From assembly GCA_034667685.1 (NCBI GenBank), contig JAXDQU010000078.1, positions 1 through 57,321 on the forward strand: a stretch of DNA of 57,321 nt, written 5' to 3'. Below, in pieces: positions 1 to 57,321 of this stretch; positions within the stretch are counted from its first letter, which is position 1; each line of letters opens with the position of its first letter. Made by a program: the position numbers and the translations under genes. This stretch comes from Thermoplasmata archaeon. GTDB lineage: Archaea; Thermoplasmatota; SW-10-69-26; JACQPN01; JAJPHT01. Under the pieces are notes generated by a model. It was not told where the DNA came from, did no database searches, and saw only the letters and a program-made list of their open reading frames with translations.

Positions 1-4
1 GCGG

Positions 5-91
5 CGCTTCGCTGACCGCCAACACGCCATCACGCCAAGACGCCAACACGCCGCGTGTTGGCGTCTTTGCGTGATGGCGGAAAGCGAAGCG
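5..91. repeat. Long palindrome built from an 8-nt unit (CGCCAnnA x4)
   Basis: Arms 25-50 and 54-79 match 25/26 as reverse complements; outer arms CGCTTCGCT (5-13) and AGCGAAGCG (83-91). Confidence 0.85.
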
Positions 92-150
92 CGACCAGAC
101 GAGCGTCGGGTGTAACCACGCAAGGAAATTTCGCGTCACGATGACGGTGG

Positions 151-888
151 CTAGGGCCCCGGTGGATCGGCTTCCGGCCTCGCCGAGACGGCGAGCGTCG
201 GGAAGAGCCGCGCCAGCAGCCTTCGCGCCCGCTCCTCGGCCCGGCGCGGCGCCGAGACCACGGCGAAGGTGAGCGCCAGGGCGCAGAGCGTGACGAGCAC
301 CGAGTAGCCGGTCTCGACGGCGCCGACGTTCGCCACGATCTCCACGATCGTCAGCGCGAGCGCGCCGACGTTGTTCGCGGCGTGCAGGATGCTCGACACG
401 ATCGTCGAGGCCCAGCGCACGCGCGCATCGGGGAACGGCTCCAGCAGCGTGAACGTCACGACGGAGAGCCCGCACGTCCCCGCGTGGAACGCAATGCGCA
501 GCGCCATGAAGAGCGCGGGCTCATCCGAGTAGGTCAGGAAGTGCTCCAGCACGCCGAACGCCGCGCCGCTGGCCCAGCCGAAGGGGAGCCGCGCCCACGC
601 GGGGCGGATGCGCAGCAGCCCCACGAGCACGAGCACCGGGCCCAGCTTCGCCAGCTCCTCGAAGATCGGCGCGCCGATGACGAGCTGCCGCAGCACGCCG
701 CGCTGGAACAGGATGCCCAGCCAGCCCAGCGCGAAGAGGAGCGCGCCGAAGCCCACGGTGCGCGCCGGGACGCGCTCGAAGAACGTCGGCCCGCGCGGGG
801 GCGGCGGCGCGCGGACGTACGGCGCGGGGGCGGGAGGCGGGGGCGCGGTGGGCGGGGCCCACGTGATCGCGCCTCCGTCCGGGTCCAC
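151..888 (-). CDS. PrsW-family glutamic intramembrane protease
   Basis: Multi-TM protein with FEELAK (EExxK), FGVLEH, FHA and LHAANN (HxxxN) motifs. GTG start at 888 inferred because the upstream part of the track ORF runs through a repeat and the antisense of the next gene. Confidence 0.75.
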   Translation of the reverse strand: MDPDGGAITWAPPTAPPPPAPAPYVRAPPPPRGPTFFERVPARTVGFGALLFALGWLGILFQRGVLRQLVIGAPIFEELAKLGPVLVLVGLLRIRPAWARLPFGWASGAAFGVLEHFLTYSDEPALFMALRIAFHAGTCGLSVVTFTLLEPFPDARVRWASTIVSSILHAANNVGALALTIVEIVANVGAVETGYSVLVTLCALALTFAVVSAPRRAEERARRLLARLFPTLAVSARPEADPPGP

Positions 889-925
889 GCGCCCGGAACG
901 CTCGCTCCGCACTTCGCTCTTGCGA

Positions 926-979
926 GGGCAAGGGCATGGCCAAGTTCCTCGCGTCGGGAACTTGCCCGTGCCCTTGCCC
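926..979. repeat. Palindrome with 6-nt GGGCAA/TGCCCC units between divergent genes
   Basis: GGGCAAGGGCATGGCCAAGTTCC ... GGAACTTGCCCGTGCCCTTGCCC, 21/23 complementary, followed by extra TGCCCC units. Confidence 0.8.
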
Positions 980-1053
980 CTGCCCCTGCCCTCGCCCTCG
1001 GTTCGTCCATCGTCCCAACGATCCCATACCGGGGTCCGCGAACCGGGCGGCCC

Positions 1054-3207
1054 ATGCGTCTGTCGACCCCGCTCGCCGTCACCCTGGTGGCCCTCGCCTC
1101 GCTGCTCCCCGCGCAGGGCGGCGCGATCGCGAGCCAGGGAGCGGGCAGCGCGTTCCACGAGACGATGACGATCGACACGGCGCTCGCGCATCCCGCCAAG
1201 ACGTTCGAGGCGTTCGACACGGCGAGCCTGTCGCTCTACGACTTCAACGGCGACGGCCAGATGGAGATCGTCAGCAACAACGACAACAACCACTTCTACG
1301 TCCTCGACTCGCGCACCGGCGCGGTACTCTTCGAGGCGAACACCTCCCACCCCGGCGGCAACGCGTGGCCGGTGCGCGACATCAACCCGATCGCGGAGGG
1401 GAACCTCATGGGCGACGGGCGGCCGTGCATGGTGGTGCCCAGCGACGCCGCGCGGCTGGCCGCCTGGTGCTACGACGCCGCGCTCTCAACGCCCACCTCG
1501 TTCAACTTCACGAAGGAATGGGACATCGTCATCGACGCGGCGCTCTACGAGCCCAACTTCAAGCAGAGCCACCCGTGGATGTACTACCCCGACAACGGGA
1601 CGCTGATGCCACAGTACCAGGTGGGCAGCGACGGCGACGCCTTCATGGCCGACGTGGACGGCACGGGCTGCAAGTACGTCTTCGCGGAGACGGACGGCTA
1701 TCCGGGCCAGCTCGCCTTCGACTGCCACGGCCACTACAAGTGGTCCGTCTCGTGGTTCGACGGCAACGCGGGCGCGACCGTCGTCGACCTGATGCACGAC
1801 GGCCACAAGTCGGCCTGCTTCGCCTCGGACGCGGGGGAGATCGCCTGCTACGACGCCAAGACGGGCGCCAGCAAGTGGATCTTCCGCGCGCGCGACCACG
1901 GCGCCTACCCGGGCAGCGTGCCCGTGGCGCCCGCGTATGCGGACCTCTACGGCAACGGCCAGCTCTACACGTTCTTCGGCGCGCGCAACGCCGTCTGGGA
2001 CCCGACGAACCCGACCGCGGACCCGCTCATGGACCAGACCGGGAACGACTCGAAGTACCCCAACTGGATCAACGACTCGCACGCCGTCTACTACGAGCTC
2101 GACCCGCACGGCAACATGGTCTGGAACGTCAGCTACGACTGGATGAACCCGCTCACGTACAACCACCCGGCGAGCATCGACGTCAACGGCGACGGCGTGC
2201 TCGACTTCGTCGTGCTCGACTGGAACACCATCGGCCACAAGCCGGGCAACTGGGAGACGACGAACCGCAGCAGCAACCTCTTCGCGCTCGATGGGCGCGA
2301 CGGCTCGCTGATCTGGCGCACGGGCGTGCCCATCTACTGGAGCAACAAGGACTTCGTGATCGCGGACGCCGACGGCGACGGCAAGATGGACGTCATCTGC
2401 GACGAGCCCAAGCTCGGCCTCGACGGCCTGGGCGTCTACGACCTCGCCACAGGCAAGGAGAAGGGCTGGTTCCCCTTCGGCGACGGCTGGGGCGTGAACC
2501 GCGGCCCCGTCGCGGGCGACCTGTACGGCGACGGCCATCTCTACCTCGTGGTGCCCGCCGCGAAGCGCCTCACGACGCCCAACTACCGGAGCCTCGACGT
2601 GGGCTACCGCGAGGGCGAGCTGCACGTCGTCGACACGGGCCAGGCGTACGACGTGAAGTTCAGCGCGAACTTCCAGCTCTCCGACGACCAGAAGGACGTC
2701 ACGCAGCACGGCAGCGGCGGCGCGGGCCCCACGAAGCCCGGCGCGCCCCAGAACGTCGTCGCCACCGCCAGCGGGCCCGACGTGATGCTATCATGGGCCC
2801 CGCCCCCGAAAAGCGGCGGCGCGGCGGTGACCGGCTACGTCGTCTACCGCGACGGGCAGCGCGCCGCCAACGTCTCCGCCACCTCGTGGACCGACGCGGG
2901 CGCGCCGACCGGAACGCACACGTACACGGTGGCGGCCGTGAACTCCGTCGGCGAGGGCGACGCGTCGAGCGCCGCCACCGCGACGGTGAGCAACGCGCCC
3001 CCGCCGTCCAGCTCGACGCCGCCGCCCCCGAGCAGCAGCACGCCGCCCACGGGCACGACGCCCTCCACGACGCCGCCCTCGGGCACGCCGGCCAGCCCCA
3101 CCGAGAGCGCCTCGACGTCGCCCGCCAACGCCGTGCCGTTCGTCGGCGTCGGCGCGGGCGTCGCGGTGCTCGCCGTCGCGGCGCTGGCGCTGCGCAAGCG
3201 CGGGTGA
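1054..3207 (+). CDS. Secreted FG-GAP/VCBS beta-propeller protein with FN3 domain, P/S/T linker and C-terminal TM + basic tail
   Basis: Signal peptide MRLSTPLAVTLVALA; DxNGDG/DADGDG repeats; FN3 (PGAPQNV...LSW...YTVAAVN..GEG); ends VPFVGVGAGVAVLAVAALALRKRG. Confidence 0.85.
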   Translation: MRLSTPLAVTLVALASLLPAQGGAIASQGAGSAFHETMTIDTALAHPAKTFEAFDTASLSLYDFNGDGQMEIVSNNDNNHFYVLDSRTGAVLFEANTSHPGGNAWPVRDINPIAEGNLMGDGRPCMVVPSDAARLAAWCYDAALSTPTSFNFTKEWDIVIDAALYEPNFKQSHPWMYYPDNGTLMPQYQVGSDGDAFMADVDGTGCKYVFAETDGYPGQLAFDCHGHYKWSVSWFDGNAGATVVDLMHDGHKSACFASDAGEIACYDAKTGASKWIFRARDHGAYPGSVPVAPAYADLYGNGQLYTFFGARNAVWDPTNPTADPLMDQTGNDSKYPNWINDSHAVYYELDPHGNMVWNVSYDWMNPLTYNHPASIDVNGDGVLDFVVLDWNTIGHKPGNWETTNRSSNLFALDGRDGSLIWRTGVPIYWSNKDFVIADADGDGKMDVICDEPKLGLDGLGVYDLATGKEKGWFPFGDGWGVNRGPVAGDLYGDGHLYLVVPAAKRLTTPNYRSLDVGYREGELHVVDTGQAYDVKFSANFQLSDDQKDVTQHGSGGAGPTKPGAPQNVVATASGPDVMLSWAPPPKSGGAAVTGYVVYRDGQRAANVSATSWTDAGAPTGTHTYTVAAVNSVGEGDASSAATATVSNAPPPSSSTPPPPSSSTPPTGTTPSTTPPSGTPASPTESASTSPANAVPFVGVGAGVAVLAVAALALRKRG

Positions 3208-3210
3208 GCC

Positions 3211-4836
3211 ATGCGCGTCGTGACGCTGGCGCTCGCGCTCCTGCTCGCGGTGCCCGTGGGCGCGGCGGCCTCCAACGCCGCGTCGGGCTGGCGCGCGGCG
3301 CGCCTGATCACGAGCGCGGACGCGGGCCCCGCGAAGCGCTTCGAGGCGTTCGACACGGCGAGCCTCGTCCTCGCGGACGTCGACGGCGACGGGCGCCAGG
3401 AGGTCGTGACGCAGAACGACAACAACCACGTCTACGTCCTCGACGCCGCGCGCGGCCGCATCCTCGCGGAGCTGACGACGACGCACCCGGGCAACGACTC
3501 GTGGGGCGCGCGTGACATCAACCCCGTGAGCGTGGGGCGCCTGGAGCCGGGCGGGCCGATCTGCCTCGTCGTGCCCAACGGCGCGGGCTACGTCTCCGCG
3601 TGGTGCTATCAGGGCAAGGACCTCGTGACCGGCCGGCTCCGCTTCCAGGAGCGCTGGGAGATCGATGCCTCGCCCTGGCTCTACGAGAAGGGGTACGCCG
3701 CCGCGCACCCGTGGGTGGACACGACGCAACGTCCGGGGCTCGATGGCGATGCGTTCCTCGCCGACGTGACGGGCGATGGCCGCCCCGAGGTCTTCCTGGA
3801 GACGGACGGTCCCGCGGGGCAGCTTTCGTTCGGGCCCGACGGCAAGTACCGCTGGAGCACGAGCATGTGGGACGGCAACGCGGGCGCGGTCGTCGCCGAT
3901 CTGAAGGCGGACGGCAGGAAGGAGGCCGTCTTCGCGAGCGACGCCGGCGTCATCAGCGTCTACGACGCGAAGGCGGGCAAGCTGCTCTGGACCTTCGACG
4001 CGCGTCAGCACGGCGCGGCGCCCGGCAGCATCCCCGTCCCGCCGCTGGCTGCCGATATCACGGGCGACGGCAAGCCCGAGATCGTCTTCGCGGCGCGCGA
4101 CGCGCACGACGCGGCCAACGTCATGAACGACCACGCGACGTGGTTCGCGCTCGCGGGCGACGGGAAGCTGCTCTGGGCCACCAGCGCGCCGTGGATGAAC
4201 CCGCTCTCCTACGACCACCCGGCCGCACTCGACGTCAACGGCGACGGCGTGAAGGACGTCGTGGCGCTCGACTGGAACACCATCGGCCACAAGCCGGGCA
4301 ACTGGGAGACGACGGGCCGGCCCAGCAACCTCTTCGCGCTCGACGGCCGTACCGGCAAGCCGATCTGGCACGTTCCCGTGGACGTCGACTGGAGCAACAA
4401 GGACTTCGTCGTCCTCGGCCACGACATCATCCTCGACGAGCGGCGCGACGGCGTCGAGGGGCTGGGCGTGCGGAGCCTCGCGGGGGGCGGCCCGACCGGC
4501 TTCTTCCCGCTGCCCGCGGGCTGGAGCGCGATGCGCGGGCCCGTCGCGGGCGACGTGGACGGCGACGGCCTGGTCGACCTCGTCGTCCCGCTCGCGCGCC
4601 CCGACGCGGCGCCGAACTACCGAACGCTCGACGTGGGCCACCGCGAGGGCGCGCTGCTCGTGGTCGCCACCGGCTCCCGCGCGCCCCTCGCGTGGTCCGC
4701 CGACATCCTGGGCAACGACGTGGCGTGCTGCGGCGCCCGGACGCTCTCGTGGACCCAGCGGCTCGTGCCGGGGATCGCCGTGGCGCCGGTCCTGGCGGCC
4801 GTCGCGCTGTTATCCTTGGCGCGCCGACGGCGATGA
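3211..4836 (+). CDS. Secreted FG-GAP/VCBS beta-propeller protein, paralogue of the upstream gene
   Basis: Signal peptide; DVDGDG repeats; shares FEAFDTASL, DWNTIGHKPGNWETT and WSNKDFV with the upstream gene; ends VPGIAVAPVLAAVALLSLARRRR. Confidence 0.85.
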   Translation: MRVVTLALALLLAVPVGAAASNAASGWRAARLITSADAGPAKRFEAFDTASLVLADVDGDGRQEVVTQNDNNHVYVLDAARGRILAELTTTHPGNDSWGARDINPVSVGRLEPGGPICLVVPNGAGYVSAWCYQGKDLVTGRLRFQERWEIDASPWLYEKGYAAAHPWVDTTQRPGLDGDAFLADVTGDGRPEVFLETDGPAGQLSFGPDGKYRWSTSMWDGNAGAVVADLKADGRKEAVFASDAGVISVYDAKAGKLLWTFDARQHGAAPGSIPVPPLAADITGDGKPEIVFAARDAHDAANVMNDHATWFALAGDGKLLWATSAPWMNPLSYDHPAALDVNGDGVKDVVALDWNTIGHKPGNWETTGRPSNLFALDGRTGKPIWHVPVDVDWSNKDFVVLGHDIILDERRDGVEGLGVRSLAGGGPTGFFPLPAGWSAMRGPVAGDVDGDGLVDLVVPLARPDAAPNYRTLDVGHREGALLVVATGSRAPLAWSADILGNDVACCGARTLSWTQRLVPGIAVAPVLAAVALLSLARRRR

Positions 4837-4873
4837 GGTCAAGCTTCCAGCGCGCCTGGATCGGAGCGTGGCG

Positions 4874-5722
4874 ATGCCCGAGCGCCGCGCGCTGCTGGTC
4901 GAGGACGACGCGACGTTCCGAACGCTCGTCCGCGACGCGCTGGTCCAGCGCGGCTGGCGCGTGGACGAGGCCGCGAGCGCCCTGGAGGCCGACGCGCGGC
5001 TCGCGGCGCGGCGTTACGAGGTCGTCGTGCTCGACTTCGGGCTGCCCGACCGAGACGGGGTTGCGTGCCTGGAGCGTTGGCGCGCCCTGGGCCTGGAGAC
5101 GCCCGTGCTGGGGCTCACCGGCGCGGAGTCCGACGCGGTCATCGAGGCGATGGTGCTGGCCGGCGCGCACGAGGTCCTCGACAAGCGCCGCTTCTCGCTG
5201 CCCAAGCTCCTCGAAGCGATCGACGCGACCGGCGGCCCCTCGGGCTTCCCCGAGCGCGACCTGCCCCCCTTGCCCCGCCGCGCGCCCGCCGGCCCCGCGC
5301 CGTTCCCGCGCCGGCGGCACGACGGGCAGCGCGCGCTGATCGTGGACGACACCGCCGTCACGCGGGCGAGCGTCCGGCGCGCGCTGGAGGCCGACGGCTG
5401 GCGCGTCGAGGAGGCGGGAGACGCCGCGGCGGCGCTCGCGCGCGACGTGGGCTCCTTCGATCTGCTCGTGGTCGACTACCTGCTCCCCGACGTGGACGGC
5501 GCCGCGCTCATCGAGGAGCTTCGAGAGGCCGGCGCGCACGGGGCCGTGCTCGCCACGACCGCGCACGGCAGCGAGGAGGCGGCGCTCGCCCTCGTCGCGG
5601 CGGGCGCCGACGCGCTGCTCCCCAAGACCGGCTGGGACGGCGAGAGGCTGCGGGCTGCGGCAGAAGAGGCATGCGCGGCGCGCGGGCCGCGATGGGACGA
5701 CGCGACGCGCCGGATCACGTGA
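4874..5722 (+). CDS. Response regulator with two receiver domains and no output domain
   Basis: LLVEDD..VLDFGLPD..LTG..LDK and LIVDDT..VVDYLLPD..TTAH..LPK. Confidence 0.85.
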   Translation: MPERRALLVEDDATFRTLVRDALVQRGWRVDEAASALEADARLAARRYEVVVLDFGLPDRDGVACLERWRALGLETPVLGLTGAESDAVIEAMVLAGAHEVLDKRRFSLPKLLEAIDATGGPSGFPERDLPPLPRRAPAGPAPFPRRRHDGQRALIVDDTAVTRASVRRALEADGWRVEEAGDAAAALARDVGSFDLLVVDYLLPDVDGAALIEELREAGAHGAVLATTAHGSEEAALALVAAGADALLPKTGWDGERLRAAAEEACAARGPRWDDATRRIT

Positions 5723-6383
5723 TCAGGTCGAGCGCGTTCTCGATGCGGTTCAGCTCGGGGCCGGTCGTCAGCGAGCCGATGGCCGCGCCCTTGCTGTTCG
5801 CCACGAGCCCGGCGCCGATGAACGGCGCGCCGTGGTTCACGGTCCCGATGTCGGCCTCGACCTTCAGGAGCGACTCCAGGAGGTCGAGCTCGGCGTCCGC
5901 CGTCTTCGGGTGGCAGAGCACGCCCTTCTGCGTGACGCACGCCGCGGAGCCCACGGTCTTGATGCCCGCGAGCGTCCCCTTCTCGACGGGGACGCCCAGC
6001 ACGTCCGAGACCTGCTTCTCGGCCTGCTTCGAGAAGTCGGGGTTGAGGAACGCGCCGTGGTCGTTGCAGAGGATGTTGTTCCCCGCCGCGTTGAACTTGC
6101 CCGCGACGCGCCCGACCTTGAGGTCGAGCTTCTCCAGGATCGCGACCTCGTCCTCGGAGGCGAAGTCCGCGACGATCGCGCCGCGTCCGTTCATCGCGAC
6201 CACGGAGCCGAGGATGTTCGAGCCGCCGATCGTCAGCTCCACGAGGTCCACGCCGAGCGCCTCGCGGAGCTTGCGCTGCAGGTCGTCGGGGACCGCGGGG
6301 GGCACCAGGACCAAGCGATCGTTGGCCCTGGCGAACACCCCGACGTAGGGGCTGCCGTTGAGGTCGAGCTGGAAGATGCCCAC
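5715..6383 (-). CDS. eif6: Translation initiation factor 6 (aIF6)
   Basis: SPYVGVF, GSNILGS, AGNNILCND, GTVNHG...GLVANSKG..IG..TTGPEL..IE; follows rpl31e. Confidence 0.97.
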   Translation of the reverse strand: MGIFQLDLNGSPYVGVFARANDRLVLVPPAVPDDLQRKLREALGVDLVELTIGGSNILGSVVAMNGRGAIVADFASEDEVAILEKLDLKVGRVAGKFNAAGNNILCNDHGAFLNPDFSKQAEKQVSDVLGVPVEKGTLAGIKTVGSAACVTQKGVLCHPKTADAELDLLESLLKVEADIGTVNHGAPFIGAGLVANSKGAAIGSLTTGPELNRIENALDLIT

Positions 6384-6390
6384 TGGAGGC

Positions 6391-6654
6391 TCACGCCTCG
6401 GGCATGCTGACTTCGACCACGCCGTCGTCGAAGCGGATGGCCTTGACGCGGATGCGGCGCGGCGGCTTCTGGATGCCGCGGGCCCAGACGGCCTCGTTGA
6501 CGGGGTTGTCGATCCAGATCTTGTCTTCCTCGCTCTTCATGTGGCGGGCGAGGAAGATCTTGATCTCCTTGACGGCGCGGTTCGCGCGCTTGCCACGGGG
6601 GGCGAGGCTCGCGTTGCGCAGGGGGATGGTGTAGATACGCTCGAGTTCAGCCAT
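6391..6654 (-). CDS. rpl31e: 50S ribosomal protein L31e
   Basis: ERIYTIPLR...RANRAVK...RHMK...NEAVWARGIQKPPRRIRVK. Confidence 0.97.
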   Translation of the reverse strand: MAELERIYTIPLRNASLAPRGKRANRAVKEIKIFLARHMKSEEDKIWIDNPVNEAVWARGIQKPPRRIRVKAIRFDDGVVEVSMPEA

Positions 6655-6659
6655 TCAGA

Positions 6660-6809
6660 TCACTTCTGCATGTGGCTCTTGCGCCAGTGGTGGCGCTTGG
6701 GGTGGTTCTGGAACTTGCGGTTCGTGCGCTGGATGATCCAGGCAGGGACGCGCCGGTTCCCCTTGGCGGCGGCGGCAAGGCGGAGCTTGCGTCCGAGGGC
6801 GTTGGGCAT
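6660..6809 (-). CDS. rpl39e: 50S ribosomal protein L39e (not in the ORF track)
   Basis: Hand translation [49 protein letters not shown]; canonical position upstream of rpl31e. Confidence 0.93.
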
Positions 6810-6815
6810 AGTGAG

Positions 6816-7151
6816 TCATCTCCGTTCGATCGTGGTGTCGCGTTGCTTGGGGGTGACCCGCGCCAGGAGCTGGCGGAGGGTCTCGTCGTCGATGCGGCGC
6901 TGGACGCGGCCTTGCTGGTAGAGCATGACGAGCTGCTGCTCGAGGCTCTCGGCGATCTCCGGGCGCGCCATGCGGACGCGCGTGAGCCGCTCGCGGGCCT
7001 CCGGCTCGAGGATGGCGCGCAGGATCACGTCCCGCTGCTGCGCCTGCTCCGCGCGGGCGGCCTGGGCCTGCTGCTCGCCGTGGGCCTGCTGCTGAAGCTC
7101 GGCGAGCTTCCGGCGGCGGAGTTCTTCGAGCTGGTCGTCGTCCGTGGCCAT
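6816..7151 (-). CDS. PDCD5/TFAR19-family DNA-binding protein
   Basis: LEELRRRKLAELQ...ILEPEARERL..VRMARPE...I.RR; canonical neighbour of rps19e. Confidence 0.93.
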   Translation of the reverse strand: MATDDDQLEELRRRKLAELQQQAHGEQQAQAARAEQAQQRDVILRAILEPEARERLTRVRMARPEIAESLEQQLVMLYQQGRVQRRIDDETLRQLLARVTPKQRDTTIERR

Positions 7152-7161
7152 GTGATATCAC

Positions 7162-7614
7162 TCAGTACTTCGCCAGGCCCGCGATCTGGGGCTGGATGGT
7201 CTGGCGGACCTCGTGGGCCGCGTTGTCGAGGAGGCTGCGGCCCTTCGCGGACACGCGGCGGCCCTCGCCCTTCACGTTCTCGACGAGGCCGCTCTTCTCG
7301 AGCTGCTGCAGGCACTCGCGGATGACGGAGCCGCTGCCCTTCTTGGCGCGGTTGGGCTTGCTGCCGCGGTCGCGGGCGCCGCCGAACTCGCTGCGGAGGC
7401 GCTCGGTGCCGACGGGGCCCATCACGTACACCTTGCGGAGGACGGCGGCCGCGCGGACGTGCCACCAGTCGGCCTCGACCGGGGGCTTCTCCGCGTGGAT
7501 GCCGGTGGTGACGAAGGGCGCCCAGGCGGGGGGCGCGACACCCTTCTCGCCCTTGAGCTTGCCCGCGACGCTCCGGATGAGCGGCTCGGCGGGGACATCG
7601 TAGACAGTCGTCAT
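7162..7614 (-). CDS. rps19e: 30S ribosomal protein S19e
   Basis: MTTVYDVP...WWHVRAAAVLRKVY..GPVG...GSGSVIR..LQQLE. Confidence 0.97.
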   Translation of the reverse strand: MTTVYDVPAEPLIRSVAGKLKGEKGVAPPAWAPFVTTGIHAEKPPVEADWWHVRAAAVLRKVYVMGPVGTERLRSEFGGARDRGSKPNRAKKGSGSVIRECLQQLEKSGLVENVKGEGRRVSAKGRSLLDNAAHEVRQTIQPQIAGLAKY

Positions 7615-7722
7615 GGATCGGGACTCCTTTCTCGTCCGCCTCGTCCTGACGTGATCCCGGAGGATCGGCGCAGGCCCGACGCCGCTTGCGCGGCATCCGT
7701 GGAGCCGACGGCTCCCGGGCGG
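7615..7722 (-). ncRNA. Putative structured 5' leader (candidate r-leader) of rps19e
   Basis: Minus-strand stems GCCC/GGGC, GGAGCC-gtc-GGCTCC, GATGCCGC-GCAA-GCGGCGTC and GATCC-TCCG-GGATC lie between a TATA box and the start codon. Confidence 0.55.
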
Positions 7723-7743
7723 GAATCGGCCAATGGAGCGCCC

Positions 7744-7751
7744 CTATATAA
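7744..7751 (-). promoter_or_regulatory. Archaeal TATA box of the rps19e operon
   Basis: TTATATAG on the minus strand in a very GC-rich context, ~25 nt before the structured leader. Confidence 0.7.
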
Positions 7752-7930
7752 GATTCGCTGCGGGGTGGCGCGCGAGCGCATTCGGCATCAGGCTCGCCCT
7801 CCTGGGCGCCTCCCTGCTGCGCGACCGGGCTCCTTCCTAGGCGCGTCGCCTGCCGGCCGCCGACTTATACGACGAATCGCCGCAGGACGTAGGGAAGCGC
7901 TGATGCGAGGGGGCGCCCCATCGAATCCCG

Positions 7931-8902
7931 ATGGCGAAGCCCCACGATCACGACCACGGTCATGATCACGGCCACGCGCACGACCACGCGGCCGACATGC
8001 GCGAGATGGCGCGCGCGAACCGCAAGCGCCTCCTCTTCGTCATGGTGAGCGGCCTCGTCGTCATGACGGCCGAGATCGTCGGCGGCCTCCTCGCCAACTC
8101 GCTCGTGCTGCTCGCGGACGCGGCGCACTACGCGACCGACGTGCTGGCGGTGGGCATCGCGTTCCTCGCGCTCACGCTGGCGATGCGCCCCGCGACGCTC
8201 CAGAAGAGCTTCGGCTACCGGCGCGCGGAGGTGCTCGCGGCGCTGCTCAACGCGGCGGCCCTGTGGGGGATCAGCGTCTTCTTCGTCTTCGAGGCGTGGA
8301 GGCGCCTCGAGGCCCCGCCGGAGGTGGGCGGCAAGGTCGTGCTCCTCGTGGGCGGCTTCTCGCTCGTGGCGAACGGCGCGCTCGCGCTCGTCCTCGCTCG
8401 CGGCAGCGGGCACAACCTCAACATGCGCGCGGCGTACCTCCACATCCTCAGCGACGTGCTGGGCAGCGCGGCGGCGCTCGTGGCGGGCGCGGCCGTCACC
8501 TTCTTCGGCTGGCGCCTCGCGGACCCCGTGCTGACGCTCTTCATCACGCTGCTGATCCTCGTCTTCACGTGGCGCCTGACGAAGGAGACGCTGAACATCC
8601 TGCTCCAGGGGACGCCCGACACGGTGGACATGACGGAGCTGGAGCATGCCATCCGCGACGTCGCCGCCGTCAAGGAAGTCCACGAGCTCCACCTCTGGAG
8701 CCTCACGACCGGCACGGAGGTGCTGAGCGTCCACGTCGTCCTCGACGCGCCGCCCCAGGGCGACGCGGTCACGCACGACATCCACGAGAAGCTGAAGGCG
8801 CGGTTCAACATCGACCACGTCACGGTCCAGGTCGAGAGCCCCGAGTGTCCGTGCACGAGCGCGCGCTGCCACCCGGGCTCCCCGACGGCGCGAAGCGCGT
8901 GA
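7931..8902 (+). CDS. Cation diffusion facilitator (CzcD/ZitB-like metal exporter)
   Basis: His-rich N-terminus, LLADAAH, SFGYRRAEVLAAL, NMRAAYLHILSD, VHELHLW, HVTVQVE. Confidence 0.93.
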   Translation: MAKPHDHDHGHDHGHAHDHAADMREMARANRKRLLFVMVSGLVVMTAEIVGGLLANSLVLLADAAHYATDVLAVGIAFLALTLAMRPATLQKSFGYRRAEVLAALLNAAALWGISVFFVFEAWRRLEAPPEVGGKVVLLVGGFSLVANGALALVLARGSGHNLNMRAAYLHILSDVLGSAAALVAGAAVTFFGWRLADPVLTLFITLLILVFTWRLTKETLNILLQGTPDTVDMTELEHAIRDVAAVKEVHELHLWSLTTGTEVLSVHVVLDAPPQGDAVTHDIHEKLKARFNIDHVTVQVESPECPCTSARCHPGSPTARSA

Positions 8903-8944
8903 GACGGCCGGCCCGATCAGGGCGCCGCGACGAGCGCGCAGCGC

Positions 8945-9328
8945 TCAGGCGCCCGGCCACGCCTCGCGCAGCGGATGGCCCGCGTCGAGCGTCGCCTCGC
9001 CCGAGGCGCCCACGCGGCGCGCGTGCGAGAGCCAGGCCGCGCCGTGCCCCTCGTCCTCGTCGAGGAACATCGCCGCGACGTGCGCGACCTCGTGGCGGAT
9101 CGCTTCGAGAAGAAGGTCGCCCGCGACGTGCTTCGAGAGGAGGAACGGCTCCAGCCGGCGCCAAGCGCCCGCGCCGCGCGTGCGGGTCATGGAGAAGACG
9201 TCCAGCGTGTCCACGAGGACGACGCCGGGGAAGGGCGGGAGCGCGCCCGCGTACACGACGCGGTTGAGCCGCTCGTACTCGGCCTGGAACGCGGCGATCT
9301 GCACGGGGGGCGTGGCGCGCTCCTCCAC
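8945..9328 (-). CDS. SprT-like zinc metallopeptidase domain protein
   Basis: LN..VY.G.LP, HEVAH (HExxH) and GHG..W motifs. Confidence 0.65.
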   Translation of the reverse strand: MEERATPPVQIAAFQAEYERLNRVVYAGALPPFPGVVLVDTLDVFSMTRTRGAGAWRRLEPFLLSKHVAGDLLLEAIRHEVAHVAAMFLDEDEGHGAAWLSHARRVGASGEATLDAGHPLREAWPGA

Positions 9329-9340
9329 GTCAACCTTCCT

Positions 9341-9772
9341 TCAGGGCTCCACGACGAGCAGGCCGCGCATGGTCGTGTGGATCTTGCAGAGGTAGGGCAG
9401 CGCGAAGCCGCCGTCGGGCAGCGCGACCGCGTTGTTGCAGGTCGCGTTGTGGGCGCGGCCGTCCAGGTCCGTGTAGCTTGCCACGAGGTGGCCGCCGCTG
9501 ATGGTCAGCGTCAGCACCGGCGAGGGCGAGCCGGGGGACTCGGGCAGCAGGAAGCAGGGCGAGTCGCCCAGGACGGCGTTGTCCGCCGTGGCGTGGCCGA
9601 TGTCGCTCGACGTGAAGACGACGGTCGAGCCGCTCGTGATCGTGGCGACCGGGAGGACGTAGCCCTCCGAGGTGGCGTTGATCGAGCAGGGGTCCGCGCA
9701 CGTGGGGGGCGCGGCGGTCGTGGCGAGCGGGAGCGCGAGGAGCGCGGCGAGGCAGAGGAGCGCGGTCTTCAT
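9341..9772 (-). CDS. Secreted cupredoxin-like protein
   Basis: Signal peptide; TVVF...GH and YLCKIHTTMRG (type-1 copper C-x2-H-x2-M loop). Confidence 0.75.
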   Translation of the reverse strand: MKTALLCLAALLALPLATTAAPPTCADPCSINATSEGYVLPVATITSGSTVVFTSSDIGHATADNAVLGDSPCFLLPESPGSPSPVLTLTISGGHLVASYTDLDGRAHNATCNNAVALPDGGFALPYLCKIHTTMRGLLVVEP

Positions 9773-9778
9773 GTGATA

Positions 9779-11743
9779 TCACCTGGGAAGGATGGCGGGA
9801 ACGTCGCCCGCGTTGATGTCCATGCCGGCGAGCCAGACCGCGTTGTCGCGGGAGGGCGGCGCGCCGGTGTACGTGTCGTGGCCCCCGAGATCGAGGAACG
9901 TGCCGATGGTGTCGCCTTCGAGACCCTCGCCGCCGCCCAGGAGCACGCCGCGGCCCGCGGTCCAGCGCGGATCGTTGGGCCCGTTGTTCGGGTGGGCCTG
10001 CATGAAGTGGCCGTCGTCGCCCGAGACGTCGACGAACACGCCTTCGCCCTCGGCGGGTCCGCCGAAGCCCTCGTTCATCGTGTAGACGGAGCGGGGCGAG
10101 CGCGTGTCGCCGAAGTACGTGTCGTTGCCGCCCAGCGTCACGAAGACGCCGAGGCCCGCGTACGAGCCCGTGCCGAAGGCGCAGTTGAGCAGCGGGATGA
10201 TGTACGGGTTCGTCGCGCTCGACACGGCCTCGAAGTTGTCGTTGCCGCCGTCGTCGACGAAGATGCCGGTGCCCGCGAACGCCGCGAAGCCGTAGGCGTA
10301 GAAGTCGGTCGTGGTGGCATTGTCCCAGGCGTGGTAGCCGTCGTTGCCCATGCCCGTGTCGTGGAAGACGCCCACGCCGCCAAAGAAGCCGGTGCCGGTG
10401 GGGTAGAGCCCCTGGAACGAGAAGCTGTTGAGGCCGTTGTCGAAGCCGTAGGCGAGGTATTGGTCGTCGCCGCCGCCGTCGGCGAGGATGCCCACGCCGC
10501 CCGCGTTGCCGAAGCCCTGCGCGAGGTCCCAGGTGCTATCACCCGAGGACGTGACGTCGGCCTCGTAGCGGTCGTTGCCGGCCGCGTCGAGCTGGATGCC
10601 CACCGCCGCGAGGCCGTAGCCCTGGGCGCCCGCGTCGATGTAGTACGAGGGGCCGCCCCAGAGCTGGCCGTGGTCGGCCGCCTGCGCGAAGCTGGCGAGG
10701 TACGAGTCGCTGCCCGCCGCGTCGACGAGCAGGCCGATGCCGCCCTCGCTCGCGGAGCCGTCGACGTCCGTGGGCCGGCCGCCGTAGGCATATGCGTCGT
10801 CGCCCGCCAAGTCCACGAGCACGCTCGCCACGAGGCCGTTGCAGTCGTGGATCAGGCTCGCGGGGTCGGGGCACGCGGAGCCGGCGGTGACGTGATACGT
10901 GTCGTCGCCCGCGGGATCCACGAGCAGCGCCGGGTCGCGCAGGACGCCGGTGCGCTCGTAGACGTCGTTGCCCGAGGAGCCGAGGATGACGAGGCCGTTG
11001 GGGTCGGCGAAGAGCGCGACGCGGGATTCCGGCCACGCCACACCCTGGACCGCCGCGCGGAAGGCATTCTGCGCCGCCACGAGGTCGAGCGCGCGCGAGA
11101 GCGTCGCCTCGCGCTGCGCGTCGGAGAGCGTGACGACCGTTTGCCCGCCCGAGGCCTTCTCGGCCACGAGGACCGCCTGCGCGAGGGGCGCCTGCGCGAC
11201 GTACGCGTCCGCCACCGCGTGCACGAGGTCCGCGAAGGGCTGGCGCACGTCGTCAGGCAGAGCCGCGGCCTGCGACTCGACGCGGGCCATCTGGCCTGCG
11301 TCGAGCGGGAAGCCCGCGGCCGCGTCGAGGCGCGCCACGTCCGTCACGAGGTCGCCGCGCGCGGCGGCCGCGCCGGGCTGGAGCGCGAGCAGGCGCGAGG
11401 CGGTGCCCAGCTGGGCCCACTGCGAGACGGTGCGACCGTCGCGCACCTCAGCGCCGATCGCCTTCTGCGCGACCTCCAAGGGCGAGAGCCCCTGCATGTC
11501 GAGGCGCTGCGGGTGACCCACGCCGTGGTCCGCCATGAAGTGCTGCACGCGCGCCGCGAAGCGCGGATCCTGGAGGCCCTCGTAGTTCAGCTGGCCCAGC
11601 GTCTTCCCCTGCGTCGGGTTGGGCGCGAGAACGGGCACGTGCGCGGTGAGCGCGGCGGCGAGCCCTGCCGTGCAAACGAGAGCGGCAAGGACGAGAGCGG
11701 TGGGACGGAACGTGGGACCAGCCTCCGTCCGCCCCAAGGCCAA
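9779..11743 (-). CDS. Secreted protein with ~11 GxGhhhDxxGxDxY repeats
   Basis: Hydrophobic N-terminus; repeats such as LLVDPAGDDTY, GIGLLVDAAGSDSY, GVGILADGGGDDQY, TIGTFLDLGGHDTY. Start codon uncertain. Confidence 0.8.
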   Translation of the reverse strand: MALGRTEAGPTFRPTALVLAALVCTAGLAAALTAHVPVLAPNPTQGKTLGQLNYEGLQDPRFAARVQHFMADHGVGHPQRLDMQGLSPLEVAQKAIGAEVRDGRTVSQWAQLGTASRLLALQPGAAAARGDLVTDVARLDAAAGFPLDAGQMARVESQAAALPDDVRQPFADLVHAVADAYVAQAPLAQAVLVAEKASGGQTVVTLSDAQREATLSRALDLVAAQNAFRAAVQGVAWPESRVALFADPNGLVILGSSGNDVYERTGVLRDPALLVDPAGDDTYHVTAGSACPDPASLIHDCNGLVASVLVDLAGDDAYAYGGRPTDVDGSASEGGIGLLVDAAGSDSYLASFAQAADHGQLWGGPSYYIDAGAQGYGLAAVGIQLDAAGNDRYEADVTSSGDSTWDLAQGFGNAGGVGILADGGGDDQYLAYGFDNGLNSFSFQGLYPTGTGFFGGVGVFHDTGMGNDGYHAWDNATTTDFYAYGFAAFAGTGIFVDDGGNDNFEAVSSATNPYIIPLLNCAFGTGSYAGLGVFVTLGGNDTYFGDTRSPRSVYTMNEGFGGPAEGEGVFVDVSGDDGHFMQAHPNNGPNDPRWTAGRGVLLGGGEGLEGDTIGTFLDLGGHDTYTGAPPSRDNAVWLAGMDINAGDVPAILPR

Positions 11744-11793
11744 GGGGGGCCAAGAGGCTGTCGCTAGCCAAGATCGAATAGGAAATAGGATCT

Positions 11794-12096
11794 CTAGAAG
11801 TCCTGGGGTCCCCGCTTGTGACGCGGAGGCCGATAGAACAGCGCCGTGTGCCCGCGCACCTCGACGAGCGTCACGCGCGCCGCCTGCGCGAGGCCCTGCG
11901 CGAGCGCCTTCGCGTCCGCGTCCTCGCGCGCCGAGGCCAGGATCTTGACCTTCACGAGCGGATCGCGCTCCAGACGCGCCTGAAGCTCCTTCACGACGCC
12001 CTCGCTCACGCCATCCTTGCCCACCTGGAAGGCGACGCCGAGCGTCTGCCCCGTGGCGCGCAGCGCGGCAAGATCATGGCTGGTCAGGTTGGCCAC
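11794..12096 (-). CDS. YhbY/CRM-domain RNA-binding protein
   Basis: QVGKDGVSE..VKEL...L....LVKVK...VEVRG.T.LFYR; canonical neighbour of rpp21. Confidence 0.9.
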   Translation of the reverse strand: MANLTSHDLAALRATGQTLGVAFQVGKDGVSEGVVKELQARLERDPLVKVKILASAREDADAKALAQGLAQAARVTLVEVRGHTALFYRPPRHKRGPQDF

Positions 12097-12418
12097 GAGG
12101 CGCCGATGCGGGCCCCGATGATAAGACCTTGCGCCGCGAAGCGCCGCACGCCAGGCACGTCGTCACGCGCCGCCCCCCGCGCAGCCGCACGCGCGACGAC
12201 ACGCCCGGCGCCAGGTAGGCCTTGCACGCCCGGCAGATGCGCGCCTCGATCGCCGTGCCCCGCAACTGGTAGCGCGTCTTCACGCGCCACGCGAGCTGCG
12301 CATACCGGTCCGCCCGATCCCGGCGCCCCGCCCCCAGCGCCTCCGCGGCAAGGTCCGCCAGACGCGCGACGCGATCCAACGCCACGCCGCGCTCCTCGCC
12401 CTTGTTCCGCCGCGCCAC
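12074..12418 (-). CDS. rnp4: Ribonuclease P protein component 4 (Rpp21)
   Basis: ADRYAQLA, ICRAC..YL.PG...RVRL and TCLACG..RR zinc ribbon; GTG start (MARRNK) inferred. Confidence 0.88.
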   Translation of the reverse strand: MARRNKGEERGVALDRVARLADLAAEALGAGRRDRADRYAQLAWRVKTRYQLRGTAIEARICRACKAYLAPGVSSRVRLRGGRRVTTCLACGASRRKVLSSGPASAPRGQPDQP

Positions 12419-12513
12419 GCGCGGACGAGGCGCCTCCCCGGCATGAGCCCTCCGCCCGAAGCTTTCATAGAGGGGGACTCTGGTGCGCGCGGCACCGGGC
12501 CGATTCTCGGCAT

Positions 12514-12536
12514 GCGGACGTAATGATACCATCGGC
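12514..12536 (+). repeat. attL: 8-bp core plus left inverted arm
   Basis: GCGGACGT AATGATACCATCGGC; the core is identical to the first 8 nt of the tRNA at 21861. Confidence 0.75.
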
Positions 12537-12914
12537 TGGACTCTCCCGAAACAATGGGCGGGGGAGGTCCGGAACCGGGTCTTGAGGGGGTTCCGATCTT
12601 GTGGAGCCCCGTGGCGGTTCTGGCGCGGGTCCTTACTGAATAGGAAGGAAACTCCACGCCTTGGAACCGCATTCCTGGGGCTCCTTCTGGATCGAGCACG
12701 CGCAGGGCGCGGCTCCGATCCTTCTGCGCTCCTATGTCAGGGAGAGGCAATCCGAGCGCGTACTCGGCAAGCGCGGCGCGCCCCCTGCGCACCGCTCGGG
12801 TTCTTCCGTGCGGTCGGCCTAGCGCGGACCTGACACGGCCAAGATGGCGCCGTGCCGGCGTTGGCTGGACATGAGGGGGGCTTCCCGATTTTCGAGGTGG
12901 AGAAGATCCCCCGT

Positions 12915-12942
12915 CATGAGGATCTCGACATGAGGATCTCGA
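12915..12942. repeat. Perfect 14-bp tandem duplication CATGAGGATCTCGA x2
   Basis: Read directly from the sequence, in the largely non-coding left arm of the element. Confidence 0.85.
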
Positions 12943-12997
12943 CCCGAGAACCCGACCCTGTGGTAGGCTTGACGTCCTCGGAGTGGATCGAGACTCG

Positions 12998-13183
12998 ATG
13001 CCTGTCTTGAGCGGTTGGCTCCTCCTGGGGGTCGTCGCGTTGCTGCTGCGCTGCGGGGCATGGCTGATCCGTGAGGCTCGCCCGGGGAGGGAGGCGCGTC
13101 GGAAGCTGCTATTGCTAGGCTCGATCGTGGTCCTGGCAGCGGTCGCGGTGGCGCTGTTCATGGTCGGGTTGACCTTGTTGTAG
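12998..13183 (+). CDS. Small two-TM membrane protein
   Basis: MPVLSGWLLLGVVALLL...RRKLLLLGSIVVLAAVAVALFMVGLTLL; two hydrophobic segments with a basic loop. Confidence 0.5.
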   Translation: MPVLSGWLLLGVVALLLRCGAWLIREARPGREARRKLLLLGSIVVLAAVAVALFMVGLTLL

Positions 13184-13731
13184 GCTGCCCACCCTATTCT
13201 TCTTAGACCCATTCTGCGGGACGGCCGCGTTCTTCCCAGGAGTTGGCGGGTGTTGACCTTCCGGCGGTGACCCTCGGGTTCCGAGGGCTCGACCCCTCGG
13301 CGGGAGCACGAGAGGATGCAAATCTCACCATCATACGGGGCTCCGGTGTGCGAGCCTGGCAGGTCCGGGCAGCGCTCGGCCGGATCGGCTGGAGGAGATA
13401 GGCATGGATCGGGGCGCGTTGGCGGCCAGGAAAAAATTCCGTACAGGCGGCATCCTCGCGGCCGTCGCTGTTTCGCGCGCCGGTGCGCGCGGCCAAGATG
13501 CCGGGGCCCCTGACACCTGGTACGTCCGGGCGGAACCCAGAGTCGACTTCCGGCACTTCTCCGGCATGTCCTGGGAAGCGGAACTTTCAAAAAGGACGTT
13601 GGCGCCAAGGCCCCTTGATTGGTGATCGGCTTGGAGGCCTCCTCTCGTGACGTCCGCGGTGAACCCTCGAATCCCGCGGACCACCGAAAGCGTCGAGTCG
13701 TTGGAGAGTCACGGCGGGTCAGGTGATACTC

Positions 13732-14523
13732 ATGGCGAACGTGATGGACCACAATGCCCGATTCCTGCTCTGCTTCCGACTGCACCTGGCAAGCTACGCG
13801 CTCCTCGGGGAGCGTCTGACGGTGAGCAAGGTTGCGCAGGTGGAGCGGTGCGACCGGCATATGGTGAAGGACGCGCTCGAATGGCTCGGCCGTACCGGAT
13901 GTGTCGAAGAATTGCAGGCGCGCAAAGGGCGGCTCTCGGATCGGGAGTACGTCGTCTCGACCGATTGCTTCCACTTGCGGCCTATGCGGGGCGACGATGG
14001 CGGGCTCTCGCCCGAGGTCGTGGCGGCGTCCGAGGAGATGGGGGAACCGGCGCGCGGGCGGTTCCTGGGCGAGATCGTGCCGGATCGGCTTGTGCATGGA
14101 AGCGCAGTGCGGGACAAGGTGCTCCAACGCATCTACGAGGGCGCGTCCTTGGAGGACCCGACGAGCCTCCAGAAGCCCGCGAGGCACGAGACGGAGCCCA
14201 TGAAGGCCGCCGTCTTGGCCGACCGCGCCAGCGGGCATCGGATGGACCATGCCTTCGTTCTGGGCGGCGAGCTCGTCATCTGGAATCGTGGCCTCTACGC
14301 GCGGGCCCACGGCTCCGGGATCGTGACGTTCGGCGACGTGGGGATCAAGACCCAACCGACGGGGGCGGACGTGATGCGGGCAATCCGCGAGATGCGGCGC
14401 CTCCCGCGCGACGTTCGCGCTGTGAGCATGCAGGAAATCCCCATCTCTCCCCAGGATCCGAACGATCCGCTCGTGCAAGCATTCGAAGCGGCGCGGCGCC
14501 GAAGGCAGGAGTGGTCCGCGTGA
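13732..14523 (+). CDS. Hypothetical protein with probable N-terminal winged-helix DNA-binding domain
   Basis: AGGTGAT SD before ATG; LTVSKVAQVERCDRHMVKDALEWLGRTGCVEE resembles a wHTH. Confidence 0.65.
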   Translation: MANVMDHNARFLLCFRLHLASYALLGERLTVSKVAQVERCDRHMVKDALEWLGRTGCVEELQARKGRLSDREYVVSTDCFHLRPMRGDDGGLSPEVVAASEEMGEPARGRFLGEIVPDRLVHGSAVRDKVLQRIYEGASLEDPTSLQKPARHETEPMKAAVLADRASGHRMDHAFVLGGELVIWNRGLYARAHGSGIVTFGDVGIKTQPTGADVMRAIREMRRLPRDVRAVSMQEIPISPQDPNDPLVQAFEAARRRRQEWSA

Positions 14524-14972
14524 TCGGCGCCGCGAAGCCGCGCCTGGCCCGACGCGCCCGCCGCCCACGACGCCGGAAGGGACGGCGCTGGCCCTTCGTT
14601 CTCCTCACGGTCGCCTACGCGGGCGCGCTCAAGGACGCGAAGCCGAGCCCGTACCACCACGTTTGGGACGAGGAGCCCGGCGCGCGCTCCTGGGCCGGTG
14701 AGCAATACCGTAGCGTCGAGGGCCTGGACTGGTCGGACGCCGAGTTCTGGATCGCCGTCTTGTTGGCGATGCCGTTCTCGATGCAGGCATACTTCTTCTC
14801 GCTGCGGACGAGTGCGCAGCGGGCAGCATGGTTCGCCGTGGCCCGCGCCGACCATTCGCAGGCTCCGGCGTTCCTCCAGGCACGGAGCCTCTACCTGAGC
14901 GAGCGGAGCAGGCAGGTGCGCTACGTTCGGCGCGTGCCCCCACCGCTTGCGGGGGTGAGCCTGGATGGCTGA
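14520..14972 (+). CDS. Hypothetical protein (150 aa, Arg-rich N-terminus)
   Basis: GTG overlaps the upstream TGA (GTGA) and its stop overlaps the next ATG; corresponds to the 3' part of track ORF 13647..14972. Confidence 0.55.
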   Translation: MIGAAKPRLARRARRPRRRKGRRWPFVLLTVAYAGALKDAKPSPYHHVWDEEPGARSWAGEQYRSVEGLDWSDAEFWIAVLLAMPFSMQAYFFSLRTSAQRAAWFAVARADHSQAPAFLQARSLYLSERSRQVRYVRRVPPPLAGVSLDG

Positions 14973-16185
14973 CGCCCTGGGAACGCCACCGGCCGCGCCG
15001 ATCCCGGTGCCCTCGCGGCAAACCCAGTTGGCCGCCCGGTTCAAGACGCTGCCCGACTTGGGCGCGGGGCTCCTGCCCGACTGGTGGGGGCAGAACCGGC
15101 AGCACTACGTCACGGCGTTGGGCCTGGCCTACGACGGCTCGTTTCGCCAAGAGCCAGGGGCAGATTGGGCCGTGCGGGTCCGCAAGAGTGCGGACGCGGC
15201 CGACTACTTCCTGAGCGCATGCCGCAGCGTGGGCCTGGAGATGGCACCCTTCCATTGGGATGCCCTGGCCGCGCGCATCCGACCCGACGACACGCGCAAG
15301 CAAGGCGATCACATTGCGCTCGTGCGCGCCCTGAACACCGACTACGGCGCGCGGTTCTCCGAGCACGTGCAGTACCGCCTCCTTACCGACGGGAACGTCC
15401 ACGTCGAGATCACGGGTCCCACCGGGCTTGGCAAGAGCAGCTGCGCGATTGCCCTGGCGGACTGGATCTGGCCCATTCGGCCCGGTGAACTGCTCCGCCA
15501 TGTGAACTTCGACATGGACGAGCTCACCGACAAGCTGCCCCGGCTGGATCGCGGCGAGAGCGTCATTCAGGATGAAGTCCTCGAACTGACGGGCGAGGGC
15601 GCGGCGACCGCACGCTCGAAGCTCAACAACGTGGAGGACACCATCAGGAAGCGCGGCGTGAACCTCATCACTTGTTCGCCGCGCGAGCACGACTTCGCCA
15701 CGATGCAGATCGAGTTGGAGGCCTTGGCGTGGAACCGGGTGGACAAGTGGACCTTGTTCCTCGCTCACGTCGCAGGCAAGCCCACGGGCCTCGTGCCGAT
15801 CCCGTGGTGTCGCGCCGAGCTGTGGAACGAATACGAGCCATTCAAGGCGGCGAACCTGGAGCGCAGCCTGAGCGGCGCGTTCCAGGATCGCAAGTGGCTC
15901 ACGCGGAAGGCCATGCGCTTCTTCGGTGACGAAAACCTCGTGGACTACCTCGACAGCATGCCCAAAGGCCGCCAGTTCACGCGCACCGACTTCGACCGCG
16001 CCATCGGCGCGTTCCGCGGCGACGCGATGGCGAGCGCGCAGCGGCAGAAGGTCGCGTCCATGATGTTCGAGATGGTCATGCCGTCGAGCGCGGGCTCGTG
16101 CTGCTCAAGGAGCACGAAGAAGGGAAGTGGACGCCGACGAAGAAGTGAGTCCTACCCGAACCGGCTCCGGTTTTTCGTGAGGTGA
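14965..16185 (+). CDS. P-loop NTPase of mobile-element type, probably frameshifted near the 3' end
   Basis: Walker A ITGPTGLGKS, Walker B SVIQDE, then IRKRGVNLITCSP; a more plausible C-terminus exists in the -1 frame, ending at 16148. Confidence 0.8.
   Translation: MADALGTPPAAPIPVPSRQTQLAARFKTLPDLGAGLLPDWWGQNRQHYVTALGLAYDGSFRQEPGADWAVRVRKSADAADYFLSACRSVGLEMAPFHWDALAARIRPDDTRKQGDHIALVRALNTDYGARFSEHVQYRLLTDGNVHVEITGPTGLGKSSCAIALADWIWPIRPGELLRHVNFDMDELTDKLPRLDRGESVIQDEVLELTGEGAATARSKLNNVEDTIRKRGVNLITCSPREHDFATMQIELEALAWNRVDKWTLFLAHVAGKPTGLVPIPWCRAELWNEYEPFKAANLERSLSGAFQDRKWLTRKAMRFFGDENLVDYLDSMPKGRQFTRTDFDRAIGAFRGDAMASAQRQKVASMMFEMVMPSSAGSCCSRSTKKGSGRRRRSESYPNRLRFFVR
16160..16175 (+). terminator. 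Short hairpin plus T-tract after the NTPase
   Basis: AACCGG-CT-CCGGTTTTTT. Confidence 0.4.
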
Positions 16186-16300
16186 GCCGACTCCGAGGGG
16201 CATGAGCGTAACAGTAAACTTCCAGTTGCAACAGAGGTACTGTAACGTGCCCCTGTCGAAGATATAAGGGCCAAGCGCCATCTGCCCCAGCCGACCGGAG

Positions 16301-17494
16301 GTGGGAACGCTGGTAGATCATTCGGCCGCAGACTCGATGTTGGGCTACTACCACCAAGCGCGTTACGCCCTGTATCTGGCCCTGCGCGCGGAAGATCCAA
16401 CCGCAACTATCGAGATTGAGACCGCGGACGACATCGTGTTCGACGCCGCGGGTGAGCCGCGGCAACTCCTGCAATCGAAGCACCACGCGAGCAAGGGCAG
16501 CATCGCAAACGCAAGCGTGGAGCTATGGAAAACGCTGAGAATCTGGGCCGAGCACGAGCGCAAGACCAAGGGAGCGGCCGATGTGCGATACGTCCTTGTG
16601 ACAACGGCCAAGGCGTCGGGCGGCTCGGCCGCGCAGTACCTTCGGCCTGGCCCTGCACGTAGCGTTGAGAAGGCGTGGGGGCTGCTCTCAGAGGTACCCG
16701 ACATCTCAACGCGCGAGGAGAATGAAACAGCATACACTGAGTGGAAGAAGCTCCGTCCAAAGGGACAGAAGCGACTCCTCGAGAAGGTCCACATACTCGA
16801 CGGATCACCAAACATCCTCCAGACGGACCAACTGCTCCGAGACCGCCTCGGCCTGCTCGCTGCTAGAGAGAAGGTCGAAGATTTCATGGCAGCAGTCGAA
16901 GGGCAGTGGCTCCGGGGAGTTATCCGGCGTCTGGCGGGACAGATGAAGGCGCCCCTAATCGTGGGCGAGATCCAGGACTACGCCCACGAAGTCTCGCTGC
17001 AATACCGGCGCGATGCTCTCACCATTGACTTCGACAAGGCTGTCCCGGCTGGCGTTGTGGAAGATCACGACGATCGACAATTCGTCGATCAACTCCGCTG
17101 GATCAATGCAACGCCCGATAGCATCCGGCGCAGCATTCAGGACTATTATCGAGCTTTCCAACAGCGCAGCCTCTGGGTCAGAAAACAAAGGATCCACCCT
17201 GACGAGATCGAGGAATACGACAACCAGCTGATCGATGAGTGGAGCCGTCGCGTCGACGTAGACCAACGCGGGCTCGGTAACAATCCGAACGAGGCAGCAT
17301 GTGTGACTGCGGGCTGGCAGACCTTCCAATGGGCTCACTCGGAGGCTGCCATACACATCCGGGACGATTGCACCGTTCCATACGTCTGTCGCGGGAGCTT
17401 CCATGTCCTCGCAGATGCTGATCCCCCTGACGTCGGCTGGCACCCCCACTATCTCGCGAAGGCACAAGCGCGCAAGAAGGGTGGGAAGCCATGA
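16301..17494 (+). CDS. lmuA: Lamassu/ABC-3C effector (LmuA-like) with Cap4-like PD-(D/E)xK nuclease and C-terminal ABC-3C domain
   Basis: HSA..S.LGY.HQ..YAL, IEIE..DD, LLQSKHH, LWKTL.IW, QRS.W, RGSFH.LAD....GWHP; TATA-like GATATAAG at 16261. Confidence 0.82.
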   Translation: MGTLVDHSAADSMLGYYHQARYALYLALRAEDPTATIEIETADDIVFDAAGEPRQLLQSKHHASKGSIANASVELWKTLRIWAEHERKTKGAADVRYVLVTTAKASGGSAAQYLRPGPARSVEKAWGLLSEVPDISTREENETAYTEWKKLRPKGQKRLLEKVHILDGSPNILQTDQLLRDRLGLLAAREKVEDFMAAVEGQWLRGVIRRLAGQMKAPLIVGEIQDYAHEVSLQYRRDALTIDFDKAVPAGVVEDHDDRQFVDQLRWINATPDSIRRSIQDYYRAFQQRSLWVRKQRIHPDEIEEYDNQLIDEWSRRVDVDQRGLGNNPNEAACVTAGWQTFQWAHSEAAIHIRDDCTVPYVCRGSFHVLADADPPDVGWHPHYLAKAQARKKGGKP

Positions 17495-17979
17495 CGCGCG
17501 TGCGTTCTCTCGCACCGGAAGTTGCGAACCTTATCAACCCGAGCTTCTGTGGCTACCTCTTGAGACGAGCGGCAGAAGGCTATGCAAAGGAACGAGGGAC
17601 TGGCATCCCGTTCGAGCTCACGTTCCTTGTGTTGCCCATTGTACTCCATGAGGAAACACGCCAAGCGCTACCGCCCAACATTCGCACGAAGATGCACCCG
17701 TGGCTCCAAGAGACGCCCGTTGCACGGCTCGGCTTCGCATCGCGCGCCCGCGCACTCTCGACCTTCACTCGAAACGGTCTGTTATTCGCGAGCACGCATG
17801 GCATTGCCCGAGTCGATCAGGACGGCCGTGTGTGGCCTACACCCTTCACACCGAAGAAGCCCCCAGTCAAGGCTGCTGAAGTCCGCGAGTGTCTCGACAC
17901 CGCCGAATTGGTTGGCCGCTGGCTGGCGCAGGCCGGCAATCCAGCCACAATCTATCTCATGTGGGGAATCCAACCGTGA
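17491..17979 (+). CDS. lmuC: Lamassu/ABC-3C middle component (LmuC-like)
   Basis: EVANL.NP.F, FLVLPIVLHEETR..LP, G.W.......IY...GI.P; ATGA/GTGA coupling to both neighbours. Confidence 0.8.
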   Translation: MTRVRSLAPEVANLINPSFCGYLLRRAAEGYAKERGTGIPFELTFLVLPIVLHEETRQALPPNIRTKMHPWLQETPVARLGFASRARALSTFTRNGLLFASTHGIARVDQDGRVWPTPFTPKKPPVKAAEVRECLDTAELVGRWLAQAGNPATIYLMWGIQP

Positions 17980-19880
17980 CATTCCAAATCCTCGATCTTG
18001 TAGTGTATGCCCGGAACAGCGACAAGATCAATCGTATCAAACTCAAGCCCGGGAAAGTCAACCTCATCTCCGGTCCCGCGAAGACGGGAAAGAGTCAGGT
18101 CATCAACGTGATTGAGTACTGCCTCGCACGTGGGGAGTGCCCGATTGCGGAGGGCGTGATCCTTGACCATGCAGCTTGGTTTGGGCTTCGAATTCAACTC
18201 ACTGACACGCAGGTGTTCCTCGCACGCCCCTCGCCAGAAGGCGCATCCACCTCGCTCATGTTTCTGGAAGCTGCTCACGAAGTTCGGATTCCAATGAAGA
18301 GCGAGCTCGTTGCGAATACGAACGCCGACGCAGTTGAGAAATATTTGACAAGATCCATCGGGATTACTCCGAACCTCCATGTTCCTCCCGAGGGACACAC
18401 TCGGCCTCCGATTGAAGCCAACGTCCGGCACGCGCTTTTCTTCACCTCACAGGCGCAGAACGAGATTGCCAACAAGGACATCCTGTTCCATCGCCAGTCG
18501 GAGCAGATGATGTTCAACACTATTCGCGACACCCTACCCTACTTCCTGGGGGCAGTCGAAGAAAACCAGCTCTCACTCCTGCACGAACTCCAGGAAGCGA
18601 AGCGTGAACTCAAGCTCGCGACGCGGGCGCTCGCTGAAGCGGATACACTGCAAGGCGAGGGTGTGAGCCGGGGTCATGGTCTGCTTGCAGAAGCGCGGCA
18701 GTACGGGATCATTCCCGAAGGGCCATCCCCTCCCACTGAAGGTGGAGTGCGCGCGCTCCTTGAGCCGGGTCTCCGTTGGAGGCCCGCAGATGTCGCAACA
18801 CTGTCCAATCCGCGTCTCACGGAGTATCAAGAGAGGCGTGAGTCACTCCGCCGGGACTATGCCGAGTGGTCTCGAAAAGCTAAGGAAATCGAGCTAATGG
18901 CTGCCGAGACTAGTGACTTTGCGAAGGAAGTCACTGAGCAGACGTTCCGCCTCGAAACAATCAACGTCTATCCAAGCCAAGCCGGAACTCAAACGCAGTG
19001 CCCGCTCTGCCTGCGAGCGACCGAAGCACCGCGGCATCAAGAGGAACAGATGCGGGCCTCAATCACCGCCCTAAAAGCAAACTTGAGCGCTGCTCAACGC
19101 GAGCGCCCTCGATTTGAGGAGTATGGTCAGAAGGTCCAAGGCGAAATCAGCAAGATTCGTCGCGAAGCGGGTCAGGTTGAGATGGCAATCGAGGCCATCG
19201 TTCGTGATGACGAACGCGCTAAGAACCTCAGGGACAGGAACGCGCAAGCAGCGCAAGTTGTTGGCAGGATCAGCTTTTACCTGGAGAATCCGGTAAAAGA
19301 AGAGAACGTAGACGAATTCAAGGCAGCAGCCGAATCGGCCCGCGCTCGCGTAGATGAGCTCGAAGAGCGACTGTCACGCGAGGCATCTCAAGATCGTCTC
19401 GCGTACATTCTCGACGAAGTTAGCCGAAGGATGACTCAACTCGCCATACGCCTCGGCCTTGAGCACAGCGAGAAGCCCGTGAGGCTCGACATCCCACGGC
19501 TTACGGTCCTCGTAGAGCGACAAGGACGGTTCACTCCGTTGTCGCGCATTGGCAGCGGTGAGAACCACGAGGGATACCATGTCGTCACGTACTTGGCGCT
19601 CCACGAATGGTTCACGACCCACAACCGGCCCGTTCCTCGATTCCTGTTCCTCGATCAGCCGACCCAGATCTACTACGGCGGAGTGCAACGTGACCGCGAG
19701 CGCGTGAAGGAACTCTTCAAGCTCTTTAGCGACACCTGTGAATCCCTCGAAGGGAAGTTCCAGATGATAATCACGGAGCATGCTGATTTCGCGGAGGACC
19801 CCGCGTTCAAGGGCCATGTGGCGGAGGATTGGTGGAAGGGAGGCGCATTGATCCCGCCTGAGTGGATTCCCGCGGAATGA
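17976..19880 (+). CDS. lmuB: Lamassu SMC-like ABC ATPase (LmuB-like, DUF3732 type)
   Basis: Walker A ISGPAKTGKS, coiled coils with CPLC zinc hook, signature IGSGEN, Walker B FLFLDQP, IITEHA. Confidence 0.88.
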   Translation: MTFQILDLVVYARNSDKINRIKLKPGKVNLISGPAKTGKSQVINVIEYCLARGECPIAEGVILDHAAWFGLRIQLTDTQVFLARPSPEGASTSLMFLEAAHEVRIPMKSELVANTNADAVEKYLTRSIGITPNLHVPPEGHTRPPIEANVRHALFFTSQAQNEIANKDILFHRQSEQMMFNTIRDTLPYFLGAVEENQLSLLHELQEAKRELKLATRALAEADTLQGEGVSRGHGLLAEARQYGIIPEGPSPPTEGGVRALLEPGLRWRPADVATLSNPRLTEYQERRESLRRDYAEWSRKAKEIELMAAETSDFAKEVTEQTFRLETINVYPSQAGTQTQCPLCLRATEAPRHQEEQMRASITALKANLSAAQRERPRFEEYGQKVQGEISKIRREAGQVEMAIEAIVRDDERAKNLRDRNAQAAQVVGRISFYLENPVKEENVDEFKAAAESARARVDELEERLSREASQDRLAYILDEVSRRMTQLAIRLGLEHSEKPVRLDIPRLTVLVERQGRFTPLSRIGSGENHEGYHVVTYLALHEWFTTHNRPVPRFLFLDQPTQIYYGGVQRDRERVKELFKLFSDTCESLEGKFQMIITEHADFAEDPAFKGHVAEDWWKGGALIPPEWIPAE

Positions 19881-20013
19881 TGTCTGTTGAGCACCTTACT
19901 AGTACTCGTGCTGCTTGCTCCCTTCAGGGTCGTCTCCAACAGGGCGATTCCGACCCGCGATTTGCATCCAGGTCCCTGACGGGCCGGTGCAGCTCATCGC
20001 GCAGAGGCTCGCA

Positions 20014-20700
20014 TCATTTCTTCGTTGCGCGAAGATAGACGTACACGCTTCGTGGATTGCGGCGACCCGGCGCTTCCAAGAGAAGAACCCACGGGCCACG
20101 ACCGCGGGGAGTCCACTTGACCGAGTATGCTCGTCGTCCATCGCCACCATAGTCCATGTTCGGATCCTCATCGTTTCGGAGTGCGACGTACTTGCGCTCG
20201 CTCAGGATCCAGAAATCAAAGTCGCCATCGCCATCGAGCTTCCCTGTAATTGTCGCGTCGGACGGAACGTCCAGGTGAAGGACGGTCATCGTTCCAGGGC
20301 GAACAGGGTGCGGGCCTTCATCGCAGACTGCTGTTTCGACGTGTGCGTCGGGTCGATCGTTCCCGCGGCGGCGCCCAGCATGGCGGTCGGGCTCTATCTC
20401 AACGGGGCCTGCCAGTTCCTGCTCGGCGGGGTTGGCCTCCATGAGTTCGATTCGCGGGGGCGGGGGCGGCGCAGGATAGTGGTGATGCTGCTCTCGAATG
20501 ATGGTCCCTCCGGGGGCGTTCATTAGGTCATGGCCAGCGTTCTGCACGGCCGCCTCAATTCGGTTCCCGCTTTCCCCCCGCCCCTTTGCGACAAGAATCG
20601 CGATGATCGCGACCACGACTCCCAGGGCTGTGGCGATAGACCCCACCATGACCCAATCAACCATCGCCGCGGCAGCCGCCCTTTGGGGCATAAGCGTCAT
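20014..20700 (-). CDS. Hypothetical membrane-anchored protein downstream of the integrase
   Basis: N-terminal TM (WVMVGSIATALGVVVAIIAILVA), Pro/His linker, beta-rich C-terminal domain. Start uncertain. Confidence 0.65.
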   Translation of the reverse strand: MTLMPQRAAAAAMVDWVMVGSIATALGVVVAIIAILVAKGRGESGNRIEAAVQNAGHDLMNAPGGTIIREQHHHYPAPPPPPRIELMEANPAEQELAGPVEIEPDRHAGRRRGNDRPDAHVETAVCDEGPHPVRPGTMTVLHLDVPSDATITGKLDGDGDFDFWILSERKYVALRNDEDPNMDYGGDGRRAYSVKWTPRGRGPWVLLLEAPGRRNPRSVYVYLRATKK

Positions 20701-20705
20701 GGGCA

Positions 20706-21836
20706 CTATATTCCGGTCCCGCCCGCGCGCAGTTGGCGGATTGTCTCCGCGACCGCTGTAGGCACCGCTTGCGCAACCGCCGCTGCCACCGCCGTCTGCA
20801 ACGCCTTCGTTGGGTCCTCCCGGATCATTGCCCCGACAGGATCAATCCGCGCGGCGGCCCGAATCTCGGCCTCCACGTCCACGGCGGCCAGGTGGACATA
20901 GGTGGAGCTCTCGCGCGAGCCGGGAGCCCACCCAAAATAGGCGTTGAGCTTGGGCTCGTTCCAGCCAGCCTTCGCGGCCCGCGTCGCCCGGGTGTGCCGG
21001 AAGATGTGGCACGTCACGATCCGGTCGAGCTTGCCGGCCTTGGAGTAGTCCCTCAGGATCTTGTTCACGGTCGTGGGCTCCAGCGGCGCGTCCGGCTCGT
21101 GGTTGCTCGGGAAGAGCGGCGCAGATGGGTCGCCCCTGGCCGGGTGGTGCTGGAGCCAGACGCGAAGCGCCGGCACGGACTCGCTGACGTAGATCGTCCG
21201 CGGCCCCGTCTTCAGGTGCGGCGCGTCGCGCGGCATCTCCAGGTGGGCGCCCTCCTGGTCGTCGAAGATGACGCTCCCGACCCGGAGGGCCAGGGCCTCG
21301 CTGATGCGGAAGCCGGAGTCCCAGAGAACCCAGAGGAGCGCCTGCCGCATCCAGCCGCGCTTCGTCAGGTTGCTCCCCCAGGCCTGGCCGAGCAGCGCCC
21401 GGAACTCGTCCTCGGTCAAGGGCCGCTTCCGGGGGCTCTTGGGCTTCTTGACGCGCAAGGCCTCCCGGTACGCCCTGGGGAGGTCGGCGTCGTGGACCCA
21501 GGTGTAGAGCGCCTTCAGGTAGACGGCGAAGCGGAAGGTGCTGGCGGGGCTGTGCGTGGCCCCGTAGATCGTCAGGGTCCGGGTCAGGTCCGAGGGCGTC
21601 AGCTCCCGGAAGGACCGGCCCGGATTGATGGCGTCGAGCTGGAGCAAGTAGGAGCCGACGTTCACCAGGCTGGAGAGCGTGTTCCCCTTGGCCCGCTGCT
21701 TCTCGAAGTACGCCCCGGCGATTTCGCGGTTCGGGCTGGGCAAGCGTTCAAGTACCTTTTCCACGAATGCGGCCGCGCGCCGGGTCCGGTAGTCCTTCCG
21801 GGGTTCCTTGCGCACCCCTTGATCGGAGATTTCCAT
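20706..21836 (-). CDS. Tyrosine recombinase/integrase
   Basis: Catalytic set DSGFRISEAL (R), LKTG (K), HIFRHTRAT (HxxR), FGW (W), STYVHL (Y). ATG 21836 is preferred over GTG 21857, which lies inside the att arm. Confidence 0.95.
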   Translation of the reverse strand: MEISDQGVRKEPRKDYRTRRAAAFVEKVLERLPSPNREIAGAYFEKQRAKGNTLSSLVNVGSYLLQLDAINPGRSFRELTPSDLTRTLTIYGATHSPASTFRFAVYLKALYTWVHDADLPRAYREALRVKKPKSPRKRPLTEDEFRALLGQAWGSNLTKRGWMRQALLWVLWDSGFRISEALALRVGSVIFDDQEGAHLEMPRDAPHLKTGPRTIYVSESVPALRVWLQHHPARGDPSAPLFPSNHEPDAPLEPTTVNKILRDYSKAGKLDRIVTCHIFRHTRATRAAKAGWNEPKLNAYFGWAPGSRESSTYVHLAAVDVEAEIRAAARIDPVGAMIREDPTKALQTAVAAAVAQAVPTAVAETIRQLRAGGTGI

Positions 21837-21860
21837 AATCGCCGAATGGGGTATCACTTA

Positions 21861-21947
21861 GCGGACGTCGCCTAGCCCGGTATGGCGCGGCACTGGAAAT
21901 GCCGTGTCCGAAAGGATCCGGGAGTTCGAATCTCCCCGTCCGCGCCA
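21861..21947 (+). tRNA. tRNA-Ser(GGA) with encoded CCA
   Basis: Acceptor GCGGACG/CGTCCGC, anticodon arm CGGCA-CTGGAAA-TGCCG, long variable arm, T-arm GGGAG-TTCGAAT-CTCCC, G discriminator + CCA. Confidence 0.97.
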
Positions 21948-21957
21948 ATCCCCCGAG

Positions 21958-22030
21958 CCCGGGCCCTCTTCCGCTTCCGAGCCTGCTTGCGCCCGCAGGG
22001 CTCGGAAGCGGAATCGAAAGCGGGCCCGGG
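21958..22030. repeat. Long GC-rich palindrome with 6-nt TTCCGn units after the tRNA
   Basis: CCCGGGCCC..TTCCGCTTCCGAGCC ... GGCTCGGAAGCGGAA..GGGCCCGGG. Confidence 0.75.
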
Positions 22031-22131
22031 TCTCCGATTCGCGGGCCGCATAAGAAAATGCACAGCAGGAATCGCCTGCCCGCAAGCCATGAATATTAAG
22101 GCCCTTGTCCCGCTGCCAAGCCGTGAGCGCG

Positions 22132-23337
22132 ATGTCCCATCGTTTCCTCTTCACCAGCGAGTCCGTGACCGAAGGCCACCCCGACAAGCTCTGCGACCAG
22201 ATCTCGGACGGCGTGCTCGACGCGATCTTCGCCAAGGACCCCAGCGCGCGCGTGGCGTGCGAGACGTTCGCGACGACCGGCCTCGTGCTCGTGGGCGGCG
22301 AGATCAGCACGCACGAGTACGTGGAGCTCCAGGACCTCGTGCGCAGCATCATCCGCGACATCGGCTACACGAAGGGCGCCTACGGCCTGGACGCGGACAC
22401 GTGCAGCGTGCTCAGCGCGATCCACGAGCAGAGCAAGGACATCGCGCAGGGCGTCGTCAAGAAGGAGGCCGCGGAGACCGGCGCCGGCGACCAGGGGCTC
22501 ATGTTCGGCTACGCCACGAAGGAGACGCCCGAGCTGATGCCGCTGGCGATCCAGCTCGCGCACCGCCTGGCGCGCCGCCTCGCGCAGGTCCGCAAGCAGC
22601 ACATCGTGCCGCACCTCCGGCCCGACGGCAAGACGCAGGTCACGATCGAGTGGCGCGACGGCAAGCCCGTGCACGCGCACGCCATCGTCGTCGCCGCGCA
22701 GCACGACCCCGAGATCAGCCAGGACGACCTGCGCCGCCGCATCATCGCCTACGTCATCGAGCCCGTGATCGAGGAGTACGTCAAGAGCGGCCACGTGCCC
22801 GCGGACTTCTTCGACACGAAGACCGAGCTCTACATCAACCACACCGGCAAGTTCGAGATCGGCGGGCCGCACGGCGACACGGGCCTCACCGGCCGCAAGA
22901 TCATCGTGGACACCTACGGCGGCGCGGCGCCCCACGGCGGCGGCGCGTTCAGCGGCAAGGACCCCACCAAGGTCGACCGCAGCGCGGCGTACGGCGCGCG
23001 CTGGGCGGCGAAGAACGTCGTCTCGGCCGGGCTCGCGGAGCGCTGCCAGATCCAGCTCGCGTACAGCATCGGCCACCACGCGCCGCTCTCCATCAACGTG
23101 CAGACGTTCGGCACGGGCGTCGAGAAGAAGGGGAGCCGCCTCACCGACGCGGACGTCGAGGGCTACATCAAGAAGGTCTTCGACTTCAGCCCGTACGGCC
23201 TGATCCGCGAGCTTCAGCTTCGCCGCCCCATCTACCGGCAGGTCGCCGCGTACGGCCACTTCGGCCGCGACGACCTCGACCTGCCCTGGGAGCGCACCGA
23301 CAAGGTCGAGGAACTTCGCCGCGTGGCGGGGCTGTAA
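22132..23337 (+). CDS. metK: S-adenosylmethionine synthetase, bacterial/eukaryotic type
   Basis: [46 protein letters not shown]. Confidence 0.97.
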
Positions 23338-23346
23338 GCTGATATC

Positions 23347-24323
23347 ATGGCTTCGTTCCGGGAGCGCTTGGATCGGGACGAGTTCCCCATCACGTACGAA
23401 GCCATCTCGCCGCGCACCGGCGTCGTCGCGGCGCAGGTGGAGGCGTTCGCGCAGCTCCCGTGCCTCTCGCACCTGGCCGCCGTCAACCTCACCAACAACC
23501 CCTCGGCGCGCGTGCGCATCGACCCCGCCGCGTACGGCCACCTGCTCCAGGAGGCGTGCGGCGTCGAGGTCGTGGCGCACATCACGTGCCGCGACGACAC
23601 GCTGGCGGGCATCCAGCGCTGGCTCCTGGGCGCGTGGGCGCTGGGCATCCGCAACGTCAGCGTGATGACGGGCGACCATCCCAAGGAGGGCGACTACCCC
23701 GAGGAGCGGCGCGTGGACAGCGTGAACGCGCTGGAATTGATCGCCGGCGTCCGCCGCTACCTGGCGAAGGGCGAGCTGATGCCCGACGTCATGATGCCCA
23801 CCGCGACGCGCTACGCCAACCGCTTCGCGCCCCCCAAGCCCGTGCGCAAGACCGACCCCATGGACTTCCTCGTGGGCGCGCCGATCATCCCGTGGCGCAA
23901 CAACGAGGACGCCTACGCCCGCGCGAAGCTGGAGAGCGGCGCGCAGTTCTTCCAGACGCAGATCACGTGGGATGCCAAGCCCGTCCTCGACTGGGTGGAG
24001 CGCCTGGAGCAGACGGGCGTGCTGGGCGCGCGCGGCAGGTACCCCGTCCCCGTGCTCGTGGGCGCCTCGCCGCTGCGCGCGCTGCGCACGATGGAGTTCA
24101 TGCACGCCAGCATCCCGTTCGTCAAGGTCCCCGAGCCCGTCCAGCAGCGCCTCAAGGCGGCGAAGGACATCGGCCCCGAGAGCGTCGCCGTCGCGCTGGA
24201 GATGTATGCCGACCTGATCGATGGCGCGAAGAGCCGCGGCCTCACCACCAAGCTCGGCGCGCACGTGCTCCCCATCAACGACGACGCGCTCGGCAACGCG
24301 ATCGTCGAGGGCGTGGCCAAGCT

Positions 24324-24327
<4 letters not shown>
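23347..24327 (+). CDS. metF: Methylenetetrahydrofolate reductase
   Basis: AHITCRD, ALGIRNV..MTGD, KLESGAQFFQTQ; lies between metK and metH. Confidence 0.88.
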
Positions 24328-27721
<3,394 letters not shown>

Positions 27722-27725
<4 letters not shown>

Positions 27726-28480
27726 ACCAATTCGCGCACGCGCTGGTGCAGCGCGTCCCGCGCTTCGAGGTTCGGGGGGCGCGGGTCGCGGAACTCGCGC
27801 GCGATGAGGAGCGCCACGCCCGCGCCGAGGATGGGGCGCGCGACGAGCTGGAAGGCGTCGTCGTTCGTGGCGCGCGACACGGCCATCGCGACGAGCGCCA
27901 GGAGGATGCCGCACCCGACCACGAGGATGCGACGGCGCTGCCGCGCGTCGTCGGTCAGGGCGCGCAGCCGCAGGTAGGCGGCGGTGGCGAGCACCACGGG
28001 GACGATGGCGAGCAGGAGGCTCACGGCGAAGAGGCGCGCGTCGACGGCGGGGCCCACCGCGACGTCGGCCTTCCAGCGCTGGACCATGACGCCGGTGATG
28101 CCGGCCGCGCGGACGATGGCGACGAACGCGCCCGCGAGCAGCCCGTAGTAGACCCAGACCCACGGCGTGAGCCGGTCGTCGCCGCGCCGCACGTAGAGCA
28201 CGTAGTGCGCGAGGCCCGCGAAGGCGATGCAGATCAGCGCGAGCGTCGCGTAGCGGAGCGCCGCGAAGAGGGGCAGCGGCGTCGACCCGGCCGCGCCCAT
28301 CGCGTCCTGCGCGGCCTGGAGGACCGCGTACGCCGCGATGCCCAGCCACCACGCCGCGAACGCCCGCGAGGCGCGCCGCTCGGCGCCCAGGCCGCGGGAG
28401 ACGAAGCGCGCCCCCGCGTAGGCGAAGGCCGCGGCGGCGAGGGCCGACACCGCGGCGCCGAACGCGAGGGTCCAGAGCAC
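27722..28480 (-). CDS. Multi-pass (about 7 TM) membrane protein
   Basis: About seven hydrophobic segments; host-like codon usage. Confidence 0.7.
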
Positions 28481-28577
28481 GTCCGGGGCTCTGCGCGGCC
28501 GGAGTTTGAACCTGCCGGGAGGACGTGGTCAACGCCCGCACAACAACCGATGATGATCCCCCGGCCAAGGAAGCCGC

Positions 28578-29441
28578 ATGCGCGTGGCGCTCGTCCTCGG
28601 GCTGATCCTCCTCGCCGGCTCCATCGTGGGCTGCCTCTCCGCGGCGCCTGCCCCCGCGGCGTCGGGCGCGCCACTCAAGCACGGCACGATCGTGGCCGGC
28701 GCGAAGCAGGCGCCCCCCTCGCCGGGCTGGGCCGACGCGGCGGTCGCGAAGATCCGCCCCGGCGTCATGGTCCACACGCCCAAGACCGACTGCCCCACGA
28801 ACTTCGTCTTCACGAAGACCGACAACACGAGCGTCTTCATCGGCACGACCGCGTACTGCGTGCGCGACCTGCACGTGGGCTCCGTCGTGACCATCGGGAC
28901 GAACGACACGATCGGCGTGCTGGTCTACAGCTCCTTCGAGACGATGGCGGAGGTCCACGAGACCGACGCCGACGCGCTCAACTACAACGACTTCGCGGTG
29001 TTCTACGTCGACGGCTCCGTCCGCAAGTGGGTCAGCCCCGCGATGCTGCACTTCGGCGGCCCGACCGGCCCGGCCGACTTCGCGGCGATGGGCGCGGGCC
29101 AGCGCGTCCGCAGCTTCGCCGACCTCAATGATAGCCTGCCCGAGGCGCTCCACTCGCGCGAGGGCGTCGTGGGCGCCTCCGCCAGCCCGTGGGCGTACCT
29201 CGTCTACGGCCTCCCCTCGCTCCCCGGCCAGATGGGCGCCGGCGTGACCACGCCCGAGGGCAAGGCGGTCGGCGTCGTCGTCTCGCTGGGCGTCGCGCCC
29301 AACCCCGGCGCCAACGGCGTCGCGCGCCTCGACACGCTGATGGCCTACGCGCAGAAGCACGCCAAGCTCGACATGGTGGTCGCCTCGGCGCCGCTCGCCG
29401 ACAACGGGGTCCTGGGTTCAACGCCGTCATCGCAGAGTTGA
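28578..29441 (+). CDS. Lipoprotein, trypsin-like fold lacking catalytic His and Ser
   Basis: Lipobox IVGC; TTAYC in place of AAHC and LPGQMG in place of PGDSG; collinear with the downstream paralogue. Confidence 0.8.
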   Translation: MRVALVLGLILLAGSIVGCLSAAPAPAASGAPLKHGTIVAGAKQAPPSPGWADAAVAKIRPGVMVHTPKTDCPTNFVFTKTDNTSVFIGTTAYCVRDLHVGSVVTIGTNDTIGVLVYSSFETMAEVHETDADALNYNDFAVFYVDGSVRKWVSPAMLHFGGPTGPADFAAMGAGQRVRSFADLNDSLPEALHSREGVVGASASPWAYLVYGLPSLPGQMGAGVTTPEGKAVGVVVSLGVAPNPGANGVARLDTLMAYAQKHAKLDMVVASAPLADNGVLGSTPSSQS

Positions 29442-29467
29442 AGTCACCCTCCCCGAAGGTGCCCCCG

Positions 29468-30523
29468 ATGCGGAACGTCCTGCTCGCTTGCGTCGTCGCG
29501 CTCGCCGTCCTCGCGGCCGGCTGCACGAAGGCGCCCGCGCCCGAAGGCGAGACGCCCGCCGCGACCGACGGCCCGGCCCCCTCCTCCCCCGCTGGCGCGC
29601 CGCCCGCCACCAACGCCACGAGCGGTGACGCCAACGGCACCGCGCCCGGCGACCCCTCGCCCGGCTCGCCGTCCTCGCCCTCCCCCTCCGCCTCGCCCTC
29701 GAACGGCACCGTCACCGCGCCCGGCGCCCCGATCGCGTGGGCCGCGCCCGACGCCGCGAAGATCCGCCCCGGCGTGCAGGTCATCACCGACGGTGACCCG
29801 CGCGACCCGACCTCCGCGGGCGGCCAGCGCGAGTGCACCTCCAACTTCGTCTTCACGAGCCCCGACAACGCGAGCGTGTACCTGGGCGTCGCGGCGCACT
29901 GCGTCAGCGGCCTCCAGGTCGGCGCGCCGGCCGACGTCGGCCCCGGCATCGCCAAGGGCGCCGTCGCCTACTCGTCGTGGTACGCCATGAACAACAGCGA
30001 GGTCCCCGACGACCCGACGCACCCCGCCGCGTGCACGAGCGAGGCCGACGCCGCGACGTGCGACGCCAACGACTTCGCGCTGATCCGGCTCGACCCCAAA
30101 GACGTCGCGATCACGAGCCCCGCGATGCTCCACTTCGGCGGCCCCGTCGGCCTCGCCACCAGCGGGTCGGTGCAGCCGCTCGACAAGATCCTCACCTACG
30201 GCAACTCGGACCTCCGCCAGGGCCAGGAGCCCATCATGGAGAAGGAGGGGTACGTCACCGAGGAGACCGCGTGGACGACCTACGCCGAGACGCAGTTCCC
30301 GGTGCTCCCGGGCGACTCGGGCTCCGGCGCGCTGACCGCCGACGGCCACGCGCTCGGGATCGTCGTGACGAGCACGCTCTACGCCGCGGACCCGTTCAAC
30401 CCGCCCACGACGACCGGCATCACCAACCTGGACCACGCGCTGGCCTACGCGCAGGCCCACGGCATGGACGTCCGGCTCGCGACGTGGCAGCTCCTCGACC
30501 CGGGCACGCTGCCTCCGGTGTAA
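29468..30523 (+). CDS. Lipoprotein trypsin-like serine protease
   Basis: Lipobox AAGC, P/S/T linker, CTSNF, VAAHC, NDFAL, PGDSGS. Confidence 0.88.
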   Translation: MRNVLLACVVALAVLAAGCTKAPAPEGETPAATDGPAPSSPAGAPPATNATSGDANGTAPGDPSPGSPSSPSPSASPSNGTVTAPGAPIAWAAPDAAKIRPGVQVITDGDPRDPTSAGGQRECTSNFVFTSPDNASVYLGVAAHCVSGLQVGAPADVGPGIAKGAVAYSSWYAMNNSEVPDDPTHPAACTSEADAATCDANDFALIRLDPKDVAITSPAMLHFGGPVGLATSGSVQPLDKILTYGNSDLRQGQEPIMEKEGYVTEETAWTTYAETQFPVLPGDSGSGALTADGHALGIVVTSTLYAADPFNPPTTTGITNLDHALAYAQAHGMDVRLATWQLLDPGTLPPV

Positions 30524-30556
30524 CGGATTCAAACGGCGCCCCCGCGTTGCAGCCGC

Positions 30557-31435
30557 ATGGCATCCCCGCCCAACCCCACGTCCCAGGAGCGCGCCGGCTT
30601 CGCCGCCTCGGGGAGCGGCATGCTCGCGCTCGACCTGGGCGTCTTCGCGCTCGCGATCGCGTCCTTCCTCGCCGCGACCGCGCTGCCCCTCCTCGTCGGG
30701 GCGGGCATCCTGCTCGCGATCCTCGGCTTCTTCCTCGCGCGCGGCTTCTTCCTCGTCCACCCCAACGAGGCCGTCGTGCTCGTCGTGTTCGGCAAGTACC
30801 GCGGCACGGTGCGCGACGCGGGCTGGTACTGGACGAACCCCTTCGCGGCGCGCAACGTCCTGAGCCTCAAGGTCCGCAACTTCACGAGCCCGCAGCTCAA
30901 GGTCAACGACGCGGACGGCAACCCCATCGAGATCGCGTGCGTCGTCGTCTGGCGCGTCGTGGACACCGCCCGCGCGAGCTTCGACGTGCAGGACTACATG
31001 CAGTTCGTGCAGGTGCAGAGCGAGACCGCGATCCGCCACCTCGCCGCGAAGTACCCCTACGACATCGGCTCGCACCCCGACGCGCGCAGCCTGCGCGGCA
31101 ACGCCGACGAGGTCGCGTCCGACCTGCGCGACGAGCTGCAATCGCGCCTCGCGCTGGCGGGCGTGGACGTCGTCGAGGCGCGCCTCACGCACCTGGCCTA
31201 CAGCGCCGAGATCGCGGGCGCCATGCTCCAGCGCCAGCAGGCCGCCGCGATCCTCGCCGCCCGCGCGCGCATCGTCGAGGGCGCCGTGAGCATGGTCGAA
31301 GGCGTGCTCAAGTCGCTCGACGAGCGCGGCATCGTCCACATGGACGAGGACCAGAAGGCCGAGATGGTGAAGAACCTCCTCGTGGTGCTCGTCAGCGAGC
31401 GCGGCGCCCAGCCGGTGGTCGCGACGTCGGGGTGA
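30557..31435 (+). CDS. SPFH/band-7 domain membrane protein
   Basis: Two TMs, PNEA.V...FGKY.GT, LKVND..GNPIEI, HLAYS.EIA.AML.RQQA. Confidence 0.92.
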
Positions 31436-31448
31436 TGGAGCGCCCCTC

Positions 31449-31526
31449 TCCAGCCACAGAGGACACGGAGGACACAGAGGCACGAGAAAACGTCCCTCTG
31501 TGACCTCCCTGTCCTCTGTGGCTGGA
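31449..31526. repeat. ~80-bp palindromic element with 9-nt CACAGAGGA units (copy 1)
   Basis: TCCAGCCACAGAGGACACGGAGGACACAGAGG ... CCTCTGTGACCTCCCTGTCCTCTGTGGCTGGA; second copy at 49063. Confidence 0.9.
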
Positions 31527-31579
31527 AACAGCGAGCGCGGCGCCCCAACCCTTTTGCCAGGAGGCGGGCCTGCGCGCGC

Positions 31580-31774
31580 ATGAAGCAGGACCTCATGGAA
31601 ATCCTCTGCTGCCCCGTGCACAAGACCGACCTGGTCCTCACGGTGGAGGCGAAGGACGACGTCGAGATCCTCGAAGGCGACCTCTACTGCGCCACGTGCG
31701 ACTTCCACTATCCGATCGAAGGCGGCATCCCGAACCTCCTTCCGCCGGAGATGCACGAGAAGAAGGCGGCGTGA
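31580..31774 (+). CDS. Trm112-like methyltransferase activator
   Basis: [12 protein letters not shown]......EI.EG.L.C..C...YPI..GIPNLLP. Confidence 0.9.
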
Positions 31775-31780
31775 AGGCCC

Positions 31781-32179
31781 TCAGCGCTTCGCCTGCGGCA
31801 CCAGCACCTCCAGGCCGGGCACGCGGCGGAACTCCTTCCCGTTGCGCGTCACGAGGCGCGCGCCGGCCTCCAGCGCGGCCGCGGCGATGAGCCCATCCGT
31901 GTTGCCGATGGGCTCGCCGGCGCGGTCGAGCGCCTCCATGACGTCCCCGAAGCGCCGGGCCGCGCGCGGACCGAATGGCACGTCGTGGAGCGCAACGAGG
32001 AGCTTGGCGACCGCCTCGCGCGCCGGCTGCGATCGCGCGCCGCGCCACAGCTCCGCGGCGTTGAGGCTGGTCGTCGCGAGCGTCTCCCCGCGGGCCCGAA
32101 GCTCGGCCAGAAACGCCGTTGTGGGCTCGCGCTTGTGGAGCAGGTCGATCAGGACGTCCGTGTCCAGGACGAGCGTCAT
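31781..32179 (-). CDS. vapC: VapC PIN-domain toxin
   Basis: VLDTDVLIDLL, AEL, DGLIAAAAL, LVTRN..EF.RVPGL. Confidence 0.93.
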   Translation of the reverse strand: MTLVLDTDVLIDLLHKREPTTAFLAELRARGETLATTSLNAAELWRGARSQPAREAVAKLLVALHDVPFGPRAARRFGDVMEALDRAGEPIGNTDGLIAAAALEAGARLVTRNGKEFRRVPGLEVLVPQAKR

Positions 32180-32400
32180 TCGAGGCTCCAGCGCGGGCGG
32201 ACGTCCTTGTCGCGGGCCTTCCGGACCTCGTCCTTCCAGGCGCGCCCATCGCCTTCCAGGCGGAACGCGGGATCGAACACGTCGTCGAGCGCCGCCAGAC
32301 GCGCGAGCCGCCGCGCGACGTCGCTGAAGCTCTCGCCGGGCCGCTTGGCGCCCAGGAGCGCCTCGTAGGCGTCATCCGCGATCGAGAGCGTCTTCGTCAT
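32176..32400 (-). CDS. vapB: VapB-type antitoxin
   Basis: TKTLSIADDAYEAL...KRPGESFSDV..RL; ATGA overlap with vapC. Confidence 0.9.
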   Translation of the reverse strand: MTKTLSIADDAYEALLGAKRPGESFSDVARRLARLAALDDVFDPAFRLEGDGRAWKDEVRKARDKDVRPRWSLE

Positions 32401-32407
32401 GACGTTC

Positions 32408-32421
32408 GTGTATGCATACAC
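32408..32421. promoter_or_regulatory. Perfect 14-bp palindrome, probable VapBC operator
   Basis: GTGTATGCATACAC, 8 nt upstream of the antitoxin ATG in the divergent vapB/ahcY spacer. Confidence 0.6.
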
Positions 32422-32480
32422 GCATACATAATGCTCGCGGGGGAGTCATCTTCAAAGCACCCAGGCCGGATGGCGGGCCG

Positions 32481-33743
32481 ATGAACGTCCCCCCCTTCAG
32501 CATCAAGGACAAGAGCCTCGCGAAGGAGGGCCGCCAGCGCATCGACTGGGCCGCCGCGCACATGCCCGTGCTCGCGCTGATCCGCAAGGAGTTCGAGCAG
32601 ACCAAGCCGCTCAAGGGCATCACCATCGGCGCGTGCCTCCACGTCACGAAGGAGACTGCGGTGCTCATGGAGACGCTCCAGGCCGGCGGCGCGAAGGTGT
32701 GTGTCTGCGGCAGCAACCCGCTCTCGACGCAGGACGACGTGGCGGCCGCGCTCGCGGAGAGCGGCGTGCACGTCTACGCCTGGCGCGGCGTCAACAACGC
32801 CGAGTACTACGAGCACGTCGACGCGGTGCTGCACAACAAGCCCACGATCACGATGGACGACGGCGGCGACCTCGTCACGCGCCTCGTCACCGTCCACAAG
32901 GAGCTGATCCCCCACGTGCTGGCCGGCACCGAGGAGACGACGACGGGCGTGCACCGCTTCCGCAGCATGGCGGCCGAGGGCGTGCTCCCCTATCCGCTCG
33001 TCGCGGTCAACGACGCGATGACGAAGCACTTCTTCGACAACCGCTACGGCACGGGCCAGAGCACGCTCGACGGCGTCCTGCGCGCGACCTCCGTCCTCAT
33101 CGCGGGCAAGGTCTTCGTCGTGGGCGGCTACGGCTGGGTCGGCAAGGGGCTCGCCAGCCGCGCGCGCGGCATGGGCGCCCGCGTCATCGTCACCGAGGTC
33201 GACGCGGTGCGCGCGCTCGAGGCCGTCATGGACGGCTACGAGGTGGCGCCCATGAAGCAGGCCATCGCGGAGGCGGACATCGTCGTGACCGTCACCGGCA
33301 ACAAGTGGATCCTCGACGAGGCCGAGCTGAAGGCCGCCAAGGACGGCGCCATCCTCGCCAACTCGGGCCACTTCGACAACGAGATCAACCTCGTCGCGCT
33401 CAAGAAGATGAGCAAGGGCATCCGCGAGGTCCGCCCGAACGTCCAGGAATATGATATCACGGACGGCCGCAAGGTCTACGTGCTGGGCGAAGGGCGCCTC
33501 GTGAACCTCGCCGCGGCCGAGGGCCACCCGCCCGAGGTCATGGACATGAGCTTCGCCAACCAGGCGCTCGCCGCGCAGTGGCTTCTCGCGCACGCCAAGT
33601 CCCTCAAGAAGGAGGTCTACGTCGTGCCCAAGGAGCAGGACGAGCGCGTCGCGTCGCTCAAGCTCGCCGCGATGCACGTGAAGATCGACGCGTTGACTGC
33701 CGCCCAGCGAGCGTATCTCGCTGGGTGGCAAGAGGGAACGTAA
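32481..33743 (+). CDS. ahcY: Adenosylhomocysteinase
   Basis: CLHVTKET, SNPLSTQDD, EETTTG, FDNRYGTGQS, GYGWVGKG, GRLVNLAAAEGHP. Confidence 0.97.
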   Translation: MNVPPFSIKDKSLAKEGRQRIDWAAAHMPVLALIRKEFEQTKPLKGITIGACLHVTKETAVLMETLQAGGAKVCVCGSNPLSTQDDVAAALAESGVHVYAWRGVNNAEYYEHVDAVLHNKPTITMDDGGDLVTRLVTVHKELIPHVLAGTEETTTGVHRFRSMAAEGVLPYPLVAVNDAMTKHFFDNRYGTGQSTLDGVLRATSVLIAGKVFVVGGYGWVGKGLASRARGMGARVIVTEVDAVRALEAVMDGYEVAPMKQAIAEADIVVTVTGNKWILDEAELKAAKDGAILANSGHFDNEINLVALKKMSKGIREVRPNVQEYDITDGRKVYVLGEGRLVNLAAAEGHPPEVMDMSFANQALAAQWLLAHAKSLKKEVYVVPKEQDERVASLKLAAMHVKIDALTAAQRAYLAGWQEGT

Positions 33744-33867
33744 GTTCCCTCGGGTCAACGCGTCGAGAGGCCGAAGCCGCAGCTTCGGCCGAATCGACAC
33801 GCTCACCAAGGTCCAGAAGGACTACATGGCGGGCTGGCAGGAAGGGACCTGAGTCCGGTCTCCCTGG

Positions 33868-34977
33868 TCAGAAGATCGACCGCACCGCCGCGCGCAGCAG
33901 CGCGGGCAGGGCGCGCGGGTTGCGCGCCAGCGTGGTCGCGGGCGCCTTGAGCGCGTTGACGTCGAGGCGTCGTCCGTCCCACGGCGCGAGCAGCCGGTCG
34001 ATCTCGTCGTCCGGCAGCCGCGCGAGCCGCTCGGTCGCCGTCCTGAGCGCGCGGTAGCCGCGCAGGTGCTCGCGCTTCCACGCGCGCTCGTAGTCGCCCG
34101 GGCTCGCGTGGCCGGTGGCGACGCGCGCGGCGACGCGCCCGGCCATCACGCCCGCGCCCAGGCCCAGCTCCAGCCCGCCTTGCCCGCCCGCGCCGCCCGC
34201 GACGAGGACGTTGGGCGCGCTCAGGCGGCCGGGCAGCGTGTAGACCGGGTCGGGCGCCACGCCCACGAAGCGCGCCTCGTCCGCGAGCGAGACGGGCCAG
34301 CCGGAGAGCCGCGCGTCGATGCGGAGCGCCTCCCTCGCGCGCGCCTCCGCGTCGGCCGCCTCGCCGCGGTAGAACGTCCAATGCGTCCACGCATCCCCTT
34401 CGAGCGGGTTGAGCTGCGAGCGCCCGCCCCGCGCGTGATGGCCCAGCGTCAGCGTCACGCGGTCGGCCTCCTGCGCGCCCGGCTGCTCGAACGCGAGCAC
34501 GCTGCCCCACGCCAGGCTGCCCGGGTGGCGCTGCGACGGGAGATAGCGCGTCGCGAGGGTGCGCGCGCCGTCCGCGAAGACGAGCACGCTTCCGCGCAGC
34601 GCGTCGAGGTCCGGCTTCGCGCCCGTCTCGATCGTCGCGCCGCGCGCCTCCGCCTCCTTGGCGAGCCATTGGTCGAAGCGCGCGCGGTCGAGGATCGCCA
34701 GCGGCGCGTCGACCTCCACGAGCGCGCCGCCCGGCGCCCTCACGCGCAGGCCCGCGTGCCGCCGACGCACCGTGCTGGCGGGCGGCCGGAAGGGCGCTTC
34801 CCACAGGAAGTCGAACGCCAGGCTGGCGGACGCAGGCGGGACACCGATCGCTTCGCGCGCTTCGAGCAGTCGGACGTGCGCTCCTTCACCCGCGGCGCTC
34901 CACGCCGCCGCGAGGCCGGCGGCTGAGGCCCCGATCACGACCACGTCCGGCGCCTGTTCCACAAGCGCGGATCGCAC
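33868..34977 (-). CDS. Geranylgeranyl-reductase-like FAD oxidoreductase (divergent)
   Basis: DVVVIGASAAG, LDRARFDQWLA..A...GA, FADG, NVLVAGGAGG; motifs are degenerate relative to GxGxxG and GDAAG. Confidence 0.7.
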   Translation of the reverse strand: MRSALVEQAPDVVVIGASAAGLAAAWSAAGEGAHVRLLEAREAIGVPPASASLAFDFLWEAPFRPPASTVRRRHAGLRVRAPGGALVEVDAPLAILDRARFDQWLAKEAEARGATIETGAKPDLDALRGSVLVFADGARTLATRYLPSQRHPGSLAWGSVLAFEQPGAQEADRVTLTLGHHARGGRSQLNPLEGDAWTHWTFYRGEAADAEARAREALRIDARLSGWPVSLADEARFVGVAPDPVYTLPGRLSAPNVLVAGGAGGQGGLELGLGAGVMAGRVAARVATGHASPGDYERAWKREHLRGYRALRTATERLARLPDDEIDRLLAPWDGRRLDVNALKAPATTLARNPRALPALLRAAVRSIF

Positions 34978-35052
34978 GGTCTCCGGATGAATTCTACAAC
35001 ACCCCGCGGTGGGTCCGTGCGCGCTTTAGGCTCGGACTCCGAGCCTGGCATC

Positions 35053-35457
35053 ATGCGAACCACGCCCTCTCCGCTCCGCGGTGAGACGCCCGCCACGCCC
35101 CCCGAACCCACCCTTCTCGTCACGAGCGAGAAAGGGCGCGCGGGCCTGATCCGCTGGGCGCAGCGCGCATTGCGCGAGGGCGAGGCGCTCGTGTGCGTGA
35201 AGGACCTCGTGGGCGTGCGTCGCGCGATGCGCACGCAGCCCGCGGACCCGAGCGCGCGCCTGGTCGCCACGGAGGCGCCCACGCTCCTGCGCGGCGGCCT
35301 GACCTCGCTGGTGAGCTACTACGTCGCGCCCATCGGCTCGCTCGACGCGGTCGAGACGCACTACGAGGAGGGCGAGGAGACGCACCGCTACGAGGTCATC
35401 CTCCGCGTCGCCTGCGTGGGCCGCGGAGCCTGCCGCGAAGTCCACGCGGCGGCGTGA
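35053..35457 (+). CDS. Hypothetical protein
   Basis: Host-like codon usage; fills the gap between recognised genes. Confidence 0.55.
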   Translation: MRTTPSPLRGETPATPPEPTLLVTSEKGRAGLIRWAQRALREGEALVCVKDLVGVRRAMRTQPADPSARLVATEAPTLLRGGLTSLVSYYVAPIGSLDAVETHYEEGEETHRYEVILRVACVGRGACREVHAAA

Positions 35458-35568
35458 TCCTCGCCGCGTCCCATTCCGAGTCCGATTCCTCTTCCGATTC
35501 CGGAGTCGGGATCGGGTTCTCGTCCGCGAAGGCTTATCCCCCGCTCCCCGGCTCGCGTCCTGACTCCG

Positions 35569-36375
35569 ATGCTCCGCGCCGCGCTGCTCCTCGCGCTCCT
35601 CGTCGCGCCCCTCCTCGCGGGATGCACGACCAACGGCTCCACGCTGAAGGTGAATGGCGTCGCGCCCGCGGGCGACGGCAATCTCAACCTCAGCGCGGGC
35701 CCGGGGCTCGTCGTCACGAGCAGCGCGGAGAACCACACCCTCTTGATCGCGTCCGCGCCCGTCTTCCAGGCCGCCGTGCTCCAGGCGTGCGCCGGCGCGT
35801 GCCGCAACCTGACCGTGGGGCCCGGCGCCGTGATCGCGGACGGCGACCTCGTGGGCCTCTCGAACCTCACGCTCGTGGCGGGGAGCGAGTCGCGCGATGC
35901 CGCGATCCATTTCTACGGGCCGAACCTCTCCGCCGAGCACGTGCTGGGCTGGAGCCAGGTCGCGAACGCGTTCGAGGCGACCGGCGACCTCCTCGTGACG
36001 GGCAACCTCACCGCGACGCGCTACCTGGGCACGCGCACGCCGATCCTTCTCCCGATCAACGGCCAGCAGCAGCTCGTGACGTTCAGCACCGCGGCGCTCG
36101 AAGGCCTGGAGGTCACGATCTACGCGCGCGGCAGCGCCCAGCTCCAGAACGGCGCCGCCACCGTCGCGCTGCCCACGCCCTTCCAGATCCTGGAGGCCGG
36201 CGGCAACCTCACCGTGCAGGTCACGCTCACCAGCGAGGGCCCGGCGCTCTACGTCGCCGAGAAGACGAACGATCATTTCACCGTGCGCGCCACGGGCGGA
36301 GCGCCCGCCTCCAACGCCACGTTCGACTGGTTCGTCCAGGCGCCGCGGAAGGGCGCGGAAGGGTTCACGGTGTAA
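35569..36375 (+). CDS. Lipoprotein with a phage tail-fibre-like C-terminal domain
   Basis: Lipobox LAGC; G.AQL.NG.A.V.LP..F...TVQVT....LYV.EK....F.V.....FDW.V.A.RKG. Confidence 0.65.
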   Translation: MLRAALLLALLVAPLLAGCTTNGSTLKVNGVAPAGDGNLNLSAGPGLVVTSSAENHTLLIASAPVFQAAVLQACAGACRNLTVGPGAVIADGDLVGLSNLTLVAGSESRDAAIHFYGPNLSAEHVLGWSQVANAFEATGDLLVTGNLTATRYLGTRTPILLPINGQQQLVTFSTAALEGLEVTIYARGSAQLQNGAATVALPTPFQILEAGGNLTVQVTLTSEGPALYVAEKTNDHFTVRATGGAPASNATFDWFVQAPRKGAEGFTV

Positions 36376-36388
36376 CGACGTCGCCTTC

Positions 36389-36823
36389 ATGATCCCTCTC
36401 GTCCTGGAGAGGTCCGTGCGCGCCCTCGTCCTTGTTACCCTCGTGCTCCTTGCCGGATGCCTGTCCGCGTCGGCTCCGCCTGAGCCCGCCGTGAAGGTCG
36501 TGGGGGCGACGGTCTCCATCTCGGACGCGGGCCGCACGCCCGTGACGGCGACGCTGGCGTGGCAGGACAAGGGCGGGAGCGTCCTGCGCGCCGAGGACAT
36601 CCCGCTCGCCCCCGGCGCCCAGGCGGTGCGCGACTTCATCCCGCCAGGCCAGGGCCCCTACGAGGCGAAGGTGACGATCCGCGAGACGGCGCCGGGACTC
36701 CAGAGCTGGACGTCCACCCAGACGTGGGACCTCGCGCAGTGCTCGCGCTGGCAGGCGACCTTCGTCTACAACGACTCCATCTCGCCCGTCGGGATGGCGA
36801 GCCACGGCGCGTGCGCGACGTAG
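36389..36823 (+). CDS. Hypothetical lipoprotein
   Basis: Lipobox LAGC after a hydrophobic stretch. Confidence 0.65.
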   Translation: MIPLVLERSVRALVLVTLVLLAGCLSASAPPEPAVKVVGATVSISDAGRTPVTATLAWQDKGGSVLRAEDIPLAPGAQAVRDFIPPGQGPYEAKVTIRETAPGLQSWTSTQTWDLAQCSRWQATFVYNDSISPVGMASHGACAT

Positions 36824-36913
36824 CAAGACCGCGCATTTTCCCCCGGGAAATCAGGGGTTTTTCGTACCCACCGAACGTACATATACCCCCTCTGCTTTGC
36901 TCGCGCGAGCCCC

Positions 36914-37249
36914 ATGCAGTACGCCGAGGCCCTGCGCGAGGTCAAGAAGGCCGAAGCCGAGGTCCGCGACCTCAAGGCGGATGCCCAGAAGCAGGCCGTT
37001 CAGGTCCTCCGCGATGCGGAGCGCCAGGCCAACCAGCTTTTGGAGCAGGCGCGCCAGCAAGCGGACCAGGCGTACGCTTCTTCCCTGGAAGTCGCCCGCG
37101 TCAGCGCCGAGAAGGCGCGCGCCCAGCGCCTCGCCTCCGGCGAGCGCGACGCGCTCGCCGTGCGCGCCCGCGCCCAGGGCCCCGAGTTCAAGGCGGCGCT
37201 CGACGCGCTGCTCCGCCGCTTCGAGACGCACGCGACCACCGGGAAGTGA
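36914..37249 (+). CDS. atpH: A-type ATP synthase subunit H (G)
   Basis: EAL.EVKKAEAE coiled coil; first gene of the operon. Confidence 0.8.
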   Translation: MQYAEALREVKKAEAEVRDLKADAQKQAVQVLRDAERQANQLLEQARQQADQAYASSLEVARVSAEKARAQRLASGERDALAVRARAQGPEFKAALDALLRRFETHATTGK

Positions 37250-37255
37250 GACGCC

Positions 37256-39385
37256 ATGCTCAAGCCCGAAGCGATGCAGCGCGTGCTGATCGTCGCCGCG
37301 AAGCGGCACCAGGCGCGCGTGATCGAGGCGCTCCACGGTCTCCACGCGGCGCACTTCGTCGACTTCACCGAGAACCGCACGGGCGACCTCGCCGAGTTCC
37401 GCCTGGGCGCGCCGCTCCCCGAGGGCGGCCCCGCCTCCGAGAAGCTCGTGCGCGTGCGCGCCCTGCTGCGCCACCTCGGCCTCGAAGGGCAGCTTCCCTC
37501 TTCTACCCTGAACGGTCGTGACGTGGAGGCGCGCCTCGGCCGCGACCTCGACGGCATCGAGTCCGCCGTCAACCACGCCCACGAGTCGCGCGAGCAGATC
37601 CGCACCCAGCTCCAGGAGAGCCAGGACCTCGAGTTGCGCCTCGCGCCGCTCGTCTCGCTCCCGCTGCGCCTGGAGGACTACCGCGGCTACGACACGCTCA
37701 CGACCTTCGTCGGACGCGCCACCCCCGGCTTCGAGGCCGAGGTCGCCCGCGCCTCCCCGAACGCGCAGCTCGTCCGCGGCGAGGGCGAGCTCTTCGCCCT
37801 CTTCGTCCCGAACGCGGAGGCGCCCGCCGTCCAGGAGATCCTCTACCGCTTCGGCTACGCCGAGGTCGAGGTCCCCGCCGGCACCGGCTCCCCCTCCGAG
37901 CGCGTCCTCTCGCTCGACCAGGAGCGCGCCGCGCTCTCCGCCCGCCTCGCGCAGGCCGAGGGCGACCTCGCGCGCCTCGCCGCGCAGCACAAGGACTTCC
38001 TGCTCGCCGCCGAGGAGGACCTCGGCATCCAGGTCGAGAAGGCGGAGGCGCCGCTCTCCTTCGCGAGCAGCGAGCACGCCTTCGTCGTCGATGCGTGGGT
38101 CCCCGCCTCCGCGCGCGCCGAGGTCGAGCGCCGCGTCATGGCCGCCGCGGGCGGCGACGCCTACGTGAGCGACCTTCCCTACGAGGACGACCACGGCCAC
38201 GATCACCACCACGGCCCCGAGCCCGAGGCGGGCACGGCGGGCGTCGGCGAGATCAAGCCCATCCAGAGCACGCCGCCCACGAAGTACCGCAACCCCCAGG
38301 GCATCCGGCTCTTCGAGGGCTTCACGAGCCTCTTCTCCACGCCGCGCTACGACGAGGCGGACCCCACGGCGATCCTCGCCATCGCGTTCCCCCTCTTCTT
38401 CGGCTTCATGATCGGCGACCTCGGCCTCGGGATCATCATGACGATCCTGGGCGCGCTGATGGTCACGAAGCTCAAGCGCGTCGAGCTGATGAAGGAGCTC
38501 GGCACCGCGTTCATCGTGGCCGGCGTCATCGCCATCATCTTCGGCGGCGTCGTCTTCCAGGACGCGTTCGGCCTCCCGCTCACGCACAACGGCGCGATGA
38601 CCACGGAGCTGGCCGGCCCCGAGCTGAACCTCGCCAGCCCGACGTGCGGCGACGTCTACGACCACCTGCACGAGGCCCCGTGGACGTGCCTCCTCTCGGG
38701 GAGCCGCGACACCGCGCTCTCGTCGCTGCCGCACCTGGAGCCGCTGATCCACAAGGTCACCGACGTGCACGTCATGCTCGTCCTCTCGCTCCTCGCGGCG
38801 GGCGTGCACCTGCTCATCGGCCTGCTCATCGGCATCCGCAACGAGATCGGCCACGGCGCGAAGCACCTGACCGCCAAGATCGGCTTCCTCGTGCTGCTGC
38901 TGGCCTTCTACCCCGCGGTCCTCGCGCTGCTCTCGGCGCTTCCCCCCTTCCTCACGGCCTCGCAGGCCTACACCATCGCGGGCGTCGGCTTCGTCGTGGG
39001 CGCGATCCTGCTGGGCTGGGCCGAGGGCTTCGCCGGCGTGCTCGAGATCCCCTCGATGCTCAGCAACATCCTGTCCTACCTGCGTCTGGGCGCCGTCGCG
39101 ATCGCGAAGGGCGCCATGGCCGCGGCGTTCAACAACCTCACGCTGGTGAGCATCGGGCTCGCGGCGGGCGCGGGCATCCCGCTGCTCATCGTGGCCTTCC
39201 TGCTCTTCCTCGTCGTGCAGGCGCTGCTGTTCGTGCTGGGCATGCTCAGCGCGGGCATCCAGGCCATCCGTCTCAACTTCGTGGAGTTCTTCACGAAGTT
39301 CTTCAAGGGTGGCGGCCAGCCGTTCCGACCGTTCGGTCGCGAGCGTCAGGTCACCACCCCCGCGCAATCCCCTTCGACCCCGTAA
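37256..39385 (+). CDS. atpI: A-type ATP synthase subunit I (a)
   Basis: MLKPEAM, PRYDEADPT, FPLFFGFMIGDLG, SNILSYLRL, IQAIRLNFVEFFTKFF.GGG. Confidence 0.96.
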   Translation: MLKPEAMQRVLIVAAKRHQARVIEALHGLHAAHFVDFTENRTGDLAEFRLGAPLPEGGPASEKLVRVRALLRHLGLEGQLPSSTLNGRDVEARLGRDLDGIESAVNHAHESREQIRTQLQESQDLELRLAPLVSLPLRLEDYRGYDTLTTFVGRATPGFEAEVARASPNAQLVRGEGELFALFVPNAEAPAVQEILYRFGYAEVEVPAGTGSPSERVLSLDQERAALSARLAQAEGDLARLAAQHKDFLLAAEEDLGIQVEKAEAPLSFASSEHAFVVDAWVPASARAEVERRVMAAAGGDAYVSDLPYEDDHGHDHHHGPEPEAGTAGVGEIKPIQSTPPTKYRNPQGIRLFEGFTSLFSTPRYDEADPTAILAIAFPLFFGFMIGDLGLGIIMTILGALMVTKLKRVELMKELGTAFIVAGVIAIIFGGVVFQDAFGLPLTHNGAMTTELAGPELNLASPTCGDVYDHLHEAPWTCLLSGSRDTALSSLPHLEPLIHKVTDVHVMLVLSLLAAGVHLLIGLLIGIRNEIGHGAKHLTAKIGFLVLLLAFYPAVLALLSALPPFLTASQAYTIAGVGFVVGAILLGWAEGFAGVLEIPSMLSNILSYLRLGAVAIAKGAMAAAFNNLTLVSIGLAAGAGIPLLIVAFLLFLVVQALLFVLGMLSAGIQAIRLNFVEFFTKFFKGGGQPFRPFGRERQVTTPAQSPSTP

Positions 39386-39406
39386 CGCATCATGGAGAGA
39401 TCTAGA

Positions 39407-39724
39407 ATGCAGAACAAGCTCGTCGTCCTCGGCCTCACCCTCGTCTGCCTCGGCCTCATCCCCGCCGCCTCCGCCGGCGACTGCACCACCGCCGACTCGT
39501 GCAAGGAATCCGCCAAGGGCTGGATCGCCATCGGCGCCGGCATCGCGGTCGGCCTCGCGGGCCTCGGCACCGGCATCGCCCAGTCCCAGATCGGCGCCGC
39601 CGCCGTCGGCGCGACCGCCGAGGATGCGGGCTTCCTGGGCCGCGCCCTGCTGTTCATCGCCATCCCCGAGACCGTCGTCATCTTCGGTCTCCTGATCGCG
39701 TTCCTGCTCCTCGGCAAGATCTGA
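39407..39724 (+). CDS. atpK: A-type ATP synthase subunit K (c), single hairpin with signal-like N-extension
   Basis: GAGIAVGLAGLGTGIAQ..IGAAAVGA, IPETVVIFG (ion-binding Glu). Confidence 0.95.
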   Translation: MQNKLVVLGLTLVCLGLIPAASAGDCTTADSCKESAKGWIAIGAGIAVGLAGLGTGIAQSQIGAAAVGATAEDAGFLGRALLFIAIPETVVIFGLLIAFLLLGKI

Positions 39725-39774
39725 GCCGCGTGGACGCGACGTGGCGATGAACGCGACGAACGTTGGTGAACCTC

Positions 39775-40323
39775 ATGGGTCTCGACAAGGTCGTTGACAA
39801 CATCCGCTCCGAGGGCCGCAGCGCGAGCCAGTCCACGGTGGCGAACGCCCGCAAGGAGGCGGACGCCATCCTGGCCGACGCGAGGCGCCAGGCCGACGAG
39901 GTCCGCGCCAAGCGCGCCGGCGAGGCCACCGCGGCCGCCGAGGCGCTGTTGAAGCGCGAGAGCGCGAACGCCGACCTCGAGGCCCGCCGCCTGCGCCTGG
40001 CCGCCGAGCGCGAGCTGGTCGCGTCCCTGCGCAGCGAGCTGGAGAAGCGCCTTGCCGCGCTCCCCGAGTCGCAGCGCGAGGCGCACCTGAAGTCGCTCGT
40101 GGCCCGCGCCAACGTGCCCAACGGCAAGGTGTGGGTCGCCAAGCAGGACGAGAAGCTCGCGCAGCGCGCCGGCCTGAAGATCGCCGGCACGTTCGAGGGC
40201 CTTGGCGGCGTCGTCGTCGAAGCCGCCGACGGCGCCACGCGCGAGAACCTGCGCTACGAGACGCTCCTCGACGAGATCTGGTCCGGCTCGACCGCCGAGG
40301 TCGCGAACCTCCTGAAGGCGTGA
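39775..40323 (+). CDS. atpE: A-type ATP synthase subunit E
   Basis: MGLDKVV..I, coiled coil, LGGVVVE..DG; operon position. Confidence 0.9.
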   Translation: MGLDKVVDNIRSEGRSASQSTVANARKEADAILADARRQADEVRAKRAGEATAAAEALLKRESANADLEARRLRLAAERELVASLRSELEKRLAALPESQREAHLKSLVARANVPNGKVWVAKQDEKLAQRAGLKIAGTFEGLGGVVVEAADGATRENLRYETLLDEIWSGSTAEVANLLKA

Positions 40324-40330
40324 TATCAAG

Positions 40331-41383
40331 ATGGCGTCCCGGTTCTTCCTGCGCGGCGGCGGAAACTACGCGTACGTGAACGCGCGCGTCCGCGCCAAGC
40401 GCGCGGCGCTCCTCCCCGCGGAGGAGTACCCGAAGCTCCTGCTGCGCGACGCCAACGAGGTCGCGCGCTTCCTGCAGGAAGGCTCCTACAAGGCCGAGAT
40501 CGACGAGCTGGCCGGCCGGTTCCGCGGCGCGGAGCTGGTCGAGCGCGCCACGCGCCTGAAGCTGGGCCGCGTCTACTCGCAGGTCCTGGGCTTCGCCACG
40601 GGCGAGCTCCAGGTCATGATCGCGCAGTACCTGGGCCGCTACGACGCTTCCAACGTGAAGACCATCCTGCGCGGCAAGTTCGCCCGGGCGCGCCCCGAGG
40701 AGATCCTCGCCGAGACGGTCCCCACGGGCATGCTCGTGGACCGGCTCGACGAGCTTTGCCGGCTTGATAGCATCGAGGCCGTGGTCGACGCGCTCCAGGG
40801 CACGCCGTGGGGCAAGGTCCTCGCGGCGCAGACCGAGGGGCGCACGACCTCCAACCTCGTCGCCATCGAGAACGCGCTGGACAAGGCCTACTACGAGAGC
40901 CTCGTCGCCAGCATCCCCACCTCGGGCGCCGCGAACCGCGCCTTCCTGGAGTGGGCGCGCAACGAGATCGACGTCGTGAACCTGAAGACGCTCTTCCGCC
41001 TGCGCTTCGCGGGCGTCTCCGACTGGGAGCCCTACTTCCTGGACGAGGGGCGCGAGGTCGCGCGCGAGACCGCGCAGCGCATCGTGCGCGGCTCCGACGA
41101 CGAGGTCCTCCAGGAGCTTGGCAACCTCTCGCTGGGCGCCGCCGTCGTGGACGCGGCGCGGGCCTCGCTCGCGGCGCGCAACGTGAGCGCGGTCGCCACG
41201 GCGCTCGACAAGGAGCTGCTGCGCGATGCGGACGACTTCAGCCACCGCGCGCCGCTCTCCGTGCTGCCGGTCATCGACTTCATCCTCCGGAAGCGCATCG
41301 AGGCCGACAACCTGCGCGCCATCGCGTATGGCAAGCAGACCGGCCTGCCGAACGCCACCATCGAGGAGTTGCTCAATCTATGA
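40331..41383 (+). CDS. atpC: A-type ATP synthase subunit C
   Basis: YAYVNARVRA, D..NVKTILRGK, EID..NL, E..NLRAIA.GK. Confidence 0.93.
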   Translation: MASRFFLRGGGNYAYVNARVRAKRAALLPAEEYPKLLLRDANEVARFLQEGSYKAEIDELAGRFRGAELVERATRLKLGRVYSQVLGFATGELQVMIAQYLGRYDASNVKTILRGKFARARPEEILAETVPTGMLVDRLDELCRLDSIEAVVDALQGTPWGKVLAAQTEGRTTSNLVAIENALDKAYYESLVASIPTSGAANRAFLEWARNEIDVVNLKTLFRLRFAGVSDWEPYFLDEGREVARETAQRIVRGSDDEVLQELGNLSLGAAVVDAARASLAARNVSAVATALDKELLRDADDFSHRAPLSVLPVIDFILRKRIEADNLRAIAYGKQTGLPNATIEELLNL

Positions 41384-41694
41384 CGAGCGCCAAGGAGATC
41401 GCAGTGATGGGAGGCCCCGACTTCGTGCTCGGGTTCAACCTCGCGGGCGTGCGCCGCACCTACCCCACGGACAGCGCCTCGTTCGCCAAGTCGCTCGACG
41501 GCCTGCTCCACAAGCCCGACAACGTGGGCATCCTCATCGTCCAGGACAGCGACCTGTCCCACCTTCCGCCGCTGCTGCGCAAGAAGGCCAGCGAATCCCT
41601 CGAGCCGGTCATCGTCGCCATGGGCGAGGGCGCCGGCCAGGACGACCTGCGCGAGAAAGTGAAGCGCGCCATCGGCATCGACATCGTGAAGTGA
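41380..41694 (+). CDS. atpF: A-type ATP synthase subunit F
   Basis: EIAVMG..DFVLGF.LAGV...[13 protein letters not shown]. Confidence 0.93.
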
Positions 41695-41698
41695 TATT

Positions 41699-43513
41699 AT
41701 GGCCCAAGCTCCCACGACACAGACGCACAACAACCCGGGCGGGCAGACCCGCAGCGGCAGCGAGGGTGGCGCCCGAGGCGCCTCGGGCCGCATTTTCCGC
41801 ATCGCCGGCCCCGTCGTGACCGCCACGGGCATCAAGGCCCGCATGTACGACGTCGTCTTCGTGGGCAACGAGAAGCTCATGGGCGAGGTCATCGAGATCG
41901 CCGGCGAGAAGACGATCATCCAGGTCTACGAGGAGACGTCGGGCATCCGCCCCGGCGAGCCCGTGGCCGAGACCGGCGCGTCGCTCTCCGTCGAGCTCGG
42001 CCCCGGCCTGCTCACCTCCATCTACGACGGCATCCAGCGCCCCCTCGAGGTCCTGAAGGACAAGATGGGCGACTTCATCCTGCGCGGCGTGCTCGCGCCC
42101 GGCCTCGACCACAACAAGAAGTGGGACTTCAAGCCGACGAAGAAGGTCGGCGACGCCGTCACCGGCGGCACCGTCATCGGCACCGTCCAGGAGACGGAGA
42201 CCATCGTCCACAAGATCATGGTCCACCCGGACGTCGGCGCGACCAAGATCAAGAGCATCAACGCCGGCGCCTACACCGTGGACGACGTCGTCGCCACGCT
42301 GGAGAACGGCGCCCAGGTGCAGCTCATGCAGAAGTGGCCCGTGCGCCGCCCCCGCCCGTACGCGGAGAAGCTGCGCCCGGACATCCCGCTCGTCACGGGC
42401 ATGCGCATCCTCGACGGCCTCTTCCCGCTCGCCAAGGGCGGCACCGCGGCCATCCCCGGCCCCTTCGGCTCGGGCAAGACCGTCACGCAGCAGAGCCTCG
42501 CCAAGTTCTCCGACGCGCAGATCGTGGTCTACATCGGCTGCGGCGAGCGCGGCAACGAGATGACCGAGGTGCTCACGGAGTTCCCCCACCTGGAGGACCC
42601 GAACACGGGCAAGGCGCTCATGAACCGCACCGTGCTCATCGCGAACACGAGCAACATGCCCGTGGCCGCGCGTGAGGCGTCGTGCTACACCGGCATCACC
42701 CTCGCGGAATACTTCCGCGACCAGGGCTTCGACGTGGCGCTCATGGCCGACTCGACCTCCCGCTGGGCCGAGGCCATGCGTGAGATCTCCTCGCGCCTGG
42801 AGGAGATGCCCGGCGAAGAGGGCTACCCTGCCTACCTCGCGGCGCGCCTCGCCGAGTTCTACGAGCGCGCCGGCCGCGTCAAGACGCGCAACGGCGAGTT
42901 CGGCTCGATCACCGTCATCGGCGCCGTGAGCCCCGCGGGCGGCGACTTCTCGGAGCCCGTCACGCAGAACACGCTGCGCATCGTCAAGTGCTTCTGGGCG
43001 CTCGACGCGAAGCTCGCCCAGCGCCGCCACTTCCCGGCCATCAACTGGCTCGACTCGTACTCGCTCTACGAGAACGACCTCGCGCCGTGGTACGAGAAGA
43101 ACGTCTCGCCCCAGTGGACCGAGATGCGCAAGTGGGCCGCCAACACGCTCCAGGTCGAGGCCGAGCTGCAGGACATCGTCCAGCTCGTCGGCAGCGACGC
43201 GCTCCCCGAGGAGCAGCAGCTGACCCTTGAGATCAGCCGTGGCATCCGCGAGGTCTTCCTCCAGCAGAACGCCTTCCACCCCGTGGACGCGTACGCGCCG
43301 CTCAAGAAGCAGCTCGACATCCTCATCGCGCTGCGCAAGTGGGAGGGCCTCGCCAAGAACGCGCTCCAGAACGGCGTGCCGCTCGGCGAGATCCTCAAGG
43401 TCAACATCCGCGGCGACCTCGCGAAGGCGAAGTTCGAGAAGGACTGGGACATGGAATACAAGAACGTCCTGTCCTCGCTCGAGTCGCAGTTCGCGAAGCT
43501 GAAGAGCGCGTGA
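41699..43513 (+). CDS. atpA: A-type ATP synthase subunit A
   Basis: [36 protein letters not shown]; no intein. Confidence 0.98.
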
Positions 43514-43522
43514 GCGCCACCG

Positions 43523-43552
43523 CCCGGGGAGCCCCCCGGACGCGTATTTTTT
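43523..43552 (+). terminator. Hairpin plus T-tract after atpA
   Basis: CCGGGG-(GAGC region)-CCCCGG followed by TATTTTTT. Confidence 0.55.
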
Positions 43553-43589
43553 CCAATCAGCTTTTCTCGTGCTTTGCAATCGGGTCAGC

Positions 43590-44741
43590 GTGGACGAGAT
43601 CCCGCCCGCCTTGCCCGACGAGCCGTCTTGGTCAGACGTTGCGGACCATGTCCTTCACCTCGAGGGCTTCACGGATTTTGAGCGGGAGAAGTTGCGCCGC
43701 TCAATCCGCCGGCTGGATGACTCCCTCGGCCCCCAGACGACGTCAATTCGCACGCTCTACTCCCTTGTACACAACTACGCTCCATGGACCCGGTTCCACC
43801 TTGCGCATTTGAGCGATGACCTGCATGACGCTGCGGGCATGGGCAACTTCCAACAGCTGCAGCAACGTCTCAGGGAGGAGGCCCGCTTTGCGGAAGCGCG
43901 ATCCGTCCTCGGTGTCGCCGCGCGGCTTGGGCGAACGGGATTTGACGTATCTTTCGATACACCCGTGCGTGTCCATGGGAACCAGAAGATTCCCGACATC
44001 GCTGCTATCTGGCGGCGAACCGGGGACCGGATCGTCGTGGAGGTTTCCTCCCTTGGTCCGAGCCGCGAGGAAGAGGAGACGTGGCGTTCTTTCCGGGCCG
44101 TGACGGATCTCTTCTGGATGGATCGAGACTTGGCAGCTGCTGGCCGATTGAAGCGCACCCTCTCGGGCGCGCATTTGGAGGTTGTGCTGGGGGAAATCCG
44201 CCGGCTCATGGAGCGAGTTCGACAAACCAAGCAGGCGGAAGAATTCGTCCGAAATGACGTTCTCGATCTGGCTGTGGCACCCCGGGAAGACGAGGTCTTC
44301 CTGAAGCTATGGAAGGCTCAGCACGGACTCACTGGAACGTTTGAGGGCCCAGCATCATCGGGTGACGCGCTCAACCGCGTGATGGGCAAAATCCGTAACG
44401 AGCAGAAACAGCTTCCTCACGACGAACCAAGTTCCATTGTCCTGCACGTTCCGTTGGGTACGTTTGGCTACATGCTCTCGGGGGTCGAGCTCGCGAGGAT
44501 AGCGGCTCGCCTGGAGGAAACCGTCTTCGAGTTTCCTCATTTGTTCTCAGTTGTGCTGCTTTCCGAGAGCTTGAGCATCGGGAAAACGGAGATCGTCCAG
44601 CAGCACGGCGGCCAAGTCCACTTCATGCGGCTGCCTCGGAAATACGTCGAGGAAAGCGGCCTTCTCCTGACAAACCGCCTCTGCGAACTCAAGATGGCCC
44701 TTGCTTCAATCACAGCATGGAACCGTGCCTTTCTCGGGTAG
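43590..44741 (+). CDS. Lower-GC hypothetical protein with a PD-(D/E)xK-like motif
   Basis: Long ORF with many A/T-ending codons; KIPDIAA...IVVEVSSL. GTG start inferred. Confidence 0.7.
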   Translation: MDEIPPALPDEPSWSDVADHVLHLEGFTDFEREKLRRSIRRLDDSLGPQTTSIRTLYSLVHNYAPWTRFHLAHLSDDLHDAAGMGNFQQLQQRLREEARFAEARSVLGVAARLGRTGFDVSFDTPVRVHGNQKIPDIAAIWRRTGDRIVVEVSSLGPSREEEETWRSFRAVTDLFWMDRDLAAAGRLKRTLSGAHLEVVLGEIRRLMERVRQTKQAEEFVRNDVLDLAVAPREDEVFLKLWKAQHGLTGTFEGPASSGDALNRVMGKIRNEQKQLPHDEPSSIVLHVPLGTFGYMLSGVELARIAARLEETVFEFPHLFSVVLLSESLSIGKTEIVQQHGGQVHFMRLPRKYVEESGLLLTNRLCELKMALASITAWNRAFLG

Positions 44742-44986
44742 TCGTGCTCATGACACGTGACGCTGCTGGAGTGACTGGGAAACGCATCGAGTGGCGCTGA
44801 TGCAGCGGGAGCTGCGCCCGCCGAATGCCGCATCGGGCGCCCGCCATGACCCTGCGGCCGACCCAACGTGCGTGCCGACGTCATATTCGCCCGCTACGGC
44901 AAGGCGTTGGGCTGCGAGCACTTCAGCGTGTTCTCCGCCGAGAGCTCGGCATACACATGATTTGGCGCATGCGTAGCGCGTTGGGC

Positions 44987-45541
44987 CTACTGCGGCATCT
45001 CGCCCGCGCCGCCCATGCTGGCCATCGCTTCGGCGCGCATCTTCTCCTTCTCCGCCGCGGTCATCTTGGCGGGGAAGTTGAACGCCCACGCGTGGCCGGA
45101 GGGGTCGCGGAGCTGGCCGTACCAGTCGCCCCAGAACTGCTTCGCGAGCGGCATCGTGACCTTGGCGCCGTTGGCGACCGCGCGCTCCCAGAACTTCTGG
45201 ATGTCCTTGTGGTACACGTTGACCGTGACCGAGGCGCCCACGCGCGCGGGGTCGGCGATCTCGCTGCCGGGGAAGATGTCGGCCAGGAAGATGTTCGAAT
45301 CGCCGATCTTCAGCGCGGCGTGCATGATCTTCGTCGGGCCCGCCATCTGGCGGCTCAATTCCTTCGCGCCGAAGACCTTCTTGATCCAGTCGATCTCCTG
45401 CGCCGCGTTGCTCACGGCGAGGTAGGGCGTGATGGTGCTCGGCTTGGCCTGCGCGGCGGGCGCGCGGGCGGCCTTCTTCGCGGGCCTGCGGGCGGTCTTG
45501 CGGACGGCGGTCTTCCTCGTGGACTTCTTGGCCTTCGCCAT
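44987..45541 (-). CDS. VOC/glyoxalase (PhnB-like) protein with a K/R/A-rich N-terminal tail
   Basis: ITPYLAV.NAA..I.W...VFGA.E, IMHA.L.IGDS, QFWGD.YG...DP.GH.W. Confidence 0.9.
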   Translation of the reverse strand: MAKAKKSTRKTAVRKTARRPAKKAARAPAAQAKPSTITPYLAVSNAAQEIDWIKKVFGAKELSRQMAGPTKIMHAALKIGDSNIFLADIFPGSEIADPARVGASVTVNVYHKDIQKFWERAVANGAKVTMPLAKQFWGDWYGQLRDPSGHAWAFNFPAKMTAAEKEKMRAEAMASMGGAGEMPQ

Positions 45542-45626
45542 AGGAATTTCCCCGGGGGGCCAAGCCCAGCGGACAGCATCAAGGTGACCGCCACCCTTTT
45601 CCCCTTCTTGCCTTACTCCGGCGCGT

Positions 45627-46772
45627 ATGCCCGAGTCCAAAGCGGCCGTGGGTCTCGACGGGGTGGTGGCCGCGCAGACGCGCCTTTCCCTCGTGGACGG
45701 CCAGAACGGCGTGCTCGTCATCGCCGGCTTCCCCGTCGAGGAGCTGGCGCCCAAGGCCTCCTTCGAGGAGGTCGTCTTCCTGCTCTGGAACGACCGTCTT
45801 CCCACCGAGCGCGAGCTGGCCGCGTTGCGCCTGGAGCTGGCCGGCCTGCGGCAGCTTCCCCTCGCCACCGCGCGCCTCCTGCGCGACGCCGCCGCGCAGA
45901 AGGCGCCCGTCATCGACGCGCTGCGCATGGCCGCGAGCACGCTCTCGCTCCAGGCGCATGGCGAGACCGCCTCCAACGATCCCCAGCGGGATGCGAAGGC
46001 GCTCATCGCGCGCTTTCCCGTCATCGTCGCGGCCTACTGGCGCCTGCTCGAAGGGCAGGAGCCGATCCCCGCCGACGCCAACCTGCACCACGCGGCGAAC
46101 TTCCTCTACATGCTGACGGGCAAGGTCCCCTCGGCCGAGCGCGCCCGCGCGCTGGAGACGTACCTCAACACGGTCTCGGACCACGGCTTCAACGCGAGCA
46201 CGTTCACCTGCCGCGTCATCGTGAGCACGCAGAGCGACATGGTCAGCGCCGTCACGGGCGCCATCGGCGCGCTCAAGGGCCCGCTGCACGGCGGCGCGCC
46301 CGGCCCCGCGCTCGACATGGTCTTCGAGATCGGCACGACCGACCGCGCCGAGAGCGTGCTGCGCGAGAAGATCCGCCGCGGCGAGCGCCTCATGGGCTTC
46401 GGCCACCGCGTCTACAAGGTGCGCGACCCGCGCGCCGACGTGCTCAACGCCGCGGCCGAGAAGCTCTACCGGGGAGATGCGGACCGCAAGCTGTACGACC
46501 TCGCCACGCAGGTGGAGAAGGTCGCGCTGCGCGTGCTCGAGGAGGAGAAGCCCGGCCGCAACCTGAAGACGAACGTCGAGTTCTACACGGCGCTCGTGCT
46601 CCACGGCATCGAGCTGCCCACGGACCTCTTCACGCCCTGCTTCGCCATCGGCCGGGTCGCGGGCTGGACCGCGCACGGCTTCGAGCAGCAGGCGCTCGGG
46701 AAGCTGATCCGGCCGCAGTCCGAGTACGTCGGGCCGCGGGACCGGCGCTACACGTCGGTGGATCGCCGATGA
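45627..46772 (+). CDS. Citrate synthase / methylcitrate synthase
   Basis: DHGFNASTF, GPLHGGA, MGFGHRVYK..DPR, NVEFY, R.AGW.AH. Confidence 0.95.
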   Translation: MPESKAAVGLDGVVAAQTRLSLVDGQNGVLVIAGFPVEELAPKASFEEVVFLLWNDRLPTERELAALRLELAGLRQLPLATARLLRDAAAQKAPVIDALRMAASTLSLQAHGETASNDPQRDAKALIARFPVIVAAYWRLLEGQEPIPADANLHHAANFLYMLTGKVPSAERARALETYLNTVSDHGFNASTFTCRVIVSTQSDMVSAVTGAIGALKGPLHGGAPGPALDMVFEIGTTDRAESVLREKIRRGERLMGFGHRVYKVRDPRADVLNAAAEKLYRGDADRKLYDLATQVEKVALRVLEEEKPGRNLKTNVEFYTALVLHGIELPTDLFTPCFAIGRVAGWTAHGFEQQALGKLIRPQSEYVGPRDRRYTSVDRR

Positions 46773-47599
46773 TCCCCAAGCGCAAGTTCGGCCCGACCGG
46801 CGTCGACGTCCCCGTCCTGGGCCAGGGCACGTGGCAGCTGCGCGACAAGGGCGCGGCGCTCGAGACGCTCAAGGTGGGCCTCGACCTGGGCATGACGCAC
46901 GTCGACACCGCGGAGCTCTACCGCGGCAGCGAGGAGGTCGTCGGCGAGGCGATCCGCGGCCGGCGCGAGCAGGTCTTCCTCGTGAGCAAGGTGCTCCCCT
47001 CGCACGCGTCGTTCGAGGGCACGCTGCGCGCCTGCGAGCAGAGCCTCGCCAAGCTGGGCACGGAGCGGCTGGACGTCTACCTCCTGCACTGGAGCGACGG
47101 CTCGCATCCGATCGCGGAGACGATGCGCGCGATGGGCGAGCTGATCGACAAGGGCAAGATCCGGTGGGCCGGCGTGTCGAACTTCGACGTCGAGGAGCTG
47201 GAGGAGGCCAAGTCCGCGCTGGGCCGGCACCGCCTCGCGTGCAACCAGGTGCTCTATCACCTCGACCAGCGCGGCATCGAGAGCGACGTGCTCCCCTGGT
47301 GCAAGCGGAACGGCGTCGCGGTCGTGGGCTATTCGCCCTTCGGCAGCACGAACGGCTTCCCCTCCGCCGCGAGCCGCGGCGGCAAGGCGCTCGGCGACGT
47401 GGCGCGCCGGCTGGGCAAGACGCCCCGCCAAGTGGCGCTCGCGTTCCTCTCGCGCGATCCGGACGTGTTCCTCATCCCGAAGGCCGAGAAGGTCGAGCAC
47501 GCGCGCGACAACGCAGGCGGCGGGCTGACGCTTTCCAAGAATGATATCGAGGCGCTCGACGCGGCGTTCCCGATGAAGCCCGGCTTGAGCTTCCTATAG
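46769..47599 (+). CDS. Aldo/keto reductase
   Basis: LGQGTW, DTAELY, FLVSKV, DVYLLHW, GVSNF, NQVLY, YSP, IPKA. Confidence 0.95.
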   Translation: MIPKRKFGPTGVDVPVLGQGTWQLRDKGAALETLKVGLDLGMTHVDTAELYRGSEEVVGEAIRGRREQVFLVSKVLPSHASFEGTLRACEQSLAKLGTERLDVYLLHWSDGSHPIAETMRAMGELIDKGKIRWAGVSNFDVEELEEAKSALGRHRLACNQVLYHLDQRGIESDVLPWCKRNGVAVVGYSPFGSTNGFPSAASRGGKALGDVARRLGKTPRQVALAFLSRDPDVFLIPKAEKVEHARDNAGGGLTLSKNDIEALDAAFPMKPGLSFL

Positions 47600-47609
47600 A
47601 ATCGTCACG

Positions 47610-47813
47610 TCACTGCTCCATGTCCTCGCTCGACTCCGCCATCTCGCGGATCGTGTCGCCCCGGCGCGCCGGCGGCGACTCGAACGTCTCCTGAAGCTGC
47701 TCCTTCTCGATGTGCGCGTCCGCGTCTGAGTCGTCGGACGAAGACGAGCCGAACTGCGGTTCGGTGGCGTCCTCCTCGGCCATCTCGGGTTTGCGTGGTG
47801 GCATGCCGCTCAT
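47610..47813 (-). CDS. Small acidic disordered protein
   Basis: MSGMPPRKPEMAEEDATEPQFGSSSSDDSD...; ATG overlaps the upstream TGA. Confidence 0.55.
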   Translation of the reverse strand: MSGMPPRKPEMAEEDATEPQFGSSSSDDSDADAHIEKEQLQETFESPPARRGDTIREMAESSEDMEQ

Positions 47814-48142
47814 TCCTCCGTGTCCTCCGTGTCCATCTCGACGAATCCGGTCTCGCCGCTGCGCTTGTGGCCGGGCGGGTTTCGCTCGGCCTCGGCGTCG
47901 CCCTCCTTGCCGCCGCTCGTCTCGCGCGGGCCCTCCGGCTTCGGCAGGTTGGGATCGCGCCACTTGTCCGCGACCTCGTGCGACATCTGGTCCTGCCGCT
48001 GCGTGGTGGGCAGGAAGGACTGGCCCTTCTCGCCCTCGTCGGCGGCGACCGCCATCGGCTTCTTCTCCTGGCGCGCGGCCTCGGTGGGAAGCGGCGGAGC
48101 GTAGGGCCCGACGGGCTCGAACTTCTCCTTCTTTTTCTCCAT
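47810..48142 (-). CDS. Small hydrophilic disordered protein
   Basis: MEKKKEKFEPVGPYAPP...EMDTEDTEE; coupled to neighbours by TGATG/ATGA overlaps. Confidence 0.6.
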   Translation of the reverse strand: MEKKKEKFEPVGPYAPPLPTEAARQEKKPMAVAADEGEKGQSFLPTTQRQDQMSHEVADKWRDPNLPKPEGPRETSGGKEGDAEAERNPPGHKRSGETGFVEMDTEDTEE

Positions 48143-48297
48143 CACGACACGTCCGAGCGTTCCTCGGCGCTCGCGTCCTGCGGCTCCATGGGCTTGCGCG
48201 GCGTGGGCTCGCTGGGCGGGCGCGAGTTGTCCGGCTCGCGCACCCGCGTGGGGTTCGAGCCCTTGCCTGGCTTGACGTTGGGATCGTTGTCGACCAT
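48142..48297 (-). CDS. Small Pro-rich disordered peptide (51 aa, not in the ORF track)
   Basis: Hand translation MVDNDPNVKPGKGSNPTRVREPDNSRPPSEPTPRKPMEPQDASAEERSDVS; stop overlaps the next ATG. Confidence 0.55.
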   Translation of the reverse strand: MVDNDPNVKPGKGSNPTRVREPDNSRPPSEPTPRKPMEPQDASAEERSDVS

Positions 48298-48406
48298 GCG
48301 ATCCTGTGCGGCGCGCGGAGGGTCATGGCTTCTCGCGGATCGATCGATGGCGCGAGGCTCCGGAGCCCTGAGCCCGGAGCCTTGAGTCCAGCGTCCGCGG
48401 CATGCC

Positions 48407-48985
48407 TCAGCGCACCAGCTTGAACCCGATGTTCGGGCCCATCTTCTGCCCGTAGCCGAGCTGGATGTTGAAGTAGCCCAGCGTCTCCATCCAGCGCGCG
48501 TTCTTGAGCGGCCCCGCGTCCACGGGGTCGAAGCCGATGTCGCGGCCCAGGTCGCGCACGAGGTTCTTCGCCTCGTTGTCGTTGCCCGCCACGAAGAGCG
48601 TCAGCTTCTCGCCGTTGACTTCGCCGGTGCTCATGTGCTGCGCGAAGACGGTGTTGAATGCCTTGACGACCTTCGCCCCGTCGGCCCACTTCTGGACCTG
48701 CTCGGCGCCGCTCTCGCGCGTGGGCTCGATGGCCAGGCTCTGGTCGGCGCCGACCGCGTTGGTGACGTCGATGAGCGGCTTGCCCTTGTGCGCGCCGCCC
48801 ATCTCGCGGATGGCGTTCTCACGCTCGCCGAAGGGGACGGCGAGGATGATCACGTCGGCCCACTTCGCGATCTCCGCCACGCGGCCGGGCTCCTTGCCCG
48901 CGGCCTTGACGTCGTGCTTGCGTTGCAGTCCTTCGCGGAGCGCGCCGCCGACGTTGCCATCGCCGATGATGCCGACCTTCGTCAT
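48407..48985 (-). CDS. NADP oxidoreductase, F420-dependent (Fno-like) family
   Basis: GIIGDGNVG, ILAVP, LIDVTN, SGAE, VVKAFN, GFDPVDAGPL. Confidence 0.88.
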   Translation of the reverse strand: MTKVGIIGDGNVGGALREGLQRKHDVKAAGKEPGRVAEIAKWADVIILAVPFGERENAIREMGGAHKGKPLIDVTNAVGADQSLAIEPTRESGAEQVQKWADGAKVVKAFNTVFAQHMSTGEVNGEKLTLFVAGNDNEAKNLVRDLGRDIGFDPVDAGPLKNARWMETLGYFNIQLGYGQKMGPNIGFKLVR

Positions 48986-49062
48986 GCGGACCCAGGTGCT
49001 TGCGGGCGTGCATGAGCGCGCGCACGTTCGGGCAGCCGAGCATAGGCTGTCCTGCCGTTCTT

Positions 49063-49144
49063 CCTCCAGCCACAGAGGACACAGAGGTCACGGAGGGACG
49101 AGAGAAGTCGCCTCTGTGACCTCTGTGTCCTCCGTGGCTGGAGG
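49063..49144. repeat. ~80-bp palindromic element with 9-nt CACAGAGGA units (copy 2)
   Basis: CCTCCAGCCACAGAGGACACAGAGGTCACGGAGG ... CCTCTGTGACCTCTGTGTCCTCCGTGGCTGGAGG. Confidence 0.9.
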
Positions 49145-49158
49145 CGGAGCGACCCGGA

Positions 49159-50055
49159 TCAGACGAGCACGTGGAGCGCTCCAGGGAGGGCCTCGACCGC
49201 ACATGGCGTCCGGCCGTACGCCTCGCCGTCCCCCAGGAGCGGCGAGGGCTCCGCGGGCGCGATCTCGATGCGGCGCGCGCGGGCCACGAGCACCTCGGGC
49301 TGGCCGACGTGGCGCCCCTCGAAGATCATCGGGAAGAGGCGCAGCAGCCGCGCGCGGCCGACCTGGCGCAGCGCGATGACGTCGAGCAGGCCGTCGTCGG
49401 GCGCGGCGTCGGGCGCGATCCGCATGCCGCCGCCGGTGCGCGCGACGTTGCAGACCGCGACGAGCGCGTACGGCCCGTCCTCCGCGCGGCCGTCGAGCGA
49501 GAGCCGCGTGGCGGGGCTGGCGAGACGCGCGACCTCGGGGAAGACCGCGAGCGAGTAGCTCCGCGCGCCGGCCCACTTGAAGCGGCGGTTCGCCAGGTCG
49601 CACACCTTCGCCATGAAGCCGACGCCGAAGACGCCGACGAAGTGGCGCGACTGGCCCGCCTCCCACGCGACGCGGCCGGCGTCGAGCGCGCGCGGCTCGC
49701 CCTTCGCGATGCGCGCGGCGGCGTCCTCGAGGCCCACGACGCCCAGGCTCGCCAGGAAGTCGTTGCCGGTGCCGCCGGGAATCGGGCCCAGCTCGACGGG
49801 CCGCCCGCTGCGCAGGATGCCGTCGGCGACCTCGCTGCACGTGCCGTCGCCCCCCACCACGAGGATGCGCGGGGCGCCTTGGCGCGCCAGCTCCTCCGCG
49901 AGGCGGGCGCCGTCGCCGGGCGCGATGGTGGGGACGGGGCGCGCCGCGATGCCGTGGGCCTTCAGCCGCACGCGCGCGGCCTCCATGCGGCGCTCGCCGC
50001 GGCCGCCGCCGGCGCGCGGGTTGTAGATGAGGGGGACGCCCTGCACGGAGGGCAA
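49159..50055 (-). CDS. Diacylglycerol/lipid kinase family protein (YegS/DgkB-like)
   Basis: IYNPRAGGG, VGGDGT..EV, PGGTGNDF, GGGM.IAP.A..DDG.LDV, DGE. Confidence 0.92.
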   Translation of the reverse strand: MPSVQGVPLIYNPRAGGGRGERRMEAARVRLKAHGIAARPVPTIAPGDGARLAEELARQGAPRILVVGGDGTCSEVADGILRSGRPVELGPIPGGTGNDFLASLGVVGLEDAAARIAKGEPRALDAGRVAWEAGQSRHFVGVFGVGFMAKVCDLANRRFKWAGARSYSLAVFPEVARLASPATRLSLDGRAEDGPYALVAVCNVARTGGGMRIAPDAAPDDGLLDVIALRQVGRARLLRLFPMIFEGRHVGQPEVLVARARRIEIAPAEPSPLLGDGEAYGRTPCAVEALPGALHVLV

Positions 50056-50089
50056 GGAACCTCGGCACGCTTAAGCGCCGGGCCCGGGG

Positions 50090-50296
50090 ATGGAAGCCCT
50101 CATGCTCGACGCGATGCAGCGCATGTCCAACCAGCTTCCGCCGCGGCTGAAGGCGCTGCTGAACCTCGCGATCTCCGTCGTGCTCGTCGGCCTCGCCATC
50201 CCGCTCGCGTGGGCGGGCGTCGCCACGTCCTCCTGGAGCGACGCCGCGCTCGGCCTGGGCCTCCTGCTCCTGGGCGTGTTCAACCTGTTCACGTGA
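50090..50296 (+). CDS. Small two-TM membrane protein
   Basis: Two hydrophobic segments; directly upstream of TPM/LemA. Confidence 0.55.
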   Translation: MEALMLDAMQRMSNQLPPRLKALLNLAISVVLVGLAIPLAWAGVATSSWSDAALGLGLLLLGVFNLFT

Positions 50297-50300
50297 TCCC

Positions 50301-51188
50301 TTGCGCGCCGCCCTCCTGCTGGCCATCCTGCTTCTCCTGCCGCCGCTCGCGGCCGCGGCGAGCTATCCGGACCCGCAGAAGGCGCCCCGTTATTTTGATA
50401 GCACGTGCATCGCGCAGCACGACCGGCGCTTCGTCTACGACTACGTCGGCCTCCTCGACGCGCGGATGGGGCAGGCGATCGAAGACGCGGCGTGCGAGGT
50501 GTACGCCAACACGAGCGCCCACTTCGTGCTCGCCACCGTGCCCGACACGGGCGACGAGAGCCTGGAGTCGTACTCGCTGCACATGTTCGAGACGTGGGGC
50601 ATCGGAACGGAGGAGGACAACAACGGCATCCTCCTGCTCTACGTCGATCACTACAACCTCTCGGGGAAGTCCAGCGCGCTGCGCGTGGAGGTGGGCTACG
50701 GCCTCGAGGGCGTCGTCAACGGCCACGTCTCCGCCGACGCGATCCGCCTCATGCAATCGGAGAAGCAGAAGGCGCTCGACGGCGGGCTTGACGAGGCCTC
50801 CGCGAAGGACTACGCGATGGGCTCGGGCGCGGCGTTCCTGCTCCAGACGATCGCGGACGGCTACACCGACGGCCACTTCCCGGCGCCGCAGCCGCAGGAC
50901 CCGGGATCGCCGCCGGTCTGGTTCTGGATCGTCGGGATCGTCTTCGCGCTCGCGCTCCTCCAAGGCTTCGCGCGGCACGCGCACGGCGCCTCGGGCTGGG
51001 GCTACCAGACGGGCTCCTCGGGGGCGTGGCAGGGCGTGGTCGCGGGCATGTTCATCCGCGACCTCATGCGCCGGGGCGGCGGCGGAGGCGGCGGCTGGGG
51101 CGGAGGCGGCTTCGGCGGCGGAGGGTTCGGCGGCGGAGGGTTCGGCGGAGGACGCAGCGGCGGCGGAGGCGGATCGGGTGGCTTTTGA
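50301..51188 (+). CDS. TPM-domain membrane protein with Gly-rich tail
   Basis: VYDYVGLL, LE.YS..MFE.WGIG....NNGILL, RVEVGYGLEG, GGGFGGG.SGGGG.SGGF. Confidence 0.92.
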   Translation: MRAALLLAILLLLPPLAAAASYPDPQKAPRYFDSTCIAQHDRRFVYDYVGLLDARMGQAIEDAACEVYANTSAHFVLATVPDTGDESLESYSLHMFETWGIGTEEDNNGILLLYVDHYNLSGKSSALRVEVGYGLEGVVNGHVSADAIRLMQSEKQKALDGGLDEASAKDYAMGSGAAFLLQTIADGYTDGHFPAPQPQDPGSPPVWFWIVGIVFALALLQGFARHAHGASGWGYQTGSSGAWQGVVAGMFIRDLMRRGGGGGGGWGGGGFGGGGFGGGGFGGGRSGGGGGSGGF

Positions 51189-51211
51189 GATCAGCGGCAG
51201 GTGGACGTGAC

Positions 51212-51805
51212 ATGGTGAAAGGGACCTACGTGGCGTTGGGCATCCTCGCGGCGATCGCGCTCATCGCGGTGGGCGTCGTGGGCGCCGGCATCGCGGCCTA
51301 CAACAGCCTGAACCGGAGCAGCATCGCGGTGGACGCGCAGGGCAAGGACGTGGACGTCATCTACCAGCGCAACTTCCAGCTCCTGCCGCAGCTCGACAGC
51401 ATCGCCACGCGCTACTTCGCCAACGAGACGGCGGTGCAGGAGCAGGTCGCGGCGCTGCGCAGCGGGATCACGGCCGCGCAGAACGGCAGCCTCACCGTGA
51501 AGACGAACCTGACCGAGCAGCTCAACGGCCTCGTCGCGGTGCTCGGCTCGCGCGCCGAGAGCTATCCGCAGCTCAAGGGGGACCAGCTCTTCATCACGCT
51601 GCAGGACGAGACGACGAACTCGGCCAACAAGCTCGCGGCGGAGAAGCTGCGCTACAACGATCTCGCGCAGGCGTACAACACGGAGCGCAACACCTGCTGC
51701 TTCCCGATCCTCGTGGCGCACATGACGGGATTCGCGCCCAAGGAATACATCGGATACAACGATCGGCCCAACCAGGAATCGTTCCCGGCCGGTCAAGGAT
51801 TGTAG
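51212..51805 (+). CDS. lemA: LemA family protein
   Basis: N-terminal TM, YNSL, YQR...LP.L, AE.YP.LK....F..LQ, RYN....YN, FP..LVA...GF. Confidence 0.9.
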   Translation: MVKGTYVALGILAAIALIAVGVVGAGIAAYNSLNRSSIAVDAQGKDVDVIYQRNFQLLPQLDSIATRYFANETAVQEQVAALRSGITAAQNGSLTVKTNLTEQLNGLVAVLGSRAESYPQLKGDQLFITLQDETTNSANKLAAEKLRYNDLAQAYNTERNTCCFPILVAHMTGFAPKEYIGYNDRPNQESFPAGQGL

Positions 51806-51815
51806 GTTTGCCCGG

Positions 51816-51884
51816 GCTCCCTTCCCGACACCGCGCATCCGAGGCATCCGCGGATTCCGGGATTCTCGGTGTCGGGAAGGGAGC
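51816..51884. repeat. Long palindrome between convergent genes
   Basis: Perfect 18-bp arms GCTCCCTTCCCGACACCG / CGGTGTCGGGAAGGGAGC enclose 9-nt-spaced GCATCC and GGATTC units. Confidence 0.85.
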
Positions 51885-51908
51885 GCCGGCAAGGCGCTCG
51901 CGGAAGGC

Positions 51909-52292
51909 TCAGTCGCACTCCCAGTGCGGGCAGAGGGGGACGTTCGTGCAGAAGGGCATTTCCTCGCTGACCGTCGGGCCGCAGATGTCGTAGCCCCACA
52001 GGCACGAGGACGCCGTGTAGCCGGCGACGCACGGGCCCGAGACGGGCACGGGCAGCGGGCCGGTCTGGATCGAGATGCAGCTCCAGTGGTGGCAGCCGGG
52101 GATGTCGACGCACGCGGGGATCTGGAGGCTGGCGTAGGGGCTGCACACGTCGTGGTCGCCGAAGCAGGGCGAGTGGAGGACGCCGTACACGCAGGGCGGG
52201 TACGTGCCGGGGCCCTGCGCGTCGGCGGCGGGGACGAAGGCGAAGAAGGCGAACGCGAGCGAGAGCGCGGAGAGAAGGACGAAGCGATTCAT
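51909..52292 (-). CDS. Secreted Cys-rich protein (12 Cys, internal duplication)
   Basis: Signal peptide MNRFVLLSALSLAFAFFAFVPAADA; two copies of a six-Cys unit ending CxHWxC. Confidence 0.8.
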   Translation of the reverse strand: MNRFVLLSALSLAFAFFAFVPAADAQGPGTYPPCVYGVLHSPCFGDHDVCSPYASLQIPACVDIPGCHHWSCISIQTGPLPVPVSGPCVAGYTASSCLWGYDICGPTVSEEMPFCTNVPLCPHWECD

Positions 52293-52297
52293 GGAGA

Positions 52298-52672
52298 TCA
52301 CGCCTGGACGAGGTCGCTGTTGCAGTGGAGCGTGCCGTCCGTGCCCTCGACGCAGGTCACGGCGAACGCGGGATAGCAATATTCGCAGGTGGCGACGGGC
52401 CCGACCTCGCGGCCGTTGACCCAGCACGCCGCGGCGATGGGGCCGGGGCCGATGACCTCGGTGCAGGTGGCGCTGGGCGGGATGCCGCTGGTCGTGGTCA
52501 CGGGCAGGCAGTTGGGGACCTGCTCGCTGATGGCGAAGCAGAAGAGCGAGTGGCACGTCGAGTCGCGCAGCGAGGTGCACGTCCAGACGGGGACGTCGGG
52601 CTTGGCGTTCGCCGCAGGAACGGCGACGATCAGCAGCGAGGCGGCGACGAGCAGGATGGGGAAAGCGCGCAT
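52298..52672 (-). CDS. Secreted Cys-rich protein (10 Cys)
   Basis: Signal peptide MRAFPILLVAASLLIVAVPAANA; CFAISEQVPNC motif. Confidence 0.8.
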   Translation of the reverse strand: MRAFPILLVAASLLIVAVPAANAKPDVPVWTCTSLRDSTCHSLFCFAISEQVPNCLPVTTTSGIPPSATCTEVIGPGPIAAACWVNGREVGPVATCEYCYPAFAVTCVEGTDGTLHCNSDLVQA

Positions 52673-52686
52673 GTGGGCTCAACTCC

Positions 52687-53274
52687 TCAGAGCATCGGGA
52701 CGGCCATCGTCAGGTCAGCGGGGACGCACGCGCAGGGCGCGCACTCGAAGTAGCCCCAGCCGCACGGGTCGGTCGGGTCGCAAACGGGGCGCAGCGTCGC
52801 GCAGTTGACGGTGACGCCCACCGGGTTGTCCATGCAGAAGGGGACCTCGAGGCTGTAGTAGACGCAGACGTCGTGCGTGCCGTCGACGCCCCAGCACTCG
52901 GGCGCGGTGACGCCCGCGACGCAGATCGTCGGGACGCAGCCCGCGCAGCCGGGCGCCGACTCGGGCGACTGGGCCGGCATGCACGCGCAGACGAACGAGA
53001 GGCATTCGTTGTGCTTGCCGTAGACGCACACGAGGTCCGTGCCGTCGCAGGGCGCATGGCCCTGGGTGCAGAGCTTGTCCGTCGCGGTGAACGGCAGGCA
53101 GGCGCCCGCCGAGGTGGGCGTGGGCCAGACGCAGAGCGTGCTGGCGCAGCCGTGGTCGTTCACCTCGTCGGTGCAGAGCGCGGGCGTCGTGGGCTGCGCG
53201 CCGGCCATGGGGCCGAGCGCCACGAGCGCGGAGGTGGCCAGAAGGAGGGGGACGAGAGCGTGGGGAAGACGCAT
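52687..53274 (-). CDS. Secreted Cys-rich protein (22 Cys)
   Basis: Signal peptide; three four-Cys modules, including HDVCVYYSLEVPFC. Confidence 0.8.
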   Translation of the reverse strand: MRLPHALVPLLLATSALVALGPMAGAQPTTPALCTDEVNDHGCASTLCVWPTPTSAGACLPFTATDKLCTQGHAPCDGTDLVCVYGKHNECLSFVCACMPAQSPESAPGCAGCVPTICVAGVTAPECWGVDGTHDVCVYYSLEVPFCMDNPVGVTVNCATLRPVCDPTDPCGWGYFECAPCACVPADLTMAVPML

Positions 53275-53347
53275 GGTTGTGCCCGTCGTGGCAAGCCGTG
53301 ACAGGGAGATGACCGTTTCCCATGCAGCCAGTCGGATGCATACGGCG

Positions 53348-53740
53348 TCAGTACGCGCGGAGCCGCAGGTCCGGCACGCGGCCGAGGTCGCGCGCGTTGC
53401 GCGTCACGAGCGTCTCGTCCTCGCTCACGGCGATGGCCGCCACCATGGCGTCGAACGGGTCGAGCCCCCACCCCTCGGCGGCGGACGCGGCCAGGAGGCG
53501 CGCGGCGAGGATGGCGTGCGCCGGCTCGAACGCGACGCCCGGCGCGCCCAGGAGCACGGCCTGGACCGCGGCGACCTCGCGCGGCTGGCGGCGGGCGCGC
53601 TCCAGCGCCTCCCAGAACTTCGCCAGCGCGGGCGCGGGGACGCGCATCGCCTCGCTGCCCGACTCGGCCTCCTCCGCCAGCGCGCGGGCGCCCGGATCCC
53701 CGCGCGCAAGGTCGATCAGGAACGTCGTGTCGACCATCAT
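53348..53740 (-). CDS. vapC: VapC PIN-domain toxin
   Basis: [31 protein letters not shown]; Lys at the usual second acidic position (ALAKF). Confidence 0.88.
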   Translation of the reverse strand: MMVDTTFLIDLARGDPGARALAEEAESGSEAMRVPAPALAKFWEALERARRQPREVAAVQAVLLGAPGVAFEPAHAILAARLLAASAAEGWGLDPFDAMVAAIAVSEDETLVTRNARDLGRVPDLRLRAY

Positions 53741-53958
53741 GCGCCGCGACGCTCCGTGGCGCGCCGCTCGTCCCGCGCGCGCAGGGCGGCCTCGGCGATG
53801 GCGGCGCTCTCGGCCGGTGATAGCAATTCTCCGAGGCGCCGGAGCGAGCGCTTCCCGGTGACGTGCATGACGACGTCGGTGAAGCTCTCGCCGGGCCGCT
53901 TCATCGCCGCGAGGCGCTCGTAGGCCGCGCTGGTGATCGTGATCGTCCGGACGCCCAC
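53737..53958 (-). CDS. vapB: VapB-type antitoxin
   Basis: RTITI...AYERL...[11 protein letters not shown]. Confidence 0.88.
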
Positions 53959-54051
53959 ACGCCGTCAACACACTCAACACACTTGTTGTCTTCGGCGCAT
54001 TGCCCATCTTCCGAGCAAAGCCTCATCTACCCCTTGCAGTCTCGCCGCCGC

Positions 54052-55443
54052 ATGGCCAAGGAATACCAGACGATCACCGAGGTCGCCGGTCCGCTCGTCT
54101 TCGTCGAGAAGACGGAGCCCGTCGGCTACGGTGAGCTCGTGCAGATCCGCCTCAACGACGGCTCGATCAAGGGCGGCCAGGTGCTCGACACCTCCGACGA
54201 CCTCGTCGCCGTGCAGGTCTTCGAAGGCACCTCGGGCATCAACCGCGAGGCGTCGGTCAAGTTCCTCGGCGACACGATCAAGCTCAGCGTGTCCAAGGAC
54301 ATGCTCGGCCGCATCCTCACCGGCCGCGGCGAGCCCCGCGACGGCGGCCCGGCCATCGTCCCCGACAAGCGCCTTGATATCACCGGCGCGGCCATCAACC
54401 CGTACTCGCGCGAGTCGCCCAAGGAGTTCATCCAGACCGGCATCTCCACGATCGACGGCATGAACACGCTCGTGCGCGGCCAGAAGCTCCCGATCTTCTC
54501 GTCCTCGGGTCTCCCGCACAACGAGATCGCGCTCCAGATCGCGCGCCAGGCCAAGGTGCGCGGCTCCGGCGAGGAGTTCGCCGTGGTCTTCGCCGCGATG
54601 GGCATCACGAACGAGGAGTACCAGGCGTTCAGGAAGGACTTCGAGCGCACCGGCGCGCTGAGCAAGGCCGTGCTCTTCGTCAACCTGGCCGACGACCCCG
54701 CCATCGAGCGCATCGTCACGCCCCGCATGGCGCTCACCGCCGCCGAGTACCTCGCCTACGAGCACGACTACCACGTGCTGGTCATCCTCACGGACATGAC
54801 CAACTACTGCGAGGCGCTCCGCCAGATCGGCGCCGCCCGCGAAGAGGTGCCCGGCCGCCGCGGCTACCCCGGCTACATGTACACCGACCTCGCGCAGATC
54901 TACGAGCGCGCGGGCAAGATCAAGGGCCGCAAGGGCAGCATCACGCAGGTGCCCATCCTGACGATGCCCGGCGATGATATCACCCACCCGATCCCGGACC
55001 TCACCGGCTACATCACCGAGGGCCAGATCGTGGTCAGCCGCGAGCTGCACCGCAAGGGCGTCTACCCCCCGATCAACATCCTGCCCTCGCTCTCGCGTCT
55101 GATGAACGCGGGCATCGGCAAGGACACCACCCGGAAAGACCACAAGGGCGTGTCCGACCAGTGCTACGCCGGCTACGCGGAAGGCAAGGACCTCCGCGGC
55201 CTCGTGGCGATCGTCGGCAAGGAAGCGCTCTCCGAGCGTGACGTGAAGTTCCTGGAGTTCGCGGATCTCTTCGAGGACAAGTTCGTCCGCCAGGGCCGCG
55301 ACGAGGACCGCACCATCGAAGGCACGCTCGACCTCGCGTGGAAGCTCCTGGGCCACATCCCGCCCGCGCAACTGACGCGCCTGGACCGCAAGCTCATCGA
55401 CGAGTACTATCCGAAGCAGGCCGCGGCGCCCGCGCAGAAGTAG
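54052..55443 (+). CDS. atpB: A-type ATP synthase subunit B
   Basis: [63 protein letters not shown]. Confidence 0.98.
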
Positions 55444-55519
55444 GCGCGTCGTCCGGCCGCGCGTCCTGCGGTCGTCCCTTTTCCATTTCTTTGATGCCCC
55501 AGCGCGGGCTCTTCGGCGC

Positions 55520-55993
55520 GTGCAGTTCGAGGAAGCCATCGCCCGCGTCGAAGGCGCGCTCGGCCACCGCTTCACGCGTCGCGACCTGCTGCGGGAGGCT
55601 CTGACCACGGGCGCCCATGCCCATGGCGCCGATCCCGGCGCGCGCCATCACGGTCGTCTTGCGTTCCTCGGGGACGCGGTGATCTACCTCATCGTCACGC
55701 GGGACGGGTTCGACGGCGCGCCCGAGCCCCAGCCCACCGACCGCGTGAAGCAGGGGCCTCTCCACGAGGCACGCAAGGCGCGCATCGAGAACGACCGCCT
55801 GACGCGCGTCGCGGCGAGCATGGGCCTGGAGCTTCCGGTCCGCGAGGGTCAGGCGGACGACGCGGGCCTGGGCCACGAGAAGCGGCTCGCGACCGCCATC
55901 GAGGCGATCGTCGGCGCGCTCTACGAGGACACCGGGCGCGACCTGGAGAGGACGGCACGGATCGTGCTGCCGTTCCTCGCCCGGGCTCCCTGA
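55520..55993 (+). CDS. RNase III-domain protein without dsRBD (Mini-III-like)
   Basis: LGHRF....LLREALT, RLAFLGDAVI, LATAIEAIVGALY.D.G. Confidence 0.8.
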   Translation: MQFEEAIARVEGALGHRFTRRDLLREALTTGAHAHGADPGARHHGRLAFLGDAVIYLIVTRDGFDGAPEPQPTDRVKQGPLHEARKARIENDRLTRVAASMGLELPVREGQADDAGLGHEKRLATAIEAIVGALYEDTGRDLERTARIVLPFLARAP

Positions 55994-55998
55994 CAAAT

Positions 55999-56030
55999 AT
56001 AACCAAATGGTTATGTAGCCATCCGGTTAT
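55999..56030. promoter_or_regulatory. Tandem palindromic operator, probably for the ArsR-family regulator
   Basis: ATAACC-AAAT-GGTTAT followed by GTAGCC-ATCC-GGTTAT, overlapping an AT-rich promoter. Confidence 0.7.
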
Positions 56031-56038
56031 GCAGTCCC

Positions 56039-56503
56039 ATGGCCCCGACGCACGCCGTCCCTGGCTCGACGCTCACGCTCCCCTCCGACACCGAGATCCT
56101 GCTCGAACGCTCCTTCCGCGCGCCGCGTGCCCTTGTCTGGCGCGCGTTCACGGACCCCACGCTGCTCCCGAAGTGGTACGGCCCCGCCGAGCATTCGATG
56201 ACGCGCTGCGAGATGGACCTGCGCCCGGGCGGGCGATTCCTCTGGGCGTGGGGAGCGCACGAGATGCCCGGCGTGTTCAAGGAGGTCGACGCGCCCCGCC
56301 GCCTCGTGTACGAGGACACCGGCGAGACGCCAAGCGTCGTCACCGTCACCTTCACCGAGGAGAAGGACGGCCGCACGAAGGTCGCGTTCCTCGCGCGCAT
56401 GACGTCGAAGCTCGCGCGCGACGAGATCCTCTCCTCGGGTTGGACCGAAGGCACCGAGCTTGGCTACGTGCGCCTCGACGCGCTCCTCCCGGAGCTTGGA
56501 TGA
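56039..56503 (+). CDS. SRPBCC/AHSA1-domain protein
   Basis: ERSF.APRALVW.AFTDP.LL..W.GP, DLRPGG, G.F.EV..P.RLVY. Confidence 0.92.
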   Translation: MAPTHAVPGSTLTLPSDTEILLERSFRAPRALVWRAFTDPTLLPKWYGPAEHSMTRCEMDLRPGGRFLWAWGAHEMPGVFKEVDAPRRLVYEDTGETPSVVTVTFTEEKDGRTKVAFLARMTSKLARDEILSSGWTEGTELGYVRLDALLPELG

Positions 56504-56847
56504 GCGACCGCCTCACGCTCACGTTCCACGCGCTCGCCGACCCCACGCGCCGCCGGATCCTGGAGCGCCTGAAGAAAGGCGAGGCCACCGTGCAGGAGCT
56601 CGCCGACCCGCTGCCGATCTCGCAGCCGGCGGTCTCGAAGCATCTCAAGGTTCTCGAGGAGGCCGGGCTCGTCAAGCGGCGCAACGACGCGCAGAAGCGG
56701 TACGCGAGCCTCCGCGGCAAGCCGCTCCAGGACGCCGTCGTGTACATCTCCGAGTTCCACCGCGCCTGGGAGGAGAACTTCGCCCGCCTTGACGACCTGC
56801 TGGAGGACGCCGTGGAAGAGGAGAGGAAGCGGAGCCGGCGGCGCTGA
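56500..56847 (+). CDS. ArsR/SmtB-family transcriptional regulator
   Basis: FHALADPTRRRIL..L..GEATV.EL.....ISQPAVSKHLKVLEEAGLV. Confidence 0.95.
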   Translation: MSDRLTLTFHALADPTRRRILERLKKGEATVQELADPLPISQPAVSKHLKVLEEAGLVKRRNDAQKRYASLRGKPLQDAVVYISEFHRAWEENFARLDDLLEDAVEEERKRSRRR

Positions 56848-56890
56848 GCGCGGCCGCATCCCTTTTTCTCGTTCCTCCCGTTGCGCGCGC

Positions 56891-57298
56891 GTGCACGTCC
56901 GACGCGCCGAGCCGCGCGACTTCGACGCCGTCTCCGCCCTCCTGGTCGAGCTGGGCGGGGGGCGCCCGCCGCTGCCCACCGAGCCCGCGAGGCTCGCGGC
57001 CGTGCGTGACGTCTACGAGCGCGTCGTCGCCCAAGGCTTCTCCTTCGTCGCCGAGGAGGAGGGCCGCGTCGTGGGCGCGATCGTGGCGGACCTGCGCGAG
57101 CGCCTCAACCACCCGACGCCGGAGGTCTGGATCGCCGACCTCGTCGTCACCGAGGCGTTCCGCGGCCGCGGCGCGGGCGCGCACCGCATCTCGCTGGAAA
57201 GCGGACACTGGCGCAAGGACGCGCACAGGTTCTACAAGAGGGAAGGATTCGAGGACCTGGCATTGCACTTCTCGATGGCACTGCGACCGCGCGTCTAG
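56891..57298 (+). CDS. GNAT acetyltransferase, apparently with an internal in-frame deletion
   Basis: VRRA...D, FVAEE.G.VVG, I.DLVV....RGRGAG joined directly to AHRISLES; AHRFY...GF. Confidence 0.75.
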   Translation: MHVRRAEPRDFDAVSALLVELGGGRPPLPTEPARLAAVRDVYERVVAQGFSFVAEEEGRVVGAIVADLRERLNHPTPEVWIADLVVTEAFRGRGAGAHRISLESGHWRKDAHRFYKREGFEDLALHFSMALRPRV

Positions 57299-57321
57299 AG
57301 GCTGCTTCACAACCTCTGTCG

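Follow-up and report, generated by a model that had tools for sequence, protein, structure and literature searches.

The window, the 57,321-nt stretch of DNA analysed here, comes from a soil archaeon of the Thermoplasmata. Positions 12522-21860 (9.3 kb) are an integrated element inserted at the first bases of tRNA-Ser(GGA). Between 12500 and 20500 the GC content drops from 0.70-0.76 to 0.55-0.69. Encoded on the element are a tyrosine integrase, a P-loop protein of Zot/DnaA-like type and, as cargo, an anti-virus defence system (Lamassu/ABC-3C). The element separates the native promoter from the body of the sole tRNA-Ser(GGA) gene. The features of the locus are listed below.

11794-12096, minus strand: host gene for a YhbY/CRS1 RNA-binding protein (Pfam PF01985, 1.8e-20), syntenic in genomes G003, G004 and G002
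12074-12421, minus strand: host gene rpp21, RNase P protein component 4 (Pfam PF04032 Rpr2, 37.8 bits vs cutoff 29.3)
12460-12473, plus strand: native promoter box of tRNA-Ser, BRE/TATA-like and conserved in G003, G004 and G001
12514-12521, plus strand: far-junction core, a displaced copy of tRNA nt 1-8, at a boundary confirmed by the homologous junction on contig C120
12521-12530, plus strand: far-end arm TAATGATACC, inverted copy of the integrase-side arm (TAAAATACC in C120)
12556-12567, plus strand: conserved motif GGGCGGGGGAGG, located 35-45 nt inward from the far end, found at the equivalent place in the C120 element and in element L050; only four copies in the 3.48-Mb genome, two of them at element ends
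12661-13401, plus strand: four small ORFs (52-66 aa) with coding-like GC3 (0.72-0.84), no PHROG match and no family
13723-14523, plus strand: orf266 (GC3 0.84)
14965-16185, plus strand: orf406, Zot/DnaA-like P-loop NTPase (weak PHROG match to a DnaA-like initiator, 0.0039)
16301-17494, plus strand: LmuA, Lamassu/ABC-3C effector with CTD7 (PADLOC LmuA 1.7e-54; Pfam PF20283 8.5e-40)
17491-17979, plus strand: LmuC, ABC-3C middle component 3 (Pfam PF20131 9.7e-46; PADLOC LmuC 3.5e-13)
17889-19880, plus strand: LmuB, SMC-like ABC ATPase, maximal ORF (PADLOC LmuB 1.4e-122; Pfam DUF3732 3e-42)
20014-20706, minus strand: orf230, an uncertain gene with no match in Pfam, PHROG, PADLOC or NCBIfam
20706-21836, minus strand: tyrosine integrase, intact, 376 aa, ATG at 21836 (Pfam PF00589 6.2e-16)
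21743-21756, plus strand: candidate element-borne promoter box (10.8 bits), antisense to the VLER codons of the integrase
21830-21839, plus strand: TTTCCATAAT, candidate TATA with its centre about 26 nt ahead of tRNA nt 1, overlapping the integrase ATG
21850-21860, plus strand: integrase-side arm GGTATCACTTA, ending at tRNA nt 1 (GGTATTCTCTT in contig C79)
21861-21947, plus strand: intact tRNA-Ser(GGA) gene; acceptor stem of 7 bp, CCA encoded (ARAGORN; Rfam RF00005, 54.2 bits)
21952-22030, no strand: REP-like palindrome outside the element, marking a separate rearrangement

The catalytic domain of the integrase scores 59.1 bits against PF00589 (cutoff 27.1) and the protein has a PHROG match at 3.6e-31. 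Across 19 aligned homologues R177, K209, H277, R280 and W303 do not vary and Y313 is found in at least 90%; by motif order we read these positions as the putative catalytic R, K, H-x-x-R, H/W and Y. The gene is a single uninterrupted ORF whose N- and C-termini match those of full-length homologues, and the core lies outside it. The N-terminus (MEIS/MEVR) is common to the integrase and its 62% and 61% identical homologues. Integrase and tRNA-Ser are divergent, with 24 nt between the ATG and tRNA nt 1. The best PDB matches are XerA structures (1.8e-19), and none of the 23 PDB matches is a chain named as an integrase of SSV or pTN3. Assignment as an archaeal XerA resolvase was rejected, the score against the NF040815 equivalog being 55.2 bits (cutoff 220).

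LmuA, LmuC and LmuB form one operon, which places the system in Lamassu (ABC-3C) with nothing unusual in its composition; as cargo, it has no role in integration. LmuB probably starts near 17980, and its PADLOC match begins at residue 31 of the maximal ORF. A promoter-like box of 17.5 bits (13582-13595) lies ahead of orf266, which has no match in Pfam, PHROG, PADLOC or NCBIfam. orf406 is a backbone gene of the element family, with homologues adjoining related integrases in C79, L043, L049 and L042. Its atlas neighbours, which are leads only, are Zot/AAA/DnaA-like clusters of viruses and archaea. A plus-strand ORF overlapping orf230 (19915-20526) has a GC3 more coding-like than that of orf230. 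On the host side, rpp21 also matches NCBIfam NF003045 at 1.3e-13, under the model cutoff. Its likely start is the GTG at 12421, which aligns with the ATG of G004, G002 and G001. A 152-aa rpp21 ORF reaching 12532 was rejected as an over-extension into the element, since the start alignment favours the GTG.

Element boundaries and the empty site

GCGGACGT, the first 8 nt of the tRNA, is present at 12514-12521 and at 21861-21868, where it forms the core at the near junction. GGTATCA is found at 21850-21856 and TGATACC at 12524-12530. This repeat, both arms, TTTCATAG (12463-12470) and the candidate TATA at the integrase start all lie where the original prediction had placed them. The number of copies of the 8-mer is uninformative by itself (9 in the window vs 7.35 expected, with at least 9 in 34 of 100 shuffles). 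The position of the copy, unlike its count, is informative as judged by comparison with the congener G003. Homology to G003 stops at window 12475, so the junction must fall within 12476-12521, and arithmetic from the window count and this homology limit gives about 0.003 copies expected there by chance.

The empty site is found in G003. On its contig C15 YhbY, rpp21, the conserved box and, 44 nt further on, tRNA-Ser(GGA) are contiguous, with 77% identity to window 11810-12475 and 94% identity over the tRNA (89 nt). The same divergent rpp21/tRNA-Ser unit is found without the element on contig C204 of G004. The original prediction had set out beforehand that in element-free relatives tRNA-Ser(GGA) should lie directly upstream of rpp21 and divergent from it; this is the arrangement in both genomes.

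Both junctions of the window element recur with 0 differences inside contigs of another study, from a second soil run (X2 records 9 and 15). A circular form or an empty site was not seen in the two runs, which says little as only assembled contigs were searched; these held no joint with a side over 30 nt connecting both element ends.

The same geometry at other tRNAs and a dedicated integrase clade

A second, related element is located in the same genome at the 5' end of tRNA-Arg(TCT), on contigs C79 and C120. The C79 integrase is 40% identical to the window integrase and starts 34-91 nt from nt 1 of tRNA-Arg(TCT). Comparison with G003, whose contig C24 carries the unoccupied tRNA-Arg(TCT) site, places the native left flank of this tRNA on C120. 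The far junction there consists of host DNA, then GGGCGCGT (tRNA-Arg nt 1-8/9), then the element end. This end matches window 12522-12573 at 40 of 49 positions (82%); 500 trials with random pairs averaged 21.4 matches and never exceeded 35, and the host sides of the two junctions match at only 30 of 52 positions. The two ends are thus homologous, which fixes the boundary in two independent insertions. Together with the G003 homology limit, the C120 junction bears out the claim that the repeat is the true boundary and not a chance match.

In the third element, L050, the repeat is TAGGGCTCG, spanning -2 to +7 of the tRNA. The gene layout is that of the window element, and the conserved motif is again found inside the far end. 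In all three elements tRNA-derived direct repeats bracket the element and the integrase gene adjoins one of them. What all three have in common is identity over tRNA nt 1-7, with inverted GGTAT/ATACC arms flanking it in the element.

Short repeats, such as the 8 bp of the window element, the 8-9 bp of C120/C79 and the 9 bp of L050, and ends with short inverted repeats are also found in transposons, and the repeat could be a target-site duplication left by a transposition-type insertion upstream of tRNA genes, with the integrase incidental. That no excised form was seen in the assembled contigs of the two runs would fit this too. We regard this explanation as very unlikely. The inverted arms stand 3-4 bp away from the repeat and do not abut it, and searches of the element ORFs with Pfam, PHROG, PADLOC and NCBIfam found no transposase or casposase. 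tRNA positions 1-7 were used in all three mapped insertions (the far junction was mapped for three of eight head-to-head elements only), and the head-to-head cases come from one integrase clade.

The original prediction had proposed that integrase homologues be checked for head-to-head placement with tRNA 5' ends. Eight such cases were found, with six different anticodons in several genomes, and all eight fall into one clade in trees of 126 and 60 integrases (support of 99 by FastTree, SH-like, and 96 by IQ-TREE, SH-aLRT). The distance between the integrase start and tRNA nt 1 is 25-177 nt in these cases. The clade contains none of the 36 classical same-strand 3'-end cases (0 of 20 in the smaller tree). 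Among the 13 clade members with upstream sequence, four have no tRNA beside the integrase. In clade member C1 the tRNA is 1.6 kb off and a native-type promoter is retained. This group of integrases at tRNA 5' ends is previously undescribed.

The insertion is established together with its two boundaries, as are a congener's empty site, the recurrence of this geometry at two other tRNAs and a dedicated integrase clade. On this basis we consider it highly probable that the element integrates site-specifically, with its own intact tyrosine integrase as catalyst and the crossover at the 5' start of the tRNA. The element attachment site would hold an overlap of 7-8 bp with the same sequence as nt 1-7/8 of its target tRNA, corresponding to the 5' strand of the acceptor stem plus U8. 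Imperfect inverted arms would flank it (GGTATCAcTTA on the integrase side, TAAtGATACC at the far end). Recombination by the integrase probably cuts within nt 1-7; the identity block is very short, so the exact cut positions cannot be read from the sequence. With the crossover right at the gene start, the tRNA would be rebuilt in full at the integrase end.

A different origin of the tRNA was considered, namely that it was imported with the element, only 8 nt of the native gene having survived. In G003 tRNA-Ser is not followed on its right by metK, so the right flank of the window tRNA is non-syntenic with G003, which would favour such an import. This difference can be attributed to a reciprocal exchange at REP-like palindromes; contig C108 in G000 holds both partner flanks of the rearrangement. 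The 94% identity of the tRNA to that of G003 also speaks against import. At the homologous second element, collinearity with G003 contig C24 covers the tRNA-Arg body and the adjoining 2.9 kb on the right, which makes that tRNA body host DNA. Import would further require a deletion ending precisely at nt 8 to have occurred twice, and we consider it the least likely of the explanations discussed here, with hardly any weight.

Native and candidate promoters of the tRNA gene

tRNA-Ser(GGA) is the only tRNA in the window and the only GGA isoacceptor among the 48 tRNAs of the 99%-complete genome. tRNA-Arg(TCT) is likewise a single-copy isoacceptor in this genome. A promoter matrix was built from 46 host tRNA upstream regions (median 10.7 bits). 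The native box scores 12.4 bits, a value reached by 0.3% of random 90-nt windows, and it moves along with the tRNA in the G002 inversion. With its conservation in relatives, this upholds the proposal that TTTCATAG belongs to the native tRNA-Ser promoter. The box is now 9.3 kb from the tRNA and points into the element. The native promoter and leader would have been left at the far end by the integration, facing the plus-strand element genes, so that a captured host tRNA promoter may read into the element.

The candidate TATA TTTCCATAAT was correctly positioned in the original prediction but fits the host promoter consensus poorly. It is absent from the matrix matches of at least 9 bits and overlaps the integrase ATG (21834-21836), this start (MEIS) being conserved in both of the closest homologues. 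The box of 10.8 bits at -118 to -105 does not exceed chance, as about 2.5 such matches are expected in the 2 x 9.7 kb scanned. No good host-consensus box was found at a workable distance upstream of the window tRNA; the best one within 90 nt (8.9 bits) lies at -24 to -11, from which transcription would begin inside the tRNA. At five of the eight head-to-head loci the 90 nt ahead of the tRNA, on the element side, hold a promoter-like box that scores above the 95th percentile of random windows.

The weak element side in the window, and the -1.2 bits of the L050 element side, would suit a real insertion after which the tRNA is silent or weakly expressed, with no element promoter and other serine tRNAs compensating. 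We consider this improbable, if slightly less so than the target-site duplication. This sole GGA isoacceptor has an intact gene, including a perfect acceptor stem and an encoded CCA; a G34 serine tRNA normally reads UCC and UCU. The integrated form is found in two soil samples. Moreover, the arrangement recurs at six tRNA species in several genomes and would be hard to maintain were the target silenced. We infer instead that the single-copy tRNA is now transcribed from an element promoter, situated within or just upstream of the first integrase codons.

Comparison with known integration systems

Integration at the 5' end of tRNA genes is known but rare, the examples being the pTN3-like suicidal integrases and one bacterial case that is reportedly on record. 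The bacterial case, as far as it is described, differs from the window element in its host, which is an archaeon here. What is new relative to the known examples is the intact integrase gene, the core of 7-8 bp and the divergent arrangement of integrase and tRNA.

The pTN3-like (SSV-type, "suicidal") integrases occur in Thermococcales and Methanococcales (pTN3, TKV4 and MVV) and are described as targeting the 5' part of the tRNA gene with loss of the native promoter (PMC5495485, PMC8371274). A review calls them unique in archaea for 5' targeting (PMC8371274). The 5' placement is less unprecedented than the original prediction implied. Like the window element, these integrases are described as recombining at the 5' part of the tRNA gene and rebuilding the full tRNA away from its original promoter. 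In the pTN3-like elements so described attP lies inside the integrase ORF and the gene is split into Int(N)/Int(C), whereas the window integrase remains whole at 376 aa. They share 41 bp with the target, with a reported minimal site of tRNA-Leu nt 2-44, compared with only 7-8 bp here. The tRNA is said there to be expressed from the integrase promoter, so integrase and tRNA would be co-directional; in the window they are divergent and 24 nt apart. Membership in the pTN3-like/SSV-type group was rejected, as the integrase ORF is uninterrupted and the identity is 8-9 bp in the window, C120/C79 and L050. CalSub-E1 of Ca. Caldiarchaeum subterraneum, the sole case of its kind among 39 tRNA-targeting thaumarchaeal elements (PMC6563490), is likened to the window element by its published description and belongs to another phylum.

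The dusA-specific integrases, as described (PMC4482086), use a protein-coding target in bacterial hosts, unlike the tRNA target in an archaeon found here. Classical tRNA 3'-end integrases have the same fold and catalytic residues, their gene adjoins the attachment site and the tRNA is restored. Their elements are described as sitting downstream of the tRNA with the native promoter kept (PMC8371274, and Williams 2002 as cited there), the opposite of the window arrangement. In the sister clade, 36 of 112 rows have a same-strand tRNA whose 3' end precedes the integrase start by 20-100 nt.

The tRNA-Ser(GGA) element and its empty site

The window is contig C78 of a genome of 3.48 Mb that is 99% complete (G000); public records label its relatives as Thermoplasmatota. 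tRNA-Ser(GGA) is the only tRNA of the window by ARAGORN and was the sole match in an Rfam scan of 12000-22200. Its nucleotides 1-8, GCGGACGT, are repeated at 12514-12521, and the GC content of 0.70-0.76 outside drops to 0.55-0.69 between the two copies. The features at and between the copies are listed below.

Features of the element and its flanks
Left of the element, (-) strand: two host genes, one coding for a YhbY-type protein and the other, rpp21, for an RNase P subunit
12514-12521: repeat of tRNA-Ser nt 1-8
Between the GCGGACGT copies: four small ORFs and orf266, no family found
Between the GCGGACGT copies: orf406, P-loop protein of 406 aa, weakly Zot/DnaA-like
16301-17494: LmuA, Lamassu/ABC-3C system (Pfam, PADLOC)
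17491-17979: LmuC, Lamassu/ABC-3C system (Pfam, PADLOC)
End at 19880: LmuB, Lamassu/ABC-3C system (Pfam, PADLOC)
Between the Lamassu genes and the integrase, strand opposite to the Lamassu genes: uncertain ORF
20706-21836, strand opposite to the Lamassu genes: tyrosine integrase
21861-21947, (+) strand: tRNA-Ser(GGA)
Right of tRNA-Ser: palindromic repeat and metK

The Lamassu/ABC-3C system of the element is complete, and the element shows a way in which such a defence system spreads in soil archaea. The Lamassu cassette (16301-19880) has a GC3 of 0.66-0.69 versus 0.84-0.90 in the element backbone genes and the integrase, which suggests that it is cargo recently acquired from a lower-GC source. 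On the host side, a 654-aa protein (9779-11743, (-) strand) with internal 40-nt-scale repeats at a spacing of 90-135 nt is kept in the congener G003 and in G004; it has no Pfam match. A codon-usage check on four ORFs looked unreliable and was disregarded.

The sequence GCGGACGT is found 9 times in the window, with 7.35 copies expected. By itself the repeat is no more than chance, and its position is what counts. The position was fixed by comparison with G003, in which YhbY and rpp21 are directly followed by a conserved box (…CCGAAGCTTTCATAGAGG…) and this, 44 nt on, by tRNA-Ser(GGA), with nothing inserted. Homology of G003 to the window ends at 12475 on the left and picks up again at 21857. The left junction must therefore fall in 12476-12521, where about 0.003 chance copies of GCGGACGT are expected (arithmetic from the window count). 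Longer repeats were looked for between the element ends and none was found beyond the 8-mer. The same divergent rpp21/tRNA-Ser unit is present in G004, with the block inverted relative to YhbY. In another genome (G002) the box and tRNA-Ser are inverted together relative to rpp21, which indicates that the box belongs to the tRNA. The original prediction had claimed an insertion at the tRNA-Ser 5' end that cuts off the native promoter, and had called for element-free relatives with tRNA-Ser upstream of and divergent from rpp21. Such relatives are G003 and G004; the 8-nt repeat is confirmed with the homology break beside it, and the contiguous arrangement in G003 supports the insertion. Both junctions also lie inside contigs of a second run from another study, so that an artefact of assembling a single sample does not account for them. 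In the assembled contigs of two soil runs carrying the stretch, neither an empty-site joint nor a circle joint was detected; the joints listed in these runs have sides of at most 30 nt and are noise-like.

The rpp21/tRNA-Ser locus is prone to rearrangement. The unit is inverted versus YhbY on contig C204 of G004 (locus L036), and on contig C25 of G002 (locus L035) promoter and tRNA are inverted versus rpp21 and the YhbY-rpp21 gap is 4.4 kb. On contig C125 of a further congener, G001 (locus L332, 1600-1942), homology runs through rpp21 and the conserved promoter box and ends about 27 nt past them. The tRNA is absent after the box and the contig ends 320 nt beyond the homology stop; this site may be occupied by something else.

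On the right flank, metK does not adjoin tRNA-Ser in G003, owing to reciprocal exchange at REP-like palindromes. The palindrome at 21952-22030 has 32-nt arms that are 78% complementary, and copies of it are found on at least eight other G000 contigs (C34, C61, C113, C76, C73, C108, C110 and C105). The exchange between G000 and G003 took place exactly at palindrome copies: G000 has the pairs tRNA-Ser|metK and C108-left|C108-right, G003 has the swapped pairs, and contig C108 of G000 carries both partner flanks.

Two further elements and the attachment site

A paralogous integrase, 40% identical to that of the window, is encoded on contig C79 of G000 together with an orf406 homologue (44%). It lies head-to-head with the only tRNA-Arg(TCT) of the genome. 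G003 is collinear with the body of this tRNA-Arg and with the DNA to its right, so the tRNA body is host DNA. The DNA upstream of this tRNA in G003 corresponds to contig C120 of G000, not to C79. Towards its end, C120 passes from host DNA into GGGCGCGT(A), which is nt 1-8/9 of tRNA-Arg, and then into an element end. This end matches window 12522-12573 at 40/49 positions (random pairs: mean 21.4, maximum 35 in 500 trials), whereas the host sides match at only 30/52. It was concluded that the homology of the two elements starts exactly after the tRNA-derived repeat. A 9-mer at C79:6042 was considered as the far end of the second element and ruled out, since G003 places the true flank on C120. 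The second element (C79:1-17513 plus C120:1-60) has a length of 17.5 kb or more and is interrupted by an assembly gap.

The third element (locus L050, from another Thermoplasmatota genome) is 5.8 kb long with the gene layout of the window element. It is bounded by TAGGGCTCG, positions -2 to +7 of tRNA-Arg(TCG). A GGGCGGGGGAGG motif is found 35-45 nt inside its far end, the end away from the tRNA. At 12556-12640 of the window and at the L050 far end, a GGAAC…GTTCC sequence that may form a hairpin comes after this motif. The region has no Rfam match; it might act as an arm-type binding site or an origin, or encode a small RNA.

All three elements share identity over tRNA nt 1-7, which make up the 5' strand of the acceptor stem. 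Simple tyrosine-recombinase sites usually consist of a 7-8-bp overlap between imperfect inverted arms. The window site appears to be of the same kind: GGTATCAcTTA (21850-21860) precedes the 7-8-bp overlap on the integrase side and TAAtGATACC (12521-12530) follows it at the far end. The corresponding arms of the C79/C120 element are GGTATTCTCTT and TAAAATACC. At the far junction of L050 (about 3690-3725 in reverse-complement coordinates), GTATTCA in the host-side flank is the exact inverted counterpart, over 7 nt, of the element arm TGAATAC on the other side of the core; there is no second integrase next to this junction. A search of five other loci (L042, L043, L045, L046 and L049) by exact repeats and arm symmetry gave no convincing far junction, their flanks being perhaps too short. 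One 8-mer match in L042 was rejected as it lies in coding-like DNA and has no arms. A scan of viral contigs with the element-end motif gave more than 118 unspecific matches and was set aside.

The integrase clade and known 5' insertions

Relatives of the window integrase are few: a search of 5.8 billion proteins found only 20 at E <= 1e-10. The closest homologues (P0002, P0003, P0005 and P0006) are 52-62% identical to it, and one of their contigs is 20.7 kb long. The alignment of 19 relatives was used to fetch 80 loci each from reference genomes and from metagenomes. These 160 loci and the three G000 copies, after removal of 25 incomplete-match rows and 12 exact duplicates, gave 126 rows. Each was assigned to a class according to the closest tRNA in the 400 nt preceding the integrase.

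Position of the tRNA relative to the integrase (126 rows)
Head-to-head with a tRNA: 8
tRNA on the same strand (classical 3'-end layout): 36
tRNA absent: 47
Upstream sequence absent: 34
tRNA 1.6 kb away (C1): 1

In the FastTree phylogeny of the 126 rows, the 8 head-to-head rows all fall into one clade of 14 (SH-like support 99). IQ-TREE on 60 rows places all head-to-head rows in a clade of 13 (SH-aLRT 96). No same-strand row lies inside the head-to-head clade. Four clade members depart from the pattern in having no upstream tRNA by ARAGORN or Rfam. An orf406 homologue accompanies 4 of the 8 head-to-head integrases. The third G000 paralogue, on contig C1, was rejected as a 5' insertion: it is 1.6 kb from a tRNA-Glu that keeps its native-type promoter box. 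Viral contigs hold only two distant relatives of the family, and the named phage and plasmid collections hold none that is more than 30% identical to the window integrase. The window integrase scores far below the XerA cutoff, yet XerA structures are its nearest solved relatives.

The eight cases use six anticodons (Ser-GGA, Arg-TCT, Pro-TGG, Arg-GCG twice, Arg-TCG twice and Gln-TTG). Only about 7 bp of the target need copying, so switching between tRNA species should be easy, which fits this diversity. Such islands would probably be missed by tools that seek long 3' tRNA repeats.

Insertion at a tRNA 5' end with loss of the native promoter is already known. A 2021 review of archaeal tyrosine recombinases describes pTN3-like integrases as the only ones in archaea that target the 5' half of a tRNA gene, the tRNA then being expressed from the integrase promoter (PMC8371274). 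For pTN3 itself, another paper describes 41 bp of identity, disruption of the integrase gene, and separation of the tRNA from 'its original promoter' (PMC5495485). Recombination at the 5'-distal position is called 'considerably less frequent' in a text citing five papers, including Zhao & Williams 2002, and one 5'-distal element, at a tRNA-Ser, is reported there (PMC6563490). The window integrase stands outside the pTN3/SSV type, whose defining features it does not show, because its gene is intact and its core is 7-8 bp. A literature search of limited scope returned no description of the present Thermoplasmatota clade. What appears to be new here is a clade of Xer-like integrases that are not suicidal, use a minimal core from the acceptor stem and lie divergent from their target; the Lamassu cargo is a feature of the present case of this system. 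The clade represents a second, mechanistically different archaeal 5' solution, with an intact integrase, 7-8 bp of identity and a divergent layout. The main interpretation of the original prediction is supported by the empty site, two further elements and the integrase clade.

Candidate promoters of the tRNA and the integrase

A promoter consensus, AACCTTCAAATAGG, was derived from the sequence upstream of 46 host tRNAs. On the resulting matrix, the stranded box at 12460-12473 has a score of 12.4 bits (training median 10.7), which 0.3% of random 90-nt windows attain, and it moves with the tRNA in G002. This agrees with the native box predicted near 12463.

The integrase start was assigned to ATG 21836 because its two closest homologues also start with MEIS/MEVR. 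Only 24 nt separate this ATG from tRNA nt 1, and any tRNA promoter must therefore overlap integrase codons. TTTCCATAAT (21830-21839) had been proposed for this role. It is centred about 26 nt before nt 1, at the right distance for transcription to begin at nt 1, but it overlaps the integrase ATG and fails to reach 9 bits. The best match within 90 nt of the tRNA (8.9 bits, -24 to -11) lies too near to serve it, and a box of 10.8 bits at 21743-21756 is no more than chance would give in the region scanned. None of the three element-side candidates is convincing. Across the head-to-head loci, 5 of 8 have a box on the element side that scores higher than 95% of random windows, mildly supporting the view that the elements bring a promoter for the tRNA. 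The tRNA-Ser gene is intact, has its CCA encoded and is the sole GGA isoacceptor among 48 tRNAs, from which we infer that it is expressed from element DNA. An essential single-copy tRNA would then have become dependent on the element for its transcription. This raises the question of how an archaeal tRNA promoter is accommodated within the opening codons of a divergent gene, or next to them.

With the element in place, the native tRNA promoter points towards the (+) strand genes of the element, and no run of five T occurs downstream of it before 16171. The far-end arm of all three mapped elements has a (-) strand promoter-like box (10.6, 9.7 and 6.9 bits) no more than about 45 nt from the core; in the predicted circular form of the window element, 27 nt would separate the end of this box from the integrase ATG. 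The positions of these boxes are not conserved, and for that reason we put it forward as a hypothesis that integration may separate the integrase from its promoter.

Taken further, integration could be a reciprocal promoter exchange that works as a switch. The integrase promoter would span the attachment site, and integration, by disconnecting the integrase from it, would trap the element in place. The host tRNA promoter, a strong one, would be captured and would read into the co-oriented element genes, including Lamassu. An element-borne promoter overlapping the first integrase codons would serve the tRNA through the TATA-like stretch about 26 nt before nt 1; the tRNA would be made leaderless and RNase P would not be needed for its 5' end. 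We consider it unlikely that all three steps hold together. That an RNase P subunit gene is the neighbour of the tRNA locus is a coincidence. The strongest host-type promoter-like box of the element, AACTTTCAAAAAGG (17.5 bits), is located at 13582-13595, upstream of orf266.

Follow-up and report, generated by a model that had tools for sequence, protein, structure and literature searches.

The window analyzed here, a stretch of 57,321 nucleotides from a Thermoplasmata archaeon, carries three adjacent genes, the last of them encoding a P-loop NTPase, between a tRNA-linked integrase and the flank of an integrated island that also holds a defence operon. This raises the question of what kind of element the island represents: a compact satellite that depends on a helper virus while giving its host anti-viral defence, as a sequence-only reading had proposed, or the remains of something larger. 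The limits of the island could be set by comparison with related genomes. The Rpp21 gene and the tRNA-Ser gene lie 9.3 kb apart in the window, whereas they are ~44 nt apart in a genome of the same genus (G009), which represents the empty site, and within about 80 nt of each other in two further relatives. Homology between the empty site and the left flank stops at ~12485. Thus, the island is a 9.3-kb integrated mobile element of a soil archaeon that extends from about 12,490/12,522 to 21,860 (Table 1).

Table 1. Features of the island and of its insertion site, with positions in the window.
Feature	Position	Strand	Remarks
Putative attL core GCGGACGT	12514..12521	+	Same 8 nt as at the start of tRNA-Ser
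Two tandem 14-nt units (CATGAGGATCTCGA)	12914..12941	+	Non-coding left arm; read from sequence
66-aa ORF	12983..13183	+	Two hydrophobic segments (from aa 4 and from aa 38); GC3 0.83; predicted small membrane protein
26-nt imperfect-hairpin motif TACAGGCGGCATCCTCGCGGCCGTCG	13442..13467	+	Common only to the window and the left side of the full-length C79 element (25/26)
p263, 263 aa	13732-14523	+	ORF opens at GTG 13723
p150, 150 aa	14520..14972	+	Small basic protein; one moderately hydrophobic stretch/helix
P-loop NTPase, 406 aa	14965..16185	+	Family-defining gene; no homology to relatives beyond nt 16077
LmuA (ABC-3C effector, CTD7 domain)	16301..17494	+	PF20283 8.5e-40; PADLOC LmuA 1.7e-54; GC3 0.69
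LmuC (ABC-3C middle component MC3)	17491..17979	+	PF20131 9.7e-46; PADLOC LmuC 3.5e-13
LmuB (SMC-like ATPase, DUF3732)	17979..19880	+	PF12532 3e-42; PADLOC LmuB 1.4e-122
230-aa ORF	20014..20706	-	N-terminal hydrophobic anchor; start codon (ends 20706) overlaps integrase stop (20706-20708)
Tyrosine integrase	20706..21857	-	ATG at 21836; ORF opens at GTG 21857
tRNA-Ser(GGA)	21861..21947	+	Head-to-head with integrase; first 8 nt = putative attR core

The putative attL core lies where the comparison with the empty site places the 5' end of the tRNA, and the sequence that follows it inside the element, TGATACC, has its inverted counterpart, GGTATCA, at the right end. Because this 8-mer occurs eight times on the + strand of the window, its role as an att core is suggestive only. 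Long tRNA-derived repeats were also considered as att sites and dropped: direct repeats of this kind exceeding 10-11 nt were absent from the window and from four related elements (C79, L038, L039 and L040), which left just the 8-bp core in the window. The integrase matched PF00589 (6.2e-16) and phrog_1 (3.6e-31), and its catalytic residues (R, K, H-x-x-R, W, Y) are intact as judged by a 6-sequence alignment in which R177, K209, H277, R280, W303 and Y313 are invariant. Its viral matches were few and included two thalassapleovirus-type integrases, with 32% identity over 42% of the length. The integrated form was the one form present in contigs from two soil runs. No joints between 12.5 kb and 21.86 kb, the signature of excised or circular DNA, were found in these contigs, which cannot show rare forms; the nine joints listed in them, and five more with letters between, all had short sides (21-30 letters), and the listing says nothing either way on excision. 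In the left arm, the tandem 14-nt units are possibly a protein-binding repeat. An Rfam scan found the tRNA alone, and a scan for bacterial-type promoters and terminators returned none above shuffles.

The defence cargo had been recognized as Lamassu from the sequence, and profile searches bore this out, placing all three predicted components in one operon (Table 1). The start of the LmuB gene is uncertain, as its ORF opens at 17889 and the PADLOC alignment begins at residue 31 of the 663-aa ORF. LmuA is the first gene of a low-GC cassette: GC content is 0.57-0.62 over 16-20 kb compared to 0.65-0.73 in the surroundings, and GC3 is 0.64-0.69 in the Lmu genes compared to 0.84-0.90 in the backbone genes. 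Relatives of LmuB were found in 3 of 401 genomes of the phylum and in none of four genomes of the same genus.

Upstream of the cassette, p263, p150 and the NTPase gene are co-directional and all open, in frames with high, host-like third-position GC (GC3 0.84-0.87). GTGA at 14520-14523 serves as both the stop of p263 and the start of p150, and p150 overlaps the NTPase gene in ATGGCTGA at 14965-14972; the junctions that the sequence-only reading had described for the three genes are confirmed. The N-terminus of p263 is a probable winged-helix DNA-binding domain by prediction, and p263 itself is lineage-specific; its Atlas neighbours were HTH_36/MarR-type clusters with scores of 0.88-0.92, which count as leads only. 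Neither p263 nor p150 had a match in Pfam, PHROGs, PADLOC or NCBIfam. On public contigs we found one homologue of p263 (57% identical) and two of p150 (63-69% identical), and 76 of the 153 columns in the alignment of three p150 sequences are invariant; the contigs that carry the closest public homologues of the backbone genes are 20,710 and 4,318 nt long. Both genes were absent from 20 other genomes of the class, and none of 15 other NTPase loci has a counterpart of either; the genes that occupy the same position in other elements are not homologous to them. As p263 and p150 are conserved in a few public contigs and not in these 15 loci, the normal architecture of this sub-lineage might differ from that of its relatives, unseen among the loci at hand.

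Two membrane-protein genes had also been assigned to the element, and the case for them is divided. The 66-aa ORF has the expected hydrophobic segments; it had no homologue in its own genome or in related elements and no match in NCBIfam, the one library scanned with it. The 230-aa ORF is an uncertain gene call, contested by a rival + strand ORF (19915-20526) with a better GC3 pattern, and it had no match in Pfam, PHROGs, PADLOC or NCBIfam.

The NTPase gene is the one that connects the island to other elements. The motif layout described for it from the sequence was confirmed, since GPTGLGKSS, VIQDE and RKRGVNLITCSP are all present and are invariant or nearly so among its relatives, and the protein is conserved at 70-76% in three public contigs. 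The same layout had been likened to Zot and packaging-type NTPases, and for this kinship we found no support. The NTPase did not match the Zot family (PF05707), and a Foldseek search returned generic RecA/RadA/KaiC cores only (best E=2.9e-3). Weak Zot matches were obtained in 3 of 36 scanned distant two-domain relatives, at residues 138-210, whereas the stretch of these proteins that matches the NTPase family comprises residues 372-598 and is thus the other ATPase domain. Furthermore, the NTPase had one weak PHROG match (phrog_5484, E=0.004) and none in Pfam, PADLOC or NCBIfam, its profile gave nothing significant against PDB sequences, and tblastn against a phage collection gave no match.

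The NTPase gene of the window is 3'-truncated, as the last 35 codons of its ORF, past nt 16077, have no homology to the family. Among 16 aligned NTPases, the conserved terminal block is missing from this one alone, whereas F393 and G398 (P0004 numbering) are kept in the other 15. The missing C-terminus is encoded in no other frame, and in a model of a 70%-identical homologue the lost part consists of well-predicted helices (pLDDT 86-92). The position of the break, nt 16077, matches that of the low-GC Lamassu cassette. Contigs of two soil runs, which come from different studies, cover the truncated form with zero differing letters, although one of the runs may be the source of the window; the form is not an assembly error. 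The truncation suggests that the protein has lost its function as an NTPase.

We then compared the island with the elements that carry related NTPases. The genome of origin holds four copies of the gene, three of them in fuller relatives of the island, and one of these, C79, encodes an NTPase that is 44% identical and an integrase that is 40% identical to those of the window. Overall, the NTPase family occurs in 4 of 21 genomes of the class and in 11 of the 401 genomes sampled from the phylum, the own genome included, and comprises 582 cluster representatives at E<=1e-3; the element family belongs to this archaeal phylum, probably Thermoplasmatota. A gene for an HUH rolling-circle Rep-like protein lies within 4 kb of the NTPase gene in 12 of the 16 loci examined and is directly adjacent in ten. 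The Rep-like protein has the motifs hVxTxP, HPHxD and RYSxR and four invariant cysteines, and P180, H181, Y256 and R259 are invariant in 11 sequences. It had no match in Pfam, NCBIfam or PHROGs; its Atlas neighbours were Rep_1 clusters (score 0.97, 207-211 of 256 features) and its structural neighbour was a model of an IS91 Y2 HUH transposase (TM 0.62). It thus resembles Rep_1 (pC194/pUB110-type) proteins and IS91 Y2 HUH transposases in its three-motif layout, its N-terminal Cys cluster is reminiscent of the IS91 zinc domain, and it is distinct from Rep-Arvir (Rep_trans-like) of betapleolipoviruses (PMC13107129). Integrases of the same cluster are present in seven loci, in five of which they stand head-to-head with a tRNA gene. 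Seven elements (C79, C109, C42, L036, L038, L039 and L040) encode large spike-like proteins, in ORFs of 780-1,210 aa whose termini are hydrophobic and which contain as many as 16 NxS/T sequons, and in relatives small membrane proteins are encoded between the spike-like gene and the NTPase gene. The order in fuller members is large envelope-like glycoprotein, small membrane proteins, small protein, NTPase, HUH Rep, integrase and tRNA.

These relatives change how the three genes of the window are to be read. They are coupled as described; however, rather than a minimal core they look like the stump of a fuller family. The absence of capsid, primase, Rep, relaxase and conjugation genes from the island held up, as scans with Pfam, PHROGs, PADLOC and NCBIfam came back empty for these families and gave nothing for the backbone genes apart from phrog_5484; no helicase family was matched in the island either. 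That the element is non-autonomous is likewise supported, because its larger relatives carry HUH Rep-like and envelope-like genes and the window has neither. The sequence-only reading had named, as a finding that would speak against it, that the genes are remnants of a known provirus or plasmid family with structural or transfer genes. The island does resemble what a provirus or plasmid family with replication and putative structural genes would leave behind; the family itself, however, is not a described one: Pfam, PHROGs and the phage and plasmid collections that were searched contain nothing that matches it. Scans of viral_contigs and a first scan of metagenome_contigs found no relative, and a scan of genome_contigs found four distant relatives, none close. 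A metagenome_contigs scan with a 22-nt motif gave two matches in unrelated contigs of 52% GC, which we took as chance hairpin look-alikes.

The known elements that the parent family most resembles are Pleolipoviridae and related pleomorphic archaeal viruses and proviruses (HRPV-1, SNJ2, AvPV1, GacPV1; VP4-like proviruses are reported in Methanomassiliicoccales). Among the hallmarks given in PMC10919331 are a VP4-like spike/fusion protein with a V-shaped fold, a VP8 NTPase, a VP3-like internal membrane protein and a conserved ORF6-like protein. The features shared with this group are those of the parent family rather than of the stump in the window: a size of ~8-17 kb, a tyrosine integrase at tRNA genes and, in this order, a large spike-like membrane glycoprotein, small membrane proteins and a P-loop NTPase. 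Some members also have a rolling-circle Rep, and the VP4, ORF5-7, VP8, Rep order of HRPV-1 is mirrored by C79, L039 and L040. At the sequence level, however, we found no homology to the parent family. The NTPase profile aligned to the VP8 profile with an hhalign probability of 16.5% (E=0.0015) over 124 columns, covering the Walker A to post-Walker B core only, and to the single HRPV-1 VP8 with a probability of 0.14%; the Rep-like profile reached a probability of 0.3% with HRPV-1 Rep and only E=0.0016 with GacPV1 Rep. The spike-like proteins of the relatives matched neither HRPV-1 or GacPV1 VP4 nor PDB sequences, and the Rep-like and spike-like profiles gave nothing significant against PDB sequences. 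Most likely, the parent family consists either of viruses that are temperate and enveloped (pleomorphic-type) or of plasmids that integrate and replicate as rolling circles, and it is gene architecture alone that points to a viral nature. The island of the window differs from Pleolipoviridae in having no morphogenetic genes save the truncated NTPase.

Taken together, we consider it probable, with room for doubt, that the island descends in defective form from an undescribed rolling-circle element of pleomorphic-virus-like type and that its present role is that of a defence island. The tyrosine integrase would have inserted its ancestor at the 5' end of tRNA-Ser(GGA). The horizontally acquired, lower-GC LmuA-LmuC-LmuB cassette would then have taken the place of the Rep gene and of the final ~50 codons of the NTPase gene, and the block of envelope genes seen in relatives would have been lost from this copy. 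With Rep replaced and the envelope block absent, the element would be unable to replicate or to form particles alone, and its present role for the cell would be to carry Lamassu. p263, p150 and the truncated NTPase gene would be remnants of the backbone whose reading frames remain open and whose expression may continue. A search of the non-coding arms for pseudogene remnants of Rep or envelope genes, using 222 proteins of related elements, returned only noise (best per-query E=0.003). Because the arms hold no such fragments, we infer that the genes were lost, rather than never present, from the relatives and not from direct sight of the loss. As a counterpoint to a defective element, all three genes and the integrase are intact, and so is a plausible att core, as would fit one that still functions.

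A functional helper-dependent satellite or hitchhiker is the alternative that survives best, although we regard it as unlikely. Here the element would be excised by its own integrase, a co-resident full-length element such as C79 would replicate and envelope it in trans, and Lamassu would repay the host. Such a satellite would be expected to have lost its structural genes and kept its integrase, as is the case here, with all catalytic residues of the latter in place; its three genes are open, host-like in GC3 and conserved in other contigs; three larger relatives, among them the potential helper C79, reside in the same genome; and the 8 bp of the tRNA 5' end that are repeated, with their inverted arms, weakly resemble a core-type recombination site. 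The 26-nt motif shared with C79 also belongs here. It occurs twice in the 3.48-Mb genome (<=4 mismatches) and not at all in 20 other genomes of the class, and it is 96% identical between the two elements compared to ~66-68% for their coding DNA, although folding of the region shows no special stability (z=-0.8). Conservation beyond that of the coding DNA hints at a candidate cis site, and at an interplay with a potential helper; the shared motif could, however, also stem from recombination between co-resident elements. Archaeal satellites that keep an ATPase are known: according to bioRxiv 10.1101/2025.02.15.638363, pSSVx and SRCEs, the satellites of spindle-shaped viruses, are small, retain a signature viral ATPase, have lost most structural genes and need a co-infecting virus, and they have their own plasmid-type Rep or primase and occur as free circles at high copy number. 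In contrast, the island has no recognizable replication gene, is seen only integrated, and has a truncated ATPase, the sole gene that it has in common with its putative helpers. Compared to bacterial phage satellites and defence islands (PICI, P4-like), the island is alike in its integrase at a tRNA gene, its absence of structural genes and its anti-virus cassette. The satellites of bacterial phages, for their part, recur as families in which a reduced layout is conserved, and they bring replication modules of their own and genes for hijacking the helper. The search for the same synteny that the sequence-only reading had suggested gave no second reduced layout among 21 genomes of the class, nor did p263 or p150 as queries lead to one. 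Thus, reliance on a helper is weakened by the cut of the NTPase at the cargo junction, by a replication module or origin not being found and by the lack of a second reduced layout, while the intact integrase and the motif common only to C79 keep the satellite reading alive. In its most specific version, which we hold to be quite doubtful, the island would be a true satellite of undescribed enveloped, rolling-circle, tRNA-integrating viruses of soil Thermoplasmatota that has traded Rep for Lamassu, is excised by its own integrase and is replicated and packaged in trans by a C79-type provirus via the 26-nt hairpin site; it would then be the first satellite of a pleomorphic-type archaeal virus to carry a defence system.

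An autonomous plasmid-like integrative element, in which p263 would be a winged-helix initiator acting on left-arm repeats and an HUH Rep was never needed, is very unlikely: p263 and p150 are specific to the sub-lineage, the 14-nt tandem repeat and the hairpin motif lie upstream of p263, and the Atlas neighbours of p263 include, beside HTH_36, a RepL-type cluster (plasmid/phage initiator-linked families, 0.88-0.92), but these scores are in the leads-only range with 158 shared features, fewer than the 170 typical of true family members, p263 matched neither Pfam nor, if the model is in the library copy, Rep-Arvir PF25227 (PMC13107129), and the truncation of the NTPase at the cargo border still points to a downstream replacement.

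As an object, a defective integrated element with a defence cassette, the reading that we prefer, is ordinary, and as a Lamassu system (ABC-3C in Pfam) the cassette itself is nothing unusual; the point of interest is its position, in place of the Rep gene of a mobile element, of which the window offers a clean example. Furthermore, the NTPase leads to an element family in uncultivated archaea that combines a novel NTPase, an HUH Rep, an integrase that faces a tRNA head-to-head, and large membrane proteins of glycoprotein-like character. If its members are pleomorphic-type viruses, they would extend that virus type into soil Thermoplasmatota. The exchange of Rep for Lamassu, for its part, offers a plausible route along which archaeal proviruses may turn into fixed defence islands or, less likely, into satellites.

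The island between the Rpp21 gene and tRNA-Ser was delimited by comparison with related genomes. In the same-genus genome G009, the YhbY and Rpp21 genes are followed by the same tRNA-Ser about 44 nt on, and in two further relatives the Rpp21-tRNA distance lies within ~80 nt. Thus, in the window a 9.3-kb insertion separates the Rpp21 start from the 5' end of the tRNA; homology to G009 breaks off near 12485 and returns at 21857. The tRNA's first 8 nt (GCGGACGT) are repeated at 12514-12521, the mutually inverted arms TGATACC and GGTATCA lie just inside the two ends of the element, and a search for longer repeats found none. Copy and arms would fit the kind of core-type site on which tyrosine recombinases act, a reading that is suggestive only, because the 8-mer occurs eight times on the plus strand of the window. 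The neighbourhood is rearranged in relatives, which suggests a recombination hot spot at tRNA-Ser: in G012 (L022, contig C25, 1150-5550) genes of apparently metabolic function fill 4.4 kb between YhbY and Rpp21 and the tRNA is inverted, and in G011 (L023, contig C204) the Rpp21-tRNA pair is inverted. The gene that follows the tRNA in the window (22105-23337) we take to encode an S-adenosylmethionine synthetase, whose N-terminus looks bacterial or eukaryotic in type, not archaeal. Farther along, a 390-aa ORF (43569-44741) lies in a second GC dip (0.60-0.63), directly after a gene resembling V/A-type ATPase subunit A (41699-43513; called from its translation only).

Because the GC content of the window is 70%, chance-open frames are numerous; third-position GC singled out three co-directional genes where the sequence-only reading had reported three coupled genes with GTGA and overlapping junctions, and both junctions could be read, GTGA at 14520-14523 and ATGGCTGA at 14965-14972. 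None of the three proteins matched Pfam, PADLOC or NCBIfam, and the sole PHROG match was a weak one of the NTPase to phrog_5484 (E=0.004). The Lamassu cargo claimed for the element likewise held up, as all three components were matched in both PADLOC and Pfam; under Pfam the operon is an ABC-3C system, its genes matching CTD7, MC3 and DUF3732. In the non-coding left arm, a 14-nt unit in two tandem copies (12914-12941), a possible binding repeat judging from sequence, lies upstream of a 66-aa ORF and p263.

Features of the island and its tRNA in window coordinates
Feature	Coordinates	Strand	Remarks
p263	13732-14523		ORF opens at GTG 13723
p150	14520-14972		
P-loop NTPase, 406 aa	14965-16185		
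LmuA, LmuC, LmuB operon			downstream of the NTPase gene; PADLOC 1.7e-54, 3.5e-13, 1.4e-122
Possible 230-aa gene		minus	downstream of the three backbone genes
Tyrosine integrase	20706-21857	minus	
tRNA-Ser(GGA)	21861-21947		head-to-head with the integrase

The NTPase has relatives elsewhere. Among 5.8 billion proteins, a word-indexed search returned only five homologues (43-76% identical). Members of the family turned up in 4 of the 21 class genomes and in 11 of 401 genomes sampled from the phylum, the window's own genome included; a profile search recovered 582 cluster representatives (E<=1e-3), of which 57 reached E<=1e-30. Three further copies reside in the window's own genome, on contigs C79, C109 and C42. 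The C79 copy (L018, 7880-9055) is the one among 16 aligned sequences with Ala for the usual Gly before the lysine of Walker A (GHTGMAKSS). In distant relatives (P0067-P0159), which are 610-680-aa proteins containing two P-loop domains, the part related to the NTPase is the C-terminal half; one member of 780 aa, P0135, also has an intein splicing domain.

We compared 16 loci: the window, three more from the same genome, and twelve spread over seven others. In 12 of them a Rep-like gene is found no more than 4 kb from the NTPase gene, directly adjacent in ten; it was not found at the window, L044 (a 3.6-kb contig), L046 or L047. The Rep-like family had no match in curated libraries; an alignment of 11 sequences shows four invariant cysteines and the motifs hVxTxP, HPHxD and RYSxR. 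In the protein Atlas it adjoins Rep_1 clusters (score 0.97, 27/30 matches) and by structure lies near the IS91 Y2 HUH transposase (TM 0.62), and we read it as a putative rolling-circle initiator. Identity with the recently described Rep-Arvir of betapleolipoviruses was rejected, as that protein is Rep_trans-like according to PMC13107129. Integrases of the window's cluster occur at seven loci, five of them head-to-head with a tRNA. Furthermore, C79, C109, C42, L036, L038, L039 and L040 have long ORFs (780-1,210 aa) whose termini are hydrophobic and which contain as many as 16 N-glycosylation sequons; small membrane proteins follow these ORFs. L039 and L040 show the compact order large membrane protein, small membrane proteins, small protein, NTPase, Rep-like, integrase, tRNA. 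The larger elements on C79 (about 1-17,513), C109 (about 15,500-25,900) and C42 (about 42,800-57,000) combine the NTPase family with a Rep-like gene and with large membrane proteins of glycoprotein-like character; the C79 element also has a related integrase, which faces tRNA-Arg(TCT) head-to-head. All three have the look of proviruses or integrative plasmids, complete or nearly so, from a family not yet described.

This parent family is similar to temperate pleomorphic viruses of archaea in size and in integration at tRNA genes, and its order of spike-like protein, membrane proteins, NTPase and Rep recalls that of HRPV-1 and GacPV1 as annotated. The hallmark genes of these viruses were taken from PMC10919331, which also reports VP4-like proviruses in Methanomassiliicoccales, a Thermoplasmatota order. 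Sequence comparisons were negative or weak: the NTPase profile reached 16.5% probability against a seven-member VP8 profile, the spike-like profile found nothing against VP4 or PDB sequences, and the Rep-like profile gave 0.3% probability against HRPV-1 Rep and a weak E=0.0016 against GacPV1 Rep among 218 ORFs. By tblastn, NTPase, Rep-like and spike-like proteins had no match in a phage collection, nor had the first two in a plasmid collection; the window integrase alone finds pleomorphic-virus relatives, which align to 42% of its length at 32% identity. As far as these data go, the parent family is organised like Pleolipoviridae, and these results do not establish membership. The Zot-type resemblance proposed for the NTPase also failed on comparison.

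The three genes proposed as a minimal core are real, and given fuller relatives with Rep-like and large membrane proteins they are better explained, on balance, as a stripped derivative. No Rep-like gene or large membrane protein was found in the window element, and a conserved C-terminal block is absent from its NTPase alone among the 16 aligned. Residue 371 (nt 16077) is the last one homologous to the family, and a search of the other frames did not recover what is missing; in an AlphaFold model (mean pLDDT 82) of a full-length homologue with 70% identity the lost part consists of well-predicted helices. At the break GC falls from 0.65-0.70 to 0.57-0.62, and the Lmu genes have a GC3 of 0.64-0.69, down from 0.84-0.90 in the backbone genes. 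LmuB relatives occur in 3 of 401 sampled phylum genomes and in none of four same-genus genomes. An assembly artefact was rejected because contigs from two soil runs of different studies, one possibly the window's source, carry the identical sequence with no differing letters.

That the island is instead a helper-dependent satellite seems unlikely. In favour of this reading, the island's integrase keeps all catalytic residues, and a 26-nt imperfect hairpin (window 13442-13467) recurs with 25/26 identity on the left side of the C79 element (L018, 110-135), with no other copy in the own genome at up to four mismatches or in 20 other class genomes. Coding DNA of the two elements is only 66-68% identical. 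No argument for a helper relationship is stronger than this motif, which may act in cis or may mark past recombination between elements of one genome. However, the archaeal satellites described so far, pSSVx and SRCEs, keep their own replication gene, as stated in bioRxiv 10.1101/2025.02.15.638363, whereas none was found in the island. Among the papers that literature searches listed, no title or abstract opening described a satellite of a pleomorphic virus or a Lamassu-carrying archaeal provirus. An initiator hidden in p263 is less probable still. Two findings speak against the stripped derivative: no pseudogene debris of Rep-like or large-membrane-protein genes was detectable in the island, and p263 and p150 are without counterpart at the other 15 loci. 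The two proteins are yet conserved in a few public contigs: a 57%-identical p263 homologue lies on a 20,710-nt contig, the same length as that of the 70%-identical NTPase homologue, and one of the p150 homologues (63-69% identical) lies on a 4,318-nt contig, equal in length to that of another NTPase homologue.

We return to the stripped derivative: read most simply, a Lamassu cassette of foreign origin would have taken the place of the Rep gene and of the 3' part of the NTPase gene. The three-gene core would probably descend from a fuller, undescribed element family and now form a Lamassu-bearing island.
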